Part shown: piece by piece, positions 1 to 64,000 of the stretch
Numbering within the stretch: the first letter of the stretch is position 1
Layout of the letters: every line of letters begins with the position of its first letter
Source of the DNA: Oscillospiraceae bacterium
GTDB taxonomy: Bacteria > Bacillota > Clostridia > Oscillospirales > Ruminococcaceae
NCBI GenBank assembly: GCA_009786985.1
Contig: WRGW01000112.1
Location: 2,330 to 66,329 of the forward strand
Direction: 5' to 3'
Length of the DNA stretch: 64,000 nucleotides
Notes under the pieces: generated by a model
What the model saw: only the letters and a program-made list of their open reading frames with translations
What the model was told of the DNA's origin: nothing
Database searches by the model: none
Position numbers and translations under genes: made by a program

Positions 1-489
1 TGATGACATTTCGATTACTGGTATGTCGAGCATACGAATCCCATGTCGTTTAGCAGGTTCGTCGTAATCAGAAGCACTTCCAGCCCTCGCAACTGCTACA
101 ACTGAACACTGTTCGAGAACTTGTTCATATCGAACCCATTTATGAAATTTTTCGACCATATCCGAACCAATTATAAGCGTGAACTCACTATCAGGGTAAG
201 TCTGATGTAACTTTTTCAGCGTATCAGCTGTATAGCTGTATTCAGGAGTATTTTCTATGTCTGAAATTTCACAATTCGGTACGTTAGCAAATGCCGCTTT
301 TGCTAACTCGAATCGCAAAGCAAAACTCGACATGGTTTCTTTGTGAGGAGGATTTCCAGTTGGAATAATAAGAATTTTATCGCATTTCAGCTGGTTCACG
401 ACCGATTTTACTAAGTTTATATGCCCCATATGAGGTGGGTCAAACGCTCCACCGAAAATTGCAATTTTTTGCTTATCATTTTTGTTCAT
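1..489 (-). CDS. nadD: Nicotinate-nucleotide adenylyltransferase, 3' end cut by window edge
   Basis: Own translation of minus strand from ATG 489: MNKNDKQKIAIFGGAFDPPHMGH (GGxFDPPHxGH motif), open to position 1, ending IEMSS; not in the ORF track. Confidence 0.9.
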   Translation of the reverse strand, partial: MNKNDKQKIAIFGGAFDPPHMGHINLVKSVVNQLKCDKILIIPTGNPPHKETMSSFALRFELAKAAFANVPNCEISDIENTPEYSYTADTLKKLHQTYPDSEFTLIIGSDMVEKFHKWVRYEQVLEQCSVVAVARAGSASDYDEPAKRHGIRMLDIPVIEMSS

Positions 490-495
490 AGTTCT

Positions 496-1116
496 TTACC
501 ATCCCCCTTCTAATTTTTGGACAAACTCCCGCAACGCTTTACCACGATGGCTGACAGCGTTTTTATCATCGGCTGACATTTCGGCGAATGACTGATGTTG
601 TTGGCTCTGCCAATGTACAGGAGACTTAAAGCCTTGCCTGCTGTCGAGATACAAGAATACGGGGTCATACCCAAATCCATTTTCGCCTTGTTCAGAAAAA
701 GCAATCTGCCCCTCACACTCTCCATGAACGAATTTTGTATGCTCCTTGCCATCTCCATTGACATAACATATGCAGCAAACAAATCGAGCTGTGCGTTTAT
801 CGGCTGGGACATCTTTCATACGTTCTAACAGCCAAGCATTATCATAATTCGCCGAATACACCCCTGGTTCGCCGTCAAGTGCGTCAACGCAAAGCCCCGA
901 ATCGTCCGAAATTACTGGAAGCCCAGTTTTTTTATAAATCGCCCTTGCTTTGAGGGCAGCATTTTTTTCAAAAGTATCGCCAGTTTCGGCAACACTTATA
1001 CAAACCCCAGCTTCGGATTGTGAAATCGCTTCATAACCAAGAGGGGCTAATAGTTGCTTAAATTCACGAACTTTTCCAACGTTGTTAGACGCTATAATGA
1101 TTTTCATTTTATTCAT
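496..1116 (-). CDS. rdgB: Non-canonical purine NTP pyrophosphatase (Ham1 family), carrying a ~16-aa repeat-derived insertion
   Basis: ASNNxGK, DDSGL, GFGYDPVF and SHRGKAL motifs. Confidence 0.95.
   Translation of the reverse strand: MNKMKIIIASNNVGKVREFKQLLAPLGYEAISQSEAGVCISVAETGDTFEKNAALKARAIYKKTGLPVISDDSGLCVDALDGEPGVYSANYDNAWLLERMKDVPADKRTARFVCCICYVNGDGKEHTKFVHGECEGQIAFSEQGENGFGYDPVFLYLDSRQGFKSPVHWQSQQHQSFAEMSADDKNAVSHRGKALREFVQKLEGGW
594..642 (-). repeat. Copy of hairpin repeat module inserted in frame in rdgB
   Basis: Minus strand AGCAGGCAAGGCTTTAAGTCTCCTGTACATTGGCAGAGCCAACAACA aligns ungapped to 50614-50660 AGCAGGCAAGACTTCAAGTTGCCTGCTCGTTGGCAGAGCCAACGACA. Confidence 0.85.
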
Positions 1117-2180
1117 ACGCCACTTTCGCCATCTGGAAACAGCACGTTGACATAATCTTCTGGCACAAAAGGCTGTAAATCGTCGAGCTTTTCGCCTACA
1201 CCCACTAATTTGACTGGAATCCCAAGTTCATTCTTGATTGATACGATTATTCCGCCTTTAGCAGTTCCGTCTAACTTAGTCAGAGCTATTCCGCTAATCG
1301 CTGTAACTTGATTAAAAAGCCGTGCTTGATTAACAGCGTTTTGCCCAGTAGTTGCATCAAGTACGAGTAGTGTTTCAAAGCTACAGTCTGGTAGCTGTGA
1401 ATTGACTGAACGTGCGATTTTTTTTAGCTCTTCCATAAGGTGCTTTTTATTATGAAGTCGCCCCGCTGTATCGATTAACAAAACATCTACCCCTCTGGAT
1501 TTTGCAGCATTACAAGCATCATATGCAACCGCAGCGGGGTCAGCACCCTCAGCGTGTTTGACTATGTCGACTTCTGCACGATTAGCCCACTCTGAAAGCT
1601 GTTCGATAGCGGCAGCACGAAACGTATCCGCCGCCGCTATGAGGACTTTTTTGCCGTCTTTTCTAAGATTAGCGGCAAGTTTCCCGATTGTAGTAGTCTT
1701 ACCAGCACCATTCACTCCGATTACAAGAACAACAGAGGGGCTTGTAGTGAGTTTAAGTTCGTTGTCACCAGTAAGCATTTGTGTGATGATTTGCCTAAGC
1801 ATTCCAGTAATCACCGACGTGTCAGTAGCACCCACTCGTTTAATTTCAGCACGTAACTGCTCACAAATTTCATCAGCGGTCTGTACTCCTAAATCAGAGA
1901 GAATTAATGTTTCTTCGAGTTCTTCAAAAAATTCCTCATCAATCTTGGTGAACGAATTCACTACCCTTGAGATACCTTCAGAAAAGTTGTCTTTAGTCTT
2001 CTGCAATCCAGCCTTTAGCTTGCCGAATAATCCAAGCGGTTTTGATGGCTCTGGTGATTCGATTATTTCGGGTTTTGCTATAATTTCAGGCGTTTCAGAC
2101 CTGGTTGGATTTTCAACCTGTGTTTCAAGTGTTTCTTGCACCGATTCTTGTGATTTTTTTCGCTTTGAAAACAAGCCCAT
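1113..2180 (-). CDS. ftsY: Signal recognition particle receptor
   Basis: GVNGAGKTTTIGKLA, DTFRAAA, DTAGR, TKLDGTAKGG motifs. Confidence 0.97.
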   Translation of the reverse strand: MGLFSKRKKSQESVQETLETQVENPTRSETPEIIAKPEIIESPEPSKPLGLFGKLKAGLQKTKDNFSEGISRVVNSFTKIDEEFFEELEETLILSDLGVQTADEICEQLRAEIKRVGATDTSVITGMLRQIITQMLTGDNELKLTTSPSVVLVIGVNGAGKTTTIGKLAANLRKDGKKVLIAAADTFRAAAIEQLSEWANRAEVDIVKHAEGADPAAVAYDACNAAKSRGVDVLLIDTAGRLHNKKHLMEELKKIARSVNSQLPDCSFETLLVLDATTGQNAVNQARLFNQVTAISGIALTKLDGTAKGGIIVSIKNELGIPVKLVGVGEKLDDLQPFVPEDYVNVLFPDGESGV

Positions 2181-2247
2181 TTAATTTGTTCCCTTCAGTC
2201 TATATAGTTGCTTAACTTAAAAGTTATACTTATCTAATTCTACCACA

Positions 2248-3270
2248 TTATTCAGCTATTGTCAACATCTCCCCATCATTAGATATAGTTGTTTGCGGAA
2301 AAATCTTCTGAACTGCTTTTGTGCCGTCATGTGGGCGTTCGAGGGCAGGGCTATAATGAGTCAGCCACAATCGTTTGGCACCACATTTGCTGGCTAGTTT
2401 CGCCGAATCCGAAAACAGCATATGGTTTTTTTCGTCGATTTTTTCACGCATTCGTTCATCGTAATACATACCCTCGCTGATTAGCAAGTCTACATCTTTA
2501 GCAAAATCTATCATTTGCGGAAAAGGTTTAGTATCGGTAAAGTAGCAAACCGAAATCGGACGACGGATTCCATCTAAAACCTGCTCTGGCAGAATAATAC
2601 GACCATTATCGAGAGTGACACTCTCACCTGAATGCAGGTGTTTGTAAAACTTTACTGGAACATCAAGCGACTTCGCTTTATCTGGATTAAACACTGGTTT
2701 CCTCGAAAGTTCGATTCTATATCCGAGGCAGTTCACACCGTGCCTCAAAGGTAGTGCTGTAATTTTTACTGGCGAGGTCTTTTCCCTAGAACTTGCACGG
2801 TACCCTGCATCATGACCGCCGACGTTTTGGAGATATAGCGGTTTTGGAGTACAAGGAACAGAAGTCGCAATTGGACTACCAGCAGTAGGTTGGTCTGACT
2901 TTACTGTTCGGCTGAATTGTAACTCTATAATTTCAAGAGGAAAAGGTAGGCGTGGTGCGATTACCGTCAGTGCCGAAACAATCCGCTTCAGCCCGACTGG
3001 ACCTGCAATAGTGAGTGGCTGTGTTCGCGCGGAATTTGCAAGAGTGAGCAAAATCCCAGGTAAGCCCGATACGTGGTCGGCATGAAAGTGTGTGATTAGG
3101 AGCAGTTCGATTCTCGCAGGTTTTAGCCCCGCTTTCTTGAGGGCAATTTGCGTTCCCTCACCGCAATCGATTAAAATCGCTGCACCTTGATGTTCAATCC
3201 AACAACAAGTTAGCCATCTATTCGGAAGCGGAAGCATTCCGCCAGTCCCAGGTAGACATACATCAAGCAT
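2248..3270 (-). CDS. rnz: Ribonuclease Z (tRNase Z), with a ~35-aa internal insertion
   Basis: LPGTGGMLP, DCGEG, THFHADH, HYS motifs; likely start ATG 3270 (MLDVCL) overlapping upstream gene's stop. Confidence 0.9.
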   Translation of the reverse strand: MLDVCLPGTGGMLPLPNRWLTCCWIEHQGAAILIDCGEGTQIALKKAGLKPARIELLLITHFHADHVSGLPGILLTLANSARTQPLTIAGPVGLKRIVSALTVIAPRLPFPLEIIELQFSRTVKSDQPTAGSPIATSVPCTPKPLYLQNVGGHDAGYRASSREKTSPVKITALPLRHGVNCLGYRIELSRKPVFNPDKAKSLDVPVKFYKHLHSGESVTLDNGRIILPEQVLDGIRRPISVCYFTDTKPFPQMIDFAKDVDLLISEGMYYDERMREKIDEKNHMLFSDSAKLASKCGAKRLWLTHYSPALERPHDGTKAVQKIFPQTTISNDGEMLTIAE

Positions 3271-5782
3271 TGTTTTCTTCGCTTTCTTTTTCTTTTTTGA
3301 ATTTGACTGGGTCGAGCAAAAATCCGTGTTCGTAAATAGACGGTACAATTTGTTTATCGACAAGAGCGTTCAGAGCTTCTTTGAGTTGTTCATTTAATGC
3401 TTGATAAGTAGTATCAGGGCTTTTAGAAGCCATTCGCCCCTTGGCATTAACACCTTGAAAATGTCTACGAATATCATAAATAGACGCATTGTGTTCAAAC
3501 TGAAGATTTCCGCAAACTGAATGTGGGAAAGGTTTCCCATCATTTCCAGTATGATAATATCGGAAAATTTCAAGCCCTGCATCATAAACCGCTCTTGCAT
3601 CTGGAGTTAGTTCTTCGGGGAGATTGCGTTCGTTAAGACATTCATACACAGTTTTATGCTTGAATGCAGCTTCATTCGTTCCTATTTGTTTTTCGCTAAA
3701 AGGAATCCAGTGGTTTTCGCCGTTAGCAATTGAAACATAGTTTTGATTGTGGAAAATTGCGAAAATCAGGCAGTTGTTCACAAAATGCTTGGAGCGTAAC
3801 GGAATCTTGCTTGGATAACAAAATTGTTCACGGTCGTTTAACCATGTTGCTTTCACAGAATGCCGAACCGAGAAGTAGATTGCAGAATAAAGTAGTTGTT
3901 TGTCGGAAACAGTAAATTCATGATGACCTCGCCCTTTAGAGGATAGAAAAACAAATGATTGATTTTGAAAATCGTTTCCCACAAATCCCATTTTAGCTAT
4001 TGGGATTGCATTTTTAGGTTCGTTTTTTAAGAAATCGTCTTTCCAATCGTTGATTAACTTGCATTCAAAATACGTATGAATTTGATGTTTAGTCAAAAAT
4101 TTGCCGTCTGATTTATAAGCATCAACTTCTATACACGGGGTTAATTCCCATTCAACACTTGAATCCCAGACTTTAAACCCTATTGGGAATTTGCCAGACA
4201 CGTTATCAAAAGTTTCAGCTGGAATCAAAAAGCAAGATTTAAGTTCTGGTTTAAACCATGTACGCATTTGCTCAAAATTAGGCGACTGTAAAATTTTAAG
4301 TTTTGAAAACTCACCTATAATACAGCCCTTAAATTCAAGATAAATACGTGCAATAAACTGTGCAAAAAGCTCTCCTTGTGCTTTGCCGAGGTTTTTGGAG
4401 TGAATTTCTTTAATCGACGTTTCGCCTATGCCTTTTCTGCCCTCTTTATCGGCACTCATTTTTTTGCCATCACCCTCCGCATAAGGTGGGTTAATCAAGA
4501 ACACTAGTTTTTTGCGACGTTCTTCGCATTCAAGAACGTCCACCAACGCATCGGGAACTTTTCCGCCATCAGACTTGCGTTTGATTTCGTCATTCAAAAA
4601 GTCAAACTGGAATACGTTTTCAGCGAAAGTCGGCTTTGTTTCGTTTGCGGTAATGAGTACGTTTTGACGGTCAATGTCAGAAGCGAAAACTTGTTTGCTG
4701 TTATACAATCCCGAAAGCAGATTACCCGTCCCTGTAGCACAATCCCAAATTGTGTATTCATCTTGCCAGTTGTCGCTTAAGACCTCTCTCAAGCAATCGT
4801 GAGCTTTATTCACCCATTTACGAGGAGTAAAAAATGCACCTCTACGCTCCATAACATCACGAGGAATCAAAATATCACGGCGGAGCAAAATATCTTCCCA
4901 CGGGGAAGTTACCATACCTTCAGTTTTTTCACGGCGTGGAGGGCGTTTGCAACGTTTCCAAAATTTCTCGTATTTTACGCCATTATCTTTGAAAGTAACC
5001 TCATTTAATGTAGGGTCATCAAATACACCTTCTCTCGCTACTTTTATGAAGTATCTATGAATTTTACCACACCTCATTTGAACCTGTAGCGTTTCGAGTG
5101 ATGTTTCGCCAAAATCTTCGTCAACGTACGCATCTGCTATAAAAAAATCCGCAGCGGCGACACCGTTTCTCCCCCATTCTTCCCAGTCATCATCAGATAA
5201 ATCGATTTGCGGCAGAACCTCATCACACCATTTATCGAAAATGTGATTTAGATTATACACCGTCATATCAAATGCTGTAAGTTCTGATTGCTTTTCTAAA
5301 TCGGTTTTAATAAACGTCTTGAATTCAGTTAAATCTTTTTTGTTACGCAAATCAACGACACGTTCTACTTTTACATAACGTTCGATTAGCCCTTGAAGCT
5401 GCTTAAAACGCTCATGCGAATGATTAGATGGGGTAGTACTCCATTCTATATCCTGGCGAAAGAGTAAATCTCTGAAATTTTCCATCTTGTAAAGTGTGAA
5501 TTTTTCAGGGTCAAACACAGCGAGGTATGATGGTGGCATTGCATCTTCGGTGAAGTAGAATTTTCGCACAGTAAACAACAACTGTGTTAGCATAACCTCA
5601 CACGCTGTGACATCTTTTTTAGCTTCCGCCCAGAGCAAATGACGCTCTTCGTCACGTGGTGAAATCAAACAGAAGTCTATTTTAGACTTCCCGAAATCTG
5701 GTTCGTATCGAAAAGGTGAAAACATATATTCGTACATAGCTTGTTTGTACTGCTCTTCTGACATCTTTGACTTATAAATCAT
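3263..5782 (-). CDS. Putative Type IIG-like restriction-modification fusion (PD-(D/E)xK nuclease + N6-adenine methyltransferase + specificity region)
   Basis: N-terminal IDF...WAEAKK (D...ExK), GAFFTP, motif I IWDCATGTGNL, motif IV INPPY. Confidence 0.7.
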   Translation of the reverse strand: MIYKSKMSEEQYKQAMYEYMFSPFRYEPDFGKSKIDFCLISPRDEERHLLWAEAKKDVTACEVMLTQLLFTVRKFYFTEDAMPPSYLAVFDPEKFTLYKMENFRDLLFRQDIEWSTTPSNHSHERFKQLQGLIERYVKVERVVDLRNKKDLTEFKTFIKTDLEKQSELTAFDMTVYNLNHIFDKWCDEVLPQIDLSDDDWEEWGRNGVAAADFFIADAYVDEDFGETSLETLQVQMRCGKIHRYFIKVAREGVFDDPTLNEVTFKDNGVKYEKFWKRCKRPPRREKTEGMVTSPWEDILLRRDILIPRDVMERRGAFFTPRKWVNKAHDCLREVLSDNWQDEYTIWDCATGTGNLLSGLYNSKQVFASDIDRQNVLITANETKPTFAENVFQFDFLNDEIKRKSDGGKVPDALVDVLECEERRKKLVFLINPPYAEGDGKKMSADKEGRKGIGETSIKEIHSKNLGKAQGELFAQFIARIYLEFKGCIIGEFSKLKILQSPNFEQMRTWFKPELKSCFLIPAETFDNVSGKFPIGFKVWDSSVEWELTPCIEVDAYKSDGKFLTKHQIHTYFECKLINDWKDDFLKNEPKNAIPIAKMGFVGNDFQNQSFVFLSSKGRGHHEFTVSDKQLLYSAIYFSVRHSVKATWLNDREQFCYPSKIPLRSKHFVNNCLIFAIFHNQNYVSIANGENHWIPFSEKQIGTNEAAFKHKTVYECLNERNLPEELTPDARAVYDAGLEIFRYYHTGNDGKPFPHSVCGNLQFEHNASIYDIRRHFQGVNAKGRMASKSPDTTYQALNEQLKEALNALVDKQIVPSIYEHGFLLDPVKFKKEKESEENNA

Positions 5783-6678
5783 AGTCTAATAGTTCCTCTA
5801 CTATGCAGATTAGAAATTTCTACGTTTTTATGCACACCGCCACTTTCGCCATCTAAGCACCATGCGATGTTCTGACCCTCTTCACTGGTGATTTTTACGT
5901 TTGACACACGTTCAAAAATAACATAATCTGAGTGGAATTTTTGTGCCGATAAATCCATCATAATTTTACTAAGCAGAATTGGATTATTTGGGTTTTTTAC
6001 GAGAATAAGTTCAAATTTTCCATCATCTAACTGAACTTTTGAGCGGTTTAGCTTAAACATTCCAGCGACTGAAGTTGTATTTGCAATCAAACCTACTGCA
6101 AATTCATCAGTCACCACGGTTCCGTCGTATTCAATTGTCATCTTGTATGCAGGAATATCGATTGTCTGCTTGACACCTTCCGCAACATACGCCAGATGCC
6201 CGAACACTTTTTTTGCACCTTGAGGAACTACGTAAGATACCGACGTAAATAATCCAAACGCCGCTACATACACAAAAAAACGCTCCCCCTCACTCGTAGT
6301 AATGCTACCAATATCAAGAGGCGAGTCAGCTCCGTTTATGATTTTTTCGACTGCACGTTCAACGTTTGTTGGCATAGAAACTGTTCGTGCAAAGTCATTA
6401 GAAGTTCCCGCTGTGATGAAGCTGAAGCTCGGCGGTTCAGAAATTCGCATAAGCCCGTTAATCGTTTCGGAAAGTGTTCCATCGCCGCCATAGCAAACAA
6501 CCAAGTCGAACGCCTTTCCGTTGATATAGGCTATTCTCTCGGCATCTCCTCTTTTTACTGTGGGGAAAACGGTAACTTCGTATCCGTTAGCAGAAAAAGC
6601 AGTCACTAATCGTAACAAAATTGAACCAGCTTTCATTCTACCAGCGTTAGGGTTTATGATTAATAATAATTTTTTCAT
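5779..6678 (-). CDS. Diacylglycerol/lipid kinase family protein (YegS/BmrU-like)
   Basis: IINPNAG, GGDGT, AGTSNDFAR, DGE motifs. Confidence 0.9.
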   Translation of the reverse strand: MKKLLLIINPNAGRMKAGSILLRLVTAFSANGYEVTVFPTVKRGDAERIAYINGKAFDLVVCYGGDGTLSETINGLMRISEPPSFSFITAGTSNDFARTVSMPTNVERAVEKIINGADSPLDIGSITTSEGERFFVYVAAFGLFTSVSYVVPQGAKKVFGHLAYVAEGVKQTIDIPAYKMTIEYDGTVVTDEFAVGLIANTTSVAGMFKLNRSKVQLDDGKFELILVKNPNNPILLSKIMMDLSAQKFHSDYVIFERVSNVKITSEEGQNIAWCLDGESGGVHKNVEISNLHSRGTIRL

Positions 6679-6729
6679 TCTTCCTACCAGCGTTAGGGTT
6701 TATGATTAATAATAATTTTTTCATTCTTC
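6638..6729. repeat. Perfect 46-bp tandem duplication covering the lipid kinase start
   Basis: CTACCAGCGTTAGGGTTTATGATTAATAATAATTTTTTCATTCTTC at 6638-6683 and 6684-6729. Confidence 0.95.
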
Positions 6730-7425
6730 TTCTATTTCTGTTTCTTGATTAGTGGTGATTGACCGTAAAGCTCGCTCGATTGCTAACCTAAAAAACAACG
6801 GGAGTCGTTGATGTTCGTTTTCGTTAGAAGGTGGAGGGTATCTATCAAGAAGAACATCAGAGTTATCGCCAAGAACATTAGAATCATCACCAGTTGGGAG
6901 TCTGTTATTCTCTTCACCATTTTCAACGCCAGTCAATGCAGTGCTATTGTCATCAGGCACAAAATCCTCTGATTCCGATGGAGAGGTTGGAAAACCAGAA
7001 TAATTTTCTGGATTTTTTGAATCGCTTGAATCAAAGGCTGTGTTATTATTATCAGCCGATTCTAATAAAACAACATTTCCTTCAAACAACAACCCAAATT
7101 CAGAGAGATTTATAAGATAAACAATCCCTACAATAATCACACAAGCAACGGCAGCAATAGAACTCCATACAAATTTAGAACGCCGTGTAATCGTAAAAGG
7201 TTTTAGTTCTTCGAGAGCGTTGTCTTGATTTTTGTCTCGACTTTTATGGACATTGCGTGTTGGTTTAATTTCCTTGATTTCTTGATTTAGACGAGTTTTT
7301 AAACTTTCTAAAAATTCATCACTTGGTTTAATTAGTTCTATATCTTTTTTATAAAGTGTTTTGAAATCGCCAGAGTGATTGTTGTCAGCATCACTGGCAT
7401 GATTAAAATTCAAGTTTTTCTCCAT
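6721..7425 (-). CDS. Putative single-pass membrane anti-sigma factor
   Basis: Directly downstream of and overlapping the ECF sigma gene; one TM segment (FVWSSIAAVACVIIVGIVYLI) and an acidic outer tail. Confidence 0.6.
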   Translation of the reverse strand: MEKNLNFNHASDADNNHSGDFKTLYKKDIELIKPSDEFLESLKTRLNQEIKEIKPTRNVHKSRDKNQDNALEELKPFTITRRSKFVWSSIAAVACVIIVGIVYLINLSEFGLLFEGNVVLLESADNNNTAFDSSDSKNPENYSGFPTSPSESEDFVPDDNSTALTGVENGEENNRLPTGDDSNVLGDNSDVLLDRYPPPSNENEHQRLPLFFRLAIERALRSITTNQETEIEEE

Positions 7426-7936
7426 AAAAATCCACCCCCTTTAGCTTTTCTTTGAGTCGTTTTCTCGCTCTATGTAACAGCGATTTGACGGTATTTGAAC
7501 CGAGTTTGGTTACTTCACAAATTTCAGAAATCTGCAAGTCTTCATAATAAAAAAGGTGAATTATTACACGCTCTTTTTCGGGGAGCGATGCAACAGCTGG
7601 GTATACAGTCATACGAGTTTCGATGCGATGTAACTCTTTATCGCTAGAGGCGTTTGCGGTATTATAAAACGCAAAATCGTCCGTTAAATCGCTTGCAAAC
7701 TCGTGCTGTTTGTACGCTTTTCGAGTGAGCGACGAACTTTCGTTAATAGTAAGCCGGATAAGCCATGCTTTTATATGCTCGCTATTCTCGAAAGCCTTAT
7801 TGTCGTTCTGTACTTGTAATGCTTTTAAGAACACGTTTTGCACAATATCTTCAGCGTCGTGAGAGTTACCAGTGCGTGAAAAAGCTATCCGATAAAGCAT
7901 TTCGGAGTATTCTGCTATTATTTTTTCGACCGTCAT
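7403..7936 (-). CDS. ECF RNA polymerase sigma factor
   Basis: DAEDIVQNVF, KAWLIR, LPEKERVIIHLFYYEDL..EI, TVKSLLHRARKRL. Confidence 0.9.
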   Translation of the reverse strand: MTVEKIIAEYSEMLYRIAFSRTGNSHDAEDIVQNVFLKALQVQNDNKAFENSEHIKAWLIRLTINESSSLTRKAYKQHEFASDLTDDFAFYNTANASSDKELHRIETRMTVYPAVASLPEKERVIIHLFYYEDLQISEICEVTKLGSNTVKSLLHRARKRLKEKLKGVDFYGEKLEF

Positions 7937-8024
7937 ATGCAAAATAAACCACCTTCTGATACTAACACGCAATAGCTTTCTGAAAGGTTGCGGAAAATTG
8001 TATGGAAGTTATATGAATTTACGA

Positions 8025-9395
8025 CTATACTTCCTTGTCTGGCTTAATCATCTTAATCATATCTCCGATTTTGACTCTATCACCATTATGCAAGATGATA
8101 TGCTCATAAACTTTTGCTACAAACAGTGCAAACAAAACTAATGTCGCTATAAGCACCAAAAGAGGGATTGCAATTTCGCTTCCACTAAGCTCACCAGACA
8201 AAATTGCTGGCGGCAATGCAAACGCTGATGAAATCGGAAGGTATCGTGAAAGTATAATCAGAGTATTGTCATTATCTGCTCCGAATATAAACGGAAAATA
8301 AGTCATATACAAACCAAGCGTTGCGAGAATTGCAAGCGGTTGATTCGCAGTTTGCAAATCTTCGATTTTACTGACACTCGCTCCTATTAGACCAGCAATC
8401 AACGAATAAAATAAAAAACCGAAAACAAAAATCACAACAATCAAGGCTATATTAAGCGGATTAAATCCTGCAAACGCATTCGGTAATTCTGCACGAATTT
8501 CCATAAACATAGGGTCATCAGTAGGAACCGAACCTATGATTTCCCCAATCGCTCCATAAGGTGCAGTTATAAAAAATGTCGCTGTTGCAACTCCGCCGAC
8601 TATAACTACAGTAAAAAGCACCACAAGCGTAGAAGCTAAAACTTTCCCGACTACAACAGCAAGCGGTTTAATTGAAGTAAGCAATAATTCCATAACACGT
8701 GACGATTTTTCGGTAGCAATTGCCTGCGATGTTAGCTGGCTATACGTTATAATCAAGACAAACAACAAAATAGAGAACACGGTAGTGACTACTGCACCTA
8801 TACCTTCAGCTACCGCCGAACGCCCTTCTTCTCCACCGACATTAACACTAGTATGAATAAACGCATTCGCTGCCATAAAATCTTCCATCGTTATACCAAG
8901 ATACTCGACATTAGCCACACGTACGATTCCTTCAAAAGTGACGAGTAGTTCAAAACAATCATTTGCATTGATAAGCTCAGTACTTTCGGGGCGTGACATG
9001 ACTACATCAAAACTACCATGTTCATTCGGCGAGATGAGCGTTAGCACAATCGCTTCATCGCTTTCGGTAACACGCTCCATAATCTGGTTGATTTGGTCTT
9101 GGCTAATTAGCTCATACCGAACGTCAATAATCGGCAAAGCACTAAAATCAAGTTGTAATTCTGTGTTGTTGTAGATATATACCTTGTCGATTTCAGATGC
9201 CACAGCTATGATATTTCCTTGGTCGTCGGTGATTAAATTAGGCTCATCGCTAAGCCATCCCGGTAAAAAATTACCCAAAGCAATCATAGCTGAAAGCAGC
9301 AGAGCAGTAATCGCTGTTCCCCAAATAAAAGTTTTAGCTTTGATTGTTTGCATAAAAGTAAATTTCAGAACTTTTTTCCAACCTTTGATTCTCAT
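8025..9395 (-). CDS. ABC-2 type permease (NatB/YhaP-like)
   Basis: One N-terminal TM, large loop, IATEKSSRVMELLLTS motif, multiple C-terminal TMs. Confidence 0.85.
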   Translation of the reverse strand: MRIKGWKKVLKFTFMQTIKAKTFIWGTAITALLLSAMIALGNFLPGWLSDEPNLITDDQGNIIAVASEIDKVYIYNNTELQLDFSALPIIDVRYELISQDQINQIMERVTESDEAIVLTLISPNEHGSFDVVMSRPESTELINANDCFELLVTFEGIVRVANVEYLGITMEDFMAANAFIHTSVNVGGEEGRSAVAEGIGAVVTTVFSILLFVLIITYSQLTSQAIATEKSSRVMELLLTSIKPLAVVVGKVLASTLVVLFTVVIVGGVATATFFITAPYGAIGEIIGSVPTDDPMFMEIRAELPNAFAGFNPLNIALIVVIFVFGFLFYSLIAGLIGASVSKIEDLQTANQPLAILATLGLYMTYFPFIFGADNDNTLIILSRYLPISSAFALPPAILSGELSGSEIAIPLLVLIATLVLFALFVAKVYEHIILHNGDRVKIGDMIKMIKPDKEV

Positions 9396-9442
9396 TTAAA
9401 TTAAATCCTCGCAATTTTTGAAATTTGGCTCTTGTATTGGTT

Positions 9443-10369
9443 TTATCCAGCACAGTCTTCTCCTGACTTAATTACATTTCCACCGCCGACTTTTTCGACG
9501 AAGATTTCGTGTAAGCTGGGTTCTCTAAGCTCAAACTTTACAAGAGTTATTCCGGCATTTACGATTTTGCCAAGAAGCTCTTGTGCTTGAGATTCAGATT
9601 TTGTTTTAAAATCAATTCCGTTCGGTGTTTGCGAAAGTGGTTCAAGCCCACATTCTTTTGCAAACGGCAGGATATTAGCATCAGCCTTAACCGACAAGTT
9701 TACTCGTCCATATCCTTTTTTGATTTCGTTTAGATTTCCTTGTAACACAACATCGCCACGGTTCATGATTACGATGTTTTCGCAAAATTCTTCCACCGTT
9801 GACATTTGATGGCTCGACATAATTACAAATTTGTTTCTAGCGATTTGTTCACGAATCACTTCTTTAAATAAATCGGCGTTTACAGGGTCTAATCCAGACA
9901 TAGGCTCGTCAAGAATCAATAGTTCAGGGTCAGAAATAAGTGCCGCCGCTAGCTGGACTTTTTGCTGATTTCCTTTAGAGAGCTGGTCGGCACGCTTCTT
10001 GCGATGTTCGTCCGCTTTGAGGCGTTCGAGCCAATAATCAATCGCAGTTGTAGCAGCTTTTTTCTTAACGCCTTTTAGTTCTGCAAAATGATGGAGTTGC
10101 TCGACTATGTTATATTTGGGATACAACCCACGTTCTTCGGCGAGGTAACCGATTTTTTCGTTTACAACATCAAGAGGGCGACCGTTCCAAGTCACCGTGC
10201 CAGATTCTTTGGCGAGCATTCCGAGTATAACCCGAATAGCTGTAGTTTTACCCGCACCATTTGTTCCGAGAAGTGCAAATACACCGGGGCGTTCAATCGA
10301 GAACGACAGGTGTTTGATTGCATAATAATCGCCATATTTTTTTCGCACATTTTCTACGTGTAGTGACAT
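9443..10369 (-). CDS. ABC transporter ATP-binding protein (NatA/YhaQ-like)
   Basis: GTNGAGKTT, LSKGNQQK, ILDEP motifs. Confidence 0.92.
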   Translation of the reverse strand: MSLHVENVRKKYGDYYAIKHLSFSIERPGVFALLGTNGAGKTTAIRVILGMLAKESGTVTWNGRPLDVVNEKIGYLAEERGLYPKYNIVEQLHHFAELKGVKKKAATTAIDYWLERLKADEHRKKRADQLSKGNQQKVQLAAALISDPELLILDEPMSGLDPVNADLFKEVIREQIARNKFVIMSSHQMSTVEEFCENIVIMNRGDVVLQGNLNEIKKGYGRVNLSVKADANILPFAKECGLEPLSQTPNGIDFKTKSESQAQELLGKIVNAGITLVKFELREPSLHEIFVEKVGGGNVIKSGEDCAG

Positions 10370-10393
10370 ATTTTCTCCTTCATATATAGCCGT

Positions 10394-10576
10394 TCAGTTT
10401 TTTTCACGTGTTTTTTTGTATCTCTCAAGTACTTTATTAACTTCTTCAATATCTTCTTTTTCCATGCGTGCTTCGGCAATTGCAATTTGTAAATTTATAT
10501 CTTCAGGAAAATGTTTTGCGATTAATAGTGCCATTAACGTATCTTTTTCTCCGTGCCTTGTATCAACTTGTGCCAT
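10394..10576 (-). CDS. Small hypothetical protein (60 aa)
   Basis: GGAGG RBS before ATG 10576; own minus-strand promoter-like TTGACA near 10760-10765; no family recognised. Confidence 0.6.
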   Translation of the reverse strand: MAQVDTRHGEKDTLMALLIAKHFPEDINLQIAIAEARMEKEDIEEVNKVLERYKKTREKN

Positions 10577-10615
10577 GTTTGTTTCCTCCATAAATAGAAT
10601 TTAATACCGCCCAAC

Positions 10616-10722
10616 TGTTTCGGTTGTCTGCCATAGGCAGACGAGAAACAGGGGCATTTTGAGCAACGAAAGTCACGAGCGGCTTTGCCGTGAGTGTGTA
10701 AGACTTTCGTTGCGGAGTAATA
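10616..10722 (+). repeat. Two-module palindromic repeat (TGTTTC-GTCTGC hairpin + GAAAGTC/GACTTTC hairpin)
   Basis: First module recurs at 10843-10894 (inverted) and 56753-56803; second recurs at 16251-16317 and partly at 24016-24041. Confidence 0.85.
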
Positions 10723-10802
10723 TTTCTTTATACATTAGTCTACCATATTAAGTTCATTTTGTCAATACTTTTCAAAAAATAGCGAATAAATCATCACAAA
10801 TC

Positions 10803-10831
10803 TTGACATTGGGGGTGAAAAGTGATATAAT
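10803..10831 (+). promoter_or_regulatory. SigA-type promoter for the amidohydrolase operon
   Basis: TTGACA-17 nt-TATAAT, perfect consensus. Confidence 0.8.
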
Positions 10832-10842
10832 AGTCAAATAGT

Positions 10843-10945
10843 ATTGCTCAAAAAGTACCTGTTTTTCGTCTGCTGATAGCAGACAACCGAAACATTTGTA
10901 CAATATTAAGCCTTGCAAAACGCAAGCGTTTTGTTGCGGTTTAAT
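10843..10945 (-). repeat. Inverted copy of the TGTTTC-GTCTGC hairpin module plus a repeat tail
   Basis: CCTGTTTTTCGTCTGCTGATAGCAGACAACCGAAACA is the reverse complement of the 10616-10652 motif with few changes. Confidence 0.85.
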
Positions 10946-10970
10946 ATAATAATATAAGGAAATAGAATAA

Positions 10971-12221
10971 ATGAAAATAAAATTATATAACGCAAGAATC
11001 ATGCAAAAAGATTTGTCTATTACAAGTGCCGAATTATTTATAGATAACGGTGTAATCGTATCAAGTTTTGATGACAGCGATGCGGACGAACTAATCGATT
11101 GTGGCGGGAATTTACTCACCCCAAGTTTTAAGAACGCACACACACATTCAGCGATGACTTTTTTACGTTCGCGTGCTGACGACCTCCCACTACAAGAATG
11201 GTTATTTGAACAGATTTTTCCGCAGGAAGCTAAATTAAACGCCGAACACATCTACGCCTTCACAAAACTTGCGATTTTAGAATACCTCTCTGGCGGAATC
11301 ACTGCCGCTTTTGATATGTACTTTGAACCTGAAGCCGTTTCAACGGCAGCAAAAGATATGGGTTTTAGACTGACTATGTGCGGCTCTGCTAATAATTTTG
11401 GAACTACTCCGGACAAGATGTTTAGCTTTTACCAAAAGTTCAAAAACAGCCATGAATTTATTGACTATAAGCTGGGTTTTCATGCTGAATACACAAATTC
11501 AATTGAGAACATGAAAGCGATTGCTGAAATGGCGAGGGAATATAAAGCACCAGTCTACACCCATATGTCAGAAACGCTTAGAGAACATGAGGAATGTATC
11601 GAACGTCATGGCAAAACTCCAGCGGCACTATTCGCCGAACTTGGGCTGTGGGAACATGGGGGAGGGGCGTTTCACGCTGTCCATGTTAGCGATGAAGACA
11701 TCAAACTTATGGCAAATCACGGTGTATGGGCGGTTAGCAACCCTGGTTCTAATTTAAAGTTGGCATCGGGCATAGCTCCGCTTTGTAAAATGCAGGAGGC
11801 GGGTGTGAAAATCGCTCTCGGAACAGATGGAGCTGCGAGCAATAATGCACTTTCTATGTTCCGTGAAATGCACTTTGCTTGCACGACACAAAAGCACTTC
11901 TGTAATGATGCTGCTGCTTGTTCTGCATTAAACGCATTAGAATGGGCAACATCTGGTTCGGCAAAAGCTATGGGGCTAGAAAATTGTGACACTCTTGAAG
12001 TCGGCAAAAAAGCCGATATAATTATGCTTGATTTGAACCGCCCGTCAATGCGTCCGCTCAATAACATCGCAAAAAATCTTGTCTATTCTGGCGATACAAG
12101 TTGTGTGAAAATGACTATAGTAAACGGCATAATTCGATATAAAGACGGCGATTTTTTTGTCGGCGAAAGTGCTACAAAAATCATCGAAAATGCTGAAAAG
12201 TTGATGAAAGATTTTGAGTAA
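10971..12221 (+). CDS. Amidohydrolase, MTA/SAH deaminase family
   Basis: NAHTH, FHAEY, THMSET, FHAVH, LGTDGAASNN metal-binding motifs. Confidence 0.85.
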   Translation: MKIKLYNARIMQKDLSITSAELFIDNGVIVSSFDDSDADELIDCGGNLLTPSFKNAHTHSAMTFLRSRADDLPLQEWLFEQIFPQEAKLNAEHIYAFTKLAILEYLSGGITAAFDMYFEPEAVSTAAKDMGFRLTMCGSANNFGTTPDKMFSFYQKFKNSHEFIDYKLGFHAEYTNSIENMKAIAEMAREYKAPVYTHMSETLREHEECIERHGKTPAALFAELGLWEHGGGAFHAVHVSDEDIKLMANHGVWAVSNPGSNLKLASGIAPLCKMQEAGVKIALGTDGAASNNALSMFREMHFACTTQKHFCNDAAACSALNALEWATSGSAKAMGLENCDTLEVGKKADIIMLDLNRPSMRPLNNIAKNLVYSGDTSCVKMTIVNGIIRYKDGDFFVGESATKIIENAEKLMKDFE

Positions 12222-12222
12222 T

Positions 12223-13437
12223 ATGGTATTACCAAGTCATGTGCAAGCGACTATAAACACTCTCGAACAATCGGGGCATGAAGCGTTTGTAGTCGGTGGA
12301 TGTGTTCGTGATTCGCTCTTAGGGCTTACTCCATATGATTATGATGTTACGACATCAGCTACCCCTGAAGAAATGAAAGCTGTGTTCACACCAGAAGCTG
12401 GTTTTAGAACGCACGACACTGGAATCAAGCACGGCACGATTACAGTAATTTCAAATTCACCAGACCAATCACCACCAATAGAAGTCACCACTTTTAGGAT
12501 TGATGGCGAATATAGCGACACTCGTCGCCCCGATACGGTTGAGTTCACACGCAATCTTAAAGAGGATTTGAGCCGTCGAGATTTCACTGTAAATGCAATG
12601 GCGTATTCGGGCAAAACAGGAATTGTTGATTGTTTTGATGGTAGAAAAGATTTAGCATTAAAACTAATCCGTGCAGTCGGCGAATCACACCAACGCTTCA
12701 CCGAAGACGGACTTAGAATTTTACGTGCATTACGCTTTGCAGCGGTATATGATTTTACGCTCGAACCTAAAACCGCTATCGCCGCACGTGAATTAAAAAG
12801 CCTCCTCCAAAAGATTTCGAGTGAACGAATCATGCAAGAGTTAAACAAGCTCATTTGTGGAAACAGTGCGGGTATAATCATTGAAAATTATGCTGATATA
12901 TTCGGGGAGTTTATTCCGCAAATCGTCGATTTAAGCAAAGCTACACTCATAAAATTAAATCAGCAGTTATCTAATAAAAAAGCATCAAATGACCGAATAG
13001 TAAGGCTTTCGTTTTTACTTGCACATCTTGGAGAAATGGGTGCTAATCAGGCTTTGCGGAAACTGAATTCGGACAACAATACTCGACGGAGTGTTGTGAT
13101 GCTAATAAAACATCATGGTATGCCACCAATCCCGCTTTGCAAAAAAACAATTAAGTTAATGTTTTTTGAATATGGTGTTGAAACTTTTTTTCGGATAGCA
13201 CATATTAGAAGAAGCGATGAAGTGGCATCAATGGCAACAAAAGTGATTGCAGATGAAGAGTGTTATTCTCTAAAACAACTTGCGATTAGTGGTAGTGATT
13301 TAATCGAGCTAAAAATCGACGGATTAGAGGGTGCGAAAATAGGTGAAGTTCTGAAATCATTGCTTCTTGCAGTTATAAACGAAGAGTGTGAGAATACACG
13401 TGAAAAATTATTGGAGTTAGTTCAAAAAATGAAGTAA
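12223..13437 (+). CDS. cca: tRNA nucleotidyltransferase (CCA-adding enzyme)
   Basis: VGGCVRD, DYDVTT, RRDFTVNAMA, EDGLRILRALRF. Confidence 0.9.
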   Translation: MVLPSHVQATINTLEQSGHEAFVVGGCVRDSLLGLTPYDYDVTTSATPEEMKAVFTPEAGFRTHDTGIKHGTITVISNSPDQSPPIEVTTFRIDGEYSDTRRPDTVEFTRNLKEDLSRRDFTVNAMAYSGKTGIVDCFDGRKDLALKLIRAVGESHQRFTEDGLRILRALRFAAVYDFTLEPKTAIAARELKSLLQKISSERIMQELNKLICGNSAGIIIENYADIFGEFIPQIVDLSKATLIKLNQQLSNKKASNDRIVRLSFLLAHLGEMGANQALRKLNSDNNTRRSVVMLIKHHGMPPIPLCKKTIKLMFFEYGVETFFRIAHIRRSDEVASMATKVIADEECYSLKQLAISGSDLIELKIDGLEGAKIGEVLKSLLLAVINEECENTREKLLELVQKMK

Positions 13438-13462
13438 TATAGGAAGGGCACGGTCATAGTAT

Positions 13463-14479
13463 ATGTCAAACATGGATATAGGAATTGACCTTGGTACAGC
13501 CAATGTCATCATAACTTTAGGTGGCGAAATCATTGTAAATGAACCCACCGTAGTGGCGTATAACAAAAAGAAAAATGCAGTAATTGCAGTCGGTGATGAG
13601 GCGTATAAAATGCTCGGAAGGACACCAGATTATATCGTGGCAGTTCGACCGCTAAAAGGCGGGGTAATTTCTGACCATGATATGACTATGCTTATGATTA
13701 AAGAATTTATTCATAAAGCGAGCCGTAATCTTATGGTGAAACCACAAATCATCATTTGTGTTCCATCGTCTGTTACTGATGTAGAAAGTCGTGCAGTAGT
13801 CGAAGCGGCATTGGCGGCTGGTGCCCGAAAAGTCTTTTTAATCAAAGAACCGATTGCGGCTTTACTCGGTGCGGGGGTAGACATTACCGAAGCGTCTGGC
13901 ACGATGGTGGTTGATATAGGTGGCGGAACTTCTGACGTAGCAGTGGTGTCGTTTAACGGAATTGTGTGTGACGCATCAGTCAAGATGGCTGGAAATAAGT
14001 TCGACCAAGCAATTATTCGACATTTTGTGAATAAAGATAAAATTTTAATTGGCGAAAAATCAGCCGATGCCGCTAAACGTGCAATCGGTTGCGTGTTTGA
14101 ACCAGAGGCAAGCACGACCATGACGATTAAGGGGCGAAATCTAATGAAAGGTTTACCTCAAGCACTTGAAGTCAATCAAGTTGAAATGTTTGATGCTTTG
14201 TATCCTTGTGCAATGGAGATTGTTGCAAAAATTAAAAGTGTTTTAGAAATCTCTCCCCCGGAGCTTGTTGGCGATATTCTCACCAACGGGATTGTTTTGA
14301 CTGGTGGGGGTGCGATGTTGGGTGGTTTAGATAAGTTGATTGCTGAGCATACAAAAGCTCCATGTCGATTGGCTGACCGCCCTCTTGAATGTGTGGCACT
14401 CGGTGTCGCCAAAGCGTTTGAATGTTCCGACTCTCTCTTAGACGGGTTTGAAAAAGTGAGTGTCTATAAATACAAGTGA
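13463..14479 (+). CDS. MreB/Mbl-like actin homolog
   Basis: IDLGTAN, EPIAAL, DIGGGTSD, LTGGGA. Confidence 0.92.
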   Translation: MSNMDIGIDLGTANVIITLGGEIIVNEPTVVAYNKKKNAVIAVGDEAYKMLGRTPDYIVAVRPLKGGVISDHDMTMLMIKEFIHKASRNLMVKPQIIICVPSSVTDVESRAVVEAALAAGARKVFLIKEPIAALLGAGVDITEASGTMVVDIGGGTSDVAVVSFNGIVCDASVKMAGNKFDQAIIRHFVNKDKILIGEKSADAAKRAIGCVFEPEASTTMTIKGRNLMKGLPQALEVNQVEMFDALYPCAMEIVAKIKSVLEISPPELVGDILTNGIVLTGGGAMLGGLDKLIAEHTKAPCRLADRPLECVALGVAKAFECSDSLLDGFEKVSVYKYK

Positions 14480-14486
14480 GGTTTAA

Positions 14487-14647
14487 GAGCCTGTTCAAAA
14501 TTTCGCTCGCAGCGAAATTTTCGGTAAATTTTCCGTCATGCTGCGTTGAAATTTTCTTAAATATCAACGGATATTCGCAAAAATTCCGCCTTGTCTAACG
14601 AAAAATTTACTCGAAAATCTGCTCGTTTGGAGATATTGAACAGCCTC
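14487..14647. mobile_element. MITE-like non-autonomous element (161 bp)
   Basis: Terminal inverted repeats GAGCCTGTTCAA / TTGAACAGCCTC (11/12); internal core homologous to the reverse complement of 42808-42890; no ORF. Confidence 0.7.
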
Positions 14648-14661
14648 TAAGTAAAATTATA

Positions 14662-15363
14662 ATGAAAATATTAATCACATCGGGGGGGACTTTTGAGAAA
14701 ATCGATTCCGTCCGAAAAATTACTAACATGGCGTCTGGCAGACTTGGGGCGTTAATTGCAGATGAGTTCGCTAAGTGCGGGGAGAGTTCTCCGCAAATCT
14801 TTTATGTATGCGGCGAAAGTGCAATCAAACCCACCGCATCTGGTGTTGATATAATCGAAATCAGTTCGGTTAAAGACCTTCTCTACGAACTCACCGTGCT
14901 TTTTGAAAAGCACAAGTTCGATGCAGTAATCCACGCAATGGCGGTGAGCGATTATACTGTACAGAAAGTCATCCAACCTGACGGAACTGGTTATGAATCT
15001 TCTGAAATCACCTCCGAAAATCTTCGAGAAAACAAAATCAGTTCAGAACTTGATGAACTTATAATTGTGATGAAAAAAACCCCTAAAATCATCCGTATGA
15101 TTAAAACAGTACAGCCCGATACGGTATTAGTAGGATTCAAGCTACTCTCTGGAGTCACCGATGACGAGCTTCGTCTTGCTGGCTACAATCTGCTGGTTAA
15201 AAATAATTGTGATTTTGTATTAGCGAACGATTTAACACAAATCGAAGGTGCCAACCATCGTGGGCTTTTGATAGCTCCTGACTCTAATTACACCAGCTTT
15301 TCTACTAAGCAAGAAATCGCTTGTGGGATTGTTTCGAGCGTTCTAAAAAGCATACAAAATTGA
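14662..15363 (+). CDS. coaB: Phosphopantothenate--cysteine ligase (stand-alone CoaB)
   Basis: ILITSGGTFEKIDSVRKITNMASGRLG, HAMAVSDY, LVGFKL, VLANDL; no CoaC domain. Confidence 0.88.
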   Translation: MKILITSGGTFEKIDSVRKITNMASGRLGALIADEFAKCGESSPQIFYVCGESAIKPTASGVDIIEISSVKDLLYELTVLFEKHKFDAVIHAMAVSDYTVQKVIQPDGTGYESSEITSENLRENKISSELDELIIVMKKTPKIIRMIKTVQPDTVLVGFKLLSGVTDDELRLAGYNLLVKNNCDFVLANDLTQIEGANHRGLLIAPDSNYTSFSTKQEIACGIVSSVLKSIQN

Positions 15364-15398
15364 AAAATCTACTCGTTTTGTAGATATTGAACAGGCTC
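15361..15398. mobile_element. Second right end of the 14487 MITE
   Basis: GAAAAATCTACTCGTTTTGTAGATATTGAACAGGCTC matches 14613-14647; last 12 nt are a perfect inverse of the left TIR; followed by TTAA. Confidence 0.75.
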
Positions 15399-15502
15399 TT
15401 AATAGATACTCTAATAAAAATATATTGTAAATTCACTTGACAAAATCATATATTTGTATTAAAATAGATATAAAAGAAGTCAAATTAAAAGGAGAATCGA
15501 AA

Positions 15503-16150
15503 ATGAAACTATTTATTGATACGGCGAATATCGCCGACATTAAGCGTGCTAATGATATGGGCGTGATTTGCGGTGTAACCACAAACCCATCTCTGATTGC
15601 AAAAGAAGGTAGGGATTTTAAGACAGTAGTAAAAGAAATCACTGAAATGGTAGATGGTCCTATTTCTGCGGAAGTAATTTCGCTCGAAGCTGATAAAATG
15701 GTTGAAGAGGCGTTGCCGCTCGCAAAAATCCACAAAAATGTTGTAATCAAGCTCCCTATGAACGAAGAAGGACTTAAAGCCTGCAAAATCCTCACCGATA
15801 AGGGCATTGATACTAACGTAACTTTAATCTTTTCTGCGGCACAAGCACTCCTCGCTGCAAAAGCTGGCGCGACTTACGTAAGCCCGTTCCTTGGAAGACT
15901 TGACGATATCGGAACGCGTGGTATGGAACTAATAGAAGAAATTGTCGATATTTTTGATGTGCAAGGGCTTGAATGCGAAATCATTGCAGCGTCAATCAGA
16001 AACCCTATTCATGTTACTAGGGCGGCTCGATTTGGTTGCCATATCGCTACAATTCCGCCTAATGTAATCTGGCAAATGTTAGAACATCCTCTTACCGAGT
16101 CTGGAATTGAAAGATTCTTAAAAGACTGGGAAGGTTTTGAAAATAAATAG
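15503..16150 (+). CDS. Transaldolase / fructose-6-phosphate aldolase family
   Basis: [35 protein letters not shown]; GGAG RBS. Confidence 0.93.
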
Positions 16151-16180
16151 AAAACGTTCTCCCAATTAAAATATTAATTC

Positions 16181-16317
16181 GCACGATTAGTCGTGACGAA
16201 TTAATCGGCTAGTTGCGGCGGTTATTTTCGCAGAAAATGAGCCGCAGAGCCATTTTGAGTGCGAAAAGTCCCGAGCGGCTTTGCCGTGAGAGCTAAGACT
16301 TTTCGTGCGGGTTAATA
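16181..16317 (+). repeat. Structured repeat in the glyA leader
   Basis: 16251-16317 CATTTTGAG..GAAAAGTC.CGAGCGGCTTTGCCGTGAG...TAAGACTTTTCGTGCGGGTTAATA matches 10655-10722. Confidence 0.8.
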
Positions 16318-16349
16318 TTACGAATTTTTTGAAAATAGGAGTAACCATA

Positions 16350-17606
16350 ATGTATAAAGACCTACAAGATTCAATCGGGTATGTAACAACAGTTGATAAA
16401 GAAATCGGCGACGCTATGAACGCCGAACTTTCTCGACAAAGGCGTAACTTAGAACTAATCGCCAGTGAGAATATAGTTAGCCCAGCGGTAATGGCGGCTA
16501 TGGGGAGCGTTCTTACAAACAAATATGCAGAAGGCTACCCCGGCAAGCGTTACTATGGAGGCTGTGAATGCGTTGACGTAGTGGAGAGCATTGCAATCGA
16601 ACGTGCAAAAAAACTGTTCGGTTCTAATTTCGCAAACGTTCAAGCGCACTCGGGTTCGCAAGCGAATATGGCGGCTTATTTTGCACTCTTAGAACATGGC
16701 GACACAGTCATGGGTATGAACTTAGACCACGGCGGGCACCTCACCCACGGATTGCCAGTCAACATTTCTGGTAAGTATTTCAACTTTGTAGCATATGGGG
16801 TTGAAGATGATACTCAAATGCTTAATTATGACAAAATCGAAGAAATCGCTAAAAACTGTAAGCCGAAAATGCTTGTTGCAGGAGCCACTGCGTATACTCG
16901 TGAAATTGACTTCAAACGCTTACGTCAAATTGCTGATTTGGTTGATGCTTATCTAGTGGTAGATATGGCACACATCGCTGGGCTTGTTGCAACTGGTGAG
17001 CATATGTCGCCGATTCCTTACGCTCATGTGACTACTACTACTACTCATAAAACCTTACGCGGACCAAGGGGTGGTGCAATTTTTACGAACGATGAAAAAA
17101 TCGCAACTAAAATCGACCGTGCGATTTTCCCAGGGACACAAGGTGGTCCTCTTATGCACGTGATTGCAGCAAAAGCGGTTTGTTTCGCTGAAGCTATGAA
17201 ACCTGAATTTAAGGCATACGGTGTTCAAGTCCGAAAAAATGCTGCTGCTCTAGCAACTGCTTTAATCGAGCGTGGAATCAATCTTGTATCTGGTGGAACT
17301 GATAATCACCTGTTATTAGTAGACCTGCAAAACTTTAATATTACGGGCAAAGTTTTTGAAAAACAGCTCGATGAAGTGTATATCACAGCTAATAAAAACA
17401 CAGTCCCTAATGACCCGCAATCTCCTTTTGTGACAAGCGGGCTAAGGCTTGGAACGCCAGCTGTAACCACACGTGGGCTTGTTGAAGCGGATATGGCGAT
17501 AATCGCTGAATGCTTGTCGTTAACCGCAAAAGATTTCGAGGGTAACGCTGACCAAGTACGCAAATTAGTGACTGAACTTTGCACTAAATATCCGTTGTAT
17601 GAATAG
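16350..17606 (+). CDS. glyA: Serine hydroxymethyltransferase
   Basis: [35 protein letters not shown]. Confidence 0.98.
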
Positions 17607-17664
17607 GCTTCCACAGAAACTAATGTGAAAACAAAAGTGGGGGATTTCCCCCTACATAAGATTG

Positions 17665-17717
17665 AATGTTCGGTAACACCGCAGGGCGGAATATTACACA
17701 CCCGAACTTTCCAATAA
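17665..17717 (-). repeat. Cassette repeat copy 1 (minimal, 53 bp)
   Basis: Reverse complement TTATTGGAAAGTTCGGGTGTG...TGCGGTGTTACCGAACATT. Confidence 0.85.
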
Positions 17718-17740
17718 AAAAAATGAGGGATTAAATAAGT

Positions 17741-18895
17741 ATGACTAATATAAACACACGCCCATGTATAGCACCACTTGCTGTAGTAGCTCTTGAAAGT
17801 GCAAGAAACATGGGCAAGAAAATCGATAAGCATTTGATTGAATGGGTGAGCGAACATGGTTCGGCGAACCCAGAAGACGCTCCTAAAACTTTTTTGGTTA
17901 ATTCTGAATGTCCTAGGTTTTCGTCTGGTGATGCTAAAGGTGTGATTCGTAAATCAGTCCGTGGTAATGACCTTTTTCTTATTGTCGACGTAGGTAACTA
18001 TAGCTGTACTTATGAGATGTTTGGTAAGACAAACCAGATGTCTCCCGATGACCATTTTCAAGATTTGAAACGAATGATTCAAGCGTGTGGCGGTAAAGCA
18101 CAACGAGTAAACGTGATTATGCCGATTCTTTACGGCGGAAGACAGCATCGCAGAAACTTCCGTGAATCACTTGATTGTGCGGTCGCTTTGCAAGAACTCC
18201 AAGAAATGGGTGTTGAAAATATTATCACTTTTGACGCACATGACGCACGTGTCTGTAACGCTGTTCCATTGATGGGGTTTGATAACGTAATCCCATCATA
18301 TCAGGTACTAAAAACGCTATTCAAAAGCGTGGATGACCTTAAAATCAATGCTGATACATTTGCAGTAATCAGCCCTGATGAAGGTGCGTTACATCGAAAT
18401 ATGTACTATGCTTCCGTACTCGGAGTAGAACTCGGAATGTTCTATAAACGTCGTGATTATTCAAAGATTATCGATGGACGTAACCCGATTGTCGCACATG
18501 AATACCTCGGAAACTCAGTCGAAGGGAAAGATGTGTTTATCACTGATGATATCATTTCTTCTGGAGAATCTATGCTTGAAGTTGCGAGCGAACTCAAAAA
18601 AAGAAAAGCACGCCGTGTATTTGCATATGCGACATATCCAATTTTTACTGGAGGTCTTAGCGTGTTCGACCAAGCCCACAAAGATGGGTTGATTGACCAC
18701 GTGTTCGGAACTAACTTGACTTATCTTACACCAGAACTTTTAACACGTGACTGGTTTCATGAAGTTGATGTGTCTAAATACATCGCATACCTAATCGCCG
18801 CTTTGAACCATGGTGTTTCAATTAGCAAAGTTATTAACCCGCATGAAAAAGTTGCCGCTCTTTTAGAGCGATATGGCGTTAAGAAACAGGGATAA
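17741..18895 (+). CDS. prs: Ribose-phosphate pyrophosphokinase (clostridial long type)
   Basis: RFSSGDAKG, YGGRQHRR, FDAHD, SPDEG, DDIISSG. Confidence 0.93.
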   Translation: MTNINTRPCIAPLAVVALESARNMGKKIDKHLIEWVSEHGSANPEDAPKTFLVNSECPRFSSGDAKGVIRKSVRGNDLFLIVDVGNYSCTYEMFGKTNQMSPDDHFQDLKRMIQACGGKAQRVNVIMPILYGGRQHRRNFRESLDCAVALQELQEMGVENIITFDAHDARVCNAVPLMGFDNVIPSYQVLKTLFKSVDDLKINADTFAVISPDEGALHRNMYYASVLGVELGMFYKRRDYSKIIDGRNPIVAHEYLGNSVEGKDVFITDDIISSGESMLEVASELKKRKARRVFAYATYPIFTGGLSVFDQAHKDGLIDHVFGTNLTYLTPELLTRDWFHEVDVSKYIAYLIAALNHGVSISKVINPHEKVAALLERYGVKKQG

Positions 18896-18915
18896 AAAGT
18901 AACGGAGGACATATT

Positions 18916-19866
18916 ATGTTTTGTAGTAATTGTGGCAATAAATTAGATGTCGGGGCGACTTTTTGTAAAAGCTGTAGCCACCCATTAGAGCAAGTTTCAC
19001 CTACACCAACAAACGCAGGATTACCAGTCACTGGCGATGATTCTATGTTGACTACTGAGCAATACCAGAAGCAAATGCAAGAAGCGGATAGGGAACGTGA
19101 AATAGCAGCAGCCAGTGCTACTCCAAACACGGCTCACAATCCATACGTGAACCCTTACAATCAAGCACATAACCCATACGCACAATCAAGTGATAATCCT
19201 TTTGAAGAAAGAACATATATTCCGCCAGTTCAGCCTTCTGAGGCTATGGGTATGGCTCAGCAATCACCACCTCCACCGCCACCACATATGGCAGGCTCAC
19301 AATACCCGACTTCTCCACCACCGCCACCGCCTAATCCTTACCTCAACCCTTATTCGAGTAATCCGTTTAGTGAGTTTAATCAAAAGAGCACTGTCCCAGG
19401 AAAAAACTATATCTTAGTTCCAGCGATTTTGATTTTGATTTGGGGTGGGATTTCATTCCTTTCAAACGCATTTGAGTTGGCAATTATAGACACGTGGCTA
19501 AACGACTTTGGAGGCGAATCTGCTCGAAATAGATGGATTATTCACCATGCGAACGAAACAATTTTCGGTGCTGTCGGCATAACGTTCGGGATTTTAGGGT
19601 TGATATATCATAAAAGTATCGAAAAAGGCAAACTGTTGATGAGCTTGGCGTTCGGTTACATTGCTGCGACTGTTGTAAACTATGTGATTTATTTCGCTGT
19701 TGATGTAAGTAGTTTAATCCTTGAAGCGTCGGATTTAGGTGAATTTGCACCACTTGCCTCTGGTATAACACTTGTTTTCTTACCAGCATTACTTGTACTA
19801 CCGATTTTGTATGCTATCGGTGCACATAAAAACAAAAAGCATTATGAAAACACCAAAAATCTATAA
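18916..19866 (+). CDS. Zinc-ribbon, Pro/NPY-rich membrane protein
   Basis: MFCSNCG...FCKSC ribbon, low-complexity linker, about 4 C-terminal TM segments. Confidence 0.75.
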   Translation: MFCSNCGNKLDVGATFCKSCSHPLEQVSPTPTNAGLPVTGDDSMLTTEQYQKQMQEADREREIAAASATPNTAHNPYVNPYNQAHNPYAQSSDNPFEERTYIPPVQPSEAMGMAQQSPPPPPPHMAGSQYPTSPPPPPPNPYLNPYSSNPFSEFNQKSTVPGKNYILVPAILILIWGGISFLSNAFELAIIDTWLNDFGGESARNRWIIHHANETIFGAVGITFGILGLIYHKSIEKGKLLMSLAFGYIAATVVNYVIYFAVDVSSLILEASDLGEFAPLASGITLVFLPALLVLPILYAIGAHKNKKHYENTKNL

Positions 19867-19881
19867 AGCACGAGGAAACTC

Positions 19882-21153
19882 ATGAGTCCATTAGCTGCAC
19901 AAATCCGCCCTAAAAATCTTGATGAGGTTGTCGGTCAGTCACACTTGCTCGGTAAGGGTAGACCTTTGCGTGAAATCATCAGAAATCTTGACATACACGG
20001 AAATGTTCCGTGTATGTTGTTTTACGGTCCGTCTGGAATTGGAAAGACAACAATCGCTAATATCATCGCCGAAAAAGCTAATATGACGCTTCGTCGCCTT
20101 AACGGAACATCATGCTCAACCGCTGATATTAAAGCGGTAATCGCAGACATTGGTGGTTTTTCTAACAGCGAAAATGGAATTTTATTGTATCTTGATGAAA
20201 TCCAGTTTTTGAACAAAAAGCAGCAACAGAACCTGCTTGAATATATTGAGAATGGTGACATAACACTAATCGCTTCAACGACTGAAAATCCATATTTCTA
20301 TGTATACGGTGCGATTTTATCGCGCTGTACTGTATTTGAGTTTAAAGCACTCACTCCAGATGAAACGCTTCCTGCAATCAAGCGTGCGTTTGAATTCACT
20401 GAATGCGAACTGCCATCTGATGAAGCCTTGCAGACAATCGCCCAAGGTTGTGGCGGTGATGTTCGCAAAGCACTCAATGCTGTGGAACTCTGCGTTATGA
20501 TGGCAGAAGGTGAAAGCGAACCAATCACTGTTGAACTCGTCAAACAACTGGTTAGTAAGAGCGGATTTCGCTATGACCGTTCTGGTGATGAACATTTTGA
20601 TACATTGTCGGCATTTCATAAGTCAATGCGTGGTTCGGACGAGAATGCCGCTTTGCATTATTTAGCTAGACTGATTATCGCTGATGACCTGCCATCAATT
20701 TGTAGAAGGCTCTTATGTGTTGCGTGTGAAGATGTAGGATTGGCGTTTCCGAATGCGATTACAATTGTGAAGGCTTGTGTTGATTCGGCAATCCAGCTCG
20801 GATTCCCTGAAGCACGGCTTCCGCTTAGTCAAGCGACTATTCTTTTATGCACTGCACCTAAATCTAACTCGGCATTGATTGCAATTGATACCGCTTTAGC
20901 TGACGTTCGTGCTGGTAGAACGGGCGAATTTCCGCGTACTTTACAAAACGTTCATTGCGATGGGGCGGACATAAGCTCACCTGGTCAAAACTATCTCTAC
21001 CCTCATGATTATCCTATGAATTATGTCGAGCAACAATACTTGCCAGACGTTCTAAAAGACAGAATTTATTACAACTTTGCTGATAACAAGTATGAAAAAA
21101 ACGCACTAAATTATCGTAATACGATACAGAAAGGAAAGCCTCAAAATGGCTAA
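19882..21153 (+). CDS. rarA: Replication-associated recombination protein A (MgsA/RarA)
   Basis: [43 protein letters not shown]. Confidence 0.95.
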
Positions 21154-22591
21154 AAATAATCAAAAATTAGTATCCGAAATTACATCTCGTGATGTGGATT
21201 TTGCTAAATGGTACACCGATATTGTAAAAAAAGCAGAACTAATCGAATATTCAAGTATCAAAGGTTGTTTGGTAATTCGTCCTTATGGTTACGCAATTTG
21301 GGAGAACATTCAAAAATGCCTTGACAAGCGTTTTAAGGAAACTGGTCATGAAAATGTTTATATGCCGATGTTTGTTCCGGAAAGCCTCTTGAATAAAGAA
21401 AAAGACCATGTGGAGGGTTTTGCACCAGAGGTTGCGTGGGTCACTCATGGGGGGAGCGAACCTCTCGCTGAACGTATGTGCGTTCGCCCAACGTCTGAAT
21501 GTCTGTTTTGTGAGCATTACGCCAATGTAATCACCTCGTACAGAGATTTACCGAAACTTTACAACCAATGGTGTTCGGTGGTGAGATGGGAAAAGACTAC
21601 TCGCCCTTTCTTACGTTCGCGAGAGTTCTTGTGGCAAGAGGGACACACCGTCCATGCAACTGCTGAAGAAGCAGTTCAAGAAACCGAAAGAATGCTTGAT
21701 GTCTATGCCGATTTCTGTGCGGAAGACTTAAATATGCCAGTAATCAAAGGCAAAAAGACCGAAAGCGACAAATTCGCTGGTGCAGTTTCGACTTATTGCA
21801 TTGAAGCACTCATGCACGACGGACAGGCTCTCCAAGCAGGGACGAGCCACTATTTCGGCGATGGATTCGCCAAAGCGTTCGACATTACGTTCACTGACAA
21901 AGATAACAAAATCAAACATCCACATCAAACTTCATGGGGAGTTAGCACACGTTTAATCGGTGGAATAATCATGGCTCATGGTGATGATTCAGGATTAGTT
22001 CTCCCGCCAAATGTTGCACCGATTCAAGTTGTAGTAATTCCAGTAGCACAGCACAAAGAAGGTGTTTTAGAGAAAGCAAGCGAACTTTTAGAAAAGCTAA
22101 AAACCGCAGGGTTTAGAGCGAAATTAGACGATTCCGACAACTCTCCAGGTTGGAAATACGCAGAATATGAAATGAAAGGTGTTCCGCTAAGAGTCGAAAT
22201 CGGTCCTAAAGATATCGAAAACAATCAGTGTGTAATAGTACGTCGCGATACTCGTGAAAAAGCGTTTATTCCACTTGATGAGCTTGAGGCTTCTGCAAAT
22301 AGATTGATGAACGAGTTATCAGAAGGCATTTATGACAAGTGCGTAGCGAATATTAAATCAAGAACCTATACTTGCACAACACTTGATGAAATTAGCAATG
22401 TCATAGCCGAAAAAGGAGATGGATTTGTAAAAGCAATGTGGTGTGGCGATGAATCGTGTGAAGAATCCGTTAAAGAAAAAACCAGCGTAGGGAGTCGTTG
22501 TATTCCTTTTGAGCAAGAAAATATTTCTGATAAGTGCATATGTTGCGACAAGCCAGCTAAGTTTATGGTTTATTGGGGAAAGGCGTATTAA
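21146..22591 (+). CDS. proS: Proline--tRNA ligase (archaeal/eukaryote-like type)
   Basis: [39 protein letters not shown]-terminal GKAY. Confidence 0.97.
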
Positions 22592-22609
22592 GGGGATTTT
22601 GAATAAAGA

Positions 22610-22643
22610 TAAGAGCAGGTCTTTAGTTTTAGACCTGCTCTTA
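22610..22643. terminator. 13-bp inverted repeat after proS
   Basis: TAAGAGCAGGTCT / AGACCTGCTCTTA between convergent genes. Confidence 0.6.
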
Positions 22644-22711
22644 ATCAGTTTAATAATACTTGAGTATTATTAAATATATCAATACATATCTACTAAGTCG
22701 ACGTTGTTTTT

Positions 22712-22756
22712 TTAGTATATCAGAATCAATAAGCTATAAAGCTCATAAACAGTCAT
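22712..22756 (-). CDS. Candidate 14-aa hydrophobic small ORF (possible truncated type I toxin-like peptide)
   Basis: AAGAGGTGGTGAAA-ATG then MTVYELYSLLILIY*. Confidence 0.3.
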   Translation of the reverse strand: MTVYELYSLLILIY

Positions 22757-22772
22757 TTTCACCACCTCTTTG

Positions 22773-22943
22773 TTAATCTTTATCTTTTTCAAGATTGTCA
22801 ACGGCGTAATTCAAGCACTGAATTACAAGTTGGTTAAGAGATAGTTTATTCCGTGCCGCTAACACGCTTAATCTTTCGGTCAATTCAATTGGCAATCTAA
22901 ATGTCTTACTTTCACTGTCATATCCACTTTGTATTTTAAACAT
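22773..22943 (-). CDS. Ribbon-helix-helix protein (HicB/Arc-like)
   Basis: SKTFRLPIELTERLSVLAARNKLSLNQLVIQCL; AAGGAG RBS. Confidence 0.75.
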   Translation of the reverse strand: MFKIQSGYDSESKTFRLPIELTERLSVLAARNKLSLNQLVIQCLNYAVDNLEKDKD

Positions 22944-23086
22944 AATAACACGCTCCTTTTGTACCATTATGCACTATATTTATGTGTTTGTATAGACTTA
23001 TTATTCAATATAAAATGCTTGCAAAAATATTGCTAATGTGTTATACTAATTATTATACAACTAAGCTCGACAACGGTTGCGAGCCT

Positions 23087-23725
23087 TCAAGCACCAAGAA
23101 TAATATGTGTATAAGATTCTGGAACGTATCCGATAATTACCGTTTGTGCGACGATGAACTGTGTTTCTATGTTAATCGATGTGGTGTAACCTGGAACAAT
23201 CGCAGCAATGTCCGTCGAAACGCTTAATACGATTTGATGGAGCGTTTGATTAATCCCACTTTCGGAAAATTTACTGATTAAATCAATTGTTGCCGAACCA
23301 CGTGGCATTAGCCTAACTGGAATGGCTACTCCACGCCCATATAAAAGATTAAATCCCGAAATCGTCCCGATTGGGATTTTCAGGGTGCTGTCTTCAATAG
23401 TGCTAAGTTCAGCGTTTATGAGTTCAGCTATTCGTGCTTTTAGGCGATTGATGCTCGCCATATCGCTCTCAATTGAAACGACATTGCCGTTATTATCACG
23501 TGTGAGAGTTATGAGAGAACTGTACGCCGCTCGCTCTAACTCTTCGCTAACGGCATTGTTGATTAGCCTTACCGCAATCATCTGACACTGAAATTCCCCA
23601 GCGGCACGAATCATCGGGCGAACTCGTATATCGATTGCAATTAGGGCGATTATTACGATAATTCCTATTATAATCAGCCGAATGCCGATTTTTCTAACTT
23701 TCAGATTTTTTCGTTTTATAAGCAT
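23087..23725 (-). CDS. yunB: Sporulation protein YunB family
   Basis: N-terminal TM, KIPIG, G..IPVRL.P.G, FSESGINQTLH, IG.VPE.Y pattern. Confidence 0.85.
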   Translation of the reverse strand: MLIKRKNLKVRKIGIRLIIIGIIVIIALIAIDIRVRPMIRAAGEFQCQMIAVRLINNAVSEELERAAYSSLITLTRDNNGNVVSIESDMASINRLKARIAELINAELSTIEDSTLKIPIGTISGFNLLYGRGVAIPVRLMPRGSATIDLISKFSESGINQTLHQIVLSVSTDIAAIVPGYTTSINIETQFIVAQTVIIGYVPESYTHIILGA

Positions 23726-23871
23726 AGGTTTATTCGCCTTTCATTTTTAGAAACGCCCTTGTTTAGCTGTTCTTCGGCAGACATAAAAAGCCCGGCAAAG
23801 CCGACCTTTGTTATGCCCTTGTTTAGCTTACTATATGAATATGCCAAATAAAAAGTGAGTAGGACAAGGTC

Positions 23872-23900
23872 TTGACTTTTTTGTGAAAGTATGATATAAT
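23872..23900 (+). promoter_or_regulatory. SigA-type promoter of trpEG
   Basis: TTGACT-17 nt-TATAAT with TG extension. Confidence 0.7.
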
Positions 23901-23904
23901 AGTC

Positions 23905-24041
23905 AAACAAGAGCGGAGGTGTCAGTGGCTGAGCCAATGAGCAGTCCGCTTGACGACAAGCCAAACAAGAACTCAAGGTCGACTGAACACAAGCTCGATG
24001 AAGCCTGCGCGCGGTGTTAAGACTTTGTTGGTGGGGTAATA
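23905..24041 (+). repeat. Mosaic of repeat modules forming the trpE leader
   Basis: 23920-23945 is the inverted CTGCTC-NNN-GGC-NNN-GCC-NNN-GACAC hairpin; tail TAAGACTTTGTTGGTGGGGTAATA matches 10699-10722. Confidence 0.7.
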
Positions 24042-24078
24042 CAAACTACAAGCTATGAGAGGAATTTAACTTAATACA

Positions 24079-25566
24079 GTGTTAAATCAAAAAAATAAAA
24101 GCTATCAAGAATTTAAAAATATAATCATAAAACTGCAAAAATCTGGTGAAGATTATAATGTTTATCCTATGAGCCTTGAGATGTTATCGGATATGTATAC
24201 GCCTATGCGAGTTATGAAAACACTCAAAAGTCCGAACTCTTCAGCTAAACATTGTTTTGTTCTTGAAAGTGTGGGAGAAGGTGAAAAATTTGATAGATAC
24301 ACCTTTTTAGGATACAACCCTAATCCTGAGCTTAAAATCAACAGTAGTCAAGATGGTGACCTCAATGAACGAATTAAAGAAGTTCTAAAAAAATATAAAG
24401 CCCCTAAGTTAGAAGAACTTCCACCGTTTTGTGGAGGATTGGTGGGCTATTTTGCTTACGATTATGCCAAATATTACGAATCGTCACTGGAACTGAACGC
24501 AAAAGACCGCTGTTTTTTTCAAGATGTCGATTTAATGCTTTTTGACAAAGTAATCGCTTTTGATAACAAGCACCACAAAGTCACGCTTATTGTTAATGTC
24601 AGAATTGATGATGACAACAATCTAAAGTCAGAATACGAGCGTGGTTATGCCGAACTCGAAAAGCTAAAAAATTTAGTCAAAAGTATTGAAGATGTTCAGT
24701 CACCTCCTCAAGCTAAGCTAAAATCTGAATGGAACGCACTTTTTTCTAAAGACGAATATTGTGAGATGGTCGAAAAAGCTAAACATTATATCAAAGAGGG
24801 CGACATTTTCCAGGTCGTATTGTCTAATCGGTTTGAAGCTGATTTTGAAGGTAGTCTTTTTGATACGTATCGAGTTTTGCGGGGCATGAATCCATCGCCG
24901 TATATGTTCTATTTCAGTGGTGATGATTTTGAGTTCGCTGGTGCGTCGCCTGAAACTCTCGTCAAGTTGGAAAATGGCAGGCTATACACCTATCCACTCG
25001 CAGGTACTCGTAAACGCGGAAAAGATGACATAGAAGACAAAGCCCTTGAAAAAGAACTGTTGGCTGATGAAAAAGAACTCGCTGAGCATAATATGCTGGT
25101 GGATTTGGGGCGTAATGATTTAGGCAAAATCGCAAAATTCGGTAGCGTAAAAGTCAACAAAAAGGATTATAAACGAATCCTGCGGTTTTCACACGTAATG
25201 CACATCGGTAGCGTAGTGAGTGCTGATATTCTTGATAGTAAAACTGGGCTTGATGCGATTGGTGCAGTCTTACCAGCGGGTACACTTTCTGGCGCACCGA
25301 AAATCCGTGCTATGCAGATTATTGACGAACTCGAAGGTTGCAAGCGTGGAATTTATGGTGGTGCAATTGGCTACCTCGATTTTACTGGAAACATGGATAC
25401 TTGTATTGCAATTCGCTTAGCTTACAAAAAAGGCAACAAAATCTTTGTGCGTTCTGGTGCAGGAATAGTCGCCGATAGCAACCCAGAAAATGAATATCAG
25501 GAGTGTGTGAACAAAGCTGCCGCAGTAAAAACAGCGTTAGAACAATCACAAGGGGGATTAGATTGA
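24079..25566 (+). CDS. trpE: Anthranilate synthase component I (or related chorismate-binding enzyme)
   Basis: GDIFQVVLS, NPSPYM, ASPETL, PLAGTR, EHNMLVDLGRND, PAGTLSGAPK. Confidence 0.85.
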   Translation: MLNQKNKSYQEFKNIIIKLQKSGEDYNVYPMSLEMLSDMYTPMRVMKTLKSPNSSAKHCFVLESVGEGEKFDRYTFLGYNPNPELKINSSQDGDLNERIKEVLKKYKAPKLEELPPFCGGLVGYFAYDYAKYYESSLELNAKDRCFFQDVDLMLFDKVIAFDNKHHKVTLIVNVRIDDDNNLKSEYERGYAELEKLKNLVKSIEDVQSPPQAKLKSEWNALFSKDEYCEMVEKAKHYIKEGDIFQVVLSNRFEADFEGSLFDTYRVLRGMNPSPYMFYFSGDDFEFAGASPETLVKLENGRLYTYPLAGTRKRGKDDIEDKALEKELLADEKELAEHNMLVDLGRNDLGKIAKFGSVKVNKKDYKRILRFSHVMHIGSVVSADILDSKTGLDAIGAVLPAGTLSGAPKIRAMQIIDELEGCKRGIYGGAIGYLDFTGNMDTCIAIRLAYKKGNKIFVRSGAGIVADSNPENEYQECVNKAAAVKTALEQSQGGLD

Positions 25567-26210
25567 TGTTTCTACTAATCGATAATTACGACAGCTTTTC
25601 TTATAATCTATACCAGTATATTGGTGAAATTTTGCAAGGCGATTCGAGCGGTTCTGATAACCCAAACACGCCGAATCTAAAAGTCATTCGTAATGATGAA
25701 CTCACGGTCGAACAAATCGAAGAACTGAACCCTCAAAAGATTGTGATTTCCCCAGGTCCCGGAAAACCAGCAGATGCTGGCTGTTGTGTGGAAGTTGTCC
25801 GGAAATTGTATGCTAAAATTCCGATTCTCGGCATATGCTTAGGACATCAAGCTATTTTTGAGGCTTTTGGCGGAACGGTGAGTTACGCAAAAGCCCTAAT
25901 GCACGGCAAGTCTTCCTTAATCGAGTTTGAAAGTGAGTGTCCGTTGTTTGCAGGGAAAATCCCGAAATTTTCAAAAAACTCAAATTCGGGAGAAGCTCAT
26001 ACGCTTATACAAGTCGCACGATATCATTCTTTAGCAGGGATTTACGAAACGCTCCCCGCTGATTTAAAAGTAATCGCTAAGGCAGAGTGTGGAGAAATTA
26101 TGGGTGTTTCTCATAAAGAACATCACGTGTACGGACTACAGTTCCATCCTGAATCTATTCTTACTGAGGGCGGTTTTGAAATGCTCAAAAATTTTTGCGA
26201 ACTGGTGTGA
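25566..26210 (+). CDS. trpG: Anthranilate synthase component II, glutamine amidotransferase
   Basis: IDNYDSF, SPGPG, GICLGHQ, RYHSL, QFHPES. Confidence 0.88.
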   Translation: MFLLIDNYDSFSYNLYQYIGEILQGDSSGSDNPNTPNLKVIRNDELTVEQIEELNPQKIVISPGPGKPADAGCCVEVVRKLYAKIPILGICLGHQAIFEAFGGTVSYAKALMHGKSSLIEFESECPLFAGKIPKFSKNSNSGEAHTLIQVARYHSLAGIYETLPADLKVIAKAECGEIMGVSHKEHHVYGLQFHPESILTEGGFEMLKNFCELV

Positions 26211-26347
26211 TTTTAATTCATGATATATATGATAATCCAAGGTTTTGAAAATTCGTCATTTTGTACAAAAATTATGTCGATTTTGTGTGGTTTTATGCAG
26301 TGTTTTTGTGCAAAACGCCGAAAAAAAGATAACCATAAAATTCATAG

Positions 26348-26376
26348 TTGACACACTCTCTAAAACGTGGTATAAT
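26348..26376 (+). promoter_or_regulatory. SigA-type promoter of the VTC cluster
   Basis: TTGACA-17 nt-TATAAT. Confidence 0.8.
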
Positions 26377-26476
26377 ATAAAGACTGTAAAGTTATCGTGA
26401 ATTAATCTTTAGGTAACTTAGGCGAGATTGTAGCATTATTAAGTATTATAAATATAATTAAGAAAGGGGTGGCAAC

Positions 26477-27337
26477 ATGGCTATAGAGGTTTTTAAGAGA
26501 CTTGAAATCAAATACATTATGGATTCGGAGCGGTACAAACACATTACTGACTTTCTTACACGGTACATGAACTTAGACGAGTTTAATCAAGGTGGTAATT
26601 TTTATTCAATTGCGAATATTTATTACGATACGGTTGACCACAACATTATCCGTCAATCCGTTGCAAAACCGAAATATAAAGAGAAGTTACGGTTAAGAGC
26701 TTATGGCGTACCCGAACTCGATGACAAGGTTTATCTTGAAATCAAGAAAAAATATAAAGGAATCGTGTATAAACGGCGCGTAACCATGAAGTTACATGAA
26801 GCATATGATTTCATCAATACGTGGGAGGTTCCAGCCGAGAAAAGCAAAAAATTTGTAAGAAATCAGGTGTTCCAAGAACTTAAGCACACCTTGAATTTCT
26901 ACAATCCAGTTCCAATGATTTATTTGGCTTATGACCGTATTGCGTATTTCGGGAAAAGCCCAGATGAGGGTGGTCCTGGGCGTGATTTGCGGATTTCGTT
27001 TGACTTTAATGTACGAACTCGGCGCGAAAACACTGGGCTTGAACTCGGCGACCATGGCGAACAACTACTCCCAGGTGGGAAGGTGATTATGGAAGTTAAG
27101 TCGGCGACTCCGCTACCACAATGGTTGCTTGACTATTTTGCAGAACATGGTATGAGGCGCGGTAGCTTCTCTAAATATGGGCAGGAGTACAAGCGTTTCA
27201 TAAAACGCCAGCTTGAGGATGGGCGTTCGATTATTGAGCCTGCAACGATTACTGGTGATATCAAGCCGCCACCGCCGATTCAAGTGGCTGAACCGGTCGC
27301 TGAAGCTCAGACTACTACTGCCACTCATACGGCGTAA
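26477..27337 (+). CDS. VTC / polyphosphate polymerase domain protein (CYTH-like)
   Basis: FKRLEIKY, IYYDT, KEKLRLRAYG, LEIKKK, YDR.A, LRISFD, MEVK, FSKY. Confidence 0.88.
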   Translation: MAIEVFKRLEIKYIMDSERYKHITDFLTRYMNLDEFNQGGNFYSIANIYYDTVDHNIIRQSVAKPKYKEKLRLRAYGVPELDDKVYLEIKKKYKGIVYKRRVTMKLHEAYDFINTWEVPAEKSKKFVRNQVFQELKHTLNFYNPVPMIYLAYDRIAYFGKSPDEGGPGRDLRISFDFNVRTRRENTGLELGDHGEQLLPGGKVIMEVKSATPLPQWLLDYFAEHGMRRGSFSKYGQEYKRFIKRQLEDGRSIIEPATITGDIKPPPPIQVAEPVAEAQTTTATHTA

Positions 27338-27514
27338 AGCCAAACAAGATGTCCGTAAGCGGAGCTTTGCTTCGCTATAGGACATTGCCGTAGGAACCCT
27401 TATATTAACCCCATTTAACTATTGTCTTGACATTTAGATGGGGAGCTACCTGTGGTTTTGCCCTATTTCAAAAAATCAAAAAATTAAATTATAAATAAAG
27501 GAGATTCTTTAACA

Positions 27515-28306
27515 ATGTCAACATTATTACTTGCTAATCCATTTACCGGAGGCGGTAGCTCGCACATTGGTGATGTTTCGTCTGTCGACTTTTCGTTTGG
27601 TGATTTATTTACGTTTGGTAACGTAATTCCTCTTGACTGGTATGGTGCGAGGGTTGCACCTACAATCGTTTTCTTTTTCATAGTAATATCAGCTCTCGTA
27701 ATGGGTTTTGTTATGAGTTCGTTATACAAGTCGGTGACAAAAAAAGGCACACCATCGCAAAACTTTGCAATTACTCTTATGATTTTGCCTCCAGTAATTG
27801 CGGCAGTTGTTTTCTTAATCGGTGACAACTTTGCAGCAGCATTCTCGTTAGCAGGTATTTTCTCGTTCACACGATTTAGGAGTGCGGCTGCAAACTCGAA
27901 AGACCTTTCGTTCATATTTGTAACGATGGCAATCGGTATTGCGTGCGGTACTGGTTTTGTATTCTACGGTACTGTAATTGCGATTCTTCTCTGCGTTGTT
28001 CTTTCGGTTCTCAGCTCGATTAGCTACGGCGAATCTAAGAGTGAACCTAAAGTTTTGCGGATTAACGTTCCAGAAAGTATCAGCTATGGTGAAATGTTTA
28101 CGCCAATTTTCGAAAAATACGCATATTCGTGGGACATAGCACGCGTAAAACTCGTAGACCTTGGTGCTACTTATGAAGTTTCTTACTCAATCTCACTAAA
28201 ACAAGGCATCGACGAAAAAGCAATGATTGACGAACTAAGAACTCGTAACGGTAACTTAAATATCACTCTCATGCTTGCTAAGAGAGACGATAGAGTTCAA
28301 ATGTAA
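27515..28306 (+). CDS. DUF4956 family membrane protein
   Basis: FSLAGIFSFTRFRS, DLSFIFVTMAIG.ACG.G; typical partner of VTC genes. Confidence 0.85.
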   Translation: MSTLLLANPFTGGGSSHIGDVSSVDFSFGDLFTFGNVIPLDWYGARVAPTIVFFFIVISALVMGFVMSSLYKSVTKKGTPSQNFAITLMILPPVIAAVVFLIGDNFAAAFSLAGIFSFTRFRSAAANSKDLSFIFVTMAIGIACGTGFVFYGTVIAILLCVVLSVLSSISYGESKSEPKVLRINVPESISYGEMFTPIFEKYAYSWDIARVKLVDLGATYEVSYSISLKQGIDEKAMIDELRTRNGNLNITLMLAKRDDRVQM

Positions 28307-28310
28307 GCAA

Positions 28311-28410
28311 GCAAGAGCTGCAGGGGTGGCTCTGCCAACCCTCAAAAACCCGAAACCCACAACGGCGAAGTTCTCTCAAGTTACCTGCTCAGTGGCAGAG
28401 TTGCCGACAC
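28311..28410 (+). repeat. Two repeat modules (GGTGGC-TCT-GCC hairpin; CTGCTC..GACAC hairpin)
   Basis: 28313-28342 resembles 60443-60475 and 63908-63940; 28385-28410 resembles 50636-50661. Confidence 0.65.
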
Positions 28411-28554
28411 CCCGCAATTCTCGTTTTGATAAACATCGTGTAGTAATTTGCACGATGTTTTCTACATACTTATGTCTTAACAGCATAAAATGTTCATAAA
28501 AAAACACTTAATTATAATCTTAACATATAGTATAGAATGAAAGGTCGAAATAAA

Positions 28555-30264
28555 ATGGAAAAAATAAAAGAAATCTTCGGAAATTGTAAAGAAACCTTTT
28601 CAAAATTACCCAAAAACACCAAAATCATCGCAATCGGTGGTTCGGGAGTTTTGGTGCTTGCACTAATTGGTGCGGTTGTAGTTGCCACTGGTGATAGCAC
28701 AGGTGGTAATTCTCCAGTTTTTATAACTACTGACGCAGAGAATGTCGAAGACTCACGTGACCAACGTGAAACTGACCCACCTGATGTAGTAGTTTCAGAG
28801 TATCAAGTTCTACTATGCGGAACAGTAATAAATGTTTTGACTGGTGAGGAAGTCGCTTTAGAAGATGTCACCTGCCCCGACACAAGAAGACAAGCAGAAT
28901 CAGTGATTGCTGCATTACTTACTGAAAGCGACATCGATGAAACCACTGCTGAAACCACACTTGCTACAACAGTTACGACTACTGTAGCTACATCACCAGT
29001 TGCGACAACGCCTGGAGAAACTACTCCTGCTACGACTACCGTGGCAACCACTACTGGTACAACTGCTCCTCGTAACTACACTAACGTGATTACACTTAGA
29101 GGTGGCGAAAGACCAACTGCTGATGCGTCTAATGATTGTGTGCGTGTCGATAGCATAGACAACGGTGCGTGGCGTATTTCGATTAGACGACCAGGGCGCT
29201 ATACAATTAATGGCACGATGAATAACGGCATAGTAGTTGTCGGGCGTAATGATGGTTTCCCAGGTGGTGAGGTACATCTCACTCTAAACAACGTTAATAT
29301 CACGAATAACGCAGGTCCTGCGATTCGTGCAACGAGCAGAGTGGGTTCTCTTATAGTCTACAGCCCTGCTGGAACGACTAACAATCTAACTGATACACGT
29401 GCACCAAGGCTTACTGACGAAGAACTCGAAGAAACAAACGCAAATGAAGATACGCTTGCAGATAATAATAACCGTAATGCCGCTTTGTTTACATCTGAAA
29501 CCCCGTTGACTGTAACTGGTAGTGGAACGCTGAATCTTCGTGGGGGACACGCACACGGTATTCACGCACGCGGAACGACTCTTACCGTTTCAAATACAAA
29601 TCTAAACGTTCAGTCGGCACACGCTAACGGGCTTCGTTCGCGTCACGCTATGGTAATTGATAACTCTCGACTTAATCTAAATGTAAATAGAAAAGGTTTA
29701 CGTGTGGCGGGTGCACAACATGGCAACCTCACAATTCGTAACGGCTCTATACTTAACATAACATCTCGTAGCGATGCTGTTCATGCTGAAGTTAATGTTA
29801 ATATTCTTGGTAATAGTAATATAACCGCAACAGTTGGCGGTGGCTTTGGGAGAGGTAACAACGTCCCTGCAGATATCGGAAGTAGACGTGGTATTCGTGC
29901 GACAGGGAATATCGTTATTACTGGCGGAACTTTTGTTCTTGACGTAGCTGAAGACGGCATTAACGCTTCTGGAAGTACTACGGTTAATAACGCAACTTTG
30001 AGAATTGCAGCACATAATCGCGGAATACGCGGTCAATCTGGTTTAACTCTCAACAACACCACTACAACGATTGCTTATTCAAGATTGGCGTTTCATGGTG
30101 GTGGTGTGCGTGGCTCACACGTTACAATCAATGGTGGAAGAACTACTGCTCATTTCTTAGAAACCGTAAACAACATGAATCTTCCACGATTCACTCACCC
30201 AGATAATGTTAATTTTAGCAGATGTCAAGGAAGAAATTGTAACGTATCACACAACGTGAGTTAA
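28555..30264 (+). CDS. Membrane-anchored carbohydrate-binding beta-helix protein (Cthe_2159/DUF4353-like)
   Basis: N-terminal TM, Thr-rich linker, ITISxxGxY-like and V.L.LNNVNITN motifs, GSGTL, DAVH, EDGINA; gene context VTC-DUF4956. Confidence 0.75.
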   Translation: MEKIKEIFGNCKETFSKLPKNTKIIAIGGSGVLVLALIGAVVVATGDSTGGNSPVFITTDAENVEDSRDQRETDPPDVVVSEYQVLLCGTVINVLTGEEVALEDVTCPDTRRQAESVIAALLTESDIDETTAETTLATTVTTTVATSPVATTPGETTPATTTVATTTGTTAPRNYTNVITLRGGERPTADASNDCVRVDSIDNGAWRISIRRPGRYTINGTMNNGIVVVGRNDGFPGGEVHLTLNNVNITNNAGPAIRATSRVGSLIVYSPAGTTNNLTDTRAPRLTDEELEETNANEDTLADNNNRNAALFTSETPLTVTGSGTLNLRGGHAHGIHARGTTLTVSNTNLNVQSAHANGLRSRHAMVIDNSRLNLNVNRKGLRVAGAQHGNLTIRNGSILNITSRSDAVHAEVNVNILGNSNITATVGGGFGRGNNVPADIGSRRGIRATGNIVITGGTFVLDVAEDGINASGSTTVNNATLRIAAHNRGIRGQSGLTLNNTTTTIAYSRLAFHGGGVRGSHVTINGGRTTAHFLETVNNMNLPRFTHPDNVNFSRCQGRNCNVSHNVS

Positions 30265-30268
30265 GTCA

Positions 30269-30318
30269 AATGTTCGGTAACACCGCAGAGCATCGGGGTA
30301 TCACACCCGAACTTTCAA
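30269..30318 (-). repeat. Cassette repeat copy 2 (minimal)
   Basis: AATGTTCGGTAACACCGCAG...CACACCCGAACTTTCAA. Confidence 0.85.
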
Positions 30319-30356
30319 AAAACTCACCTGTCATTTTCAGACAGGTGAGTTTTTTT
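30317..30356. terminator. Bidirectional intrinsic terminator
   Basis: AAAAAACTCACCTGTC / GACAGGTGAGTTTTTT between convergent genes. Confidence 0.85.
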
Positions 30357-30372
30357 GCGACCATCAGCGACA

Positions 30373-31152
30373 TCACCTCACCACAAGTCCATAGGAACGA
30401 AACAATTCTTTAACACGTTTTGTTTCGGTGATTGTCGGTTCAGGCGTGGATTTCAGTTTGTAATCAAGGCTCAATTCTTCCCACTTGAACGCGCCGAGTT
30501 GGTGGAACGGCAAAATTCCGACTGCTTCGACGTTGGAAAGCGTCTGAATATAAGACGCTAATTCGTGAAGTTCGTTTTCGTTGTCAGTAAGCGCTGGTAC
30601 TAGTACGAACCTCACCCAAGTTGGGATGCTTAGTTCTTTCAAAAGCTCACTAAAACGCAAAACACGTTCCAGTTCGCCGACACCGCCAGTTGTCTTCTTG
30701 TATGTGTCAGCGTTAATACTCTTGATGTCGAGCAGAACTAAATCAGTAAGGTGCAAGATTTCTTTCACGTCGTCATCTATTTCGATATCACCGCAAGTGT
30801 CGAGGACTGTGTGCAAACCCTCTTTCTTGCACTCGGCGAACATGGACTTGGTGAAGTTTTTCTGCAACAGCGGTTCACCTCCTGTGAGGGTGATTCCTCC
30901 GCCCGAAAAGTGAAAATATGAGCGGTATTTTAACACGTCCTCCAAGACCTCTTCTACTGATTTGATATGAGCACTCTTGCTTTTTTTTCGCCAAGTATCA
31001 GGGTTGTGACAGTATATACATCGAAGCGGACAACCCTGCATAAAAACTACGTACCGAATACCAGGTCCATCTACAGTCCCACAAGTTTCGATTGAATGGA
31101 TTGTTGCAGTTTGGTTTAGATTTTCTATTACGATTACCTCATATTTTTTCAT
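30373..31152 (-). CDS. pflA: Pyruvate formate-lyase activating enzyme
   Basis: [37 protein letters not shown]. Confidence 0.95.
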
Positions 31153-33376
31153 GGAAAGTTCTTTGAATAACATCAAGCTGTTGTTCTTTAGTCAGCTTGA
31201 CAAAATTGACGGCGTAACCAGATACACGGATGGTAAGTTGTGGATACAATTCTGGTTTTTCCATCGCATCAAGTAACGTTTCACGGTCGAATGCGTTTAC
31301 ATTTATATGATGTCCGTTATCGGCGAAATAACCGTCCAAAATTCCACAAAGGTTGTTTATTCGAGCGGTTTCATTTTTGCCAAGTGCAGAAGGTACAATC
31401 GAAAAAGTGTAAGAAATGCCATCGAGAGCATAAGCATACGGTAGGTTAGAAACTGATGCCAGTGATGCAATCGCACCTTTCTTGTCACGCCCGTGCATAG
31501 GGTTGGCTCCAGGAGCAAACGGCTCACCGTCTTTGCGCCCGTCAGGAGTTGCCCCGGTCTTCTTGCCGTATACTACGTTTGAAGTTATGGTGAGAATCGA
31601 CGTTGTAGAAACGGCTTCTCTATAAGTTGAATGTTTTTTGAGCTTGGTCATAAAAGACTTAACTAAATCAGCTGCAATTTCGTTGACTTCAGCGTCATTA
31701 TTTCCGAAAGCAGGGTAATCGCCTTCGATTTCGTAATCAATCGCAAGTCCAGTGTCATCTCTGATAGCTTTGACTTTGGCGTGTTTAATCGCCACAAGTG
31801 AATCCACCACGACAGACAATCCCGCAATCCCAGTTGCTTGAGTTCTAAGGATTTCTTTGTCGTGTAATGCCATCTGAAGGCTTTCATAATTATATTTGTC
31901 GTGCATATAATGAATGACGTTTAGGGTGCTGATATACAGCCCTGCTAGCCACTCCATCACTTGGTCGAATTTGCGGCAAACTTCATCATAATTGAGGTAT
32001 TCGTTCGTAATCGGAGCAAATTCAGGTCCTACTTGAACCCCGCTCTTTTCATCTCTGCCGCCGTTAATTGCATACAGAAGTGCCTTAGCTAAATTCGCCC
32101 TTGCCCCAAAGAACTGCATTTGTTTGCCGAGCTTCATCGCGGAAACGCAACAAGCGATTGCATAATCGTCTCCCCAGTATCCGCGCATGAGGTCGTCATT
32201 TTCGTATTGGATTGAACTTGTATCAATTGACACTTTGGCACAATAATTCTTGAACGCTCGAGGGAGATTTACACTCCATAACACAGTCAAATTCGGTTCA
32301 GGTGCGGCACCTAAGTTGTAGAGTGTACGAAGAACTCTAAATGAAGTTTTAGTTACAAGAGTTCGCCCGTCTTCGCTCATACCGCCGATACATTCAGTCA
32401 CCCACGTTGGGTCGCCTGAAAAAAGATTGTTGTACTCAACCGAGCGCAAAAATCTAACCATACGCAGTTTCATTACAAAATGGTCGATTAACTCTTGAGC
32501 TTTTACTTCGGTTAAAACACCGTTTTTGATGTCACGTTCAATATAAATATCAATAAAAGTTGAAACACGCCCCAAACTCATAGCTGCACCGTCTTGTTGT
32601 TTGATTGCAGCTAAGAACCCAAAATAAGTCCATTGAATAGCTTCACGAGCGGTTGTAGCTGGCTTAGAAATGTCAAATTCATAACTACTTGCCATCGCCA
32701 CTAATTCTTTGAGTGACTGGATTTGTTCGCTGATATTCTCTCTAAGTCGAATAGTCGCATCATCCATTTCAGAGCAATCAAGCTCTTTCTTTTCAGATAA
32801 CTTTTGTTCGATTAGAAAGTCAGTTCCATAAAGTGCTACCCTGCGATAGTCACCGATAATCCGCCCACGCCCATACGCATCTGGAAGCCCAGTGATAATT
32901 CCGCTTTTACGAGCTTTTAGCATCTCTTCGGTGTAGACATCAAACACACCGTCATTATGTGTTTTACGATATTCGGCGAAGATTTTTTCAGTATCAGGGT
33001 GGAGTTCATATCCGTAAGATTTGAGAGCACTTCTAACAACGTTTAGTCCACCAAAAGGCATAATCCCACGCTTGAGAGGTTTATCAGTTTGTAATCCTAC
33101 CACCTTTTCAATATCACGATTGATATACCCTGGTTTATATGCCGAGATTTTAGAAGGCACCTTGGTTTCAGCGTCAAGAATGCCGTATTCATTTTCGATT
33201 TTGCAGTATTCTAAAACACACTGCCATAGTTCAATTGAATCTTCAGTCGGCGGTTGTAAGAAAGACTCGTCACCCTCATACGGGGTATAGTTTAAGTCGA
33301 TAAATCCCCTAACATCAATCTCACGCTCCCACAAACCAGATTTAAATTCGTTCCACCCAATACGTTCGTTATTCAT
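31139..33376 (-). CDS. pflB: Formate C-acetyltransferase
   Basis: [32 protein letters not shown] glycyl-radical motif. Confidence 0.98.
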
Positions 33377-33409
33377 ATGACCATGAATTCCTTTCATCTA
33401 TTAGAGTCT

Positions 33410-35800
33410 CTAAAATACACTTTTGGCAATATCGACAGCACCCTTGGCATCTTTAGCGTAAAAATCCGCTCCGATTGATTTGGCATAATCGGCGTTTAGA
33501 ACTGCCCCACCCACCATGACTTTACAATCATGTCCGCGTGATTTCAAAAGCTCAATTGTTTGCTCCATCGGAGGGAGCGTGGTCGTCATCAACGCTGACA
33601 GCCCGATTAGCTTAACCGCATTTTCTATTGCACAATCGACAATAGTTTCTGGTGCAACATCTTTGCCAAGGTCGATGATTTTATAGCCATAATTCTGTAA
33701 CAGAACTTTTACGATATTTTTGCCAATATCATGAATATCGCCTTGAACTGTCGCCAAAATAATAGTGTTAATAGATTCAGAAGCCTCATCAGAATTTCCC
33801 GTTTCACCAGACTTAGCTACTTTTGTACGCACTAAATCAAAGCAGACACCAACAGTTTCTGCCGCACGAATCAATTGTGGTAAGAACAATTTCCCACTCT
33901 CGAACTCGCTACCGACTTTGTCGAGTGCGGGAATTAAGTGTTCGTTTATAATCTCCAGTGCGGGTAAAGTTTGCAGAAGATTTTCGGTAACACTAAGTGC
34001 ATCTTTTTTGAGTCCAGCAATTACAGCATCTGAAATCGAAATGCTTTTAGTCGAATCAGGCTTAGCTGAATCAATTTTAGAACCCGCTGAATCAGAATAT
34101 GCCTTGATATATTCTTCAGAATTGATATCGTAATCGTTTAAGGCTTTGAAAGCTCTAACAGCGTTCATTTCGCCAACAGCATTTGGATTTATAATCGGTA
34201 AATCAAGCCCGTTGTGTAATGCTTGAGTCAAAAAAGTCGCATTTAGAATCCCACGTTGCGGAAGCCCAAAAGACACGTTTGATACACCAAGAGTTGTTTT
34301 GCAACCGAGTTCAGCTTTTACAAGCCTTACCGCCTCAAGCGTGGTGAGTGCAGCTTTGGAGTTGGTCGAAACCGTCATAGTCAGACAGTCAATCAAAACA
34401 TCTTCTTTGCTAATTCCATAAGAGGTTGCGGCTTCTAAAATCGACCGTGCAATTTGTAAGCGTTCTTCAGCCGTGTCTGGAATGCCATTATTATCAAGCG
34501 TCAGCCCGATTACCGATGCACCGTATTTTTTTACGATTGGCAGAATTGCCGAAAGGCTTTCCGCTTTGCCATTAACCGAATTAACAATTGCTTTACCATT
34601 GTATCGCCTGAGTGCTGTTTCTATGACTAAAGGGTCGCTACTGTCTATTTGTAGAGGTAAGTCACATACACTCTGTAATGCTTCGGTAACAGTAAGCATC
34701 ATCTTACATTCATCGATTTCAGGTAGACCAACGTTTACATCAAGAATGTCGGCACCTGCTTTGATTTGCTCAAACGCTTGTCCTAAAATATAATCAGTGT
34801 CGTTATTTTTGAGGGCTTCTTTGAATAGTTTCTTACCAGTCGGGTTGATTCGTTCGCCGATTACACGTGGCTGGTCGAGCAAAACAGTTTTAGTTCCAGA
34901 ACATACCGCTACTATTTCGGGCGGTTTGACCAGTACTGGTTTTAGACCAGTCACAGCTTTTCTAAGTTGGCGAATATGCTCTGGAGTAGTTCCGCAACAA
35001 CCACCAAGAAGTTTTACGCCACTCTTTGCCATAGGTAGCATTTCTTGAGTGAATTCATCGGCGTTTAGCCCAAACTCACCAGTTACAGGGTCTGGTAGAC
35101 CAGCATTTGGTTTCAACGCTACTGGAACTTGGCTAAACCTCAAAAGTTCATTCGCAATGCCACTAAGTTCTTTTGGACCTAGTGAACAGTTTACTCCGAT
35201 TAAGTCTGCCCCTAATCCAGATGCCGTAATCGCAAACGCCGAAACCGGACATCCTGTAAAAGTTCGACCTGTATCCTCAAAAGTCATCGAGCAAATTACT
35301 GGTAAGTCTGAATTTTCTTTTACAGCGAGGATTGCGGCTTTTAGTTCAAGCAAATCTGAAAAAGTCTGCAAAGCGACCAAGTCCGCTCCTGCTTTTACTC
35401 CAGCTTTGACTTGTTCGGCGAAAAGAACATACGCTTCATCGAAAGACAAAGTCCCAGTAGGGCAAAGTAGCTGACCAATCGGACCTATGTCGTGTGCGAC
35501 TAATACGTCTGGAAAGTCACTAACTGCTTTTCGTGCGATTTCTACAGCAGTGGCAATTACTTCGTGAGGAGTTTTCGATAAATCTGATAGCTTATAACGA
35601 TTAGCACAAAAAGTATTCGCACTGATTATGTCAGAGCCAGCTTCAGCGTATGCACGGTTGACTTCGGCAACTTTTTGAGGTGAAGTGAAATTAAACAGCT
35701 CGGCAGCTTCTCCAGGTTTGAGCCCTCTCTTTTGCAATTCCGTTCCCATTGCTCCGTCGAATATTATAAAATCTTTCTTTAATAGATTTTGAAAAGTCAT
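33410..35800 (-). CDS. metH: Cobalamin-dependent methionine synthase (homocysteine-, pterin- and B12-binding domains; no activation domain)
   Basis: FDGAMGT, GGCCGTTP, IGERINPTGK, DIHDIGKNIV, SALMTTT. Confidence 0.92.
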   Translation of the reverse strand: MTFQNLLKKDFIIFDGAMGTELQKRGLKPGEAAELFNFTSPQKVAEVNRAYAEAGSDIISANTFCANRYKLSDLSKTPHEVIATAVEIARKAVSDFPDVLVAHDIGPIGQLLCPTGTLSFDEAYVLFAEQVKAGVKAGADLVALQTFSDLLELKAAILAVKENSDLPVICSMTFEDTGRTFTGCPVSAFAITASGLGADLIGVNCSLGPKELSGIANELLRFSQVPVALKPNAGLPDPVTGEFGLNADEFTQEMLPMAKSGVKLLGGCCGTTPEHIRQLRKAVTGLKPVLVKPPEIVAVCSGTKTVLLDQPRVIGERINPTGKKLFKEALKNNDTDYILGQAFEQIKAGADILDVNVGLPEIDECKMMLTVTEALQSVCDLPLQIDSSDPLVIETALRRYNGKAIVNSVNGKAESLSAILPIVKKYGASVIGLTLDNNGIPDTAEERLQIARSILEAATSYGISKEDVLIDCLTMTVSTNSKAALTTLEAVRLVKAELGCKTTLGVSNVSFGLPQRGILNATFLTQALHNGLDLPIINPNAVGEMNAVRAFKALNDYDINSEEYIKAYSDSAGSKIDSAKPDSTKSISISDAVIAGLKKDALSVTENLLQTLPALEIINEHLIPALDKVGSEFESGKLFLPQLIRAAETVGVCFDLVRTKVAKSGETGNSDEASESINTIILATVQGDIHDIGKNIVKVLLQNYGYKIIDLGKDVAPETIVDCAIENAVKLIGLSALMTTTLPPMEQTIELLKSRGHDCKVMVGGAVLNADYAKSIGADFYAKDAKGAVDIAKSVF

Positions 35801-35805
35801 AAACT

Positions 35806-36291
35806 TTAATTACTCCTAATTCCTACAATTCTCGTAATTGATTTTTGAGGCGTAAGCATAAATGAGTCCAGAACACAAATCCCGATTTTTTTTGAAGCGT
35901 CAAGCACTGTAACAATCTCACGGTTGACGCTTAACGGAAAATCACCGTATCCTGGGCTGAACCCTACTGCATTTGAGTTTGCAACAACGCTCGATAATTC
36001 CAAAACCTCACAGTCTTTTTCACAACAAAACTTATGCAATCGTTTGCCTGAAAGCCTATCTAAAATAAAAGCACCAGCCATGTCTTCGAGCTGAAGTTGT
36101 CGCAGTGTTTTGTCAAATTCCGATCCGAGAGTAGCGGCACTAATCAAGAGCTTTTTACAATCCTTGATATGATGTTTGATGTCATCGCCGATTAGTGGTA
36201 CCGGACAGCCTTCTACAGTAAATACTCGACCTATATATTTCGGAATGAATCGGTTTAGAATGTCTTCATATTGCTTTTCGTCTATAGTCAT
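35806..36291 (-). CDS. Stand-alone methionine synthase activation-domain protein
   Basis: AATLG, FSPGYGDFPL, P.KSIT.IVG; between metF and metH. Confidence 0.85.
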   Translation of the reverse strand: MTIDEKQYEDILNRFIPKYIGRVFTVEGCPVPLIGDDIKHHIKDCKKLLISAATLGSEFDKTLRQLQLEDMAGAFILDRLSGKRLHKFCCEKDCEVLELSSVVANSNAVGFSPGYGDFPLSVNREIVTVLDASKKIGICVLDSFMLTPQKSITRIVGIRSN

Positions 36292-37154
36292 AGCAGACCT
36301 TTGATATTATCGTAAATTTTTCGGGCGACATAAGGGCTATTCATAGCATAAAAGTGAATGCCCTCTACGTTGTTTGCAATCAAGTCGATAATTTGTTCTG
36401 TTGCATAAGCAATTCCCGCATCACGCAATGCTTCAGGACGCGATTCATACTTGGCAATCATTTTCGCAAATTTAGGCGGGAGTGACGCTCCACACATTGA
36501 CACCATACGTTCAATCTGCTTTTTGCTAGTGACTGCGATAATTCCAGCAGATATCGGAACTTCAATTCCGATTAGCCTTGATTTCTCGGCGAAATCATAA
36601 AAAAACGCATTATCAAAGAATACCTGACTAATTAGCGTTTGGCAACCAGCGTCTACTTTTTTCTTGAGGTTCTTTAAATCAGCATTTTTATTTTCCGCCT
36701 CACTATGACCTTCTGGATAACAAGCAGCCGATACCTCAAATCCGCCTTGTTTGATTATAAACGCCGCTAAGTCTGAAGCATAGGTGAAATCGTTCTTTCG
36801 TGGAATGTCGGGGTTAATATCTCCTCTAAGTGCGAGTATGTTTTCAATGTTATGAGCTTTTAGAGCAGATAACGTTTGTTCAACTTCAGTTTTAGTTGAA
36901 GCCACACAAGTGAGGTGAGCAACAGTTTCTATTTTGCACTTGTTTTTTATTAGCGATGAAACCTCAATCGTAGGTGTGCCACCGCCAGAGTCGCTCCCTC
37001 CAGCACCGCAGGTCACACTTATGTAGTCTGGTTTAATCGATGCGATTTCTTCAAGTGCGGCATAAATTTTTTCAGTCGCCATCCCTTTTTTAGGAGGAAA
37101 AGCCTCTACTCCGAATACAGTTTTACCTTTATTATATATTTGTGAAATTTTCAT
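36288..37154 (-). CDS. metF: 5,10-methylenetetrahydrofolate reductase
   Basis: EAFPPK, VAHLTC, LALRGD, ACYPEGH, HFYAMN. Confidence 0.95.
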   Translation of the reverse strand: MKISQIYNKGKTVFGVEAFPPKKGMATEKIYAALEEIASIKPDYISVTCGAGGSDSGGGTPTIEVSSLIKNKCKIETVAHLTCVASTKTEVEQTLSALKAHNIENILALRGDINPDIPRKNDFTYASDLAAFIIKQGGFEVSAACYPEGHSEAENKNADLKNLKKKVDAGCQTLISQVFFDNAFFYDFAEKSRLIGIEVPISAGIIAVTSKKQIERMVSMCGASLPPKFAKMIAKYESRPEALRDAGIAYATEQIIDLIANNVEGIHFYAMNSPYVARKIYDNIKGLL

Positions 37155-37343
37155 TATATTTAGAACTTCCCTTGTTTGATTTTTCTATTCTATCACTATT
37201 CTATCACAAAAATACGATTTTGTCAACAGATATTGCCCTACACCGAAACGGTGAAGCGTTTCGGGTTGATTTTTATGAGATTTTACAAATTATACAAATT
37301 GAATTACTATAATGGTAATCGACTATAAACTTAGGAATGTATA

Positions 37344-37376
37344 TTTAGGGCTGTTGATTTATTCAACAGCCCTAAA
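37344..37376. terminator. Hairpin after the DUF4097 gene
   Basis: TTTAGGGCTGTTGA-TTTAT-TCAACAGCCCTAAA; near-identical inverted copy at 63858-63890. Confidence 0.7.
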
Positions 37377-37379
37377 GGT

Positions 37380-38267
37380 CTAATATACACTCATAATCCT
37401 AATTCTACCAGAAGTCAAATTCAATTCTGCGGTTTGAATATTTTCTCCACCGAAGTTTATTCCGCTTGCTGTACCTATTCTTCCAGAATCATCACCTAAC
37501 TCATAATGAATTCTCCCTGAAGTCACCCTACTATTAAGCCTAATGCCAGAGTTTTCAGGGAGGTGAATGTTCAAATCTCCACTTGTTACGTTTGCTTTGA
37601 AAGATTCGTTCCATTTTACATATCGCAACGTAACATTACCAGAGGTCAGTCTAACCTCGCCATTACCCGAAACGCCGTTTAAATCTACTGTGCCAGAAGT
37701 CACCCTCACTGTATAGTTTTCGTAAACAGAAACATCTGCTTCTATACGCCCGCTGGTAATTCGTGTATTTAGATTTTTACTATCAAGCGTGAAGTTTTCG
37801 GTGGCGAGACTTCCGCTAGTCAAACGTAGATAGATGTTGTCATATTGTCTTTTGGGAAGCCAAATTCGCATATTAACTCGTGCGTTAATGCCGAATAGTT
37901 GAATGCCCCGTCGCCATCTTTCACGAACGTAGAGTGTATCGTTTTGCACTATAGTTTCGAGCGAGGCTAAATTATTGCTATGTGAAAACTCGATTCTCGT
38001 TTTTTCATCATCAGAAGCGGCAATCACTATATTAGAACTTACACCATGTATGTTGACGTTTGAGAATATTTCGTCTATTTCGGTTATTTCGCCATTGTTT
38101 AAGTTGGTACCAGTAATATTCGCAAAATCACCCCACGAAATGTGTAGATACGGCATAGTATCGTTTGGCGAACTTAACATAGTTACAGCAAAGCCCAAAG
38201 ACGAAATCGCAAATACAGTTGCAAATATAATTGCCAAATTCCTAATTAGTTTTTTTGATTTTTTCAT
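37380..38267 (-). CDS. DUF4097 family beta-strand repeat protein
   Basis: N-terminal TM/signal, repeated xTSGx motifs; context PadR-DUF1700. Confidence 0.8.
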   Translation of the reverse strand: MKKSKKLIRNLAIIFATVFAISSLGFAVTMLSSPNDTMPYLHISWGDFANITGTNLNNGEITEIDEIFSNVNIHGVSSNIVIAASDDEKTRIEFSHSNNLASLETIVQNDTLYVRERWRRGIQLFGINARVNMRIWLPKRQYDNIYLRLTSGSLATENFTLDSKNLNTRITSGRIEADVSVYENYTVRVTSGTVDLNGVSGNGEVRLTSGNVTLRYVKWNESFKANVTSGDLNIHLPENSGIRLNSRVTSGRIHYELGDDSGRIGTASGINFGGENIQTAELNLTSGRIRIMSVY

Positions 38268-39100
38268 GCTGAAACCTCACTTTCTGATATTTCTGTTGTT
38301 TCTGAACATTCTGATTCTTCCAATTGGGTGGATTTAGGTGTGAAAACCTTTTTTCCACAAATCCACATTCCGTGAAGGTCTATAATTGATTTTATGCAAC
38401 CTATAAAGCCTTTAGCAATGCTGATTCCAAGAATCCCTCCAAGCCCACTTAGCGCTAAGAACGCAATTCCGAGGAAGACCATACCCATTGTTGAAATCGA
38501 AGTATCAATTACTAGTGGCAATACAAATGATATTGGCACACCAAGTACTAACGCAATACCGGTTCCAAAAAAACTTATTACTATGCTGAAATAACCGAGA
38601 ATAACTGAGAACAAAGCAGGAATCGCCCACGAAAATACAAATATATCTAGGGCAAGAATCCCGATTAATCCGCCAATGTCAACTTTATTCCCAAACTCGT
38701 TAACTTGAGAACCTATTTTATCGCCAATCTCAGAAGCCTGATTTCTTACGGCAGGCATAAAGTGAGTCAAATGAATTGCCTCATTTATGCCCTTGCTTGG
38801 CTTACCGACTACATTTGCAAATTCTTCAAAATTTAGCTTTAACTTTTCGGACTTGAATTTACTGTCGGTGTTTGTTGTTTGTTCGTTATACTGGCTGGCG
38901 ATTTCTTTAACATCGCCTAAGTTTTCACTGATTTGTTGTTCGGTTAAACCGTGAGAAATACCCTCTTCAAAATGCCTTTCAAAATCATTTAGAATTTCTT
39001 CTTTTTCATTCGGCAAAATTTTAAACTTATCAAGCTCGCTCGAAAGGTTCACCATAAATTCAAACGTGCTATTATTATGATTTTTATTCATCGCTACCAC
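38264..39100 (-). CDS. DUF1700 family membrane protein
   Basis: E.EEIL.DFE.HFEEG...GL.E..I...LG motif then TMs. Confidence 0.82.
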   Translation of the reverse strand: MVAMNKNHNNSTFEFMVNLSSELDKFKILPNEKEEILNDFERHFEEGISHGLTEQQISENLGDVKEIASQYNEQTTNTDSKFKSEKLKLNFEEFANVVGKPSKGINEAIHLTHFMPAVRNQASEIGDKIGSQVNEFGNKVDIGGLIGILALDIFVFSWAIPALFSVILGYFSIVISFFGTGIALVLGVPISFVLPLVIDTSISTMGMVFLGIAFLALSGLGGILGISIAKGFIGCIKSIIDLHGMWICGKKVFTPKSTQLEESECSETTEISESEVSA

Positions 39101-39407
39101 CTCCGTTTATTATTTTTTTGACACCATTTATAAATTCTTGCCATTCTTGTAGCTGAACTTGTTTTGTACGTTCGCCCTCTTCAGTAATTGAATAGTATTT
39201 ACGTGGCGGACCTTCCTGCGATTCTACTATATATGAATCAATGCTCCCTTGCTCTTTAAGTCTCTTTAATAGCGGATAAATCGTGCCTTCGGTAATCTGC
39301 ATACACGCCGAAATCTGGTTGATTAATTCATATCCATAACAGTCTTTACGGCTGACAATTACTAACACACACATTTCGAGCGTTCCACGCTTTAATTGTG
39401 AATTCAT
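39084..39407 (-). CDS. PadR family transcriptional regulator
   Basis: QLKRGTLEMCVL, YGYEL, EGTIYPLLKRL, GPPRKYY. Confidence 0.93.
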   Translation of the reverse strand: MNSQLKRGTLEMCVLVIVSRKDCYGYELINQISACMQITEGTIYPLLKRLKEQGSIDSYIVESQEGPPRKYYSITEEGERTKQVQLQEWQEFINGVKKIINGGGSDE

Positions 39408-39646
39408 ATATTTCCCTCCTTTTGGGTTTGTAGTTTAACCAAGTACATAACAACACAAAGTACTTTATAATCATTATAGCACACATTGTTTTATTTTACA
39501 AGGCTTTTTGCGAAATTTCTTGAATTTTTTTAAAATTGCAAATCTAAAACGCATTTTCAAGGTATTTTTAGTGATTAACTGAATATATTTTAACCAATAT
39601 TAAGGACAAACTAAGAGCAAATTTTATAACCAAAGGAAGTGCAATA

Positions 39647-42310
39647 ATGATTCAATTTAATGACTTTACTGAAAAAGCCAACATCGCATTAAATCAAGCA
39701 GTTAAATCTGCTGAAAACCTCGGGCATATTTATATAGGGAGCGAACATATCTTATGTGGATTGCTTAGCGAAAATGAAGGCAATGCTGATGATTCTGACA
39801 ATCAAAACACTAAAAATTTCAGCATGGCAAAAAAAGCATTAGCTAAGCACAAAATTGAAAAAGATGCTCTTGTAGCAAAAATAGAAGAAGTGGTGGGGCG
39901 AGGAATCCCCACTAAGCTAACTTCGGGTGACTTTACTCCACGAAGCAAACGCATTCTCGAAGCGGCACTCTTTGAGGCAAAATCATCACCGATTGCTGGT
40001 GCGTTAGCGAGTTCAAATTCACACGTACTAATAGGAACCGAACATCTATTGCGTGCGTTAATCAAAGACCATGATTGTTACGCTGCCCAGATTATACGTG
40101 AATTTGGCGTAAATCTTACCGAGCTTTTGAACGATTGTCCAGTCATCAACGCTGAACATTATTCTGACAAGCATGGCGGTTACAGAAGGGGTTCTAATCA
40201 CAACAGTTTTGGTGATGATGACCTGCTTAGTGATATAGGTTATGGAAGTGGTTCATCAAAATCCACATCAAGAAGTTTGAATTCAGGGAGTGGTTCTGGA
40301 ACAGGAACAGTTACTAAAAAGCAAAAAAACTCTGCTTTGTACAAATACTGTCGCGACCTTACCGAAATGGCAAGGCAGAATAAAATCGACCCTGTTGTGA
40401 GCCGTGATGACGAAATCGAACGTGTAATTCAATCTCTCATGCGTCGTCGCAAAAATAATCCTTGCTTAGTCGGCGAAAGCGGTGTCGGTAAAACTGCAGT
40501 AGCTGAAGGATTAGCACTCAAAATCGCATTAGGGAACGCCCCGAAACTGCTCAAACACAAGCGAATTTTAATGCTTGACCTTTCGTCAATGCTCGCAGGT
40601 GCAAAATATCGTGGTGATTTTGAGGAGCGAATTAAATCCGCACTCGACGAAACGATTAAAGACGGAAATGTCATACTCTTTATAGATGAACTACACTCGA
40701 TTATAGGAGCAGGTGCGGCAGAAGGTGCAATCGATGCCGCAAATATTTTGAAGCCAATGTTAGCGCGAGGAGAAATTCAGCTAATTGGTGCTACCACTAA
40801 CGAAGAATATCGCAGATTTATAGAAAAAGATTCGGCTTTAGAAAGGCGGTTTCAACCTATTACAATTGAAGAACCAGATGAAGCTACAGCGATTTGTATT
40901 CTGGAAGGACTTAGGGATAAGTATGAAGTTCATCACGATGTGAAAATATGTGACTGTGCAATCAAAGCGGCGGTTGAACTTTCATCGCGTTATATTAGTG
41001 ACCGTTTCCTCCCAGATAAAGCCATAGATTTAATCGATGAGGCGGCATCACTAATGCGACTTAGAATGTTTACTACACCTCCAGAACTTCGCCAAGTAGA
41101 AGAAAAATTAAAGCGGGTTACTGGAGAAAAAATCGCCGCAATCAATACACAAAATTTTGAGACAGCGGCATCACTTCGCGATAAAGAACGTGAATTAAAA
41201 GCAGAATTACAAAGCTTTAAATCTAATGAAAATCCCGAAGTTTTGAGTAGAGAACTCACCGCCGATTCAATCGCAGAACTTGTAGCAAAGCAAACAGGAA
41301 TTCCAGTAAATCGAATCACTTTTGATGAGGCAACAAAAGTTGGCGTTCTTGAAGACAATTTGCGAAAACAAGTCATTGGGCAAGATAAGGCAATTACGGT
41401 GCTGTCACAAGCGATTAAACGTAGCAGAGTTGGATTTTCTAACCCTGAACGCCCAATCGGAACATTTATTTTCTTAGGTCCTACTGGTGTGGGAAAAACC
41501 GAACTTAGTAAAGTACTCGCCAAAGAGCTTTTTGGCTCATCGTCAGCGTTAATCAGGCTTGATATGTCGGAATTTATGGAGAAACATTCAATCTCAAAGC
41601 TAATAGGTTCACCACCAGGATACGTGGGTTATGATGACGGGGGGAAGCTCACCGAAAAAATTCGCCGTAAACCATATTCAGTGATTTTGTTTGACGAAAT
41701 CGAAAAAGCTCACCCTGATGTATACAATATCTTCTTGCAGATTATGGAAGATGGGGTTTTGACTTCTTCAGATGGGCGTAAAGTTTCTTTCAAGAATTGT
41801 GTTTTGATTATGACATCAAATGTTGGTGCATCTATGATTACTGATGAACGCACACAAATCGGATTTAGTGCGGATGTGCTAACCGCTGATGCTGAATCTA
41901 ACGCTGTGAATAAAAGAGTTATGAACGAACTCAAAAAAGCATTCAAACCTGAATTTGTTAATCGATTAGATGACATAATCGTATTTGAAAAGCTATCACA
42001 CAATTCAATATCCAATATTTGTAGATTGTTGTTGTCTGAAGTTGTCGAACGTGCAAAATCCCTCGAAATTTCGCTTAGTTTTTCAGACGAAGTCATAGAT
42101 AACCTTTCGCAAAAAGGCTATGACAAAGAATATGGTGCAAGACCGCTCAGGCGATTGATTACCGCAAAAATTGAGAACCCATTATCCGAAAAGCTGTTGT
42201 CTAACGAAATTGTTAGTGGTGATGATGTTGTAATCAAATTAAGAACAAATGTAGAAAATGGAGAATTTGAAATATGCAGCAAACGCCTTTCCCAATTGAA
42301 GAAGTGTTAG
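39647..42310 (+). CDS. clpC: ATP-dependent Clp protease ATPase
   Basis: Clp N-repeats, GESGVGKT, UVR region, GPTGVGKT, LIGSPPGYVG, GARPLRR. Confidence 0.93.
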   Translation: MIQFNDFTEKANIALNQAVKSAENLGHIYIGSEHILCGLLSENEGNADDSDNQNTKNFSMAKKALAKHKIEKDALVAKIEEVVGRGIPTKLTSGDFTPRSKRILEAALFEAKSSPIAGALASSNSHVLIGTEHLLRALIKDHDCYAAQIIREFGVNLTELLNDCPVINAEHYSDKHGGYRRGSNHNSFGDDDLLSDIGYGSGSSKSTSRSLNSGSGSGTGTVTKKQKNSALYKYCRDLTEMARQNKIDPVVSRDDEIERVIQSLMRRRKNNPCLVGESGVGKTAVAEGLALKIALGNAPKLLKHKRILMLDLSSMLAGAKYRGDFEERIKSALDETIKDGNVILFIDELHSIIGAGAAEGAIDAANILKPMLARGEIQLIGATTNEEYRRFIEKDSALERRFQPITIEEPDEATAICILEGLRDKYEVHHDVKICDCAIKAAVELSSRYISDRFLPDKAIDLIDEAASLMRLRMFTTPPELRQVEEKLKRVTGEKIAAINTQNFETAASLRDKERELKAELQSFKSNENPEVLSRELTADSIAELVAKQTGIPVNRITFDEATKVGVLEDNLRKQVIGQDKAITVLSQAIKRSRVGFSNPERPIGTFIFLGPTGVGKTELSKVLAKELFGSSSALIRLDMSEFMEKHSISKLIGSPPGYVGYDDGGKLTEKIRRKPYSVILFDEIEKAHPDVYNIFLQIMEDGVLTSSDGRKVSFKNCVLIMTSNVGASMITDERTQIGFSADVLTADAESNAVNKRVMNELKKAFKPEFVNRLDDIIVFEKLSHNSISNICRLLLSEVVERAKSLEISLSFSDEVIDNLSQKGYDKEYGARPLRRLITAKIENPLSEKLLSNEIVSGDDVVIKLRTNVENGEFEICSKRLSQLKKC

Positions 42311-42726
42311 AACACTTTCGGCGAAAGTATGCCGAAAACGCCGAGTATGCAGAAAAATCAGAGAACAATGAAAAAAACTCCAAAACCCACGAAAATCCAA
42401 AACTACCAGCAGTTTCTGAAACGTTTGACATTTTGGAGACTGTTGGAGATATTGGTGTTCGTACAAACACACTAAATGATATTCAAGGCGAAAAAATGCC
42501 GACTTTTACCGATGATGCCTTTCTTTCAAAGAAAGAAAGGCGTGTTTTTTCCCGCAAATCTCGAAACACTCGTAATAGCAGAAATTTCAGTTTTGTAAAA
42601 ATACTTTGTATTCAAGCGATATTAGCTGTGGCGATTGTATTTTCGGTGACAATTGTAAGATTCATCGAACCAGAGCTGTATGAACAAATTCAAGAATTAT
42701 TACAAGCAATGCTCATTAGAGCTTGA
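42274..42726 (+). CDS. Hypothetical protein with C-terminal TM
   Basis: 150-aa ORF overlapping the clpC end; one hydrophobic segment; start uncertain. Confidence 0.5.
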   Translation: MQQTPFPIEEVLEHFRRKYAENAEYAEKSENNEKNSKTHENPKLPAVSETFDILETVGDIGVRTNTLNDIQGEKMPTFTDDAFLSKKERRVFSRKSRNTRNSRNFSFVKILCIQAILAVAIVFSVTIVRFIEPELYEQIQELLQAMLIRA

Positions 42727-42751
42727 CTTCTTTGTAAAATTGTGATATAGT
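42723..42751 (+). promoter_or_regulatory. SigA-type promoter upstream of uppP
   Basis: TTGACT-17 nt-TATAGT. Confidence 0.6.
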
Positions 42752-42757
42752 AGTAAT

Positions 42758-42917
42758 AGACCTCCACGGAAACTAACTGCGTGTGGACTTGAACGCTAAT
42801 TTTTTGCTATACAAGGCAATTTTGAGGCGAATATCTGAGGATATTTAACGAAAAATTAACGCAGTAAGGTGGAAAATTAGCCGAAAAGCCGCTGTGCGTT
42901 AGTTTCTGGGGAGGTCT
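42758..42917. mobile_element. MITE-like element (160 bp) in the uppP leader
   Basis: TIRs AGACCTCCACGGAAACTAAC / GTTAGTTTCTGGGGAGGTCT (18/20), flanked by AAT on both sides; core homologous to the 14487 element. Confidence 0.75.
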
Positions 42918-42947
42918 AATGTATCAATTATATATAGGAGATAAACA

Positions 42948-43820
42948 ATGGAGTACATAACAATTTTAATCCAAGCGATTGTTCAAGGACTTACTGAATT
43001 TATTCCAGTTTCCAGTTCAGGTCACTTGTCGGTTGCACAACATTTTATGAGTATTGAAGACCATGGGCTGACGATATCAATAGTTCTTCATGCAGGAACG
43101 CTTGTTTCTATATTTATAGCTTTTAGACAGGCGGTATATGGAATTATTCGTGAGTTTTTTTTATCTATAGTTGATATTTTTACTCTAAAATTCTCATGGT
43201 CTGATATGAACGATGATAGACGAATGCTGTTTATGGTGATTATAGGAACTGCTTGTTTAATACCTGCTTCATTCTTTTCAAGTTTTTTTACAGCACCGAT
43301 TGGTGATGGCGACATTATTTTTGAAGGTGTGGCGTTTACATTCACGGCGATGTTATTGTTTTTAGCTGACACTTGTGTTAAAGGCATAAAACAAGGTAGC
43401 GATATGCGTGTTAAAGATGCGTTGTTAGTCGGTTTTTTTCAAGTGGTTGCACTTTTCCCTGGTATATCGCGTTCGGGTTCGACCATAAGTGTGGGGCTGT
43501 TTAGAGGGCTTTCGCGAAAGACAGCGGTGACATTCTCGTTCCTACTCGGAATCCCCGCAATCGCTGGAGGGACTTTGCTTGAGGGCATCGAATTAGCACA
43601 AGCTTACCGTGATGGCGTTTCCGATTCGCTCAACTGGGGAGCTTTAACACTCGGATTCTTTGTTGCGATGATTGTGGGGTTGATGGCAATAAAATTAGTG
43701 AAATATGTGGTAAAGAAAGAAAAATTTAAAATCTTTGCGATTTATGTAATGACGCTTGGTATACTCTGTGTTATCTGGGGCGTATTTGAAAACATTACTG
43801 GAATTACTGTGAGATTATAA
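42948..43820 (+). CDS. uppP: Undecaprenyl-diphosphatase
   Basis: QGLTEFIPVSSSGHL, PGISRSGST, FSFLLGIPA. Confidence 0.95.
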   Translation: MEYITILIQAIVQGLTEFIPVSSSGHLSVAQHFMSIEDHGLTISIVLHAGTLVSIFIAFRQAVYGIIREFFLSIVDIFTLKFSWSDMNDDRRMLFMVIIGTACLIPASFFSSFFTAPIGDGDIIFEGVAFTFTAMLLFLADTCVKGIKQGSDMRVKDALLVGFFQVVALFPGISRSGSTISVGLFRGLSRKTAVTFSFLLGIPAIAGGTLLEGIELAQAYRDGVSDSLNWGALTLGFFVAMIVGLMAIKLVKYVVKKEKFKIFAIYVMTLGILCVIWGVFENITGITVRL

Positions 43821-43838
43821 AAATTAGGAAGAGCAAAA

Positions 43839-46592
43839 ATGGCAGAACGTAAAAAAACTAATTCAAAAACGGCAGAAAAAGCTCGCCGTGATTTAGAAAA
43901 AGAACAGGCAATCAAACGAAACCAAAGAAAACGCCACATTTATTCGGTGCTACTGTTTGTCATCGGGTTGTTAGTGATGGCGTTTTCGGTCGTTTCTCTT
44001 AGCGACACTGGTCCCGCTTGGTACGCTATTCATAGATTTTTGCGAGGAGTTTTTGGACTATCGGTTTTTGTGATTGGTCCTGTTTTGATTTATGCGTCAG
44101 TCATGTTAGCGAAAACTGTTCATAAATCGGCATTAGTGGTTAAGATGCTCCAATTGACTGTGATGATTCTTTTAGCAAGCGGTGCTGTACAGGTGATTGC
44201 GGTGGGAGAAGTCGTTGGAATCGGCGAAATGTACCGTGCTGGACAAGAGCTTTCTGGTGGTGGTGTTGTCGGAATGATTCTCGGTTTCCCGCTAAGCCTG
44301 TTTGGTCGAGTTGGGGGGAGCATTATTGTACTCCTAATCCTTTTTGTATTTATTATGCTTATGGGAAATATCACTGTAGATGCGTTTTTGAAACTGGTTG
44401 TAAAGCCTTTTAAAAAAGCTCACTCTTTCGCAAAACAACAGCACGCACTACATAAACAAGAAGCTGAATATTTAGCCGAAGCAAGAGAAGAAACTGCCAA
44501 ACAAGCTGAAACTGATATGGCATACGCAAAAATGAAAGCGGCGGAGCAAAAAATCGAGGAAGAAATCGGTGGCAAAGCTAAGCTCGGCGAAATAGAAGCA
44601 GTGATTGAATCTGACGTTTCTGACGTGCCAGAAGTTCCAAACAAATCTGATGTAACAAATGAATCGGAGTCTGATGCTATAGATGAATCAGACATAATCA
44701 CTGATTCAAAAACGCTGGACTTACCTACACCTCCTGTGTATATCGCACCTGACGAAAATTCAGATGAACCACCATTCGACATAGAATCAGTCGATAATCC
44801 TGCTGTTGTTGCACTTGATGAACTTCAAAAGCAAGAAGGGCTCGAAAGTACTGAAAAAGAACAGCTGGAAAGCTCGGTTATAGCTAGCGTATCTGGAACT
44901 GCGACTGACTCAGAAGTTGGCAGTGTCACCGAAACATCAGATGATATAGAAAGTAAACCCAAATCAGATTTTGAACGACTAAACGCATTGGCAGCTTTTG
45001 CGGCACATCAACAACTTTATTCGCTACCAGGGGTCGATTTACTTGACGAAGTTGTTAAAAAACGCACTGAATCGGATGTCGAGTCCGAACTTGAAGCTAA
45101 TTCGATTAAGTTAGTTGAAACGCTAAAGAGCTTTGGGGTTTTGACTAAGATTGTTGGAGTAGTCCGTGGTCCGTCTGTAACTCGATATGAAATTCAACCA
45201 GCACCCGGTGTAAAAATCTCTAAGATTACCAATCTCACTGACGACATCGCACTAAATTTAGCGGCGGCGGGTGTACGAATGGAAGCACCTATACCAGGGA
45301 AATCGGCGGTTGGAGTAGAAGTCCCTAACACTATTCGTGATATGGTGGCTTTTCGTGAACTAATCGATTCTGACGAGTTTCGTAAAGCTGGTGAGAGTTC
45401 AGGTAATGGTGATGACGGCAAGCTTGCTACAGTAATCGGGCGAGATATTACGGGCGAAATCATTATTTCCGATATAGCAAAAATGCCACATATCTTGATT
45501 GCGGGGACAACTGGTTCTGGTAAATCAGTTTGTGTAAACTCGATTATTATGAGTATTCTTTACAGAGCGACACCCGACGAAGTCCGTCTGATGATGATTG
45601 ACCCTAAGATGGTGGAGTTTGCTATTTATAGCGGAATCCCTCATTTATTAACACCAGTAGTCACCGACCCTAAAAAAGCCGCAGGTGCATTGGGTTGGGC
45701 GGTTAATGAGATGACACGGCGGTATTCATTATTCGCTGAAAATAACGTGCGTAATATAGGGGAGTTTAATCAAAAAGTCAAGAACACGAAGTCTGACGTG
45801 GCGTTTACTGATACTAAGCGTGGCGATATTTCAGATGAAGACCTTTTACTAAATGAAGAACAAAAACCCGAACTTGAGTTCATGGCAAAAATCATAATTT
45901 TTATCGATGAGCTTGCCGACCTTATGATGACTGCTGCTAAAGAAGTTGAGGGCAATATATGCAGATTAGCACAACTTGCAAGAGCAGCGGGAATCCATCT
46001 TGTAATCGCAACCCAACGCCCTACCACTAATGTCGTGACTGGGCTAATCAAAGCAAATATTCCGAGCAGAATAGGGCTGAAAGTTGCATCACAAGTTGAC
46101 TCACGCGTTATTTTCGATACAGCAGGTGCCGAAAAGCTACTTGGTAATGGTGATATGCTTTACGCCCCTACTGGTAGCCCTAAACCTATTCGAGTTCAGG
46201 GGTGCTGGGTTGCAAATGAAGAAATCAACCGAGTTGTAAAGTTCGTTAAAGATAATTTTGACTTTAGTTACGACACTGATGTAATTGAAGAAATCGAACG
46301 CCATACAGCGGCACTCGATGAAAAAGACAGCAAAGGTGGCGACGCAATCGAGGAGTTTGAGATGAGCGACGATAAGTTGGAAGACGCAATCGAAGCAGTA
46401 ATTGACGCTGGAAAAGCTTCGACTTCTTACTTACAGCTCAAGCTAAAATTAGGATACGGGAGAGCTGCTCGTATTATGGATATTATGGAACGAATGGGGG
46501 TAATCGGGAAATCAACTGGTGCAAGTAAACCGCGTGAAGTTTTGATGACTCGTCAAGACTGGTTGGAGAGGAAGTTGCATCAGAATGAATGA
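43839..46592 (+). CDS. ftsK: DNA translocase FtsK/SpoIIIE
   Basis: N-terminal TMs, GPSVTRYE, AGTTGSGKS, MIDPK, ATQRP, GAEKLLG.GDML, gamma domain. Confidence 0.95.
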   Translation: MAERKKTNSKTAEKARRDLEKEQAIKRNQRKRHIYSVLLFVIGLLVMAFSVVSLSDTGPAWYAIHRFLRGVFGLSVFVIGPVLIYASVMLAKTVHKSALVVKMLQLTVMILLASGAVQVIAVGEVVGIGEMYRAGQELSGGGVVGMILGFPLSLFGRVGGSIIVLLILFVFIMLMGNITVDAFLKLVVKPFKKAHSFAKQQHALHKQEAEYLAEAREETAKQAETDMAYAKMKAAEQKIEEEIGGKAKLGEIEAVIESDVSDVPEVPNKSDVTNESESDAIDESDIITDSKTLDLPTPPVYIAPDENSDEPPFDIESVDNPAVVALDELQKQEGLESTEKEQLESSVIASVSGTATDSEVGSVTETSDDIESKPKSDFERLNALAAFAAHQQLYSLPGVDLLDEVVKKRTESDVESELEANSIKLVETLKSFGVLTKIVGVVRGPSVTRYEIQPAPGVKISKITNLTDDIALNLAAAGVRMEAPIPGKSAVGVEVPNTIRDMVAFRELIDSDEFRKAGESSGNGDDGKLATVIGRDITGEIIISDIAKMPHILIAGTTGSGKSVCVNSIIMSILYRATPDEVRLMMIDPKMVEFAIYSGIPHLLTPVVTDPKKAAGALGWAVNEMTRRYSLFAENNVRNIGEFNQKVKNTKSDVAFTDTKRGDISDEDLLLNEEQKPELEFMAKIIIFIDELADLMMTAAKEVEGNICRLAQLARAAGIHLVIATQRPTTNVVTGLIKANIPSRIGLKVASQVDSRVIFDTAGAEKLLGNGDMLYAPTGSPKPIRVQGCWVANEEINRVVKFVKDNFDFSYDTDVIEEIERHTAALDEKDSKGGDAIEEFEMSDDKLEDAIEAVIDAGKASTSYLQLKLKLGYGRAARIMDIMERMGVIGKSTGASKPREVLMTRQDWLERKLHQNE

Positions 46593-48495
46593 GCAGTATA
46601 AAGGTTTCCTGCCGATTAGCCAAAGAGAACTTGAAATAGGCGAACAGCTTGATTTTATTTGCGTCACTGGTGACGCTTATGTAGATCACCCGTCTTTCGG
46701 AATAGCGATTGTATCACGACTTTTACAGAGCCGTGGCTTTAGCGTTGGTATAATCGCACAGCCAGTCAGCGATTCGGCGTTTTCGGAGTTTGGAGAACCG
46801 CGTTATGCTTTTATGGTGAGTGGTGGCAATATAGATTCAATGGTAGCAAACTACACCGTGTCTGGCAAGAAACGCCATAAAGATGATTATAGTGCTGGCG
46901 GTGTCGGCGGAAAACGTCCTGATTATGCTGTAAAAACGTATTGTAAAACAATCAAACGCCTTTTTCCGAACGTTGGAATAATTATAGGAGGGCTTGAAGC
47001 ATCGTTACGACGATTCGCACACTATGATTTCTGGAGCGACAAAGTCCTCCCTTCTTTGTTGATTTCAAGCGGTGCAGATTTGCTGATTTACGGCATGGCA
47101 GAACTCACGTTAGTTCAACTTTGTGACAAATTGCATAACGGCGATTCTTTGCGAAATATTACAGATTTACTCGGAACGTGTTATACAGCTTCTCCAGATA
47201 AAATGATAGAATTGCAAGGTAGAGAGGCTAAGGAAAATTTTAAAGGAATCCGCCAGTGTGACAGTTTTGAACTGGTTTCGACTAATAAGACTTGTTATGC
47301 CAAATCAGCGGTGATTCAGCATGAAGAGCAGGATGAAGTTAGCGGGCGAATGATTGTTCAAAGACATGGCGAAGTCATGCTGGTACAAAACCCTCCACAA
47401 CGTAGCCTTGCCGAGAGTGAACTCAGTCAGATTTACGAACTACCATTTATGCGAAAACCCCACCCCATCTATAAACCAGTTGGTGGTGTTCCTGCGATTA
47501 GAGAAGTCGAGTTTTCGCTTACTTGGAATCGGGGTTGTTTTGGTGGATGCAATTTTTGTTCGATTGCTTTACATCAAGGGCAAAAAGTCCAGTCACGTAG
47601 CGAAAGTTCGGTTTTAGCTGAAGCCGAAAAATTTCTTGAAAATCGTGATTTTAAGGGTTACATACACGATGTCGGCGGTCCGACTGCAAACTTTTCTTCC
47701 TCTGCTTGCAAAAAACAGAGCCAACAAGGTGCGTGCAAGCGAAAATGCTTAGTACCTACACCTTGTCCTAATCTAAAAATCACGCACGAAAAATATCTAC
47801 AGCTTTTGCGAAAACTCCGTAAAATCGACGGTGTTAAAAAAGTGTTTATTCGCTCTGGAATCCGCTATGATTACCTGCTCGCCGACCAAAGCAAAGCTGG
47901 GCGGGAATTTTTTCGCGAATTAGTGGTAGAGCATACATCAGGTCAACTAAAAGTCGCACCAGAGCATTGCAAATCTGGCGTACTTGATATGATGGGTAAG
48001 CCAAAAATTTCAGTGTTCGAGAAGTTTTGTAATGAATTTAACACAATTACTAAACGTGCGGGAAAAGAACAGTATCTTGTTCCGTACCTAATGTCGTCTC
48101 ATCCAGGGGCAACTCTTGATGATGCGTTGGACTTAGCGGTATGGCTAAAAAAACGCAAAATTCGCCCTGAACAAGTGCAGGACTTTTATCCAACACCGGG
48201 GACGATTTCTACCGCAATGTATTACACAGGGTTAAATCCGTATACTCTCGAAAAGATTTATGTCGCAAAATCTCAACAGCAGAGAGCCACTCAACGAGCA
48301 TTATTACAATACTACAAGCACGAAAACAGAGCGTTATTTGAAAAGCTGTTGGCACAGCGTGAAAAACGCAATAGTTCTAACAATAACAAAAGAGGTAAAA
48401 TCAATGCCAATAAATTCAAACAGAGCAGCCCAAAAAATAATTCGAGCCAAAACCAGAATGCCCAGAAATTCAAGAAGACGCGGAAAAAGAAATAG
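46585..48495 (+). CDS. YgiQ family radical SAM protein
   Basis: GDAYVDHPSFG, RGCFGGCNFCSI, HDVGGPTAN, QVQDFYPTP. Confidence 0.92.
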   Translation: MNEQYKGFLPISQRELEIGEQLDFICVTGDAYVDHPSFGIAIVSRLLQSRGFSVGIIAQPVSDSAFSEFGEPRYAFMVSGGNIDSMVANYTVSGKKRHKDDYSAGGVGGKRPDYAVKTYCKTIKRLFPNVGIIIGGLEASLRRFAHYDFWSDKVLPSLLISSGADLLIYGMAELTLVQLCDKLHNGDSLRNITDLLGTCYTASPDKMIELQGREAKENFKGIRQCDSFELVSTNKTCYAKSAVIQHEEQDEVSGRMIVQRHGEVMLVQNPPQRSLAESELSQIYELPFMRKPHPIYKPVGGVPAIREVEFSLTWNRGCFGGCNFCSIALHQGQKVQSRSESSVLAEAEKFLENRDFKGYIHDVGGPTANFSSSACKKQSQQGACKRKCLVPTPCPNLKITHEKYLQLLRKLRKIDGVKKVFIRSGIRYDYLLADQSKAGREFFRELVVEHTSGQLKVAPEHCKSGVLDMMGKPKISVFEKFCNEFNTITKRAGKEQYLVPYLMSSHPGATLDDALDLAVWLKKRKIRPEQVQDFYPTPGTISTAMYYTGLNPYTLEKIYVAKSQQQRATQRALLQYYKHENRALFEKLLAQREKRNSSNNNKRGKINANKFKQSSPKNNSSQNQNAQKFKKTRKKK

Positions 48496-49423
48496 AAGTG
48501 GCGGAGTTATGCTCTTGCTTATAATCATAATTGGAATTGCTGTCCTTATAAATCATTATGGTTGGGAACGTATTACTGACTTTCTAGGTCTTAGCGAGAA
48601 CACACCACCAGCACCTCCACCTGCCGAAGGAGCAGTTCAGGTTCATTTTATTGATGTAGGTCAAGGTAGTGCAACACTAATTATTTCGGAAGAGAGGAGT
48701 GTTTTAATCGACACGGGTGACAGGCGGTACTACAGCCGACTAATCGGGTATATCAGACGTATGGGAATCGAACGGCTTTGCTTGATTATTACTACTCATC
48801 CTCATGCTGACCATATCGGTGGAGTTGATAGAGTGATTAGCCGAATCGGCACAGACAGGCTTATGAAACCACAAATCGCCGAGCAATTTCGACCGACTAC
48901 CGCTACCTATGGGCGTAAACTCGATGCTGTAGAACGGTATGGCGTTCCAGTGGTTTACTCAACAGTCGGTTATGTATTCTGGCTTAGTGATAGTGCGTTT
49001 ATTGAAATTCTTGCTCCGTATGATTGTTTTGGTAATAACGTCAACAATCATTCGATTATTGCAAGGTTGGTTCATGGTGACAACTCATTTTTATTTACTG
49101 GCGATGTTGAACGTGATGGCGAAGATTGTCTAATTTATCGGCGTGTGAATTTGTCGGCGAACGTCCTCAAAGTTTCACATCACGGTAGCAGAACTTCGAG
49201 CCAACGAGCTTTTCTTGAAGCAGTCACACAAAATATTTTTCCCTACAATGATTTATATGCGGTGATTAGTGTTGGTTCGCCCAACCGCTACAATCACCCT
49301 ACTGACGAGGTTTTGAACAGACTAGATGTGATGGGGTTTGATATTCTTAGAACCGATACACATGGTCATATAGTTTTTACGAGTACTGTTGATGGGGTGG
49401 AATTGGTGTATAGTGATGAGTAA
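48404..49423 (+). CDS. ComEC/Rec2-like metallo-beta-lactamase, membrane anchored
   Basis: FIDVGQG, THPHADHIGG, FTGD, KVSHHGS, YNHP. Confidence 0.88.
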   Translation: MPINSNRAAQKIIRAKTRMPRNSRRRGKRNRSGGVMLLLIIIIGIAVLINHYGWERITDFLGLSENTPPAPPPAEGAVQVHFIDVGQGSATLIISEERSVLIDTGDRRYYSRLIGYIRRMGIERLCLIITTHPHADHIGGVDRVISRIGTDRLMKPQIAEQFRPTTATYGRKLDAVERYGVPVVYSTVGYVFWLSDSAFIEILAPYDCFGNNVNNHSIIARLVHGDNSFLFTGDVERDGEDCLIYRRVNLSANVLKVSHHGSRTSSQRAFLEAVTQNIFPYNDLYAVISVGSPNRYNHPTDEVLNRLDVMGFDILRTDTHGHIVFTSTVDGVELVYSDE

Positions 49424-49443
49424 AGGTCTTGCAGAGAATCCTC

Positions 49444-49472
49444 TTGACATTTGACTTCAAATGATGTATAAT
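49444..49472 (+). promoter_or_regulatory. SigA-type promoter of yicC
   Basis: TTGACA-17 nt-TATAAT with TG extension. Confidence 0.8.
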
Positions 49473-49504
49473 GTAAGAGAATCTAAGAGGTGGGAGGAAA
49501 AACT

Positions 49505-50383
49505 ATGGCAATCAGTAGTATGACCGGATTCGGACGGGAACAATGTGTATTAAACGGCAGGGAAATCACAGTAGAAATTCGTGCGGTGAATCATCGTTTT
49601 CATGAGTTTACGGCAAGAATCCCGCGACAATACAGCAAACTTGAAGAGCTGATTAAATCTAAAATTTCCACAAAAGTCAAACGCGGAAAAGTAGAGGTAA
49701 GTGTCATAATTCACAATATCGAAGGGCGTGAAGCGACTGTTATTCTTAACAAAGAACTTGTGAATGCCTATTTATCCGAATTGCGTTTGGCACAAAGTGA
49801 ACTTGGGCTTTTAAGTGATTTTAATTTTTCGGATGTGTTCAAAATCCCTGATGCGTTTAATGTCATTAAAAAAGAAGTTGATGAAGACGAAATATCAAAA
49901 GATGTCGGCGAAGTTCTAGATGTAGCCCTGAGCAATTTCTTGTCTATGCGTAAAAACGAGGGTGCGAAAATGCAGGCAGATATTCAATCAAAATTGGCTA
50001 AAATTTCGGTAGCAACAAACCAAATCGACAAAGCTGTCCCGCAAATCGCAGAAAAACATCGACAGAAACTTACAGCAAAAATCACCGAATTTGTAGGTTC
50101 AGGTGTAGATGAACAAAGAATTATACTTGAAGCGGCAATTTTTGCCGAAAAATCCGCCGTTGATGAAGAGATTGTTAGGTTAAAAAGTCACATCTCACAA
50201 GTTCGGGAAATCTTAGAAAATGAAGATGTAGTAGGTAGAAAACTGGATTTTATCGTTCAAGAAATAAACCGTGAAATCAATACAATAGGCTCAAAATCGC
50301 ATGAAGTTGACATTACACGTATAGTAGTTGACTTAAAAAGCGAACTCGAAAAAATCAGAGAACAGATTCAAAACATTGAGTAA
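49505..50383 (+). CDS. yicC: YicC/YloC family endoribonuclease
   Basis: SMTGFGR, EIRAVNHRF, EEIVRL.SH, GRKLDF..QE.NRE.NTIGSK, REQIQNIE. Confidence 0.93.
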   Translation: MAISSMTGFGREQCVLNGREITVEIRAVNHRFHEFTARIPRQYSKLEELIKSKISTKVKRGKVEVSVIIHNIEGREATVILNKELVNAYLSELRLAQSELGLLSDFNFSDVFKIPDAFNVIKKEVDEDEISKDVGEVLDVALSNFLSMRKNEGAKMQADIQSKLAKISVATNQIDKAVPQIAEKHRQKLTAKITEFVGSGVDEQRIILEAAIFAEKSAVDEEIVRLKSHISQVREILENEDVVGRKLDFIVQEINREINTIGSKSHEVDITRIVVDLKSELEKIREQIQNIE

Positions 50384-50460
50384 AAGCTGTCTCTAAAAAT
50401 ACAAATTAGAGTGTAAATTCAAATTTTTATTTAAAAAAACAAAAAAAATCCCATAAACGC

Positions 50461-50489
50461 TTGACAAATCGTTTGAAATAGTTTATAAT
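50461..50489 (+). promoter_or_regulatory. SigA-type promoter of the rpmH operon
   Basis: TTGACA-17 nt-TATAAT. Confidence 0.85.
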
Positions 50490-50505
50490 TTATTAGTTAG
50501 TGAAT

Positions 50506-50726
50506 TTATTGAAAGTTCGGGCGTAATATCCTGGCGAGTTTGGGTGTAATACCCCCGACGCTTTGCGTTGATTATCTCGGGCGAAGTGAGAGAGGTGCAT
50601 GGCGAGTCTGTCAAGCAGGCAAGACTTCAAGTTGCCTGCTCGTTGGCAGAGCCAACGACACTTCAACTCTCGCGCTTTGCAAAGCCTGCTCTTCGAGAGC
50701 TTTGCCATGCGGTGTTACCGAACATT
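50506..50726 (+). repeat. Cassette repeat copy 3 (longest, 221 bp, nested modules)
   Basis: TTATTGAAAGTTCGGG ... TGCGGTGTTACCGAACATT with a second left end at 50536 and an inserted hairpin module at about 50622-50680. Confidence 0.9.
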
Positions 50727-50791
50727 TGAGGGATATTACAGCGTGGATAATAAATAACAAGGTTTATGAAAACTGATGGAGGTATAGAAAA

Positions 50792-50926
50792 ATGAAAAGA
50801 ACTTATCAACCGAAAAAACGCCAAAGACAAAAAGAACACGGCTTCAGAAAGAGAATGTCTACAAGAAGTGGGCGTAAAATCCTTTCTGCGAGAAGAGCTA
50901 AAGGGCGTAGAAAATTATCTTACTAA
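50792..50926 (+). CDS. rpmH: 50S ribosomal protein L34
   Basis: Own translation [44 protein letters not shown]; GGAGG RBS. Confidence 0.97.
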
Positions 50927-51429
50927 TGGAGTTAATGGCGACAACACCGTTCAAACCAATAACACCAAGCATTAGTTACAAAAAGAAATACGTTTCGATT
51001 CGTAAAGCAAGTGACTTTCAGCGAATGTATAAATTAAGCAAGCAAGGTGGCATTAGAACTCAAGGCAAACAAAATAATCTCTATGCTGATAGCGGGAGTT
51101 TTGTTAGCTTTGCGTTTGTTTGCTATTACCGGAAAACCACTTTTGAGCAAAATCGGTTCGGGGTAGTTGCAAGCAAAAAGGTCGGAAACGCAATTAAACG
51201 CAATCGTGCAAAACGACTGATTCGCGAGGGGTTTCGACTTTACGAACCACGATTACGTGAGTTCACTGACAAAACATATGATTTTGTATTCGTAGCACGT
51301 GCTAAAACACCTGAATTAAACTCAACCCAAGTAGGCAAATTGATTGGAGACTTGCTTTGCAAAATCGCTCAAAATAGCAATCTTCCAAAAGGTCGCCACT
51401 CTGGTAACGAGCGGAGCGGACAAGCATGA
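50926..51429 (+). CDS. rnpA: Ribonuclease P protein component (unusually long)
   Basis: [33 protein letters not shown]; position after rpmH. Confidence 0.93.
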
Positions 51430-51653
51430 AATACGTATTTATCGGTTTGATTAAATTATATCAAGCTACCATATCTAAAATAACACCACCCGTATGCCGA
51501 TTCACTCCGAGCTGCTCTGCATACGCTGTAACAGCTTTCGGGCGTTTCGGCGTGTTCAAGGGTGGCTATTTGACTTTGCGGAGAATTTTGCGATGTCACC
51601 CGTTTAGTGAGGGTGGATATGACCCTGTTGAACAGTCGACAGTTGACGGTTGA
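51426..51653 (+). CDS. yidD: Membrane protein insertion efficiency factor
   Basis: [23 protein letters not shown]. Confidence 0.95.
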
Positions 51654-51688
51654 CTGTTTCCGACTATATTTACGTTACGGAGAATTTA

Positions 51689-53119
51689 ATGGATTTTTTG
51701 TTTAATCTACCTTTGATTACCCCTGCTTTAGGGTTTATCATGCGACTTTGTTATTCTTTGGTAGGGAATGTAGGAGTTGCGATTATTGTGTTCACAATTA
51801 TTATAAGGATTGTGATGTTCCCGCTTTCTGTGAAACAGCAGAAAAATACCTCTAAAACGCAGATTTTTGCACCACGTCTTCGCGAAATTCAACAGAAATA
51901 TCGTGGAAATACACAGATGATGCAAGCGGAAATGGCAAAGTTGCAAAAAGAGGGGTATAATCCTGCAAGTGGTTGTCTTCCGACTCTCGCTACTATGCTT
52001 ATACTCTTCGGGGTACTTGGTGTAGTTTATAGCCCGTTGACTTATTTTGAGAGAATCGATGATACACAACTTGAAGTAATTGAAAGCATAGCTATTCGAG
52101 TTGACGCTGAGGGAATTTATGCCGAACTAATCGACCAGCATATTATGGCTAACCCAGTAACTCTTGATGAACCGAGTGATGAAGATAGTGACACTGACAC
52201 CTCCGAAACTGTTCGTGAACCTATACTTTTGGAATACGAAGATATAGACGAAGAGGTGCGTGGAGAACTTCGTGCAACAGCAGCAAGCCGTGCTCAAATA
52301 CCTTTTAACCGCATTCAAAGTCAGCTTGAAATTATGCGTGTCTTCCGCGAAAATCCTGAAGCGTTTTCGGGGATTGATTCTGAATCACGTCGTAAGATGG
52401 AAATCATTCAAAGACGAATTGTTTTCGCTGGAATCGATTTTAGCGAAACACCTACACGTTCATGGCCTACGATTATGATTCCACTCTTGTCGTTTATATT
52501 TGCGGCAGGACAGACTATAATCATGCAATACGTTCAGAAAAAAACATCACCCGAAGCTGTTAAACAGATGGGTATGATGCGATATATGATGTATGGTATG
52601 CCGATTATGTCGCTTGTAATTGCGTTCCAGTTTCCAGCTGGTGCAGGTTTTTACTGGGCGATTTCTGGAGCAGTCGGAATTATTCAAAGTTTAGTGATTT
52701 TCAAAATCTGGCCACCAGACAAATTGCGTGAAGAGGTTATGGCGGCTCTGGACAGCAAGGGTGGCGACAATGTTGTTGTAATCGAAAAACATGATGGACG
52801 CAAAGTTGAGAAAAAAGCCTCACAAATGTCTGGAAAAGAAGAGAAAGAATATTATCGCAAAAAGCTAGAAGAAGCTCGAAAAGCTGATTTGAAAAAATAC
52901 GGTGAAGTCGGCGAGTTACCACCAGAAGTGAGTGAAAAGCTAGAAAAACTCGACCAATCAGAAGAACCTGAAAGTTTTGAAACGCCAATGATTGAAGTTG
53001 ATTCTGCAGTTTCTGTTGAATCACAAAATTCAGATGCCACACTAATCACCTGTAAAGACTGTGGAGCTACTAACGATAACGAACGCCAGAAATGTCGCTC
53101 ATGTGGCAAAAAACTGTAA
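51689..53119 (+). CDS. yidC: YidC/Oxa1 membrane protein insertase with large loop and C-terminal zinc ribbon
   Basis: PL..KQQK, GCLP, FPAG.GFYW; operon position; likely start ATG 51689. Confidence 0.9.
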   Translation: MDFLFNLPLITPALGFIMRLCYSLVGNVGVAIIVFTIIIRIVMFPLSVKQQKNTSKTQIFAPRLREIQQKYRGNTQMMQAEMAKLQKEGYNPASGCLPTLATMLILFGVLGVVYSPLTYFERIDDTQLEVIESIAIRVDAEGIYAELIDQHIMANPVTLDEPSDEDSDTDTSETVREPILLEYEDIDEEVRGELRATAASRAQIPFNRIQSQLEIMRVFRENPEAFSGIDSESRRKMEIIQRRIVFAGIDFSETPTRSWPTIMIPLLSFIFAAGQTIIMQYVQKKTSPEAVKQMGMMRYMMYGMPIMSLVIAFQFPAGAGFYWAISGAVGIIQSLVIFKIWPPDKLREEVMAALDSKGGDNVVVIEKHDGRKVEKKASQMSGKEEKEYYRKKLEEARKADLKKYGEVGELPPEVSEKLEKLDQSEEPESFETPMIEVDSAVSVESQNSDATLITCKDCGATNDNERQKCRSCGKKL

Positions 53120-53153
53120 ATCTGACAACATTAGAAAGGAAGCTCATACCGAT

Positions 53154-54233
53154 ATGGAGAAAAACGAAATATTTACTGCCAAAAAAATTGATGAAGCCAA
53201 AGAAATGGCGGCAAACGCATTTGATGTGCTTATATCAGACATTGATTTTGAAATAATCGAACAGCCTAAAAAAGGATTGTTTGGTGCGAAGGGTGATTTT
53301 AGGGTTCGAGCGATTTACACTCCAAAACAAACCTCTGCTAACAGTGGAATTAGTGTAACGTCGCAAACTTCGCAATCGGCTAAATTACCATCTAAGTTAA
53401 AAGCTACACCGATTACTGACCCTGATGTTCTCTCAAAATTTGCACCGACTATTGGTTATATCAAAAAAATTTTAGATGAGATTACAACTAAAAGCTATGA
53501 AGTCACTGTCAAAAAATCAGGGGATAATAACGTAATCGACATTACAGGTGATTCTTTAGGTATGGTAATTGGTAGACGTGGTGAAACGCTTGACGCACTA
53601 CAATACCTCGCAATACTCGCCAATAATCGTATTGGTGAAGAGAATGAACGCCTCCGTATCGTGGTTGACTGTAACGGCTATCGTGAAAAACGTACCGAAA
53701 CCCTCGAAGCGTTGGCGGCGAGAACTGCTGCTAAAGTAAAGTTTAAGGGTAGAAGAATTACCTTAGAACCTATGAATCCTTACGAACGCCGTGTAATCCA
53801 TAGCAAAGTTTCTGAACTCGAAGGCGTGTACAGCAATTCCATTGGTGAAGAACCGTATCGTAAAGTCGTTATTTCAGCGGAACTCCCTAAAAAACGCGCT
53901 ACTTCTGTTGGAGGTTCTGGTGGGCGTACGGCTGACGGAAAAAATGGTAACAATCGAGATAATCGTGATAGAAATCGCCGTGATTACGGACATTCGACTA
54001 GAAACGATAATGACGTAATTCCACAAAGAATCCCTGGAGAAGTTTCTAACGCAGTTCATAGTCGCTCGTACAAAAAATCGACTGGTTTTTCCACGTCGTT
54101 TGAACGAGAATATCAGCGTTCGTTGACCGAAGAAAAATCGCAAAATCTGCCTGAAGGACAGGTTTCTGAATTTTCACAAGATACGATTGATGCTGAAAAA
54201 AGTGCTACTTTGTACGGAAAGATTGAGCTGTGA
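53154..54233 (+). CDS. jag: Jag/EloR RNA-binding protein
   Basis: KKGLFG, IGRRGETLDALQYL, LEPMNPYERRVIH, GEEPYRKVVI. Confidence 0.93.
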   Translation: MEKNEIFTAKKIDEAKEMAANAFDVLISDIDFEIIEQPKKGLFGAKGDFRVRAIYTPKQTSANSGISVTSQTSQSAKLPSKLKATPITDPDVLSKFAPTIGYIKKILDEITTKSYEVTVKKSGDNNVIDITGDSLGMVIGRRGETLDALQYLAILANNRIGEENERLRIVVDCNGYREKRTETLEALAARTAAKVKFKGRRITLEPMNPYERRVIHSKVSELEGVYSNSIGEEPYRKVVISAELPKKRATSVGGSGGRTADGKNGNNRDNRDRNRRDYGHSTRNDNDVIPQRIPGEVSNAVHSRSYKKSTGFSTSFEREYQRSLTEEKSQNLPEGQVSEFSQDTIDAEKSATLYGKIEL

Positions 54234-54269
54234 ATTTAGAGAACAATCCAAAATTCGAGAGGTGAGTGT

Positions 54270-54498
54270 ATGGCAAAAATCATTACTTTTTTTCAACCAT
54301 AAGGGCAGGGTTGGTAAAGATACGCTCAATTATAATGTTGCATGGGGGTTTAGTATGCAAAATCAAAAAGTTTTGATGCTTGATGCAAAAATATTAAATA
54401 ATCACAAGCTAAATACAGACCACTATAGACAAAAAATTTTAGATTTTAAAACAGAGTACAATAAAATCATTGATGGTCTGATTATTAAATGCTCATAG
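54270..54498 (+). pseudogene. Degraded ParA/Soj-like ATPase fragment
   Basis: GAGGTG RBS, MAKIITFF then frameshift in a T7 run; shifted frame NHKGRVGKDT (decayed Walker A) ..KVLMLDA, then a premature end. Confidence 0.7.
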
Positions 54499-54507
54499 GT
54501 GAAAGCT

Positions 54508-55023
54508 ATGCCTAAACATTCAACAGTGTTCGGTAACATCGCATGGCAAAGCTCTCAAAGAGCAGGTTTTGCTTGCCTGACAGAGTCACACCTGTCGCTC
54601 TCCCGCTTCGTGCGTGAGAACCGCCCTAAAAGGCGTGGTATTCCCCCCGAACTTTTAATAGAACCAGAAAAATCAAGCCCATGTGAAATAATAGAAAAGA
54701 AATCGCGTTTTATAGGATTTGCAAAGCGAGTAGCCACCGAAGAAGAGGCAAAGGCGTTCATTGAAAAAGTGCGTTTGGAGCATCGAAAATCTCGCCATAT
54801 TGCATTTGCTTATGTGCTTTCTAATACCGCTAAAACAAATGATGATGGTGAACCTAAAGGGACTGCGGGTCTTCCGATTTATAACACAATCATTCGGCGT
54901 GAATTACAGAATGTCGTGGTAGTAGTCGTGCGATATTTTGGTGGGATTTTGCTCGGAAAAGGTGGCTTGATTCGTGCGTATGGCAGGGCGGCAGGTTTGG
55001 CACTTGAGCATTTGAGAGATTAA
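54508..55023 (+). CDS. yigZ: YigZ/IMPACT family protein with repeat-derived N-terminal insertion
   Basis: EKKSRFIG, DDGEPKGTAG, VVVVRYFGGILLGKGGLIRAY; AGGTGA RBS before ATG 54508. Confidence 0.88.
   Translation: MPKHSTVFGNIAWQSSQRAGFACLTESHLSLSRFVRENRPKRRGIPPELLIEPEKSSPCEIIEKKSRFIGFAKRVATEEEAKAFIEKVRLEHRKSRHIAFAYVLSNTAKTNDDGEPKGTAGLPIYNTIIRRELQNVVVVVVRYFGGILLGKGGLIRAYGRAAGLALEHLRD
54525..54660 (-). repeat. Cassette repeat copy 4, in frame inside yigZ
   Basis: Reverse complement TATTAAAAGTTCGGGG...GACTCTGTCAGGCAAGCAAAACCTGCTCTTTGAGAGCTTTGCCATGCGATGTTACCGAACACT aligns to copy 3. Confidence 0.9.
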
Positions 55024-55111
55024 GAACTTCTTGTTTTAATATTTGAATTGGATTTTTTTTCAAATTAATGTGATTATATTATACAAATCATTAACTTTTT
55101 TCAAAAAAGTA

Positions 55112-55205
55112 TTGACATTTACAAAAAGATATGATATAATAGCAAAGCAAGAGTGGAGCTATGCTTCGGCTTTTGCTTGACGAGTCTTAAAATTTATGAT
55201 ATAAT
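55112..55205 (+). promoter_or_regulatory. Tandem SigA-type promoters for tRNA-Gly
   Basis: TTGACA-17-TATAAT (55112-55140) and TTGACG-17-TATAAT (55177-55205). Confidence 0.75.
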
Positions 55206-55236
55206 AGTGTAGTTGAATTGCGAAAGTGATAAAACT

Positions 55237-55307
55237 GCGGGTGTAGTTCAATGGTAGAATCCCAGCCTTCCAAGCTGGTTGTGTGGGTTCGATCCCCATC
55301 ACCCGCT
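55237..55307 (+). tRNA. tRNA-Gly (TCC), CCA not encoded
   Basis: GCGGGTG acceptor pairs with CACCCGC; anticodon arm CCAGC-CTTCCAA-GCTGG; GGTTCGA T-loop. Confidence 0.96.
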
Positions 55308-55364
55308 TTAATATGAAAAAGTCCTCTTGTCTTTATATGGGAGAGAGGCAAGCAATCTTCTTTG

Positions 55365-55400
55365 AAAACGGTATGACCGAATGGGTCATACCGTTTTTTT
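55365..55400 (+). terminator. Intrinsic terminator after tRNA-Gly
   Basis: AAAACGGTATGACC / GGTCATACCGTTTT followed by T run. Confidence 0.85.
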
Positions 55401-55500
55401 GACTATAGCAGTTTAGTTGCTCTTATAGTCAATCAGTTTAATAATACTCGAGTATGGATTGTACTGTTAAAAGTAGACACAAAATAACACCTCAATTTAA

Positions 55501-55665
55501 AACCATCTGCTCTTTTTCGTTGGGCGACGAATTCAACCAATGGGCAATACCTCTCGTTTAATCGAAGTCCCTAATGGAGTTAGAACTGCTGGAGCACCTG
55601 TACAGATTTGGAACAGAGTCGCTGGCACCTCATGGCAATATTGGGAGTTTGTAAGAATAAACTGA
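55501..55665 (+). pseudogene. Remnant of a ricin-type beta-trefoil lectin repeat
   Basis: Own translation IQPMGNTSRLIEVPNGVRTAGAPVQIWNRVAGTSWQYWEFVRIN* (G..V..W.......Q.W pattern); stops upstream. Confidence 0.55.
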
Positions 55666-55853
55666 GAGCTGAAGGGGTCGTAGTGAAATTCTTACCCAAT
55701 TCGAAATCGTGCTTAATGCTTATATGATTATGCAGAGCCCTAATTGGTGTATTGGCACATATGCGCAACTGTCGCCACAGTACTGCCGTAATTTGAAAGA
55801 GTGATTGGGTATTATGAATTTGGTTATGCGGTTGGTCTCGCCTGAATTTTATT

Positions 55854-55895
55854 AGAAGCTGTGTTCATAGGGCTAAGCCTATGAACACAGCTTCT
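55854..55895. terminator. 18-bp perfect inverted repeat downstream of sigK
   Basis: AGAAGCTGTGTTCATAGG / CCTATGAACACAGCTTCT. Confidence 0.6.
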
Positions 55896-55943
55896 TACTA
55901 CTTTTTGAGGGATTATATGTCAACTATTAACAGTGCAATCCAT

Positions 55944-56657
55944 TTAACGATGGGTGAATTTTTCTCGCAATTTTTCGAGTGCTTTTTTTTCAATTCGTGA
56001 CACGTAGCTTCGTGATATACCCAAACATTTAGCCACTTCATGTTGTGTCAAAGGTTTTTCAACTTTAGGTTTGCCACCATTATTATAGAGAAGCCCATAA
56101 CGCTTACAAATTATTTGTCGTTCACGAGGATTAAGGACTTCGTTTATGTATTTATACAACATTTTTAAGTCGGCTCTTAATTCGGTAACATCTTCTATGT
56201 TCACTGGGTCTTGAAAAAAATCAATAAGGCTTATTTGATTTCCTTCTTTATCTGGAGTTGCAGTTCCATTCAGAGGGAGTTCTTTTTGTTGGTTTTTGAT
56301 TTTGCGAAAATACATTTTAATTTGATTGTCAATACATTTTCCAGCATAAGTCGAAAAATTCACATTTTTATCCGAACTAAAAGTTTCGACCGCACGAATT
56401 AAACCTATACTCCCGATTGAAATAAGGTCATCGGTATCTTTGTGAGAATAATAATGTTTGTTGACTATGTAGGCAACTAAACGGAGATTATGCTCGATTA
56501 ATTTATTTCGTGCCGAAGTATCGCCTTCTATTATTTTTGCAATACACTCGTTCTCTTCTTCTTTTGACAATTTTGGCGGAAAGGTGCTTCCACCTTCTAA
56601 ATGGAGTGCTAAATAAGCTAAGTTCTGAAACGCTAACTGAATTAATGTGGTAAACAT
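55944..56657 (-). CDS. sigK: Sporulation sigma factor pro-sigma-K, uninterrupted
   Basis: Hydrophobic pro-sequence, FP.KLS..EE, LIEHNLRLVA, DDLISIGSIGLI, TQ.EVA..LGISRSYVSRIEKKAL. Confidence 0.88.
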   Translation of the reverse strand: MFTTLIQLAFQNLAYLALHLEGGSTFPPKLSKEEENECIAKIIEGDTSARNKLIEHNLRLVAYIVNKHYYSHKDTDDLISIGSIGLIRAVETFSSDKNVNFSTYAGKCIDNQIKMYFRKIKNQQKELPLNGTATPDKEGNQISLIDFFQDPVNIEDVTELRADLKMLYKYINEVLNPRERQIICKRYGLLYNNGGKPKVEKPLTQHEVAKCLGISRSYVSRIEKKALEKLREKFTHR

Positions 56658-56703
56658 AATTACACCATACCTTTTCTTGATTTGCTCAAAAATTTATAGA
56701 AAT

Positions 56704-56835
56704 TTATTGAAAGTTCGGGTATATAGCAGTTTGACCTGCGGTGTTATAACCGTTGTTTCTGTTGTCTGTTATCAGCAGACGAGAAACAGGTACTTTTCGA
56801 GCAATACTATGCCGAACTTTAAGGGTATTTCTAAA
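56704..56835 (+). repeat. Cassette repeat copy 5 with embedded TGTTTC-GTCTG hairpin module
   Basis: TTATTGAAAGTTCGGGT...TGCGGTGTTA, then 56753-56803 module, then CCGAACTTTAAGGGTATTT. Confidence 0.8.
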
Positions 56836-57023
56836 GTATATGCGGTGTAAGTTTGTCTTGTTACAAGGGTATGTTGAATAATTGCTTGTTGTTTGATTAC
56901 GTTCCAGAAATTTTCGTGCAAACTTTGTGTTTTAGAGAGTATTTTTTAGTTATACTTAAACAGCCTTTAAGCAAAAATTATTTTGCGAAAACGCTTGTAT
57001 TTTGCTGTAAAATCTGCTATAAT

Positions 57024-57475
57024 TATGAGGATATAATTTATGATTTACCGGCAAACGCAAAAATACAACCAAAACAAGGCGACTTGCTCGTTTCAAAAGT
57101 AAGACCATATAGAGGTGCTGTTACGGTAATTAGTGAAAACATAACCGATTTAGTCGTTAGTGGTGCGTTTACTGTGCTACGTTCAAAGAATGATTATCCC
57201 GTTGAGGTGTTAGCTGTCATTTTTCGTTCAAACATTTATCGGATTGGTTTATGAAATGGAATGTCGGTAGTTCATACCCTGTTATTCGTGATGATGATGT
57301 ACTGAATATACCTATCCCGATTCTTGATAAGAAAACTCAACAACAAATCGCCGATTTAGTCCAAAGTTCGTTTGCTTTACGGCGTGAGTCGGAGCGGTTG
57401 CTTGAAACGGCAAAACGGGCGGTTGAGGTTGCGATTGAGGTGGGAGAAGAAAAAGCGATTAATGTTTTAAGTTAA
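57024..57475 (+). pseudogene. 3' fragment of a Type I restriction specificity subunit (HsdS-like), frameshifted
   Basis: DLPANAKI..GDLLVSKVRPYRG, SGAFTVLR; frameshift near 57243; then KWNVGSSYPVI, IPIPIL....QQQIADLV; no 5' part. Confidence 0.75.
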
Positions 57476-57506
57476 GCTACTATACCGAACATTTCAGGGT
57501 ATTTTT

Positions 57507-57561
57507 AAAACACATAACTATAGGGAGTGGCAAATCGCCACTCCCTATAGTTATGTGTTTT
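57507..57561. terminator. 25-bp perfect hairpin between convergent genes
   Basis: AAAACACATAACTATAGGGAGTGGC-AAATC-GCCACTCCCTATAGTTATGTGTTTT. Confidence 0.7.
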
Positions 57562-57571
57562 TGTTGACGAC

Positions 57572-58312
57572 TTAAACGATTTTAGCAATTAGCTGGATTG
57601 TATTGTAATACTTTCCACCTTCTGCTTTCATCATGTCTAAATCCCATTTATGCTCTTCGTTGTTTGGGTCGCGACTGTTAAGATACTCTTCCCAAGCGAT
57701 GTTGTGGCAAGTTTGTTCGCTGATGTTTATGATTTCTACGCCTTTGGCTTTGCTCCACAACTCACGCCACCAGTCAATACCACGGACGTATTTTGCCACT
57801 TCTGGAACGTTCCAGAATGGTTGCATTTCCAGCGGAACGTTTTCTCCAAAATCAGCTTTTAATCCTGGGAACGAAACTGCGATATAACCGCCTTTTTTTA
57901 CATAAGTCGCAATGTTCGTGAGTGAATCTTCATGAATTCCGAACATATTATACGCACCTACTGAAAAGGCAACATCAAAATACCCTTTCGCAAACGGCAT
58001 AGATTGTGTTACGTCAAGCGTCATCGGAATGATTTTGTCTGCAATTCCTATAGTTTTGAAACGCTCGTGATTTTCTGTCGGGTCTGCGTATAAATCAGTA
58101 GCGAAGACATTAGCATCATGTGCTTTAACTAAATACAAAGCCGATAAACCAGTGCCACACCCTAAATCGAGTATTTTTGTATTCCCCGTAATTTCCAGGT
58201 GCGATGCTAATTCCTCAGACTGTCGTATACCGTTTGGACCCCACATTAGTTCATTTAACAATGCAAGGTTGTTTTCGTCGGCGACGAACTTGTTTGAAAA
58301 TGTGTTACACAT
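57572..58312 (-). CDS. Class I SAM-dependent methyltransferase
   Basis: LMWGPN, ILDLGCGTGLS, FD..FSVGAY, KGGYIAV. Confidence 0.88.
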   Translation of the reverse strand: MCNTFSNKFVADENNLALLNELMWGPNGIRQSEELASHLEITGNTKILDLGCGTGLSALYLVKAHDANVFATDLYADPTENHERFKTIGIADKIIPMTLDVTQSMPFAKGYFDVAFSVGAYNMFGIHEDSLTNIATYVKKGGYIAVSFPGLKADFGENVPLEMQPFWNVPEVAKYVRGIDWWRELWSKAKGVEIINISEQTCHNIAWEEYLNSRDPNNEEHKWDLDMMKAEGGKYYNTIQLIAKIV

Positions 58313-58477
58313 TATTTTTTTCCTCCGTTAAAGTTAAGTTTGCCTTGAAAGGGCTTAAATAACTGTGGGAGGTTTTAACACAAGATTATTTTATGCAAAC
58401 CTCCCGGTTTGCTACTATCTGTGTTTTATTGTTTTTACGCATAAAAATCTCCTTTCCTCTTTATTATACTTTAAGAT

Positions 58478-58611
58478 TCGTCAAGCCGACTGCCGTCAAG
58501 CAAAGCTCGCCGCACCACGGCTCTTGTTTTACCTGCGTCAAACGGCTCAAAACCTGAACCGCCATTTGCCGCTTCGTCAGGCTCCCTGCTCACCGGCAGA
58601 GCCGGTGACAC
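58478..58611. repeat. Mosaic of repeat modules immediately 3' of the tRNA
   Basis: 58586-58611 CTGCTCACCGGCAGAGCCGGTGACAC covaries with 50636-50661; 58478-58529 resembles 27342-27375 and 55143-55183 on the opposite strand. Confidence 0.7.
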
Positions 58612-58616
58612 TTACC

Positions 58617-58690
58617 TGCACCATCAGGGACTCGAACCCCGGACCTACCGGTTATGAGCCGGTAGCTCTAACCAACTGAGCTAATGGTGC
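58617..58690 (-). tRNA. tRNA with CAT anticodon, probably tRNA-Ile2 (lysidine type) rather than Met
   Basis: GCACCAT/ATGGTGC acceptor, ACCGG-CTCATAA-CCGGT arm, GGTTCGAG; C4:G69 and CTCATAA loop resemble Firmicute Ile2. Confidence 0.9.
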
Positions 58691-58700
58691 AATACAAAAG

Positions 58701-58800
58701 TTATTGAAAGTTCGGGTGTAATACCTCCGACGCTCTGCGTCGGTTCTCTCGAGCGAAGCGAGAGGGGTGCAGAGCTTGCCCTGCGGTGTTACCAAACATT
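58701..58800 (+). repeat. Cassette repeat copy 6 (100 bp)
   Basis: TTATTGAAAGTTCGGGTGTAATACC...TGCGGTGTTACCAAACATT. Confidence 0.9.
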
Positions 58801-59027
58801 GTAACATAAAAAACTGAATACGTCAAGCAAAATAAAGCCAAAGCACAGCTTTGTCTTTGTTTTGCTCTTGCTATTATAACACATTTTTTTGAAAATTGCA
58901 AGCAAAATTTTGAATTTTGAAAAAAAAATTAAAAATTTTGCAACCTTTCTATATCGAGAAGCGTTTTATTAGTATTAAGTCACCGACAAAGTCATGGTTT
59001 AATAATTGTACGAAAGGTAAAAAATTC

Positions 59028-60425
59028 ATGAAAAATACTAAAGGTTCTAAAAAAACACTCAAAATTATGGCACTGGCGTTAATTACGATGCTCCTGCTCA
59101 CATTGGTGGCTTGTAATAGCGATGATATAAACCATGTGGTTGAAAACGTTCCTGAACGTGGACGCACTAGTGAAAACGGTGAGGCTGATAATAATTCAGT
59201 GCTTGAAGGGCATTCTGCTGATTACGCACTTGAAGGCGATTCCGTTGATGACATAGTAGATATAGTAGTGGGGGGCGTAGATTTAGGGGAAGTGGGCGAT
59301 GTTGATAGCGATATGAGAATGAGCGACGATGAACATCATTTTGTGGAACCAATCCCTCCTGCTGGTGGCGAAACACAATACCCTGATATAGAGCTTTTGC
59401 CAATCGAACCGGGTCAACTTACAGCTGGTGAGTGGAACGATAACGCTAATTTGGATTTGTGGAACTCTCTTTTCCGCAATGCACCGTGGCGAAATTTCCC
59501 GCAGACGTGGGGGCTTTCGACTGCGAATCGTATTATAGTGAATGTCACAAATGGCGATTCACCAATACGTAATGCGCGTGTCGAGCTTTTTGGTAGCAAT
59601 GATGACCCACTTTGGGTTTCACGCACTGACCATAATGGGAGAGCGTTTGTGTTCGGTGACTCTGACCCACAATCACAAACTGGGGCTTCTCACATAATTG
59701 TGACTATGGGTTCGATTGAAGAGCGTGTGAATGTCGGGAGTTCTGATACTATAACAGTCGATTTAAGTGGTGCAACTTCTCCAACCCGAGCGCTTGATTT
59801 GATGTTTGTAATCGACACCACTGGTTCAATGGGAGATGAATTGCGTTATTTGCAAGCCGAACTTGAAGATGTGATTGATTCTGTTCGTAGCCAAAATTCT
59901 AGCTTGCCGATTAGGCTTTCGATGAACTTCTACCGTGACCACGGTGATGATTATGTAGTTCTCCCTCATTCGTTTACCGAAGATATTCCTGAAGCTATTC
60001 GTATTCTTGGTAGGCAGAGTGCGGCTGGTGGCGGTGACTGGCCTGAAGCTGTAGCCGAAGCACTCGAAAACGCCGTGTTTGAACACGATTGGCACGAAGA
60101 TTCGATAAAGTTGATGTTTTTAGTTCTCGACGCACCAGGTCACGAAAACCCAGAGTCGATTGCAACTATAAACAAAGCCGTGCGTGAAGCAAGCGAAAAA
60201 GGAATACGTATAATCCCTATTCAAGCGAGTGGGAATATGGGTTTGTATGATACAATCACCGAATTTAAAATGCGTGCATTCAGTATTTTGACTGGTGGAA
60301 CTTATACCTTCCTTACCAGTGATTCAGGCATAGGTAATCCACACAACGAACCTACCATCGGTGCATTTCAAGTTGAAATGTTAAATGAAATGTTGGTGCG
60401 GATTATTAACGAATATATTTCATGA
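59028..60425 (+). CDS. Lipoprotein with von Willebrand factor A domain
   Basis: Lipobox LVAC, DLMFVIDTTGSM MIDAS motif, GGGDWPEAV, LDAPGH. Confidence 0.88.
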   Translation: MKNTKGSKKTLKIMALALITMLLLTLVACNSDDINHVVENVPERGRTSENGEADNNSVLEGHSADYALEGDSVDDIVDIVVGGVDLGEVGDVDSDMRMSDDEHHFVEPIPPAGGETQYPDIELLPIEPGQLTAGEWNDNANLDLWNSLFRNAPWRNFPQTWGLSTANRIIVNVTNGDSPIRNARVELFGSNDDPLWVSRTDHNGRAFVFGDSDPQSQTGASHIIVTMGSIEERVNVGSSDTITVDLSGATSPTRALDLMFVIDTTGSMGDELRYLQAELEDVIDSVRSQNSSLPIRLSMNFYRDHGDDYVVLPHSFTEDIPEAIRILGRQSAAGGGDWPEAVAEALENAVFEHDWHEDSIKLMFLVLDAPGHENPESIATINKAVREASEKGIRIIPIQASGNMGLYDTITEFKMRAFSILTGGTYTFLTSDSGIGNPHNEPTIGAFQVEMLNEMLVRIINEYIS

Positions 60426-60440
60426 AATTTGAAGCAAAAC

Positions 60441-60552
60441 AAGAGCGCGTCCTGCAAAGGCGGCTTTGCCGTCTTGAAGGGATTAGCTTGAAGAAGTGCT
60501 TCGTCGAGAGTTCGCCCACTACAGACGAGCAAAGCCCGTATGTAGTGGGCAT
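60441..60552 (+). repeat. Repeat module plus hairpin between convergent genes
   Basis: GAGCGCGTCCTGCAAAGGCGGCTTTGCCGTCTTGAAGGGATTAGCT matches 63908-63954; GCCCACTACA/TGTAGTGGGC hairpin follows. Confidence 0.75.
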
Positions 60553-60565
60553 ACTTTTGTTTTGC

Positions 60566-61942
60566 TTACATCAACTCAAACCTTAATCGCCCGATTCGCC
60601 TGCCCTCCATCGTTAGAACGGTGATTTTAAAAAGTTCACTCACTGTAATTTCACCTGCTTCAGGGATTTTCCCGAAAAGTTCAAATACCCAGCCACCCAC
60701 GGTATTACGTTCTGATTTGATTATGAATTGTGGCGATTTTTCTGATTCATCAGATTTGAAGGCCTTGTCTGCACGGTCGGCGAAAAAACGATTAAAGTCA
60801 ATTATACTAAGTTCGCTCTGAACTTCAAACACACCATCAACGTCTGGCTTAAATTTGATTGGTTGAGTTTCTTCATCTCCCTCATCCCAAATTTCGCCGA
60901 CGAGTTCTTCTAAGATATCCTCAAGTGTGACAATTCCAGCAGTTCCGCCATACTGGTCTAACACGACCGCAAGGTGGGATTTTTGACGCTGCATAAGTTT
61001 GAGTGCCTCGGACAATTTCATCAAAGCGGGGAGTTTTATTATATCGTCTTGAACTAAATCTCTCACTAAATTTGGTGGTTCTGGATTTTCTGAAAGCTCT
61101 ACGTTTTTAGTGGTTTCGGTATTTTCAGAATGAGCCGATTTTTCTGATTGGGTAGATAACAGGCGTTTCATAAACTCCTTATTGCTAATCATACCGACGA
61201 TTTTGTCGAGGCTTTCTTCATATACGGGTAGGCGTGAATAGCCCTCTTTCAAAAAAACGTCACGCACTTTCTCAACCGAATCGTTAATCGAAACGGCGAC
61301 TATATCAACACGTGGAGTTTGGATTTTCTCGACTGTCGTTTCGTCAAATACTAACGCAGAACGCACCAAATCACTCTCGTGTTCTTCTAACACACCCTCG
61401 TCTTCGATTTCGTCGATAATCTGTAATAGTTCTTCTTCAGTAACGCTGACTTGTGCTTCTTCCTTAGCGAAAATTTTTGTCACCCCACGTTGTAGTAAGA
61501 GCATGACGGACGAAATTGGCATAAACAGCCACATCACAAAAGTGAGGACTCCTGCCGCAGTAAGCACAAACCAGTCAGCGTGTTCGCGTGCGAGGGTTTT
61601 AGGCAAAATGTCAGAAAAAATAATCAAAGCCACTGTGAGCACTGCCGATGAAACGGCGACAACAAACCCCTCGTCCCAATCAGCGGTGCGTGCTAAATCA
61701 ATTGCAAGCAAAGTCGCTACTGATGCCACGATAATTGTGAGGACATTTACACCGATTAAAAGGGTAGCAAGCATTCGGTCATAGTTTTCAAGTAGTCTTA
61801 ACACTTTTTTCGCAGAAACAGAACCGTTTTCGGCACGATGTTTAATCCGAATACGGTTAGTTCCTGTTATTGCGGTTTCGCTCGATGCGAAAAATCCAGA
61901 TAATAAAATCAAGATTATAATTACAGCGATTTGCCAAGCCAT
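60566..61942 (-). CDS. HlyC/CorC family (CNNM + CBS) transporter-associated protein
   Basis: SGFFASSETA, TPRVDI, YSRLPVY, DQYGGTAGIVTLEDILEELVGEIWDE. Confidence 0.93.
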   Translation of the reverse strand: MAWQIAVIIILILLSGFFASSETAITGTNRIRIKHRAENGSVSAKKVLRLLENYDRMLATLLIGVNVLTIIVASVATLLAIDLARTADWDEGFVVAVSSAVLTVALIIFSDILPKTLAREHADWFVLTAAGVLTFVMWLFMPISSVMLLLQRGVTKIFAKEEAQVSVTEEELLQIIDEIEDEGVLEEHESDLVRSALVFDETTVEKIQTPRVDIVAVSINDSVEKVRDVFLKEGYSRLPVYEESLDKIVGMISNKEFMKRLLSTQSEKSAHSENTETTKNVELSENPEPPNLVRDLVQDDIIKLPALMKLSEALKLMQRQKSHLAVVLDQYGGTAGIVTLEDILEELVGEIWDEGDEETQPIKFKPDVDGVFEVQSELSIIDFNRFFADRADKAFKSDESEKSPQFIIKSERNTVGGWVFELFGKIPEAGEITVSELFKITVLTMEGRRIGRLRFELM

Positions 61943-62740
61943 TTAGCTTTTACTCCTATCTGATACAATCAGCTTACGAACAGCTTCGACTGCACATTTA
62001 ATCGCACGACTATTGTCTTTACATACACTATCTGGAAGCCCAGCTTTTGAGCGTTCAACATTCCAGAGTGCGGTTAAAACAGCACCTGCACGAACTTCTC
62101 TCACGAGTGCGACTGAAAACAAAGTTGCCGCCTCCATTTCAGAAGCAAGACATCCCGCTTTTAGATACGCATTCCATCTATTATGAAGATGTGGTGCAAT
62201 CGGCATGGTTTCGGGTGCAACTTCGCCATAAAACGAATCTTTGCTCTGAACCACACCCACGTGGTAAGCGTTGCCAGCGTTCGTGGTAGAGCTTTGTTTG
62301 GCAGCCTCGGCTAAAGCTGAAACGACCTCAAAATCAGCCACTGCTGGATAGCAAGATGGTAGATATTCAGCACTCGCCCCATCACCACGAATTGCGGCTG
62401 AAGCTATGACTAAATCTCCGCCATGAACTTTTAGATTGATTCCCCCAGAAGTCCCAACTCTCACAAAAGTATGACAACCACATTTGACTAGCTCTTCAAT
62501 CGCAATCGCAGCTGACGGACCGCCGATTCCTGTCGAAACCACGCTTACAGGAGTTCCATCTAAACTCCCAGTATAAGTCACGTATTCTCGATTAGTTGCT
62601 ATGTGTTTGGGGTCATCTAAGTATTCGGCGATTTTTGAAACTCTCCCAGGGTCTCCCGGTAAAATCACGTATTTACCGACTTGGTTTTTATCAGCAGAAA
62701 TCTGTAGATGATACTGAAAATTCGGGTCTAACAAAGCCAT
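61943..62740 (-). CDS. udp: Uridine phosphorylase
   Basis: LPGDPGRV, STGIGGPSAAIA.EEL, RVGTSGG, SKDSFYG, SEMEAA; likely start ATG 62740. Confidence 0.92.
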   Translation of the reverse strand: MALLDPNFQYHLQISADKNQVGKYVILPGDPGRVSKIAEYLDDPKHIATNREYVTYTGSLDGTPVSVVSTGIGGPSAAIAIEELVKCGCHTFVRVGTSGGINLKVHGGDLVIASAAIRGDGASAEYLPSCYPAVADFEVVSALAEAAKQSSTTNAGNAYHVGVVQSKDSFYGEVAPETMPIAPHLHNRWNAYLKAGCLASEMEAATLFSVALVREVRAGAVLTALWNVERSKAGLPDSVCKDNSRAIKCAVEAVRKLIVSDRSKS

Positions 62741-62766
62741 ATTTTTATTCTCTTTTCTTTTTCGAT

Positions 62767-62843
62767 TTATTGAAAGTTTGGGTGCATAGTCGGCTATATC
62801 AAGCAGGCAAAGCCTGCACATCGAGAGCTTTGTTACCAAACAT
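62767..62843 (+). repeat. Cassette repeat copy 7
   Basis: TTATTGAAAGTTTGGGTG...TCAAGCAGGCAAAGCCTGC..TCGAGAGCTTTGTTACCAAACAT. Confidence 0.88.
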
Positions 62844-62845
62844 CT

Positions 62846-63418
62846 TCAAGTTTTTTTAGAACTTTGAGATTTTGGAGTTTTTTTCTTGCGTCGTTTTGGC
62901 TTGTTAAAGCTATCGAGTACACTAGGTCTTTGTTTAGGCGAATCGTCAGATATGTTCATTTTATAAAGGCTTTGGCTAGGGTCATTTGGATTTCTGTATC
63001 CATCATTTCCAAGAATACTCTCAGCGGGCGCGTTGTGTTTTTGACGAGCTTTTTCTGCCATATCAATCCCCGCCATGGTAATGACTGTGAGAGTCGCTAT
63101 CAGTAACGGGAGATAAAAACCTCCGTTAAACACCATATTTTCTGTGATGTAGTCTAAAAAACCTAAGTGCAGAACTAATAGCAAGATTGCCCCACCAATC
63201 GACAAACCAGCAGCAATCCGATACATTTTTAGTTTCACGAAAACACAAGGCGTGATATATCCAGCGACCGTCGCAAACAACCACAAAATCGGGATATAGA
63301 CTGGTAAAGCCTCACCAATTTCAGAAAAAAGCAACATACTCAAAGGGAACACCACTCCAATTACAAGCCCCCATATTGCTACAATTATAAACATTATAAT
63401 TCTCAAAAATAATTTCAT
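62846..63418 (-). CDS. Hypothetical membrane protein (about 4 TM, basic tail)
   Basis: Hydrophobic segments; AAAGGGGA RBS. Confidence 0.75.
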   Translation of the reverse strand: MKLFLRIIMFIIVAIWGLVIGVVFPLSMLLFSEIGEALPVYIPILWLFATVAGYITPCVFVKLKMYRIAAGLSIGGAILLLVLHLGFLDYITENMVFNGGFYLPLLIATLTVITMAGIDMAEKARQKHNAPAESILGNDGYRNPNDPSQSLYKMNISDDSPKQRPSVLDSFNKPKRRKKKTPKSQSSKKT

Positions 63419-63563
63419 ATGACCATGATTCCCCTTTCACCACACGAATTTCCGCAAATACTGTCAAATTTTATATGTTGTCGAGGATTTTGGGTAAAGT
63501 GATAGACAAAGCCCATACAACGAAAATGTGAATGGGTTTTTGAAGGTTGCCTTATACTCATAG

Positions 63564-63593
63564 ATTATAACATACTAAACATACGTTTGTCAA
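63564..63593 (-). promoter_or_regulatory. SigA-type promoter for the membrane protein-udp-hlyC operon
   Basis: Minus strand TTGACA-18 nt-TATAAT. Confidence 0.6.
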
Positions 63594-63815
63594 TAGGGTA
63601 TTGCGTAAATTTAGGTACAGTTGCATCAAACCACAAAATCCCCTTGAGCTTGAAACAGGAATTGAAACACTTATTACTGAAGAATATTTGATGGACAAGA
63701 ATTCACAGCAATGTTCTAATTCAAGTGAAATAAATGTAATTTCAGACACGTACTACCCTAAAGAATAAAATCAAAAGATTTCTCAATCACTTTGAAACAT
63801 GACTGGTATTGAAAA

Positions 63816-63890
63816 CTGAACTTGATTTCTGGTAGAATTATGAGTGTATATTAGACCTTTAGGGCTGTTGAATAAATTAACAGCCCTAAA
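63816..63890 (+). pseudogene. Duplicated 3' end of the DUF4097 gene with its terminator
   Basis: Encodes LNLISGRIMSVY* versus LNLTSGRIRIMSVY* at 37380; same hairpin follows. Confidence 0.8.
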
Positions 63891-63907
63891 ATATATTTGC
63901 AAGACGA

Positions 63908-63954
63908 GAGCGCGTCCCGCAGAGGTGGCTCTGCCATCCTCGCAGGGATTAGCT
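63908..63954 (+). repeat. Repeat module
   Basis: GAGCGCGTCCCGCAGAGGTGGCTCTGCCATCCTCGCAGGGATTAGCT matches 60443-60488. Confidence 0.75.
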
Positions 63955-64000
63955 CTCCTCTTGTTTGGCTTACACTAAGATTTCACGCTGACTTGCGGCG

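What the first reader, a model, noticed from the sequence alone, without database searches (positions are those of the whole stretch)
54525..54660. Complete cassette repeat inserted in frame at the N-terminus of YigZ
Seen: RBS AGGTGA and ATG 54508 give MPKHST, then ~45 codons (VFGNIAWQSSQRAGFACLTESHLSLSRFVRENRPKRRGIPPELLI) that are the reverse complement of a full cassette with both ends, then EPEKSSPCEIIEKKSRFIG. There is no stop and no alternative ATG with an RBS downstream. Established: YigZ proteins start about 10-15 residues before EKKSRF. Inference: a second independent in-frame insertion in 64 kb, so the repeat family is a source of new peptide sequence.
Basis: partly seen in the sequence, partly recalled or inferred. 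Interest (0 to 1): 0.8.

Follow-up and report, generated by a model that had tools for sequence, protein, structure and literature searches.

The report
Mobile repeat read through into YigZ
A 138-base copy of a small mobile repeat lies, with no stop codon, inside the only reading frame that can still make this termite-gut bacterium's YigZ protein, so the protein probably carries a 57-residue floppy head that no relative has; this kind of event is already known from Rickettsia and other bacteria.

Summary
Window 54525-54662 (minus orientation) is a real but diverged copy (79% to its class consensus) of a hairpin-rich repeat family with inverted ends. The family has about 200 loci, roughly 1% of this 1.8 Mb Oscillospiraceae genome from termite gut. 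The copy is 138 nt (46 codons) and has no stop in the frame that runs from AGGTGA-N5-ATG (54508) into a complete short-form YigZ/UPF0029 domain.

Here that Met is absent (CCA TGT GAA), and the only nearby ATG (54681) is out of frame and followed at once by TGA. The extension is therefore 57 residues, and the upstream ATG is the only canonical way to make the domain.

Three termite-gut metagenomes carry the identical sequence, one at 291x, so this is not an assembly error. The domain keeps every invariant residue. AlphaFold2 gives the extension low confidence.

The open frame by itself is weak evidence, because that frame is open in half of all copies. No empty site, RNA or protein data exist.

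Best reading (0.6): translated N-terminal extension. Rivals: fresh pseudogene (0.22), non-canonical downstream start (0.08). At least six other genes run into repeats. It is a new member of a known kind (like RPE, BOX and ERIC).

The parts
54187..54498 (+). ParA-like P-loop fragment ORF (103 aa) with a degenerate Walker A (KGRVGKDT). Probably a pseudogene remnant. It ends at TAG 54496-54498 and is in the same frame as the YigZ ORF.
   Evidence: Pfam AAA_31 E=2.6e-6 covers only profile positions 4-59 of 177. Matches in relatives are weak and limited to the P-loop region. TAG is an ordinary stop in this genome.
54497..54502 (+). Shine-Dalgarno AGGTGA, 5 nt before ATG 54508.
   Evidence: Sequence. 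AGGTGA-N4-7-ATG occurs 83 times in the genome against 27-48 for permuted hexamers. 43% of these head ORFs of at least 80 aa, against 20% for all ATGs.
54508..55023 (+). The 171-aa ORF: MPKHST, then the repeat-coded residues 7-51, then EPEKSSPC, then the YigZ/UPF0029 domain, with stop TAA 55021-55023.
   Evidence: The identical protein is the only 171-aa member among 7833 homologues.
54525..54662 (-). Complete, diverged copy (138 nt, 46 codons) of the modular inverted-end repeat family (131-nt core class). Read on the + strand it encodes VFGNIAWQSS...PPELLI.
   Evidence: I4; 79% to the class consensus.
54681..54686 (+). Out-of-frame ATG followed at once by TGA, at the place where homologues have their start codon. 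In frame this reads CCA TGT GAA (P-C-E).
   Evidence: Homologue DNA reads ATG TGC GAG (L021) and ATG CAG TGT GAA (L023). Loss of one TG from ATGTGTGAA would give the sequence seen; this is an inference.
54685..55020 (+). Short-form YigZ (UPF0029 / IMPACT-N) domain, residues E60-D171, intact.
   Evidence: Pfam PF01205 E=5.6e-35, residues 64-165, profile positions 1-106 of 107. All 39 invariant columns of a 43-sequence alignment are kept. pLDDT is mostly 85-96.
50505..50726 (+). Largest family copy in the window (composite, 222 nt). It lies in the rpmH leader between the promoter and the RBS, which is the usual non-coding position and serves as a comparison.
596..642 (-). Internal repeat module translated in frame inside RdgB (...YLDSRQGFKSPVHWQSQQHQSFAEM...).
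   Evidence: 47 nt are 83% complementary to 50614-50660 (I5). There is a 13-residue gap in E. coli RdgB (1k7k) opposite this segment.

Best explanation
A non-autonomous, hairpin-rich repeat with inverted ends (MITE/BOX-like) forms codons 7-51 of the present yigZ reading frame. Ribosomes bind the AGGTGA site, start at ATG 54508, read through the repeat (which has no stop in this frame) and continue into an intact single-domain YigZ. The product is a normal UPF0029 fold with a 57-residue, probably disordered, N-terminal tail that no relative has.

Shown:
- The repeat's identity and its limits.
- The open frame and the SD.
- The absence of the clade's own start codon and of any other canonical start.
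- The intact domain.
- That the sequence is correct.

Inferred:
- That the frame is translated and the product still works.
- The history. Either the element inserted in frame into a start region that had already moved upstream, or it sat in the 5' UTR or at a deletion junction next to the ParA remnant and became coding when the old ATG went out of frame (possibly by loss of one TG).
For: - The ORF is open from 54508 to 55023.
- The SD AGGTGA has a 5-nt spacer, and this hexamer is enriched before ATGs and before long ORFs in this genome.
- No in-frame ATG, GTG or TTG lies between the repeat and the domain, and ATG 54681 is out of frame and followed by TGA.
- All of about 120 best homologues are 112-142 aa and nearly all start M-x-EIIEKKSRF, a Met this gene lacks. 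Without the upstream start no domain can be made.
- The domain keeps all 39 invariant columns, with only conservative changes at near-invariant ones (Y71F, K160R), and a full-length Pfam match.
- Independent Logan contigs from three termite-gut metagenomes, one at 291x, are identical across ATG, repeat and yigZ.
- AlphaFold2 leaves residues 1-58 at pLDDT 44-58 and the domain mostly at 85-96, so the tail need not disturb the fold.
- Other family copies that lie in leaders have the RBS downstream of the repeat, for example rpmH. Here the RBS is upstream and none is downstream.
- Other genes in the genome also run into repeats.
- From established knowledge: eukaryotic IMPACT carries an RWD domain N-terminal to this same domain, so N-terminal additions are compatible with the fold.
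Against: - There is no transcript, ribosome or peptide evidence, and no RNA runs exist.
- The frame used is intrinsically open in half of the family's copies, so openness is not a sign of selection.
- The window's YigZ has the longest terminal branch of 43 (0.71 against a median of 0.33). This could mean relaxed constraint.
- The neighbouring ParA-like gene is a remnant, so this region has been decaying.
- A weak terminator-like hairpin plus a T-run lies inside the repeat on the + strand (54551-54563).
- No promoter better than 9 of 12 matches lies upstream.
- No empty site or second strain is available to date the events.
Confidence: 0.6

Rival explanations
1. Fresh pseudogene. yigZ lost its own start (for example by a 2-nt TG slippage that put ATG 54681 out of frame) and is no longer made in useful amounts. 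The open frame through the repeat and the upstream SD-ATG are leftovers of the neighbouring decayed region.
For: - The conserved start Met is absent and ATG-TGA sits at its place.
- The repeat's frame is open by default in about half of the copies.
- An adjacent ParA-like pseudogene remnant lies in the same frame, separated by one TAG.
- This YigZ has the longest terminal branch in the tree.
- The genome is small (1.8 Mb), host-associated and rich in repeats.
Against: - 113 domain codons carry no stop or frameshift, and every invariant residue is retained, so any inactivation would have to be very recent.
- A good SD at ideal spacing in front of the first ATG of the frame is unlikely by chance.
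- Any ribosome that starts there must read into YigZ, because there is no stop.
Confidence: 0.22
2. The repeat is a 5' UTR element, and translation starts downstream of it at a non-canonical codon (for example ATA 54688 or 54691), giving a near-normal YigZ.
For: - ATA codons lie exactly where homologues begin (M-x-EIIEKK).
- Most family copies are in leaders.
- G006's yigZ appears to be leaderless or nearly so (TTGACA-17-TATGAT-6-ATG), so this gene family does not always rely on an SD.
Against: - There is no SD-like sequence in the 30 nt before these codons.
- ATA is a very poor initiator, and leaderless initiation normally needs AUG (established knowledge).
- No promoter is placed to give a transcript beginning at such a codon (and inspection).
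- The strong SD-ATG upstream would be left unexplained.
Confidence: 0.08
3. Translation starts inside the repeat at GTG 54526 or GTG 54610, so only part of the repeat is coding.
For: Both GTGs are in frame. In the family consensus the first of them is an ATG (AATGTTCGG, giving MFGNTAG...).
Against: Neither GTG has an SD-like sequence upstream. ATG 54508 with AGGTGA lies only 18 nt before the first of them.
Confidence: 0.07
4. Assembly artefact: a repeat copy wrongly joined to yigZ, or an indel error at the start codon.
For: The genome is a 112-contig metagenome bin, and repeats are common places for misjoins.
Against: An independent assembly (Logan) of the source run covers 54300-55050 in one contig at depth 291 with 0 differences. 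Two other samples give contigs with 0 differences over 54451-55050 and 54492-54930.
Confidence: 0.03

Closest known systems
Rickettsia palindromic elements (RPEs)
   Same: Both are short (about 100-150 bp) palindromic, non-autonomous repeats in a small host-associated genome. Many copies lie in frame inside unrelated housekeeping genes and add 30-50 residue segments judged compatible with the fold (review PMC10969869, citing Ogata et al.).
   Different: The host phylum is unrelated (Bacillota, Oscillospiraceae), and I have no evidence of sequence relationship. Here most copies are intergenic and only a handful are in ORFs. This copy is at the extreme N-terminus and is coupled to loss of the gene's own start codon. 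Nothing is known about its expression.
BOX elements of Streptococcus pneumoniae (boxA-boxB(n)-boxC)
   Same: Both have a modular build. This family has conserved end modules (TTTATTGAAAGTTCGGGTGTAATACC ... CTGCGGTGTTACCGAACATT) and a variable number of internal hairpin modules, giving size classes of about 47, 93 and 131 nt and composites up to about 220 nt. Both have on the order of 100-200 copies in a Firmicute genome, mostly in leaders and after genes. Large BOX elements also contain ORFs (PMC10969869).
   Different: No sequence similarity has been shown, and no Rfam family matched five copies at E<=1. The distribution is limited to this genome and one congener among 41 genomes searched.
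Bacterial MITEs such as Correia/CREE (Neisseria) and ERIC (Enterobacteria)
   Same: Imperfect terminal inverted repeats, small size, no transposase, high copy number, and occasional intragenic in-frame copies that make fusions (PMC10969869).
   Different: No clear target-site duplication was found; ATT is possible but cannot be told apart from conserved element ends. No cognate full-length IS was found in a quick search.
YigZ / IMPACT family (UPF0029, PF01205), short single-domain form
   Same: The host gene is a full-length match with all clade-invariant residues and the same about 113-residue domain as about 120 close homologues.
   Different: It carries a 57-residue N-terminal extension found in no other member, and it lacks the clade's start Met.

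Membership tests
MITE (miniature inverted-repeat transposable element) | Terminal inverted repeats | tested here: met
   The left end is AAAGTTCGGGTGTAATACC. The reverse complement of the right end is AATGTTCGGTAACACC. They share a GTTCGG core and TAAYACC in about 60 paired copies.
MITE (miniature inverted-repeat transposable element) | Small size, no transposase, many copies | tested here: met
   Sizes are 39-222 nt. There are about 200 loci totalling 17 kb, with 87 and 77 strict end matches.
MITE (miniature inverted-repeat transposable element) | Target-site duplication | tested here: inconclusive
   The only recurrent flank identity is ATT or TT, which lies inside positions conserved in all copies. 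No empty site is available for this copy.
MITE (miniature inverted-repeat transposable element) | Cognate autonomous IS with the same ends | tested here: inconclusive
   Only four end pairs lie 1-4 kb apart, and they look like neighbouring separate copies. The ORFs inside them were not examined.
Rickettsia palindromic elements | Sequence membership in RPE families 1-10 | not tested
   No RPE consensus was compared. The host is an Oscillospiraceae-like Firmicute, so only the mode of action is compared, not membership.
Rickettsia palindromic elements | In-frame presence inside unrelated protein genes | tested here: met
   YigZ N-terminus. RdgB internal. C-terminal tails of the NadD-HD, TylF-like and BsaWI-like proteins, and the N-terminal regions of the PBP5-like and transglutaminase-like proteins.
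BOX elements | Modular A-B(n)-C architecture | tested here: met
   The ends are the same in copies of about 47, 93 and 131 nt, which differ by whole internal hairpin modules.
BOX elements | boxA/boxB/boxC sequence | not tested
   No BOX consensus was at hand. The Rfam scan of five copies gave nothing at E<=1.
YigZ / UPF0029 (PF01205) | Full-length match above the Pfam gathering score | tested here: met
   120 bits against a cut-off of 27, profile positions 1-106 of 107.
YigZ / UPF0029 (PF01205) | Clade-invariant residues | tested here: met
   39 invariant columns are retained.

The most novel reading that the evidence does not exclude
The repeat rescued the gene. yigZ lost its own start codon, and the only reason it is still made is that a mobile repeat lying upstream happened to be stop-free in the right frame. 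That links the domain to a foreign SD-ATG left at the edge of a decayed ParA gene.

With RdgB, three C-terminal tails and two N-terminal (signal-peptide-region) cases, this genome would then be a Firmicute counterpart of the Rickettsia RPE phenomenon. In it, selfish hairpin repeats routinely become coding sequence and can act as bridges that re-wire translation starts.
Probability: 0.3. Interest if true: 0.6.

Novelty: new member of a known kind. Interest (0 to 1): 0.4.

Why it matters
In-frame capture of selfish repeats is one of the few ways bacteria gain entirely new peptide segments, and the best-documented case is still Rickettsia. A gut-symbiont Firmicute with about 1% of its genome in one modular repeat family, and at least seven genes whose frames run into repeats, would widen that picture. 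The yigZ case adds a twist: the repeat is not merely tolerated but is now the only link between a usable start codon and a conserved domain.

In practical terms, gene callers will report a 171-aa YigZ here. Annotators should know that 57 residues are repeat and leader sequence. The finding does not open a long-standing question, and the host gene has no known essential role.

Tried and rejected
- Assembly error: rejected. Three independent metagenome assemblies are identical, one at 291x.
- Stop-codon recoding that would fuse the ParA fragment to YigZ through TAG: rejected. TAG ends 188 of 956 long ORFs.
- Known RNA family: no Rfam hit on any of five copies at E<=1.
- Strong mRNA structure as a signal: the fold of 54490-54700 has z=-1.6, which is not significant.
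- Empty site:
  - The nearest GTDB relatives (G003 at 80%, G006 at 65%) and the nearest metagenome homologues (P0002, P0003, P0005, P0008) are not syntenic and have no repeat upstream.
  - G003's contig ends 126 nt upstream of the match.
  - Exact-pattern scans of metagenome contigs with the left flank and with the start of the domain found nothing.
- RNA-seq: no runs.
- Evidence for selection on the open frame: rejected as an argument. The same frame is open in 7 of 14 and 18 of 28 copies.
- In-situ decay as the cause of the copy's divergence: not supported, although this rests on inspecting the listed sequences rather than on a formal test. Its variant hairpin 1 resembles that of other copies (C40, C108), so it may descend from another subfamily.
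- Target-site duplication and an autonomous partner: inconclusive.
- A downstream promoter giving a leaderless mRNA: none with an ATG at the right place (and inspection).
- Homology of MPKHST or the tail of the ParA fragment to ParA: too weak to call.

Full report
**1. What is in the sequence**

The + strand at 54490-54700 reads as follows:
- TAG (54496-98), the stop of the upstream ORF.
- AGGTGA (54497-54502), a 5-nt spacer, then ATG (54508).
- CCT AAA CAT TCA ACA, then the repeat.
- GAA CCA GAA AAA TCA AGC CCA TGT GAA ATA ATA GAA AAG AAA TCG CGT TTT.

The frame is open from 54508 to TAA 55021-23, giving 171 aa. Pfam places UPF0029 (PF01205, E=5.6e-35) at residues 64-165, covering profile positions 1-106 of 107.

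**2. The repeat is real**

A 46-nt arm (54527-54572) is 93% complementary to 50679-50724. Searching the whole 1.81 Mb, 112-contig, 40% GC genome gave these results:
- About 60 cleanly paired copies with ends TTTATTGAAAGTTCGGGTGTAATACC ... CTGCGGTGTTACCGAACATT. Their size classes are about 47, 93 and 131 nt, and they differ by whole internal hairpin modules.
- About 200 BLAST-merged loci in all, totalling 17 kb.

The yigZ copy belongs to the 131-nt class, lies in minus orientation and has both ends. It is 79% identical to the class consensus, while other copies range from 78 to 98%. With the conserved TTTATTG it spans 54525-54662, which is 138 nt or 46 codons. If ATT is instead a target duplication, the inserted length is 132 nt. 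Both are multiples of three.

No Rfam family matches any of five copies in 50000-64000. Among 41 genomes searched (this one and 40 relatives), the family occurs only in this genome and one congener, G006, at 79-89% identity.

**3. What the relatives say about the start**

YigZ is present in 39 of the 41 genomes.
- The closest relatives have the short single-domain form: G003 MVFFMYEYIEKKSRF (120 aa), G006 MQEIIEKKSRF (117 aa) and G025 MHQLIVKKSRF (117 aa).
- Among 7833 homologues in the large protein collection, the best 120 are 112-142 aa and cover only 61-73% of the query.
- The only 171-aa entry is the window's own protein.
- Nearly all homologue N-termini read M-x-EIIEKKSRFIG, for example MCEIIEKK, MQCEIIEKK and MHEIIEKK.

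The window reads ...S-S-P-C-E-I-I-E-K-K. The Met is missing and CCA stands at its column. The only nearby ATG (54681-83) is one base out of frame and is followed by TGA.

Homologue DNA reads ATG TGC GAG (L021) and ATG CAG TGT GAA (L023). Loss of one TG from an ancestral ATGTGTGAA would give exactly the ATGTGAA seen here. That is an inference, not a demonstration.

The head is therefore 57 residues longer than the clade norm: 6 residues, then 45-46 from the repeat, then 7. The upstream ATG is the only canonical start that can deliver a whole domain. GTG 54526 and GTG 54610 are in frame but lie inside the repeat and lack an SD. The first in-frame GTG, ATG or TTG inside the domain (GTG about 54770) would remove the conserved KKSRF strand.

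**4. Is the sequence right?**

Yes. Logan contigs from three termite-gut metagenome runs carry it:
- X1 as one contig at depth 291 with 0 differences over 54300-55050.
- X2 with 0 differences over 54451-55050.
- X3 with 0 differences over 54492-54930.

No variant joints that would show a repeat-free allele were seen. No RNA run holds the stretch.

**5. Is the frame likely to be translated?**

For:
- AGGTGA pairs with the 3' end of 16S rRNA at ideal aligned spacing. In this genome AGGTGA-N4-7-ATG occurs 83 times, against 27-48 for permuted hexamers. It heads ORFs of at least 80 aa in 43% of cases, against 20% for all ATGs.
- There is no SD-like sequence after the repeat. By contrast, the rpmH leader copy has promoter, then repeat, then GGAGG-ATG.
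- The domain keeps all 39 invariant columns of a 43-sequence alignment.
- AlphaFold2 models the domain mostly at pLDDT 85-96 and leaves residues 1-58 at 44-58, so the head is a floppy tail.
- Eukaryotic IMPACT carries an RWD domain in front of the same domain (established knowledge), so N-terminal additions are tolerated by this fold.

Against, or neutral:
- The reading frame used (consensus MFGNTAGQSSRRAGFACLTDSPCTPLASLARTDAERRGITPELSI) is open in 7 of 14 copies of the 131-nt class and 18 of 28 of the 93-nt class. An open frame is therefore close to the default, not a sign of selection.
- The window's YigZ has the longest terminal branch of 43 sequences (0.71 against a median of 0.33; not flagged as an outlier).
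- The gene immediately upstream is a ParA-like remnant with a spoiled Walker A.
- A weak hairpin plus a T-run sits in the repeat.
- The predicted mRNA structure is not exceptional (z=-1.6).

**6. History**

Three orders of events fit the data:
- (a) The start had already moved to 54508, and the element then inserted in frame into codons 6/7.
- (b) The element sat in the 5' UTR, as most copies do. The old ATG then went out of frame, and the upstream SD-ATG, which happened to be in the open frame, took over.
- (c) A deletion, perhaps between two repeat copies, joined the edge of the decaying ParA region to yigZ and left one repeat at the junction.

The ParA fragment and the yigZ ORF share a frame, separated by one TAG. 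TAG is a normal stop here (188 of 956 long ORFs), so this is not a recoded fusion. No empty site exists in any collection searched, so the order cannot be decided. All three orders lead to the same present-day reading.

**7. The wider claim**

The repeat family, together with at least one other repeat module, does reach into coding sequence elsewhere:
- RdgB has a 47-nt module in frame, opposite a 13-residue gap in E. coli RdgB 1k7k.
- The C-terminal 30-37 residues of three proteins are repeat-coded: a NadD-HD protein (C112:1643-1743, just outside the window), a TylF-like methyltransferase (C80:1191) and a BsaWI-like protein (C91:10005).
- A PBP5-like carboxypeptidase (C2:1754-1911) and a transglutaminase-like protein (C68:4024-4181) have a shared repeat inside their N-terminal regions (for the PBP5-like protein, its signal-peptide region). 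All five are supported.

This count is a lower bound made without a gene caller.

**8. Comparison with what is known**

In-frame fusions made by small non-autonomous repeats are documented, most strikingly for Rickettsia palindromic elements, and also for large BOX elements, intragenic ERIC and some cyanobacterial MITEs (review PMC10969869). The modular end-plus-hairpin build resembles BOX. The inverted ends, size and copy number fit a MITE, though a target duplication and a parent IS were not established. The finding is therefore a new member of a known kind. One uncommon feature is that the repeat is now the obligatory bridge between the only usable start codon and a conserved domain whose own start is gone. 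No paper in the library combines MITE, N-terminal extension and start codon.

**9. Verdict**

| Reading | Confidence |
|---|---|
| Translated 57-residue N-terminal extension | 0.6 |
| Fresh pseudogene | 0.22 |
| Non-canonical downstream start | 0.08 |
| Start at a GTG inside the repeat | 0.07 |
| Assembly artefact | 0.03 |

Interest is 0.4.

Noticed in passing
window 596-642 (RdgB ORF 496-1116, minus strand): A 47-nt internal repeat module (83% complementary to 50614-50660) is translated in frame inside RdgB between GFGYDPVF and SFAEM. E. coli RdgB (1k7k) has a 13-residue gap opposite it.
   Followed up: yes
window 54187-54498: ParA-like P-loop fragment (103 aa, Walker A spoiled to KGRVGKDT) between jag and yigZ. 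It is in the same frame as the yigZ ORF, with a single TAG between them. The usual mnmE, mnmG, rsmG, parA and parB genes after jag are not here.
   Followed up: partly
L003 (G006:C162) about 1837-1875, minus strand: The congener's yigZ has TTGACA-17-TATGAT only 6 nt before its ATG, so it looks leaderless or nearly so. It has no repeat upstream, although G006 carries the same repeat family elsewhere.
   Followed up: no
genome C2:1754-1911 and C68:4024-4181 (outside the window); short relatives at C72:10230-10259 and C104:32566-32681: A different repeat module (peptide ...LRNE(T/I)I(T/A)FC(N/G)KVAKQFHCSK...YKTQAFCCGLI...) lies in frame in the N-terminal regions of a PBP5-like carboxypeptidase (inside its signal-peptide region) and a transglutaminase-like protein. 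A short piece (RNKTQAFCYGLI) is in a lipoprotein signal peptide.
   Followed up: partly
genome C112:1643-1743 (686-586 bases before the window start), C80:1191-1226, C91:10005-10105, C96:14857-14966: Repeat copies supply the last 30-37 residues of a NadD-HD fusion protein, a TylF-like methyltransferase and a BsaWI-like protein. One copy lies 32 codons before the end of a 1279-codon ORF.
   Followed up: partly
window 55112-55140 and 55177-55205 (also 10802, 23871, 42722): Near-identical strong promoter cassettes (CTTGAC-N17-TGATATAATAG) recur five times in the window. Two stand in tandem in front of tRNA-Gly(UCC) at 55237-55307.
   Followed up: no
window 37344-37401 and 63833-63890: A 58-nt inverted pair, 97% complementary and 26 kb apart, each containing a hairpin TTTAGGGCTGTTGA...TCAACAGCCCTAAA. 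This is another repeat family, or a shared terminator.
   Followed up: no
window 57507-57561: A perfect 25-bp palindrome with a 5-nt loop (AAAACACATAACTATAGGGAGTGGC / GCCACTCCCTATAGTTATGTGTTTT).
   Followed up: no
window 56710-56820: A family variant in which both ends are of the AAAGTTCGG type and the cargo is a different hairpin (TGTTTCTGTTGTCTG...CAGACGAGAAACA), which also occurs at 10616 and 10843.
   Followed up: no
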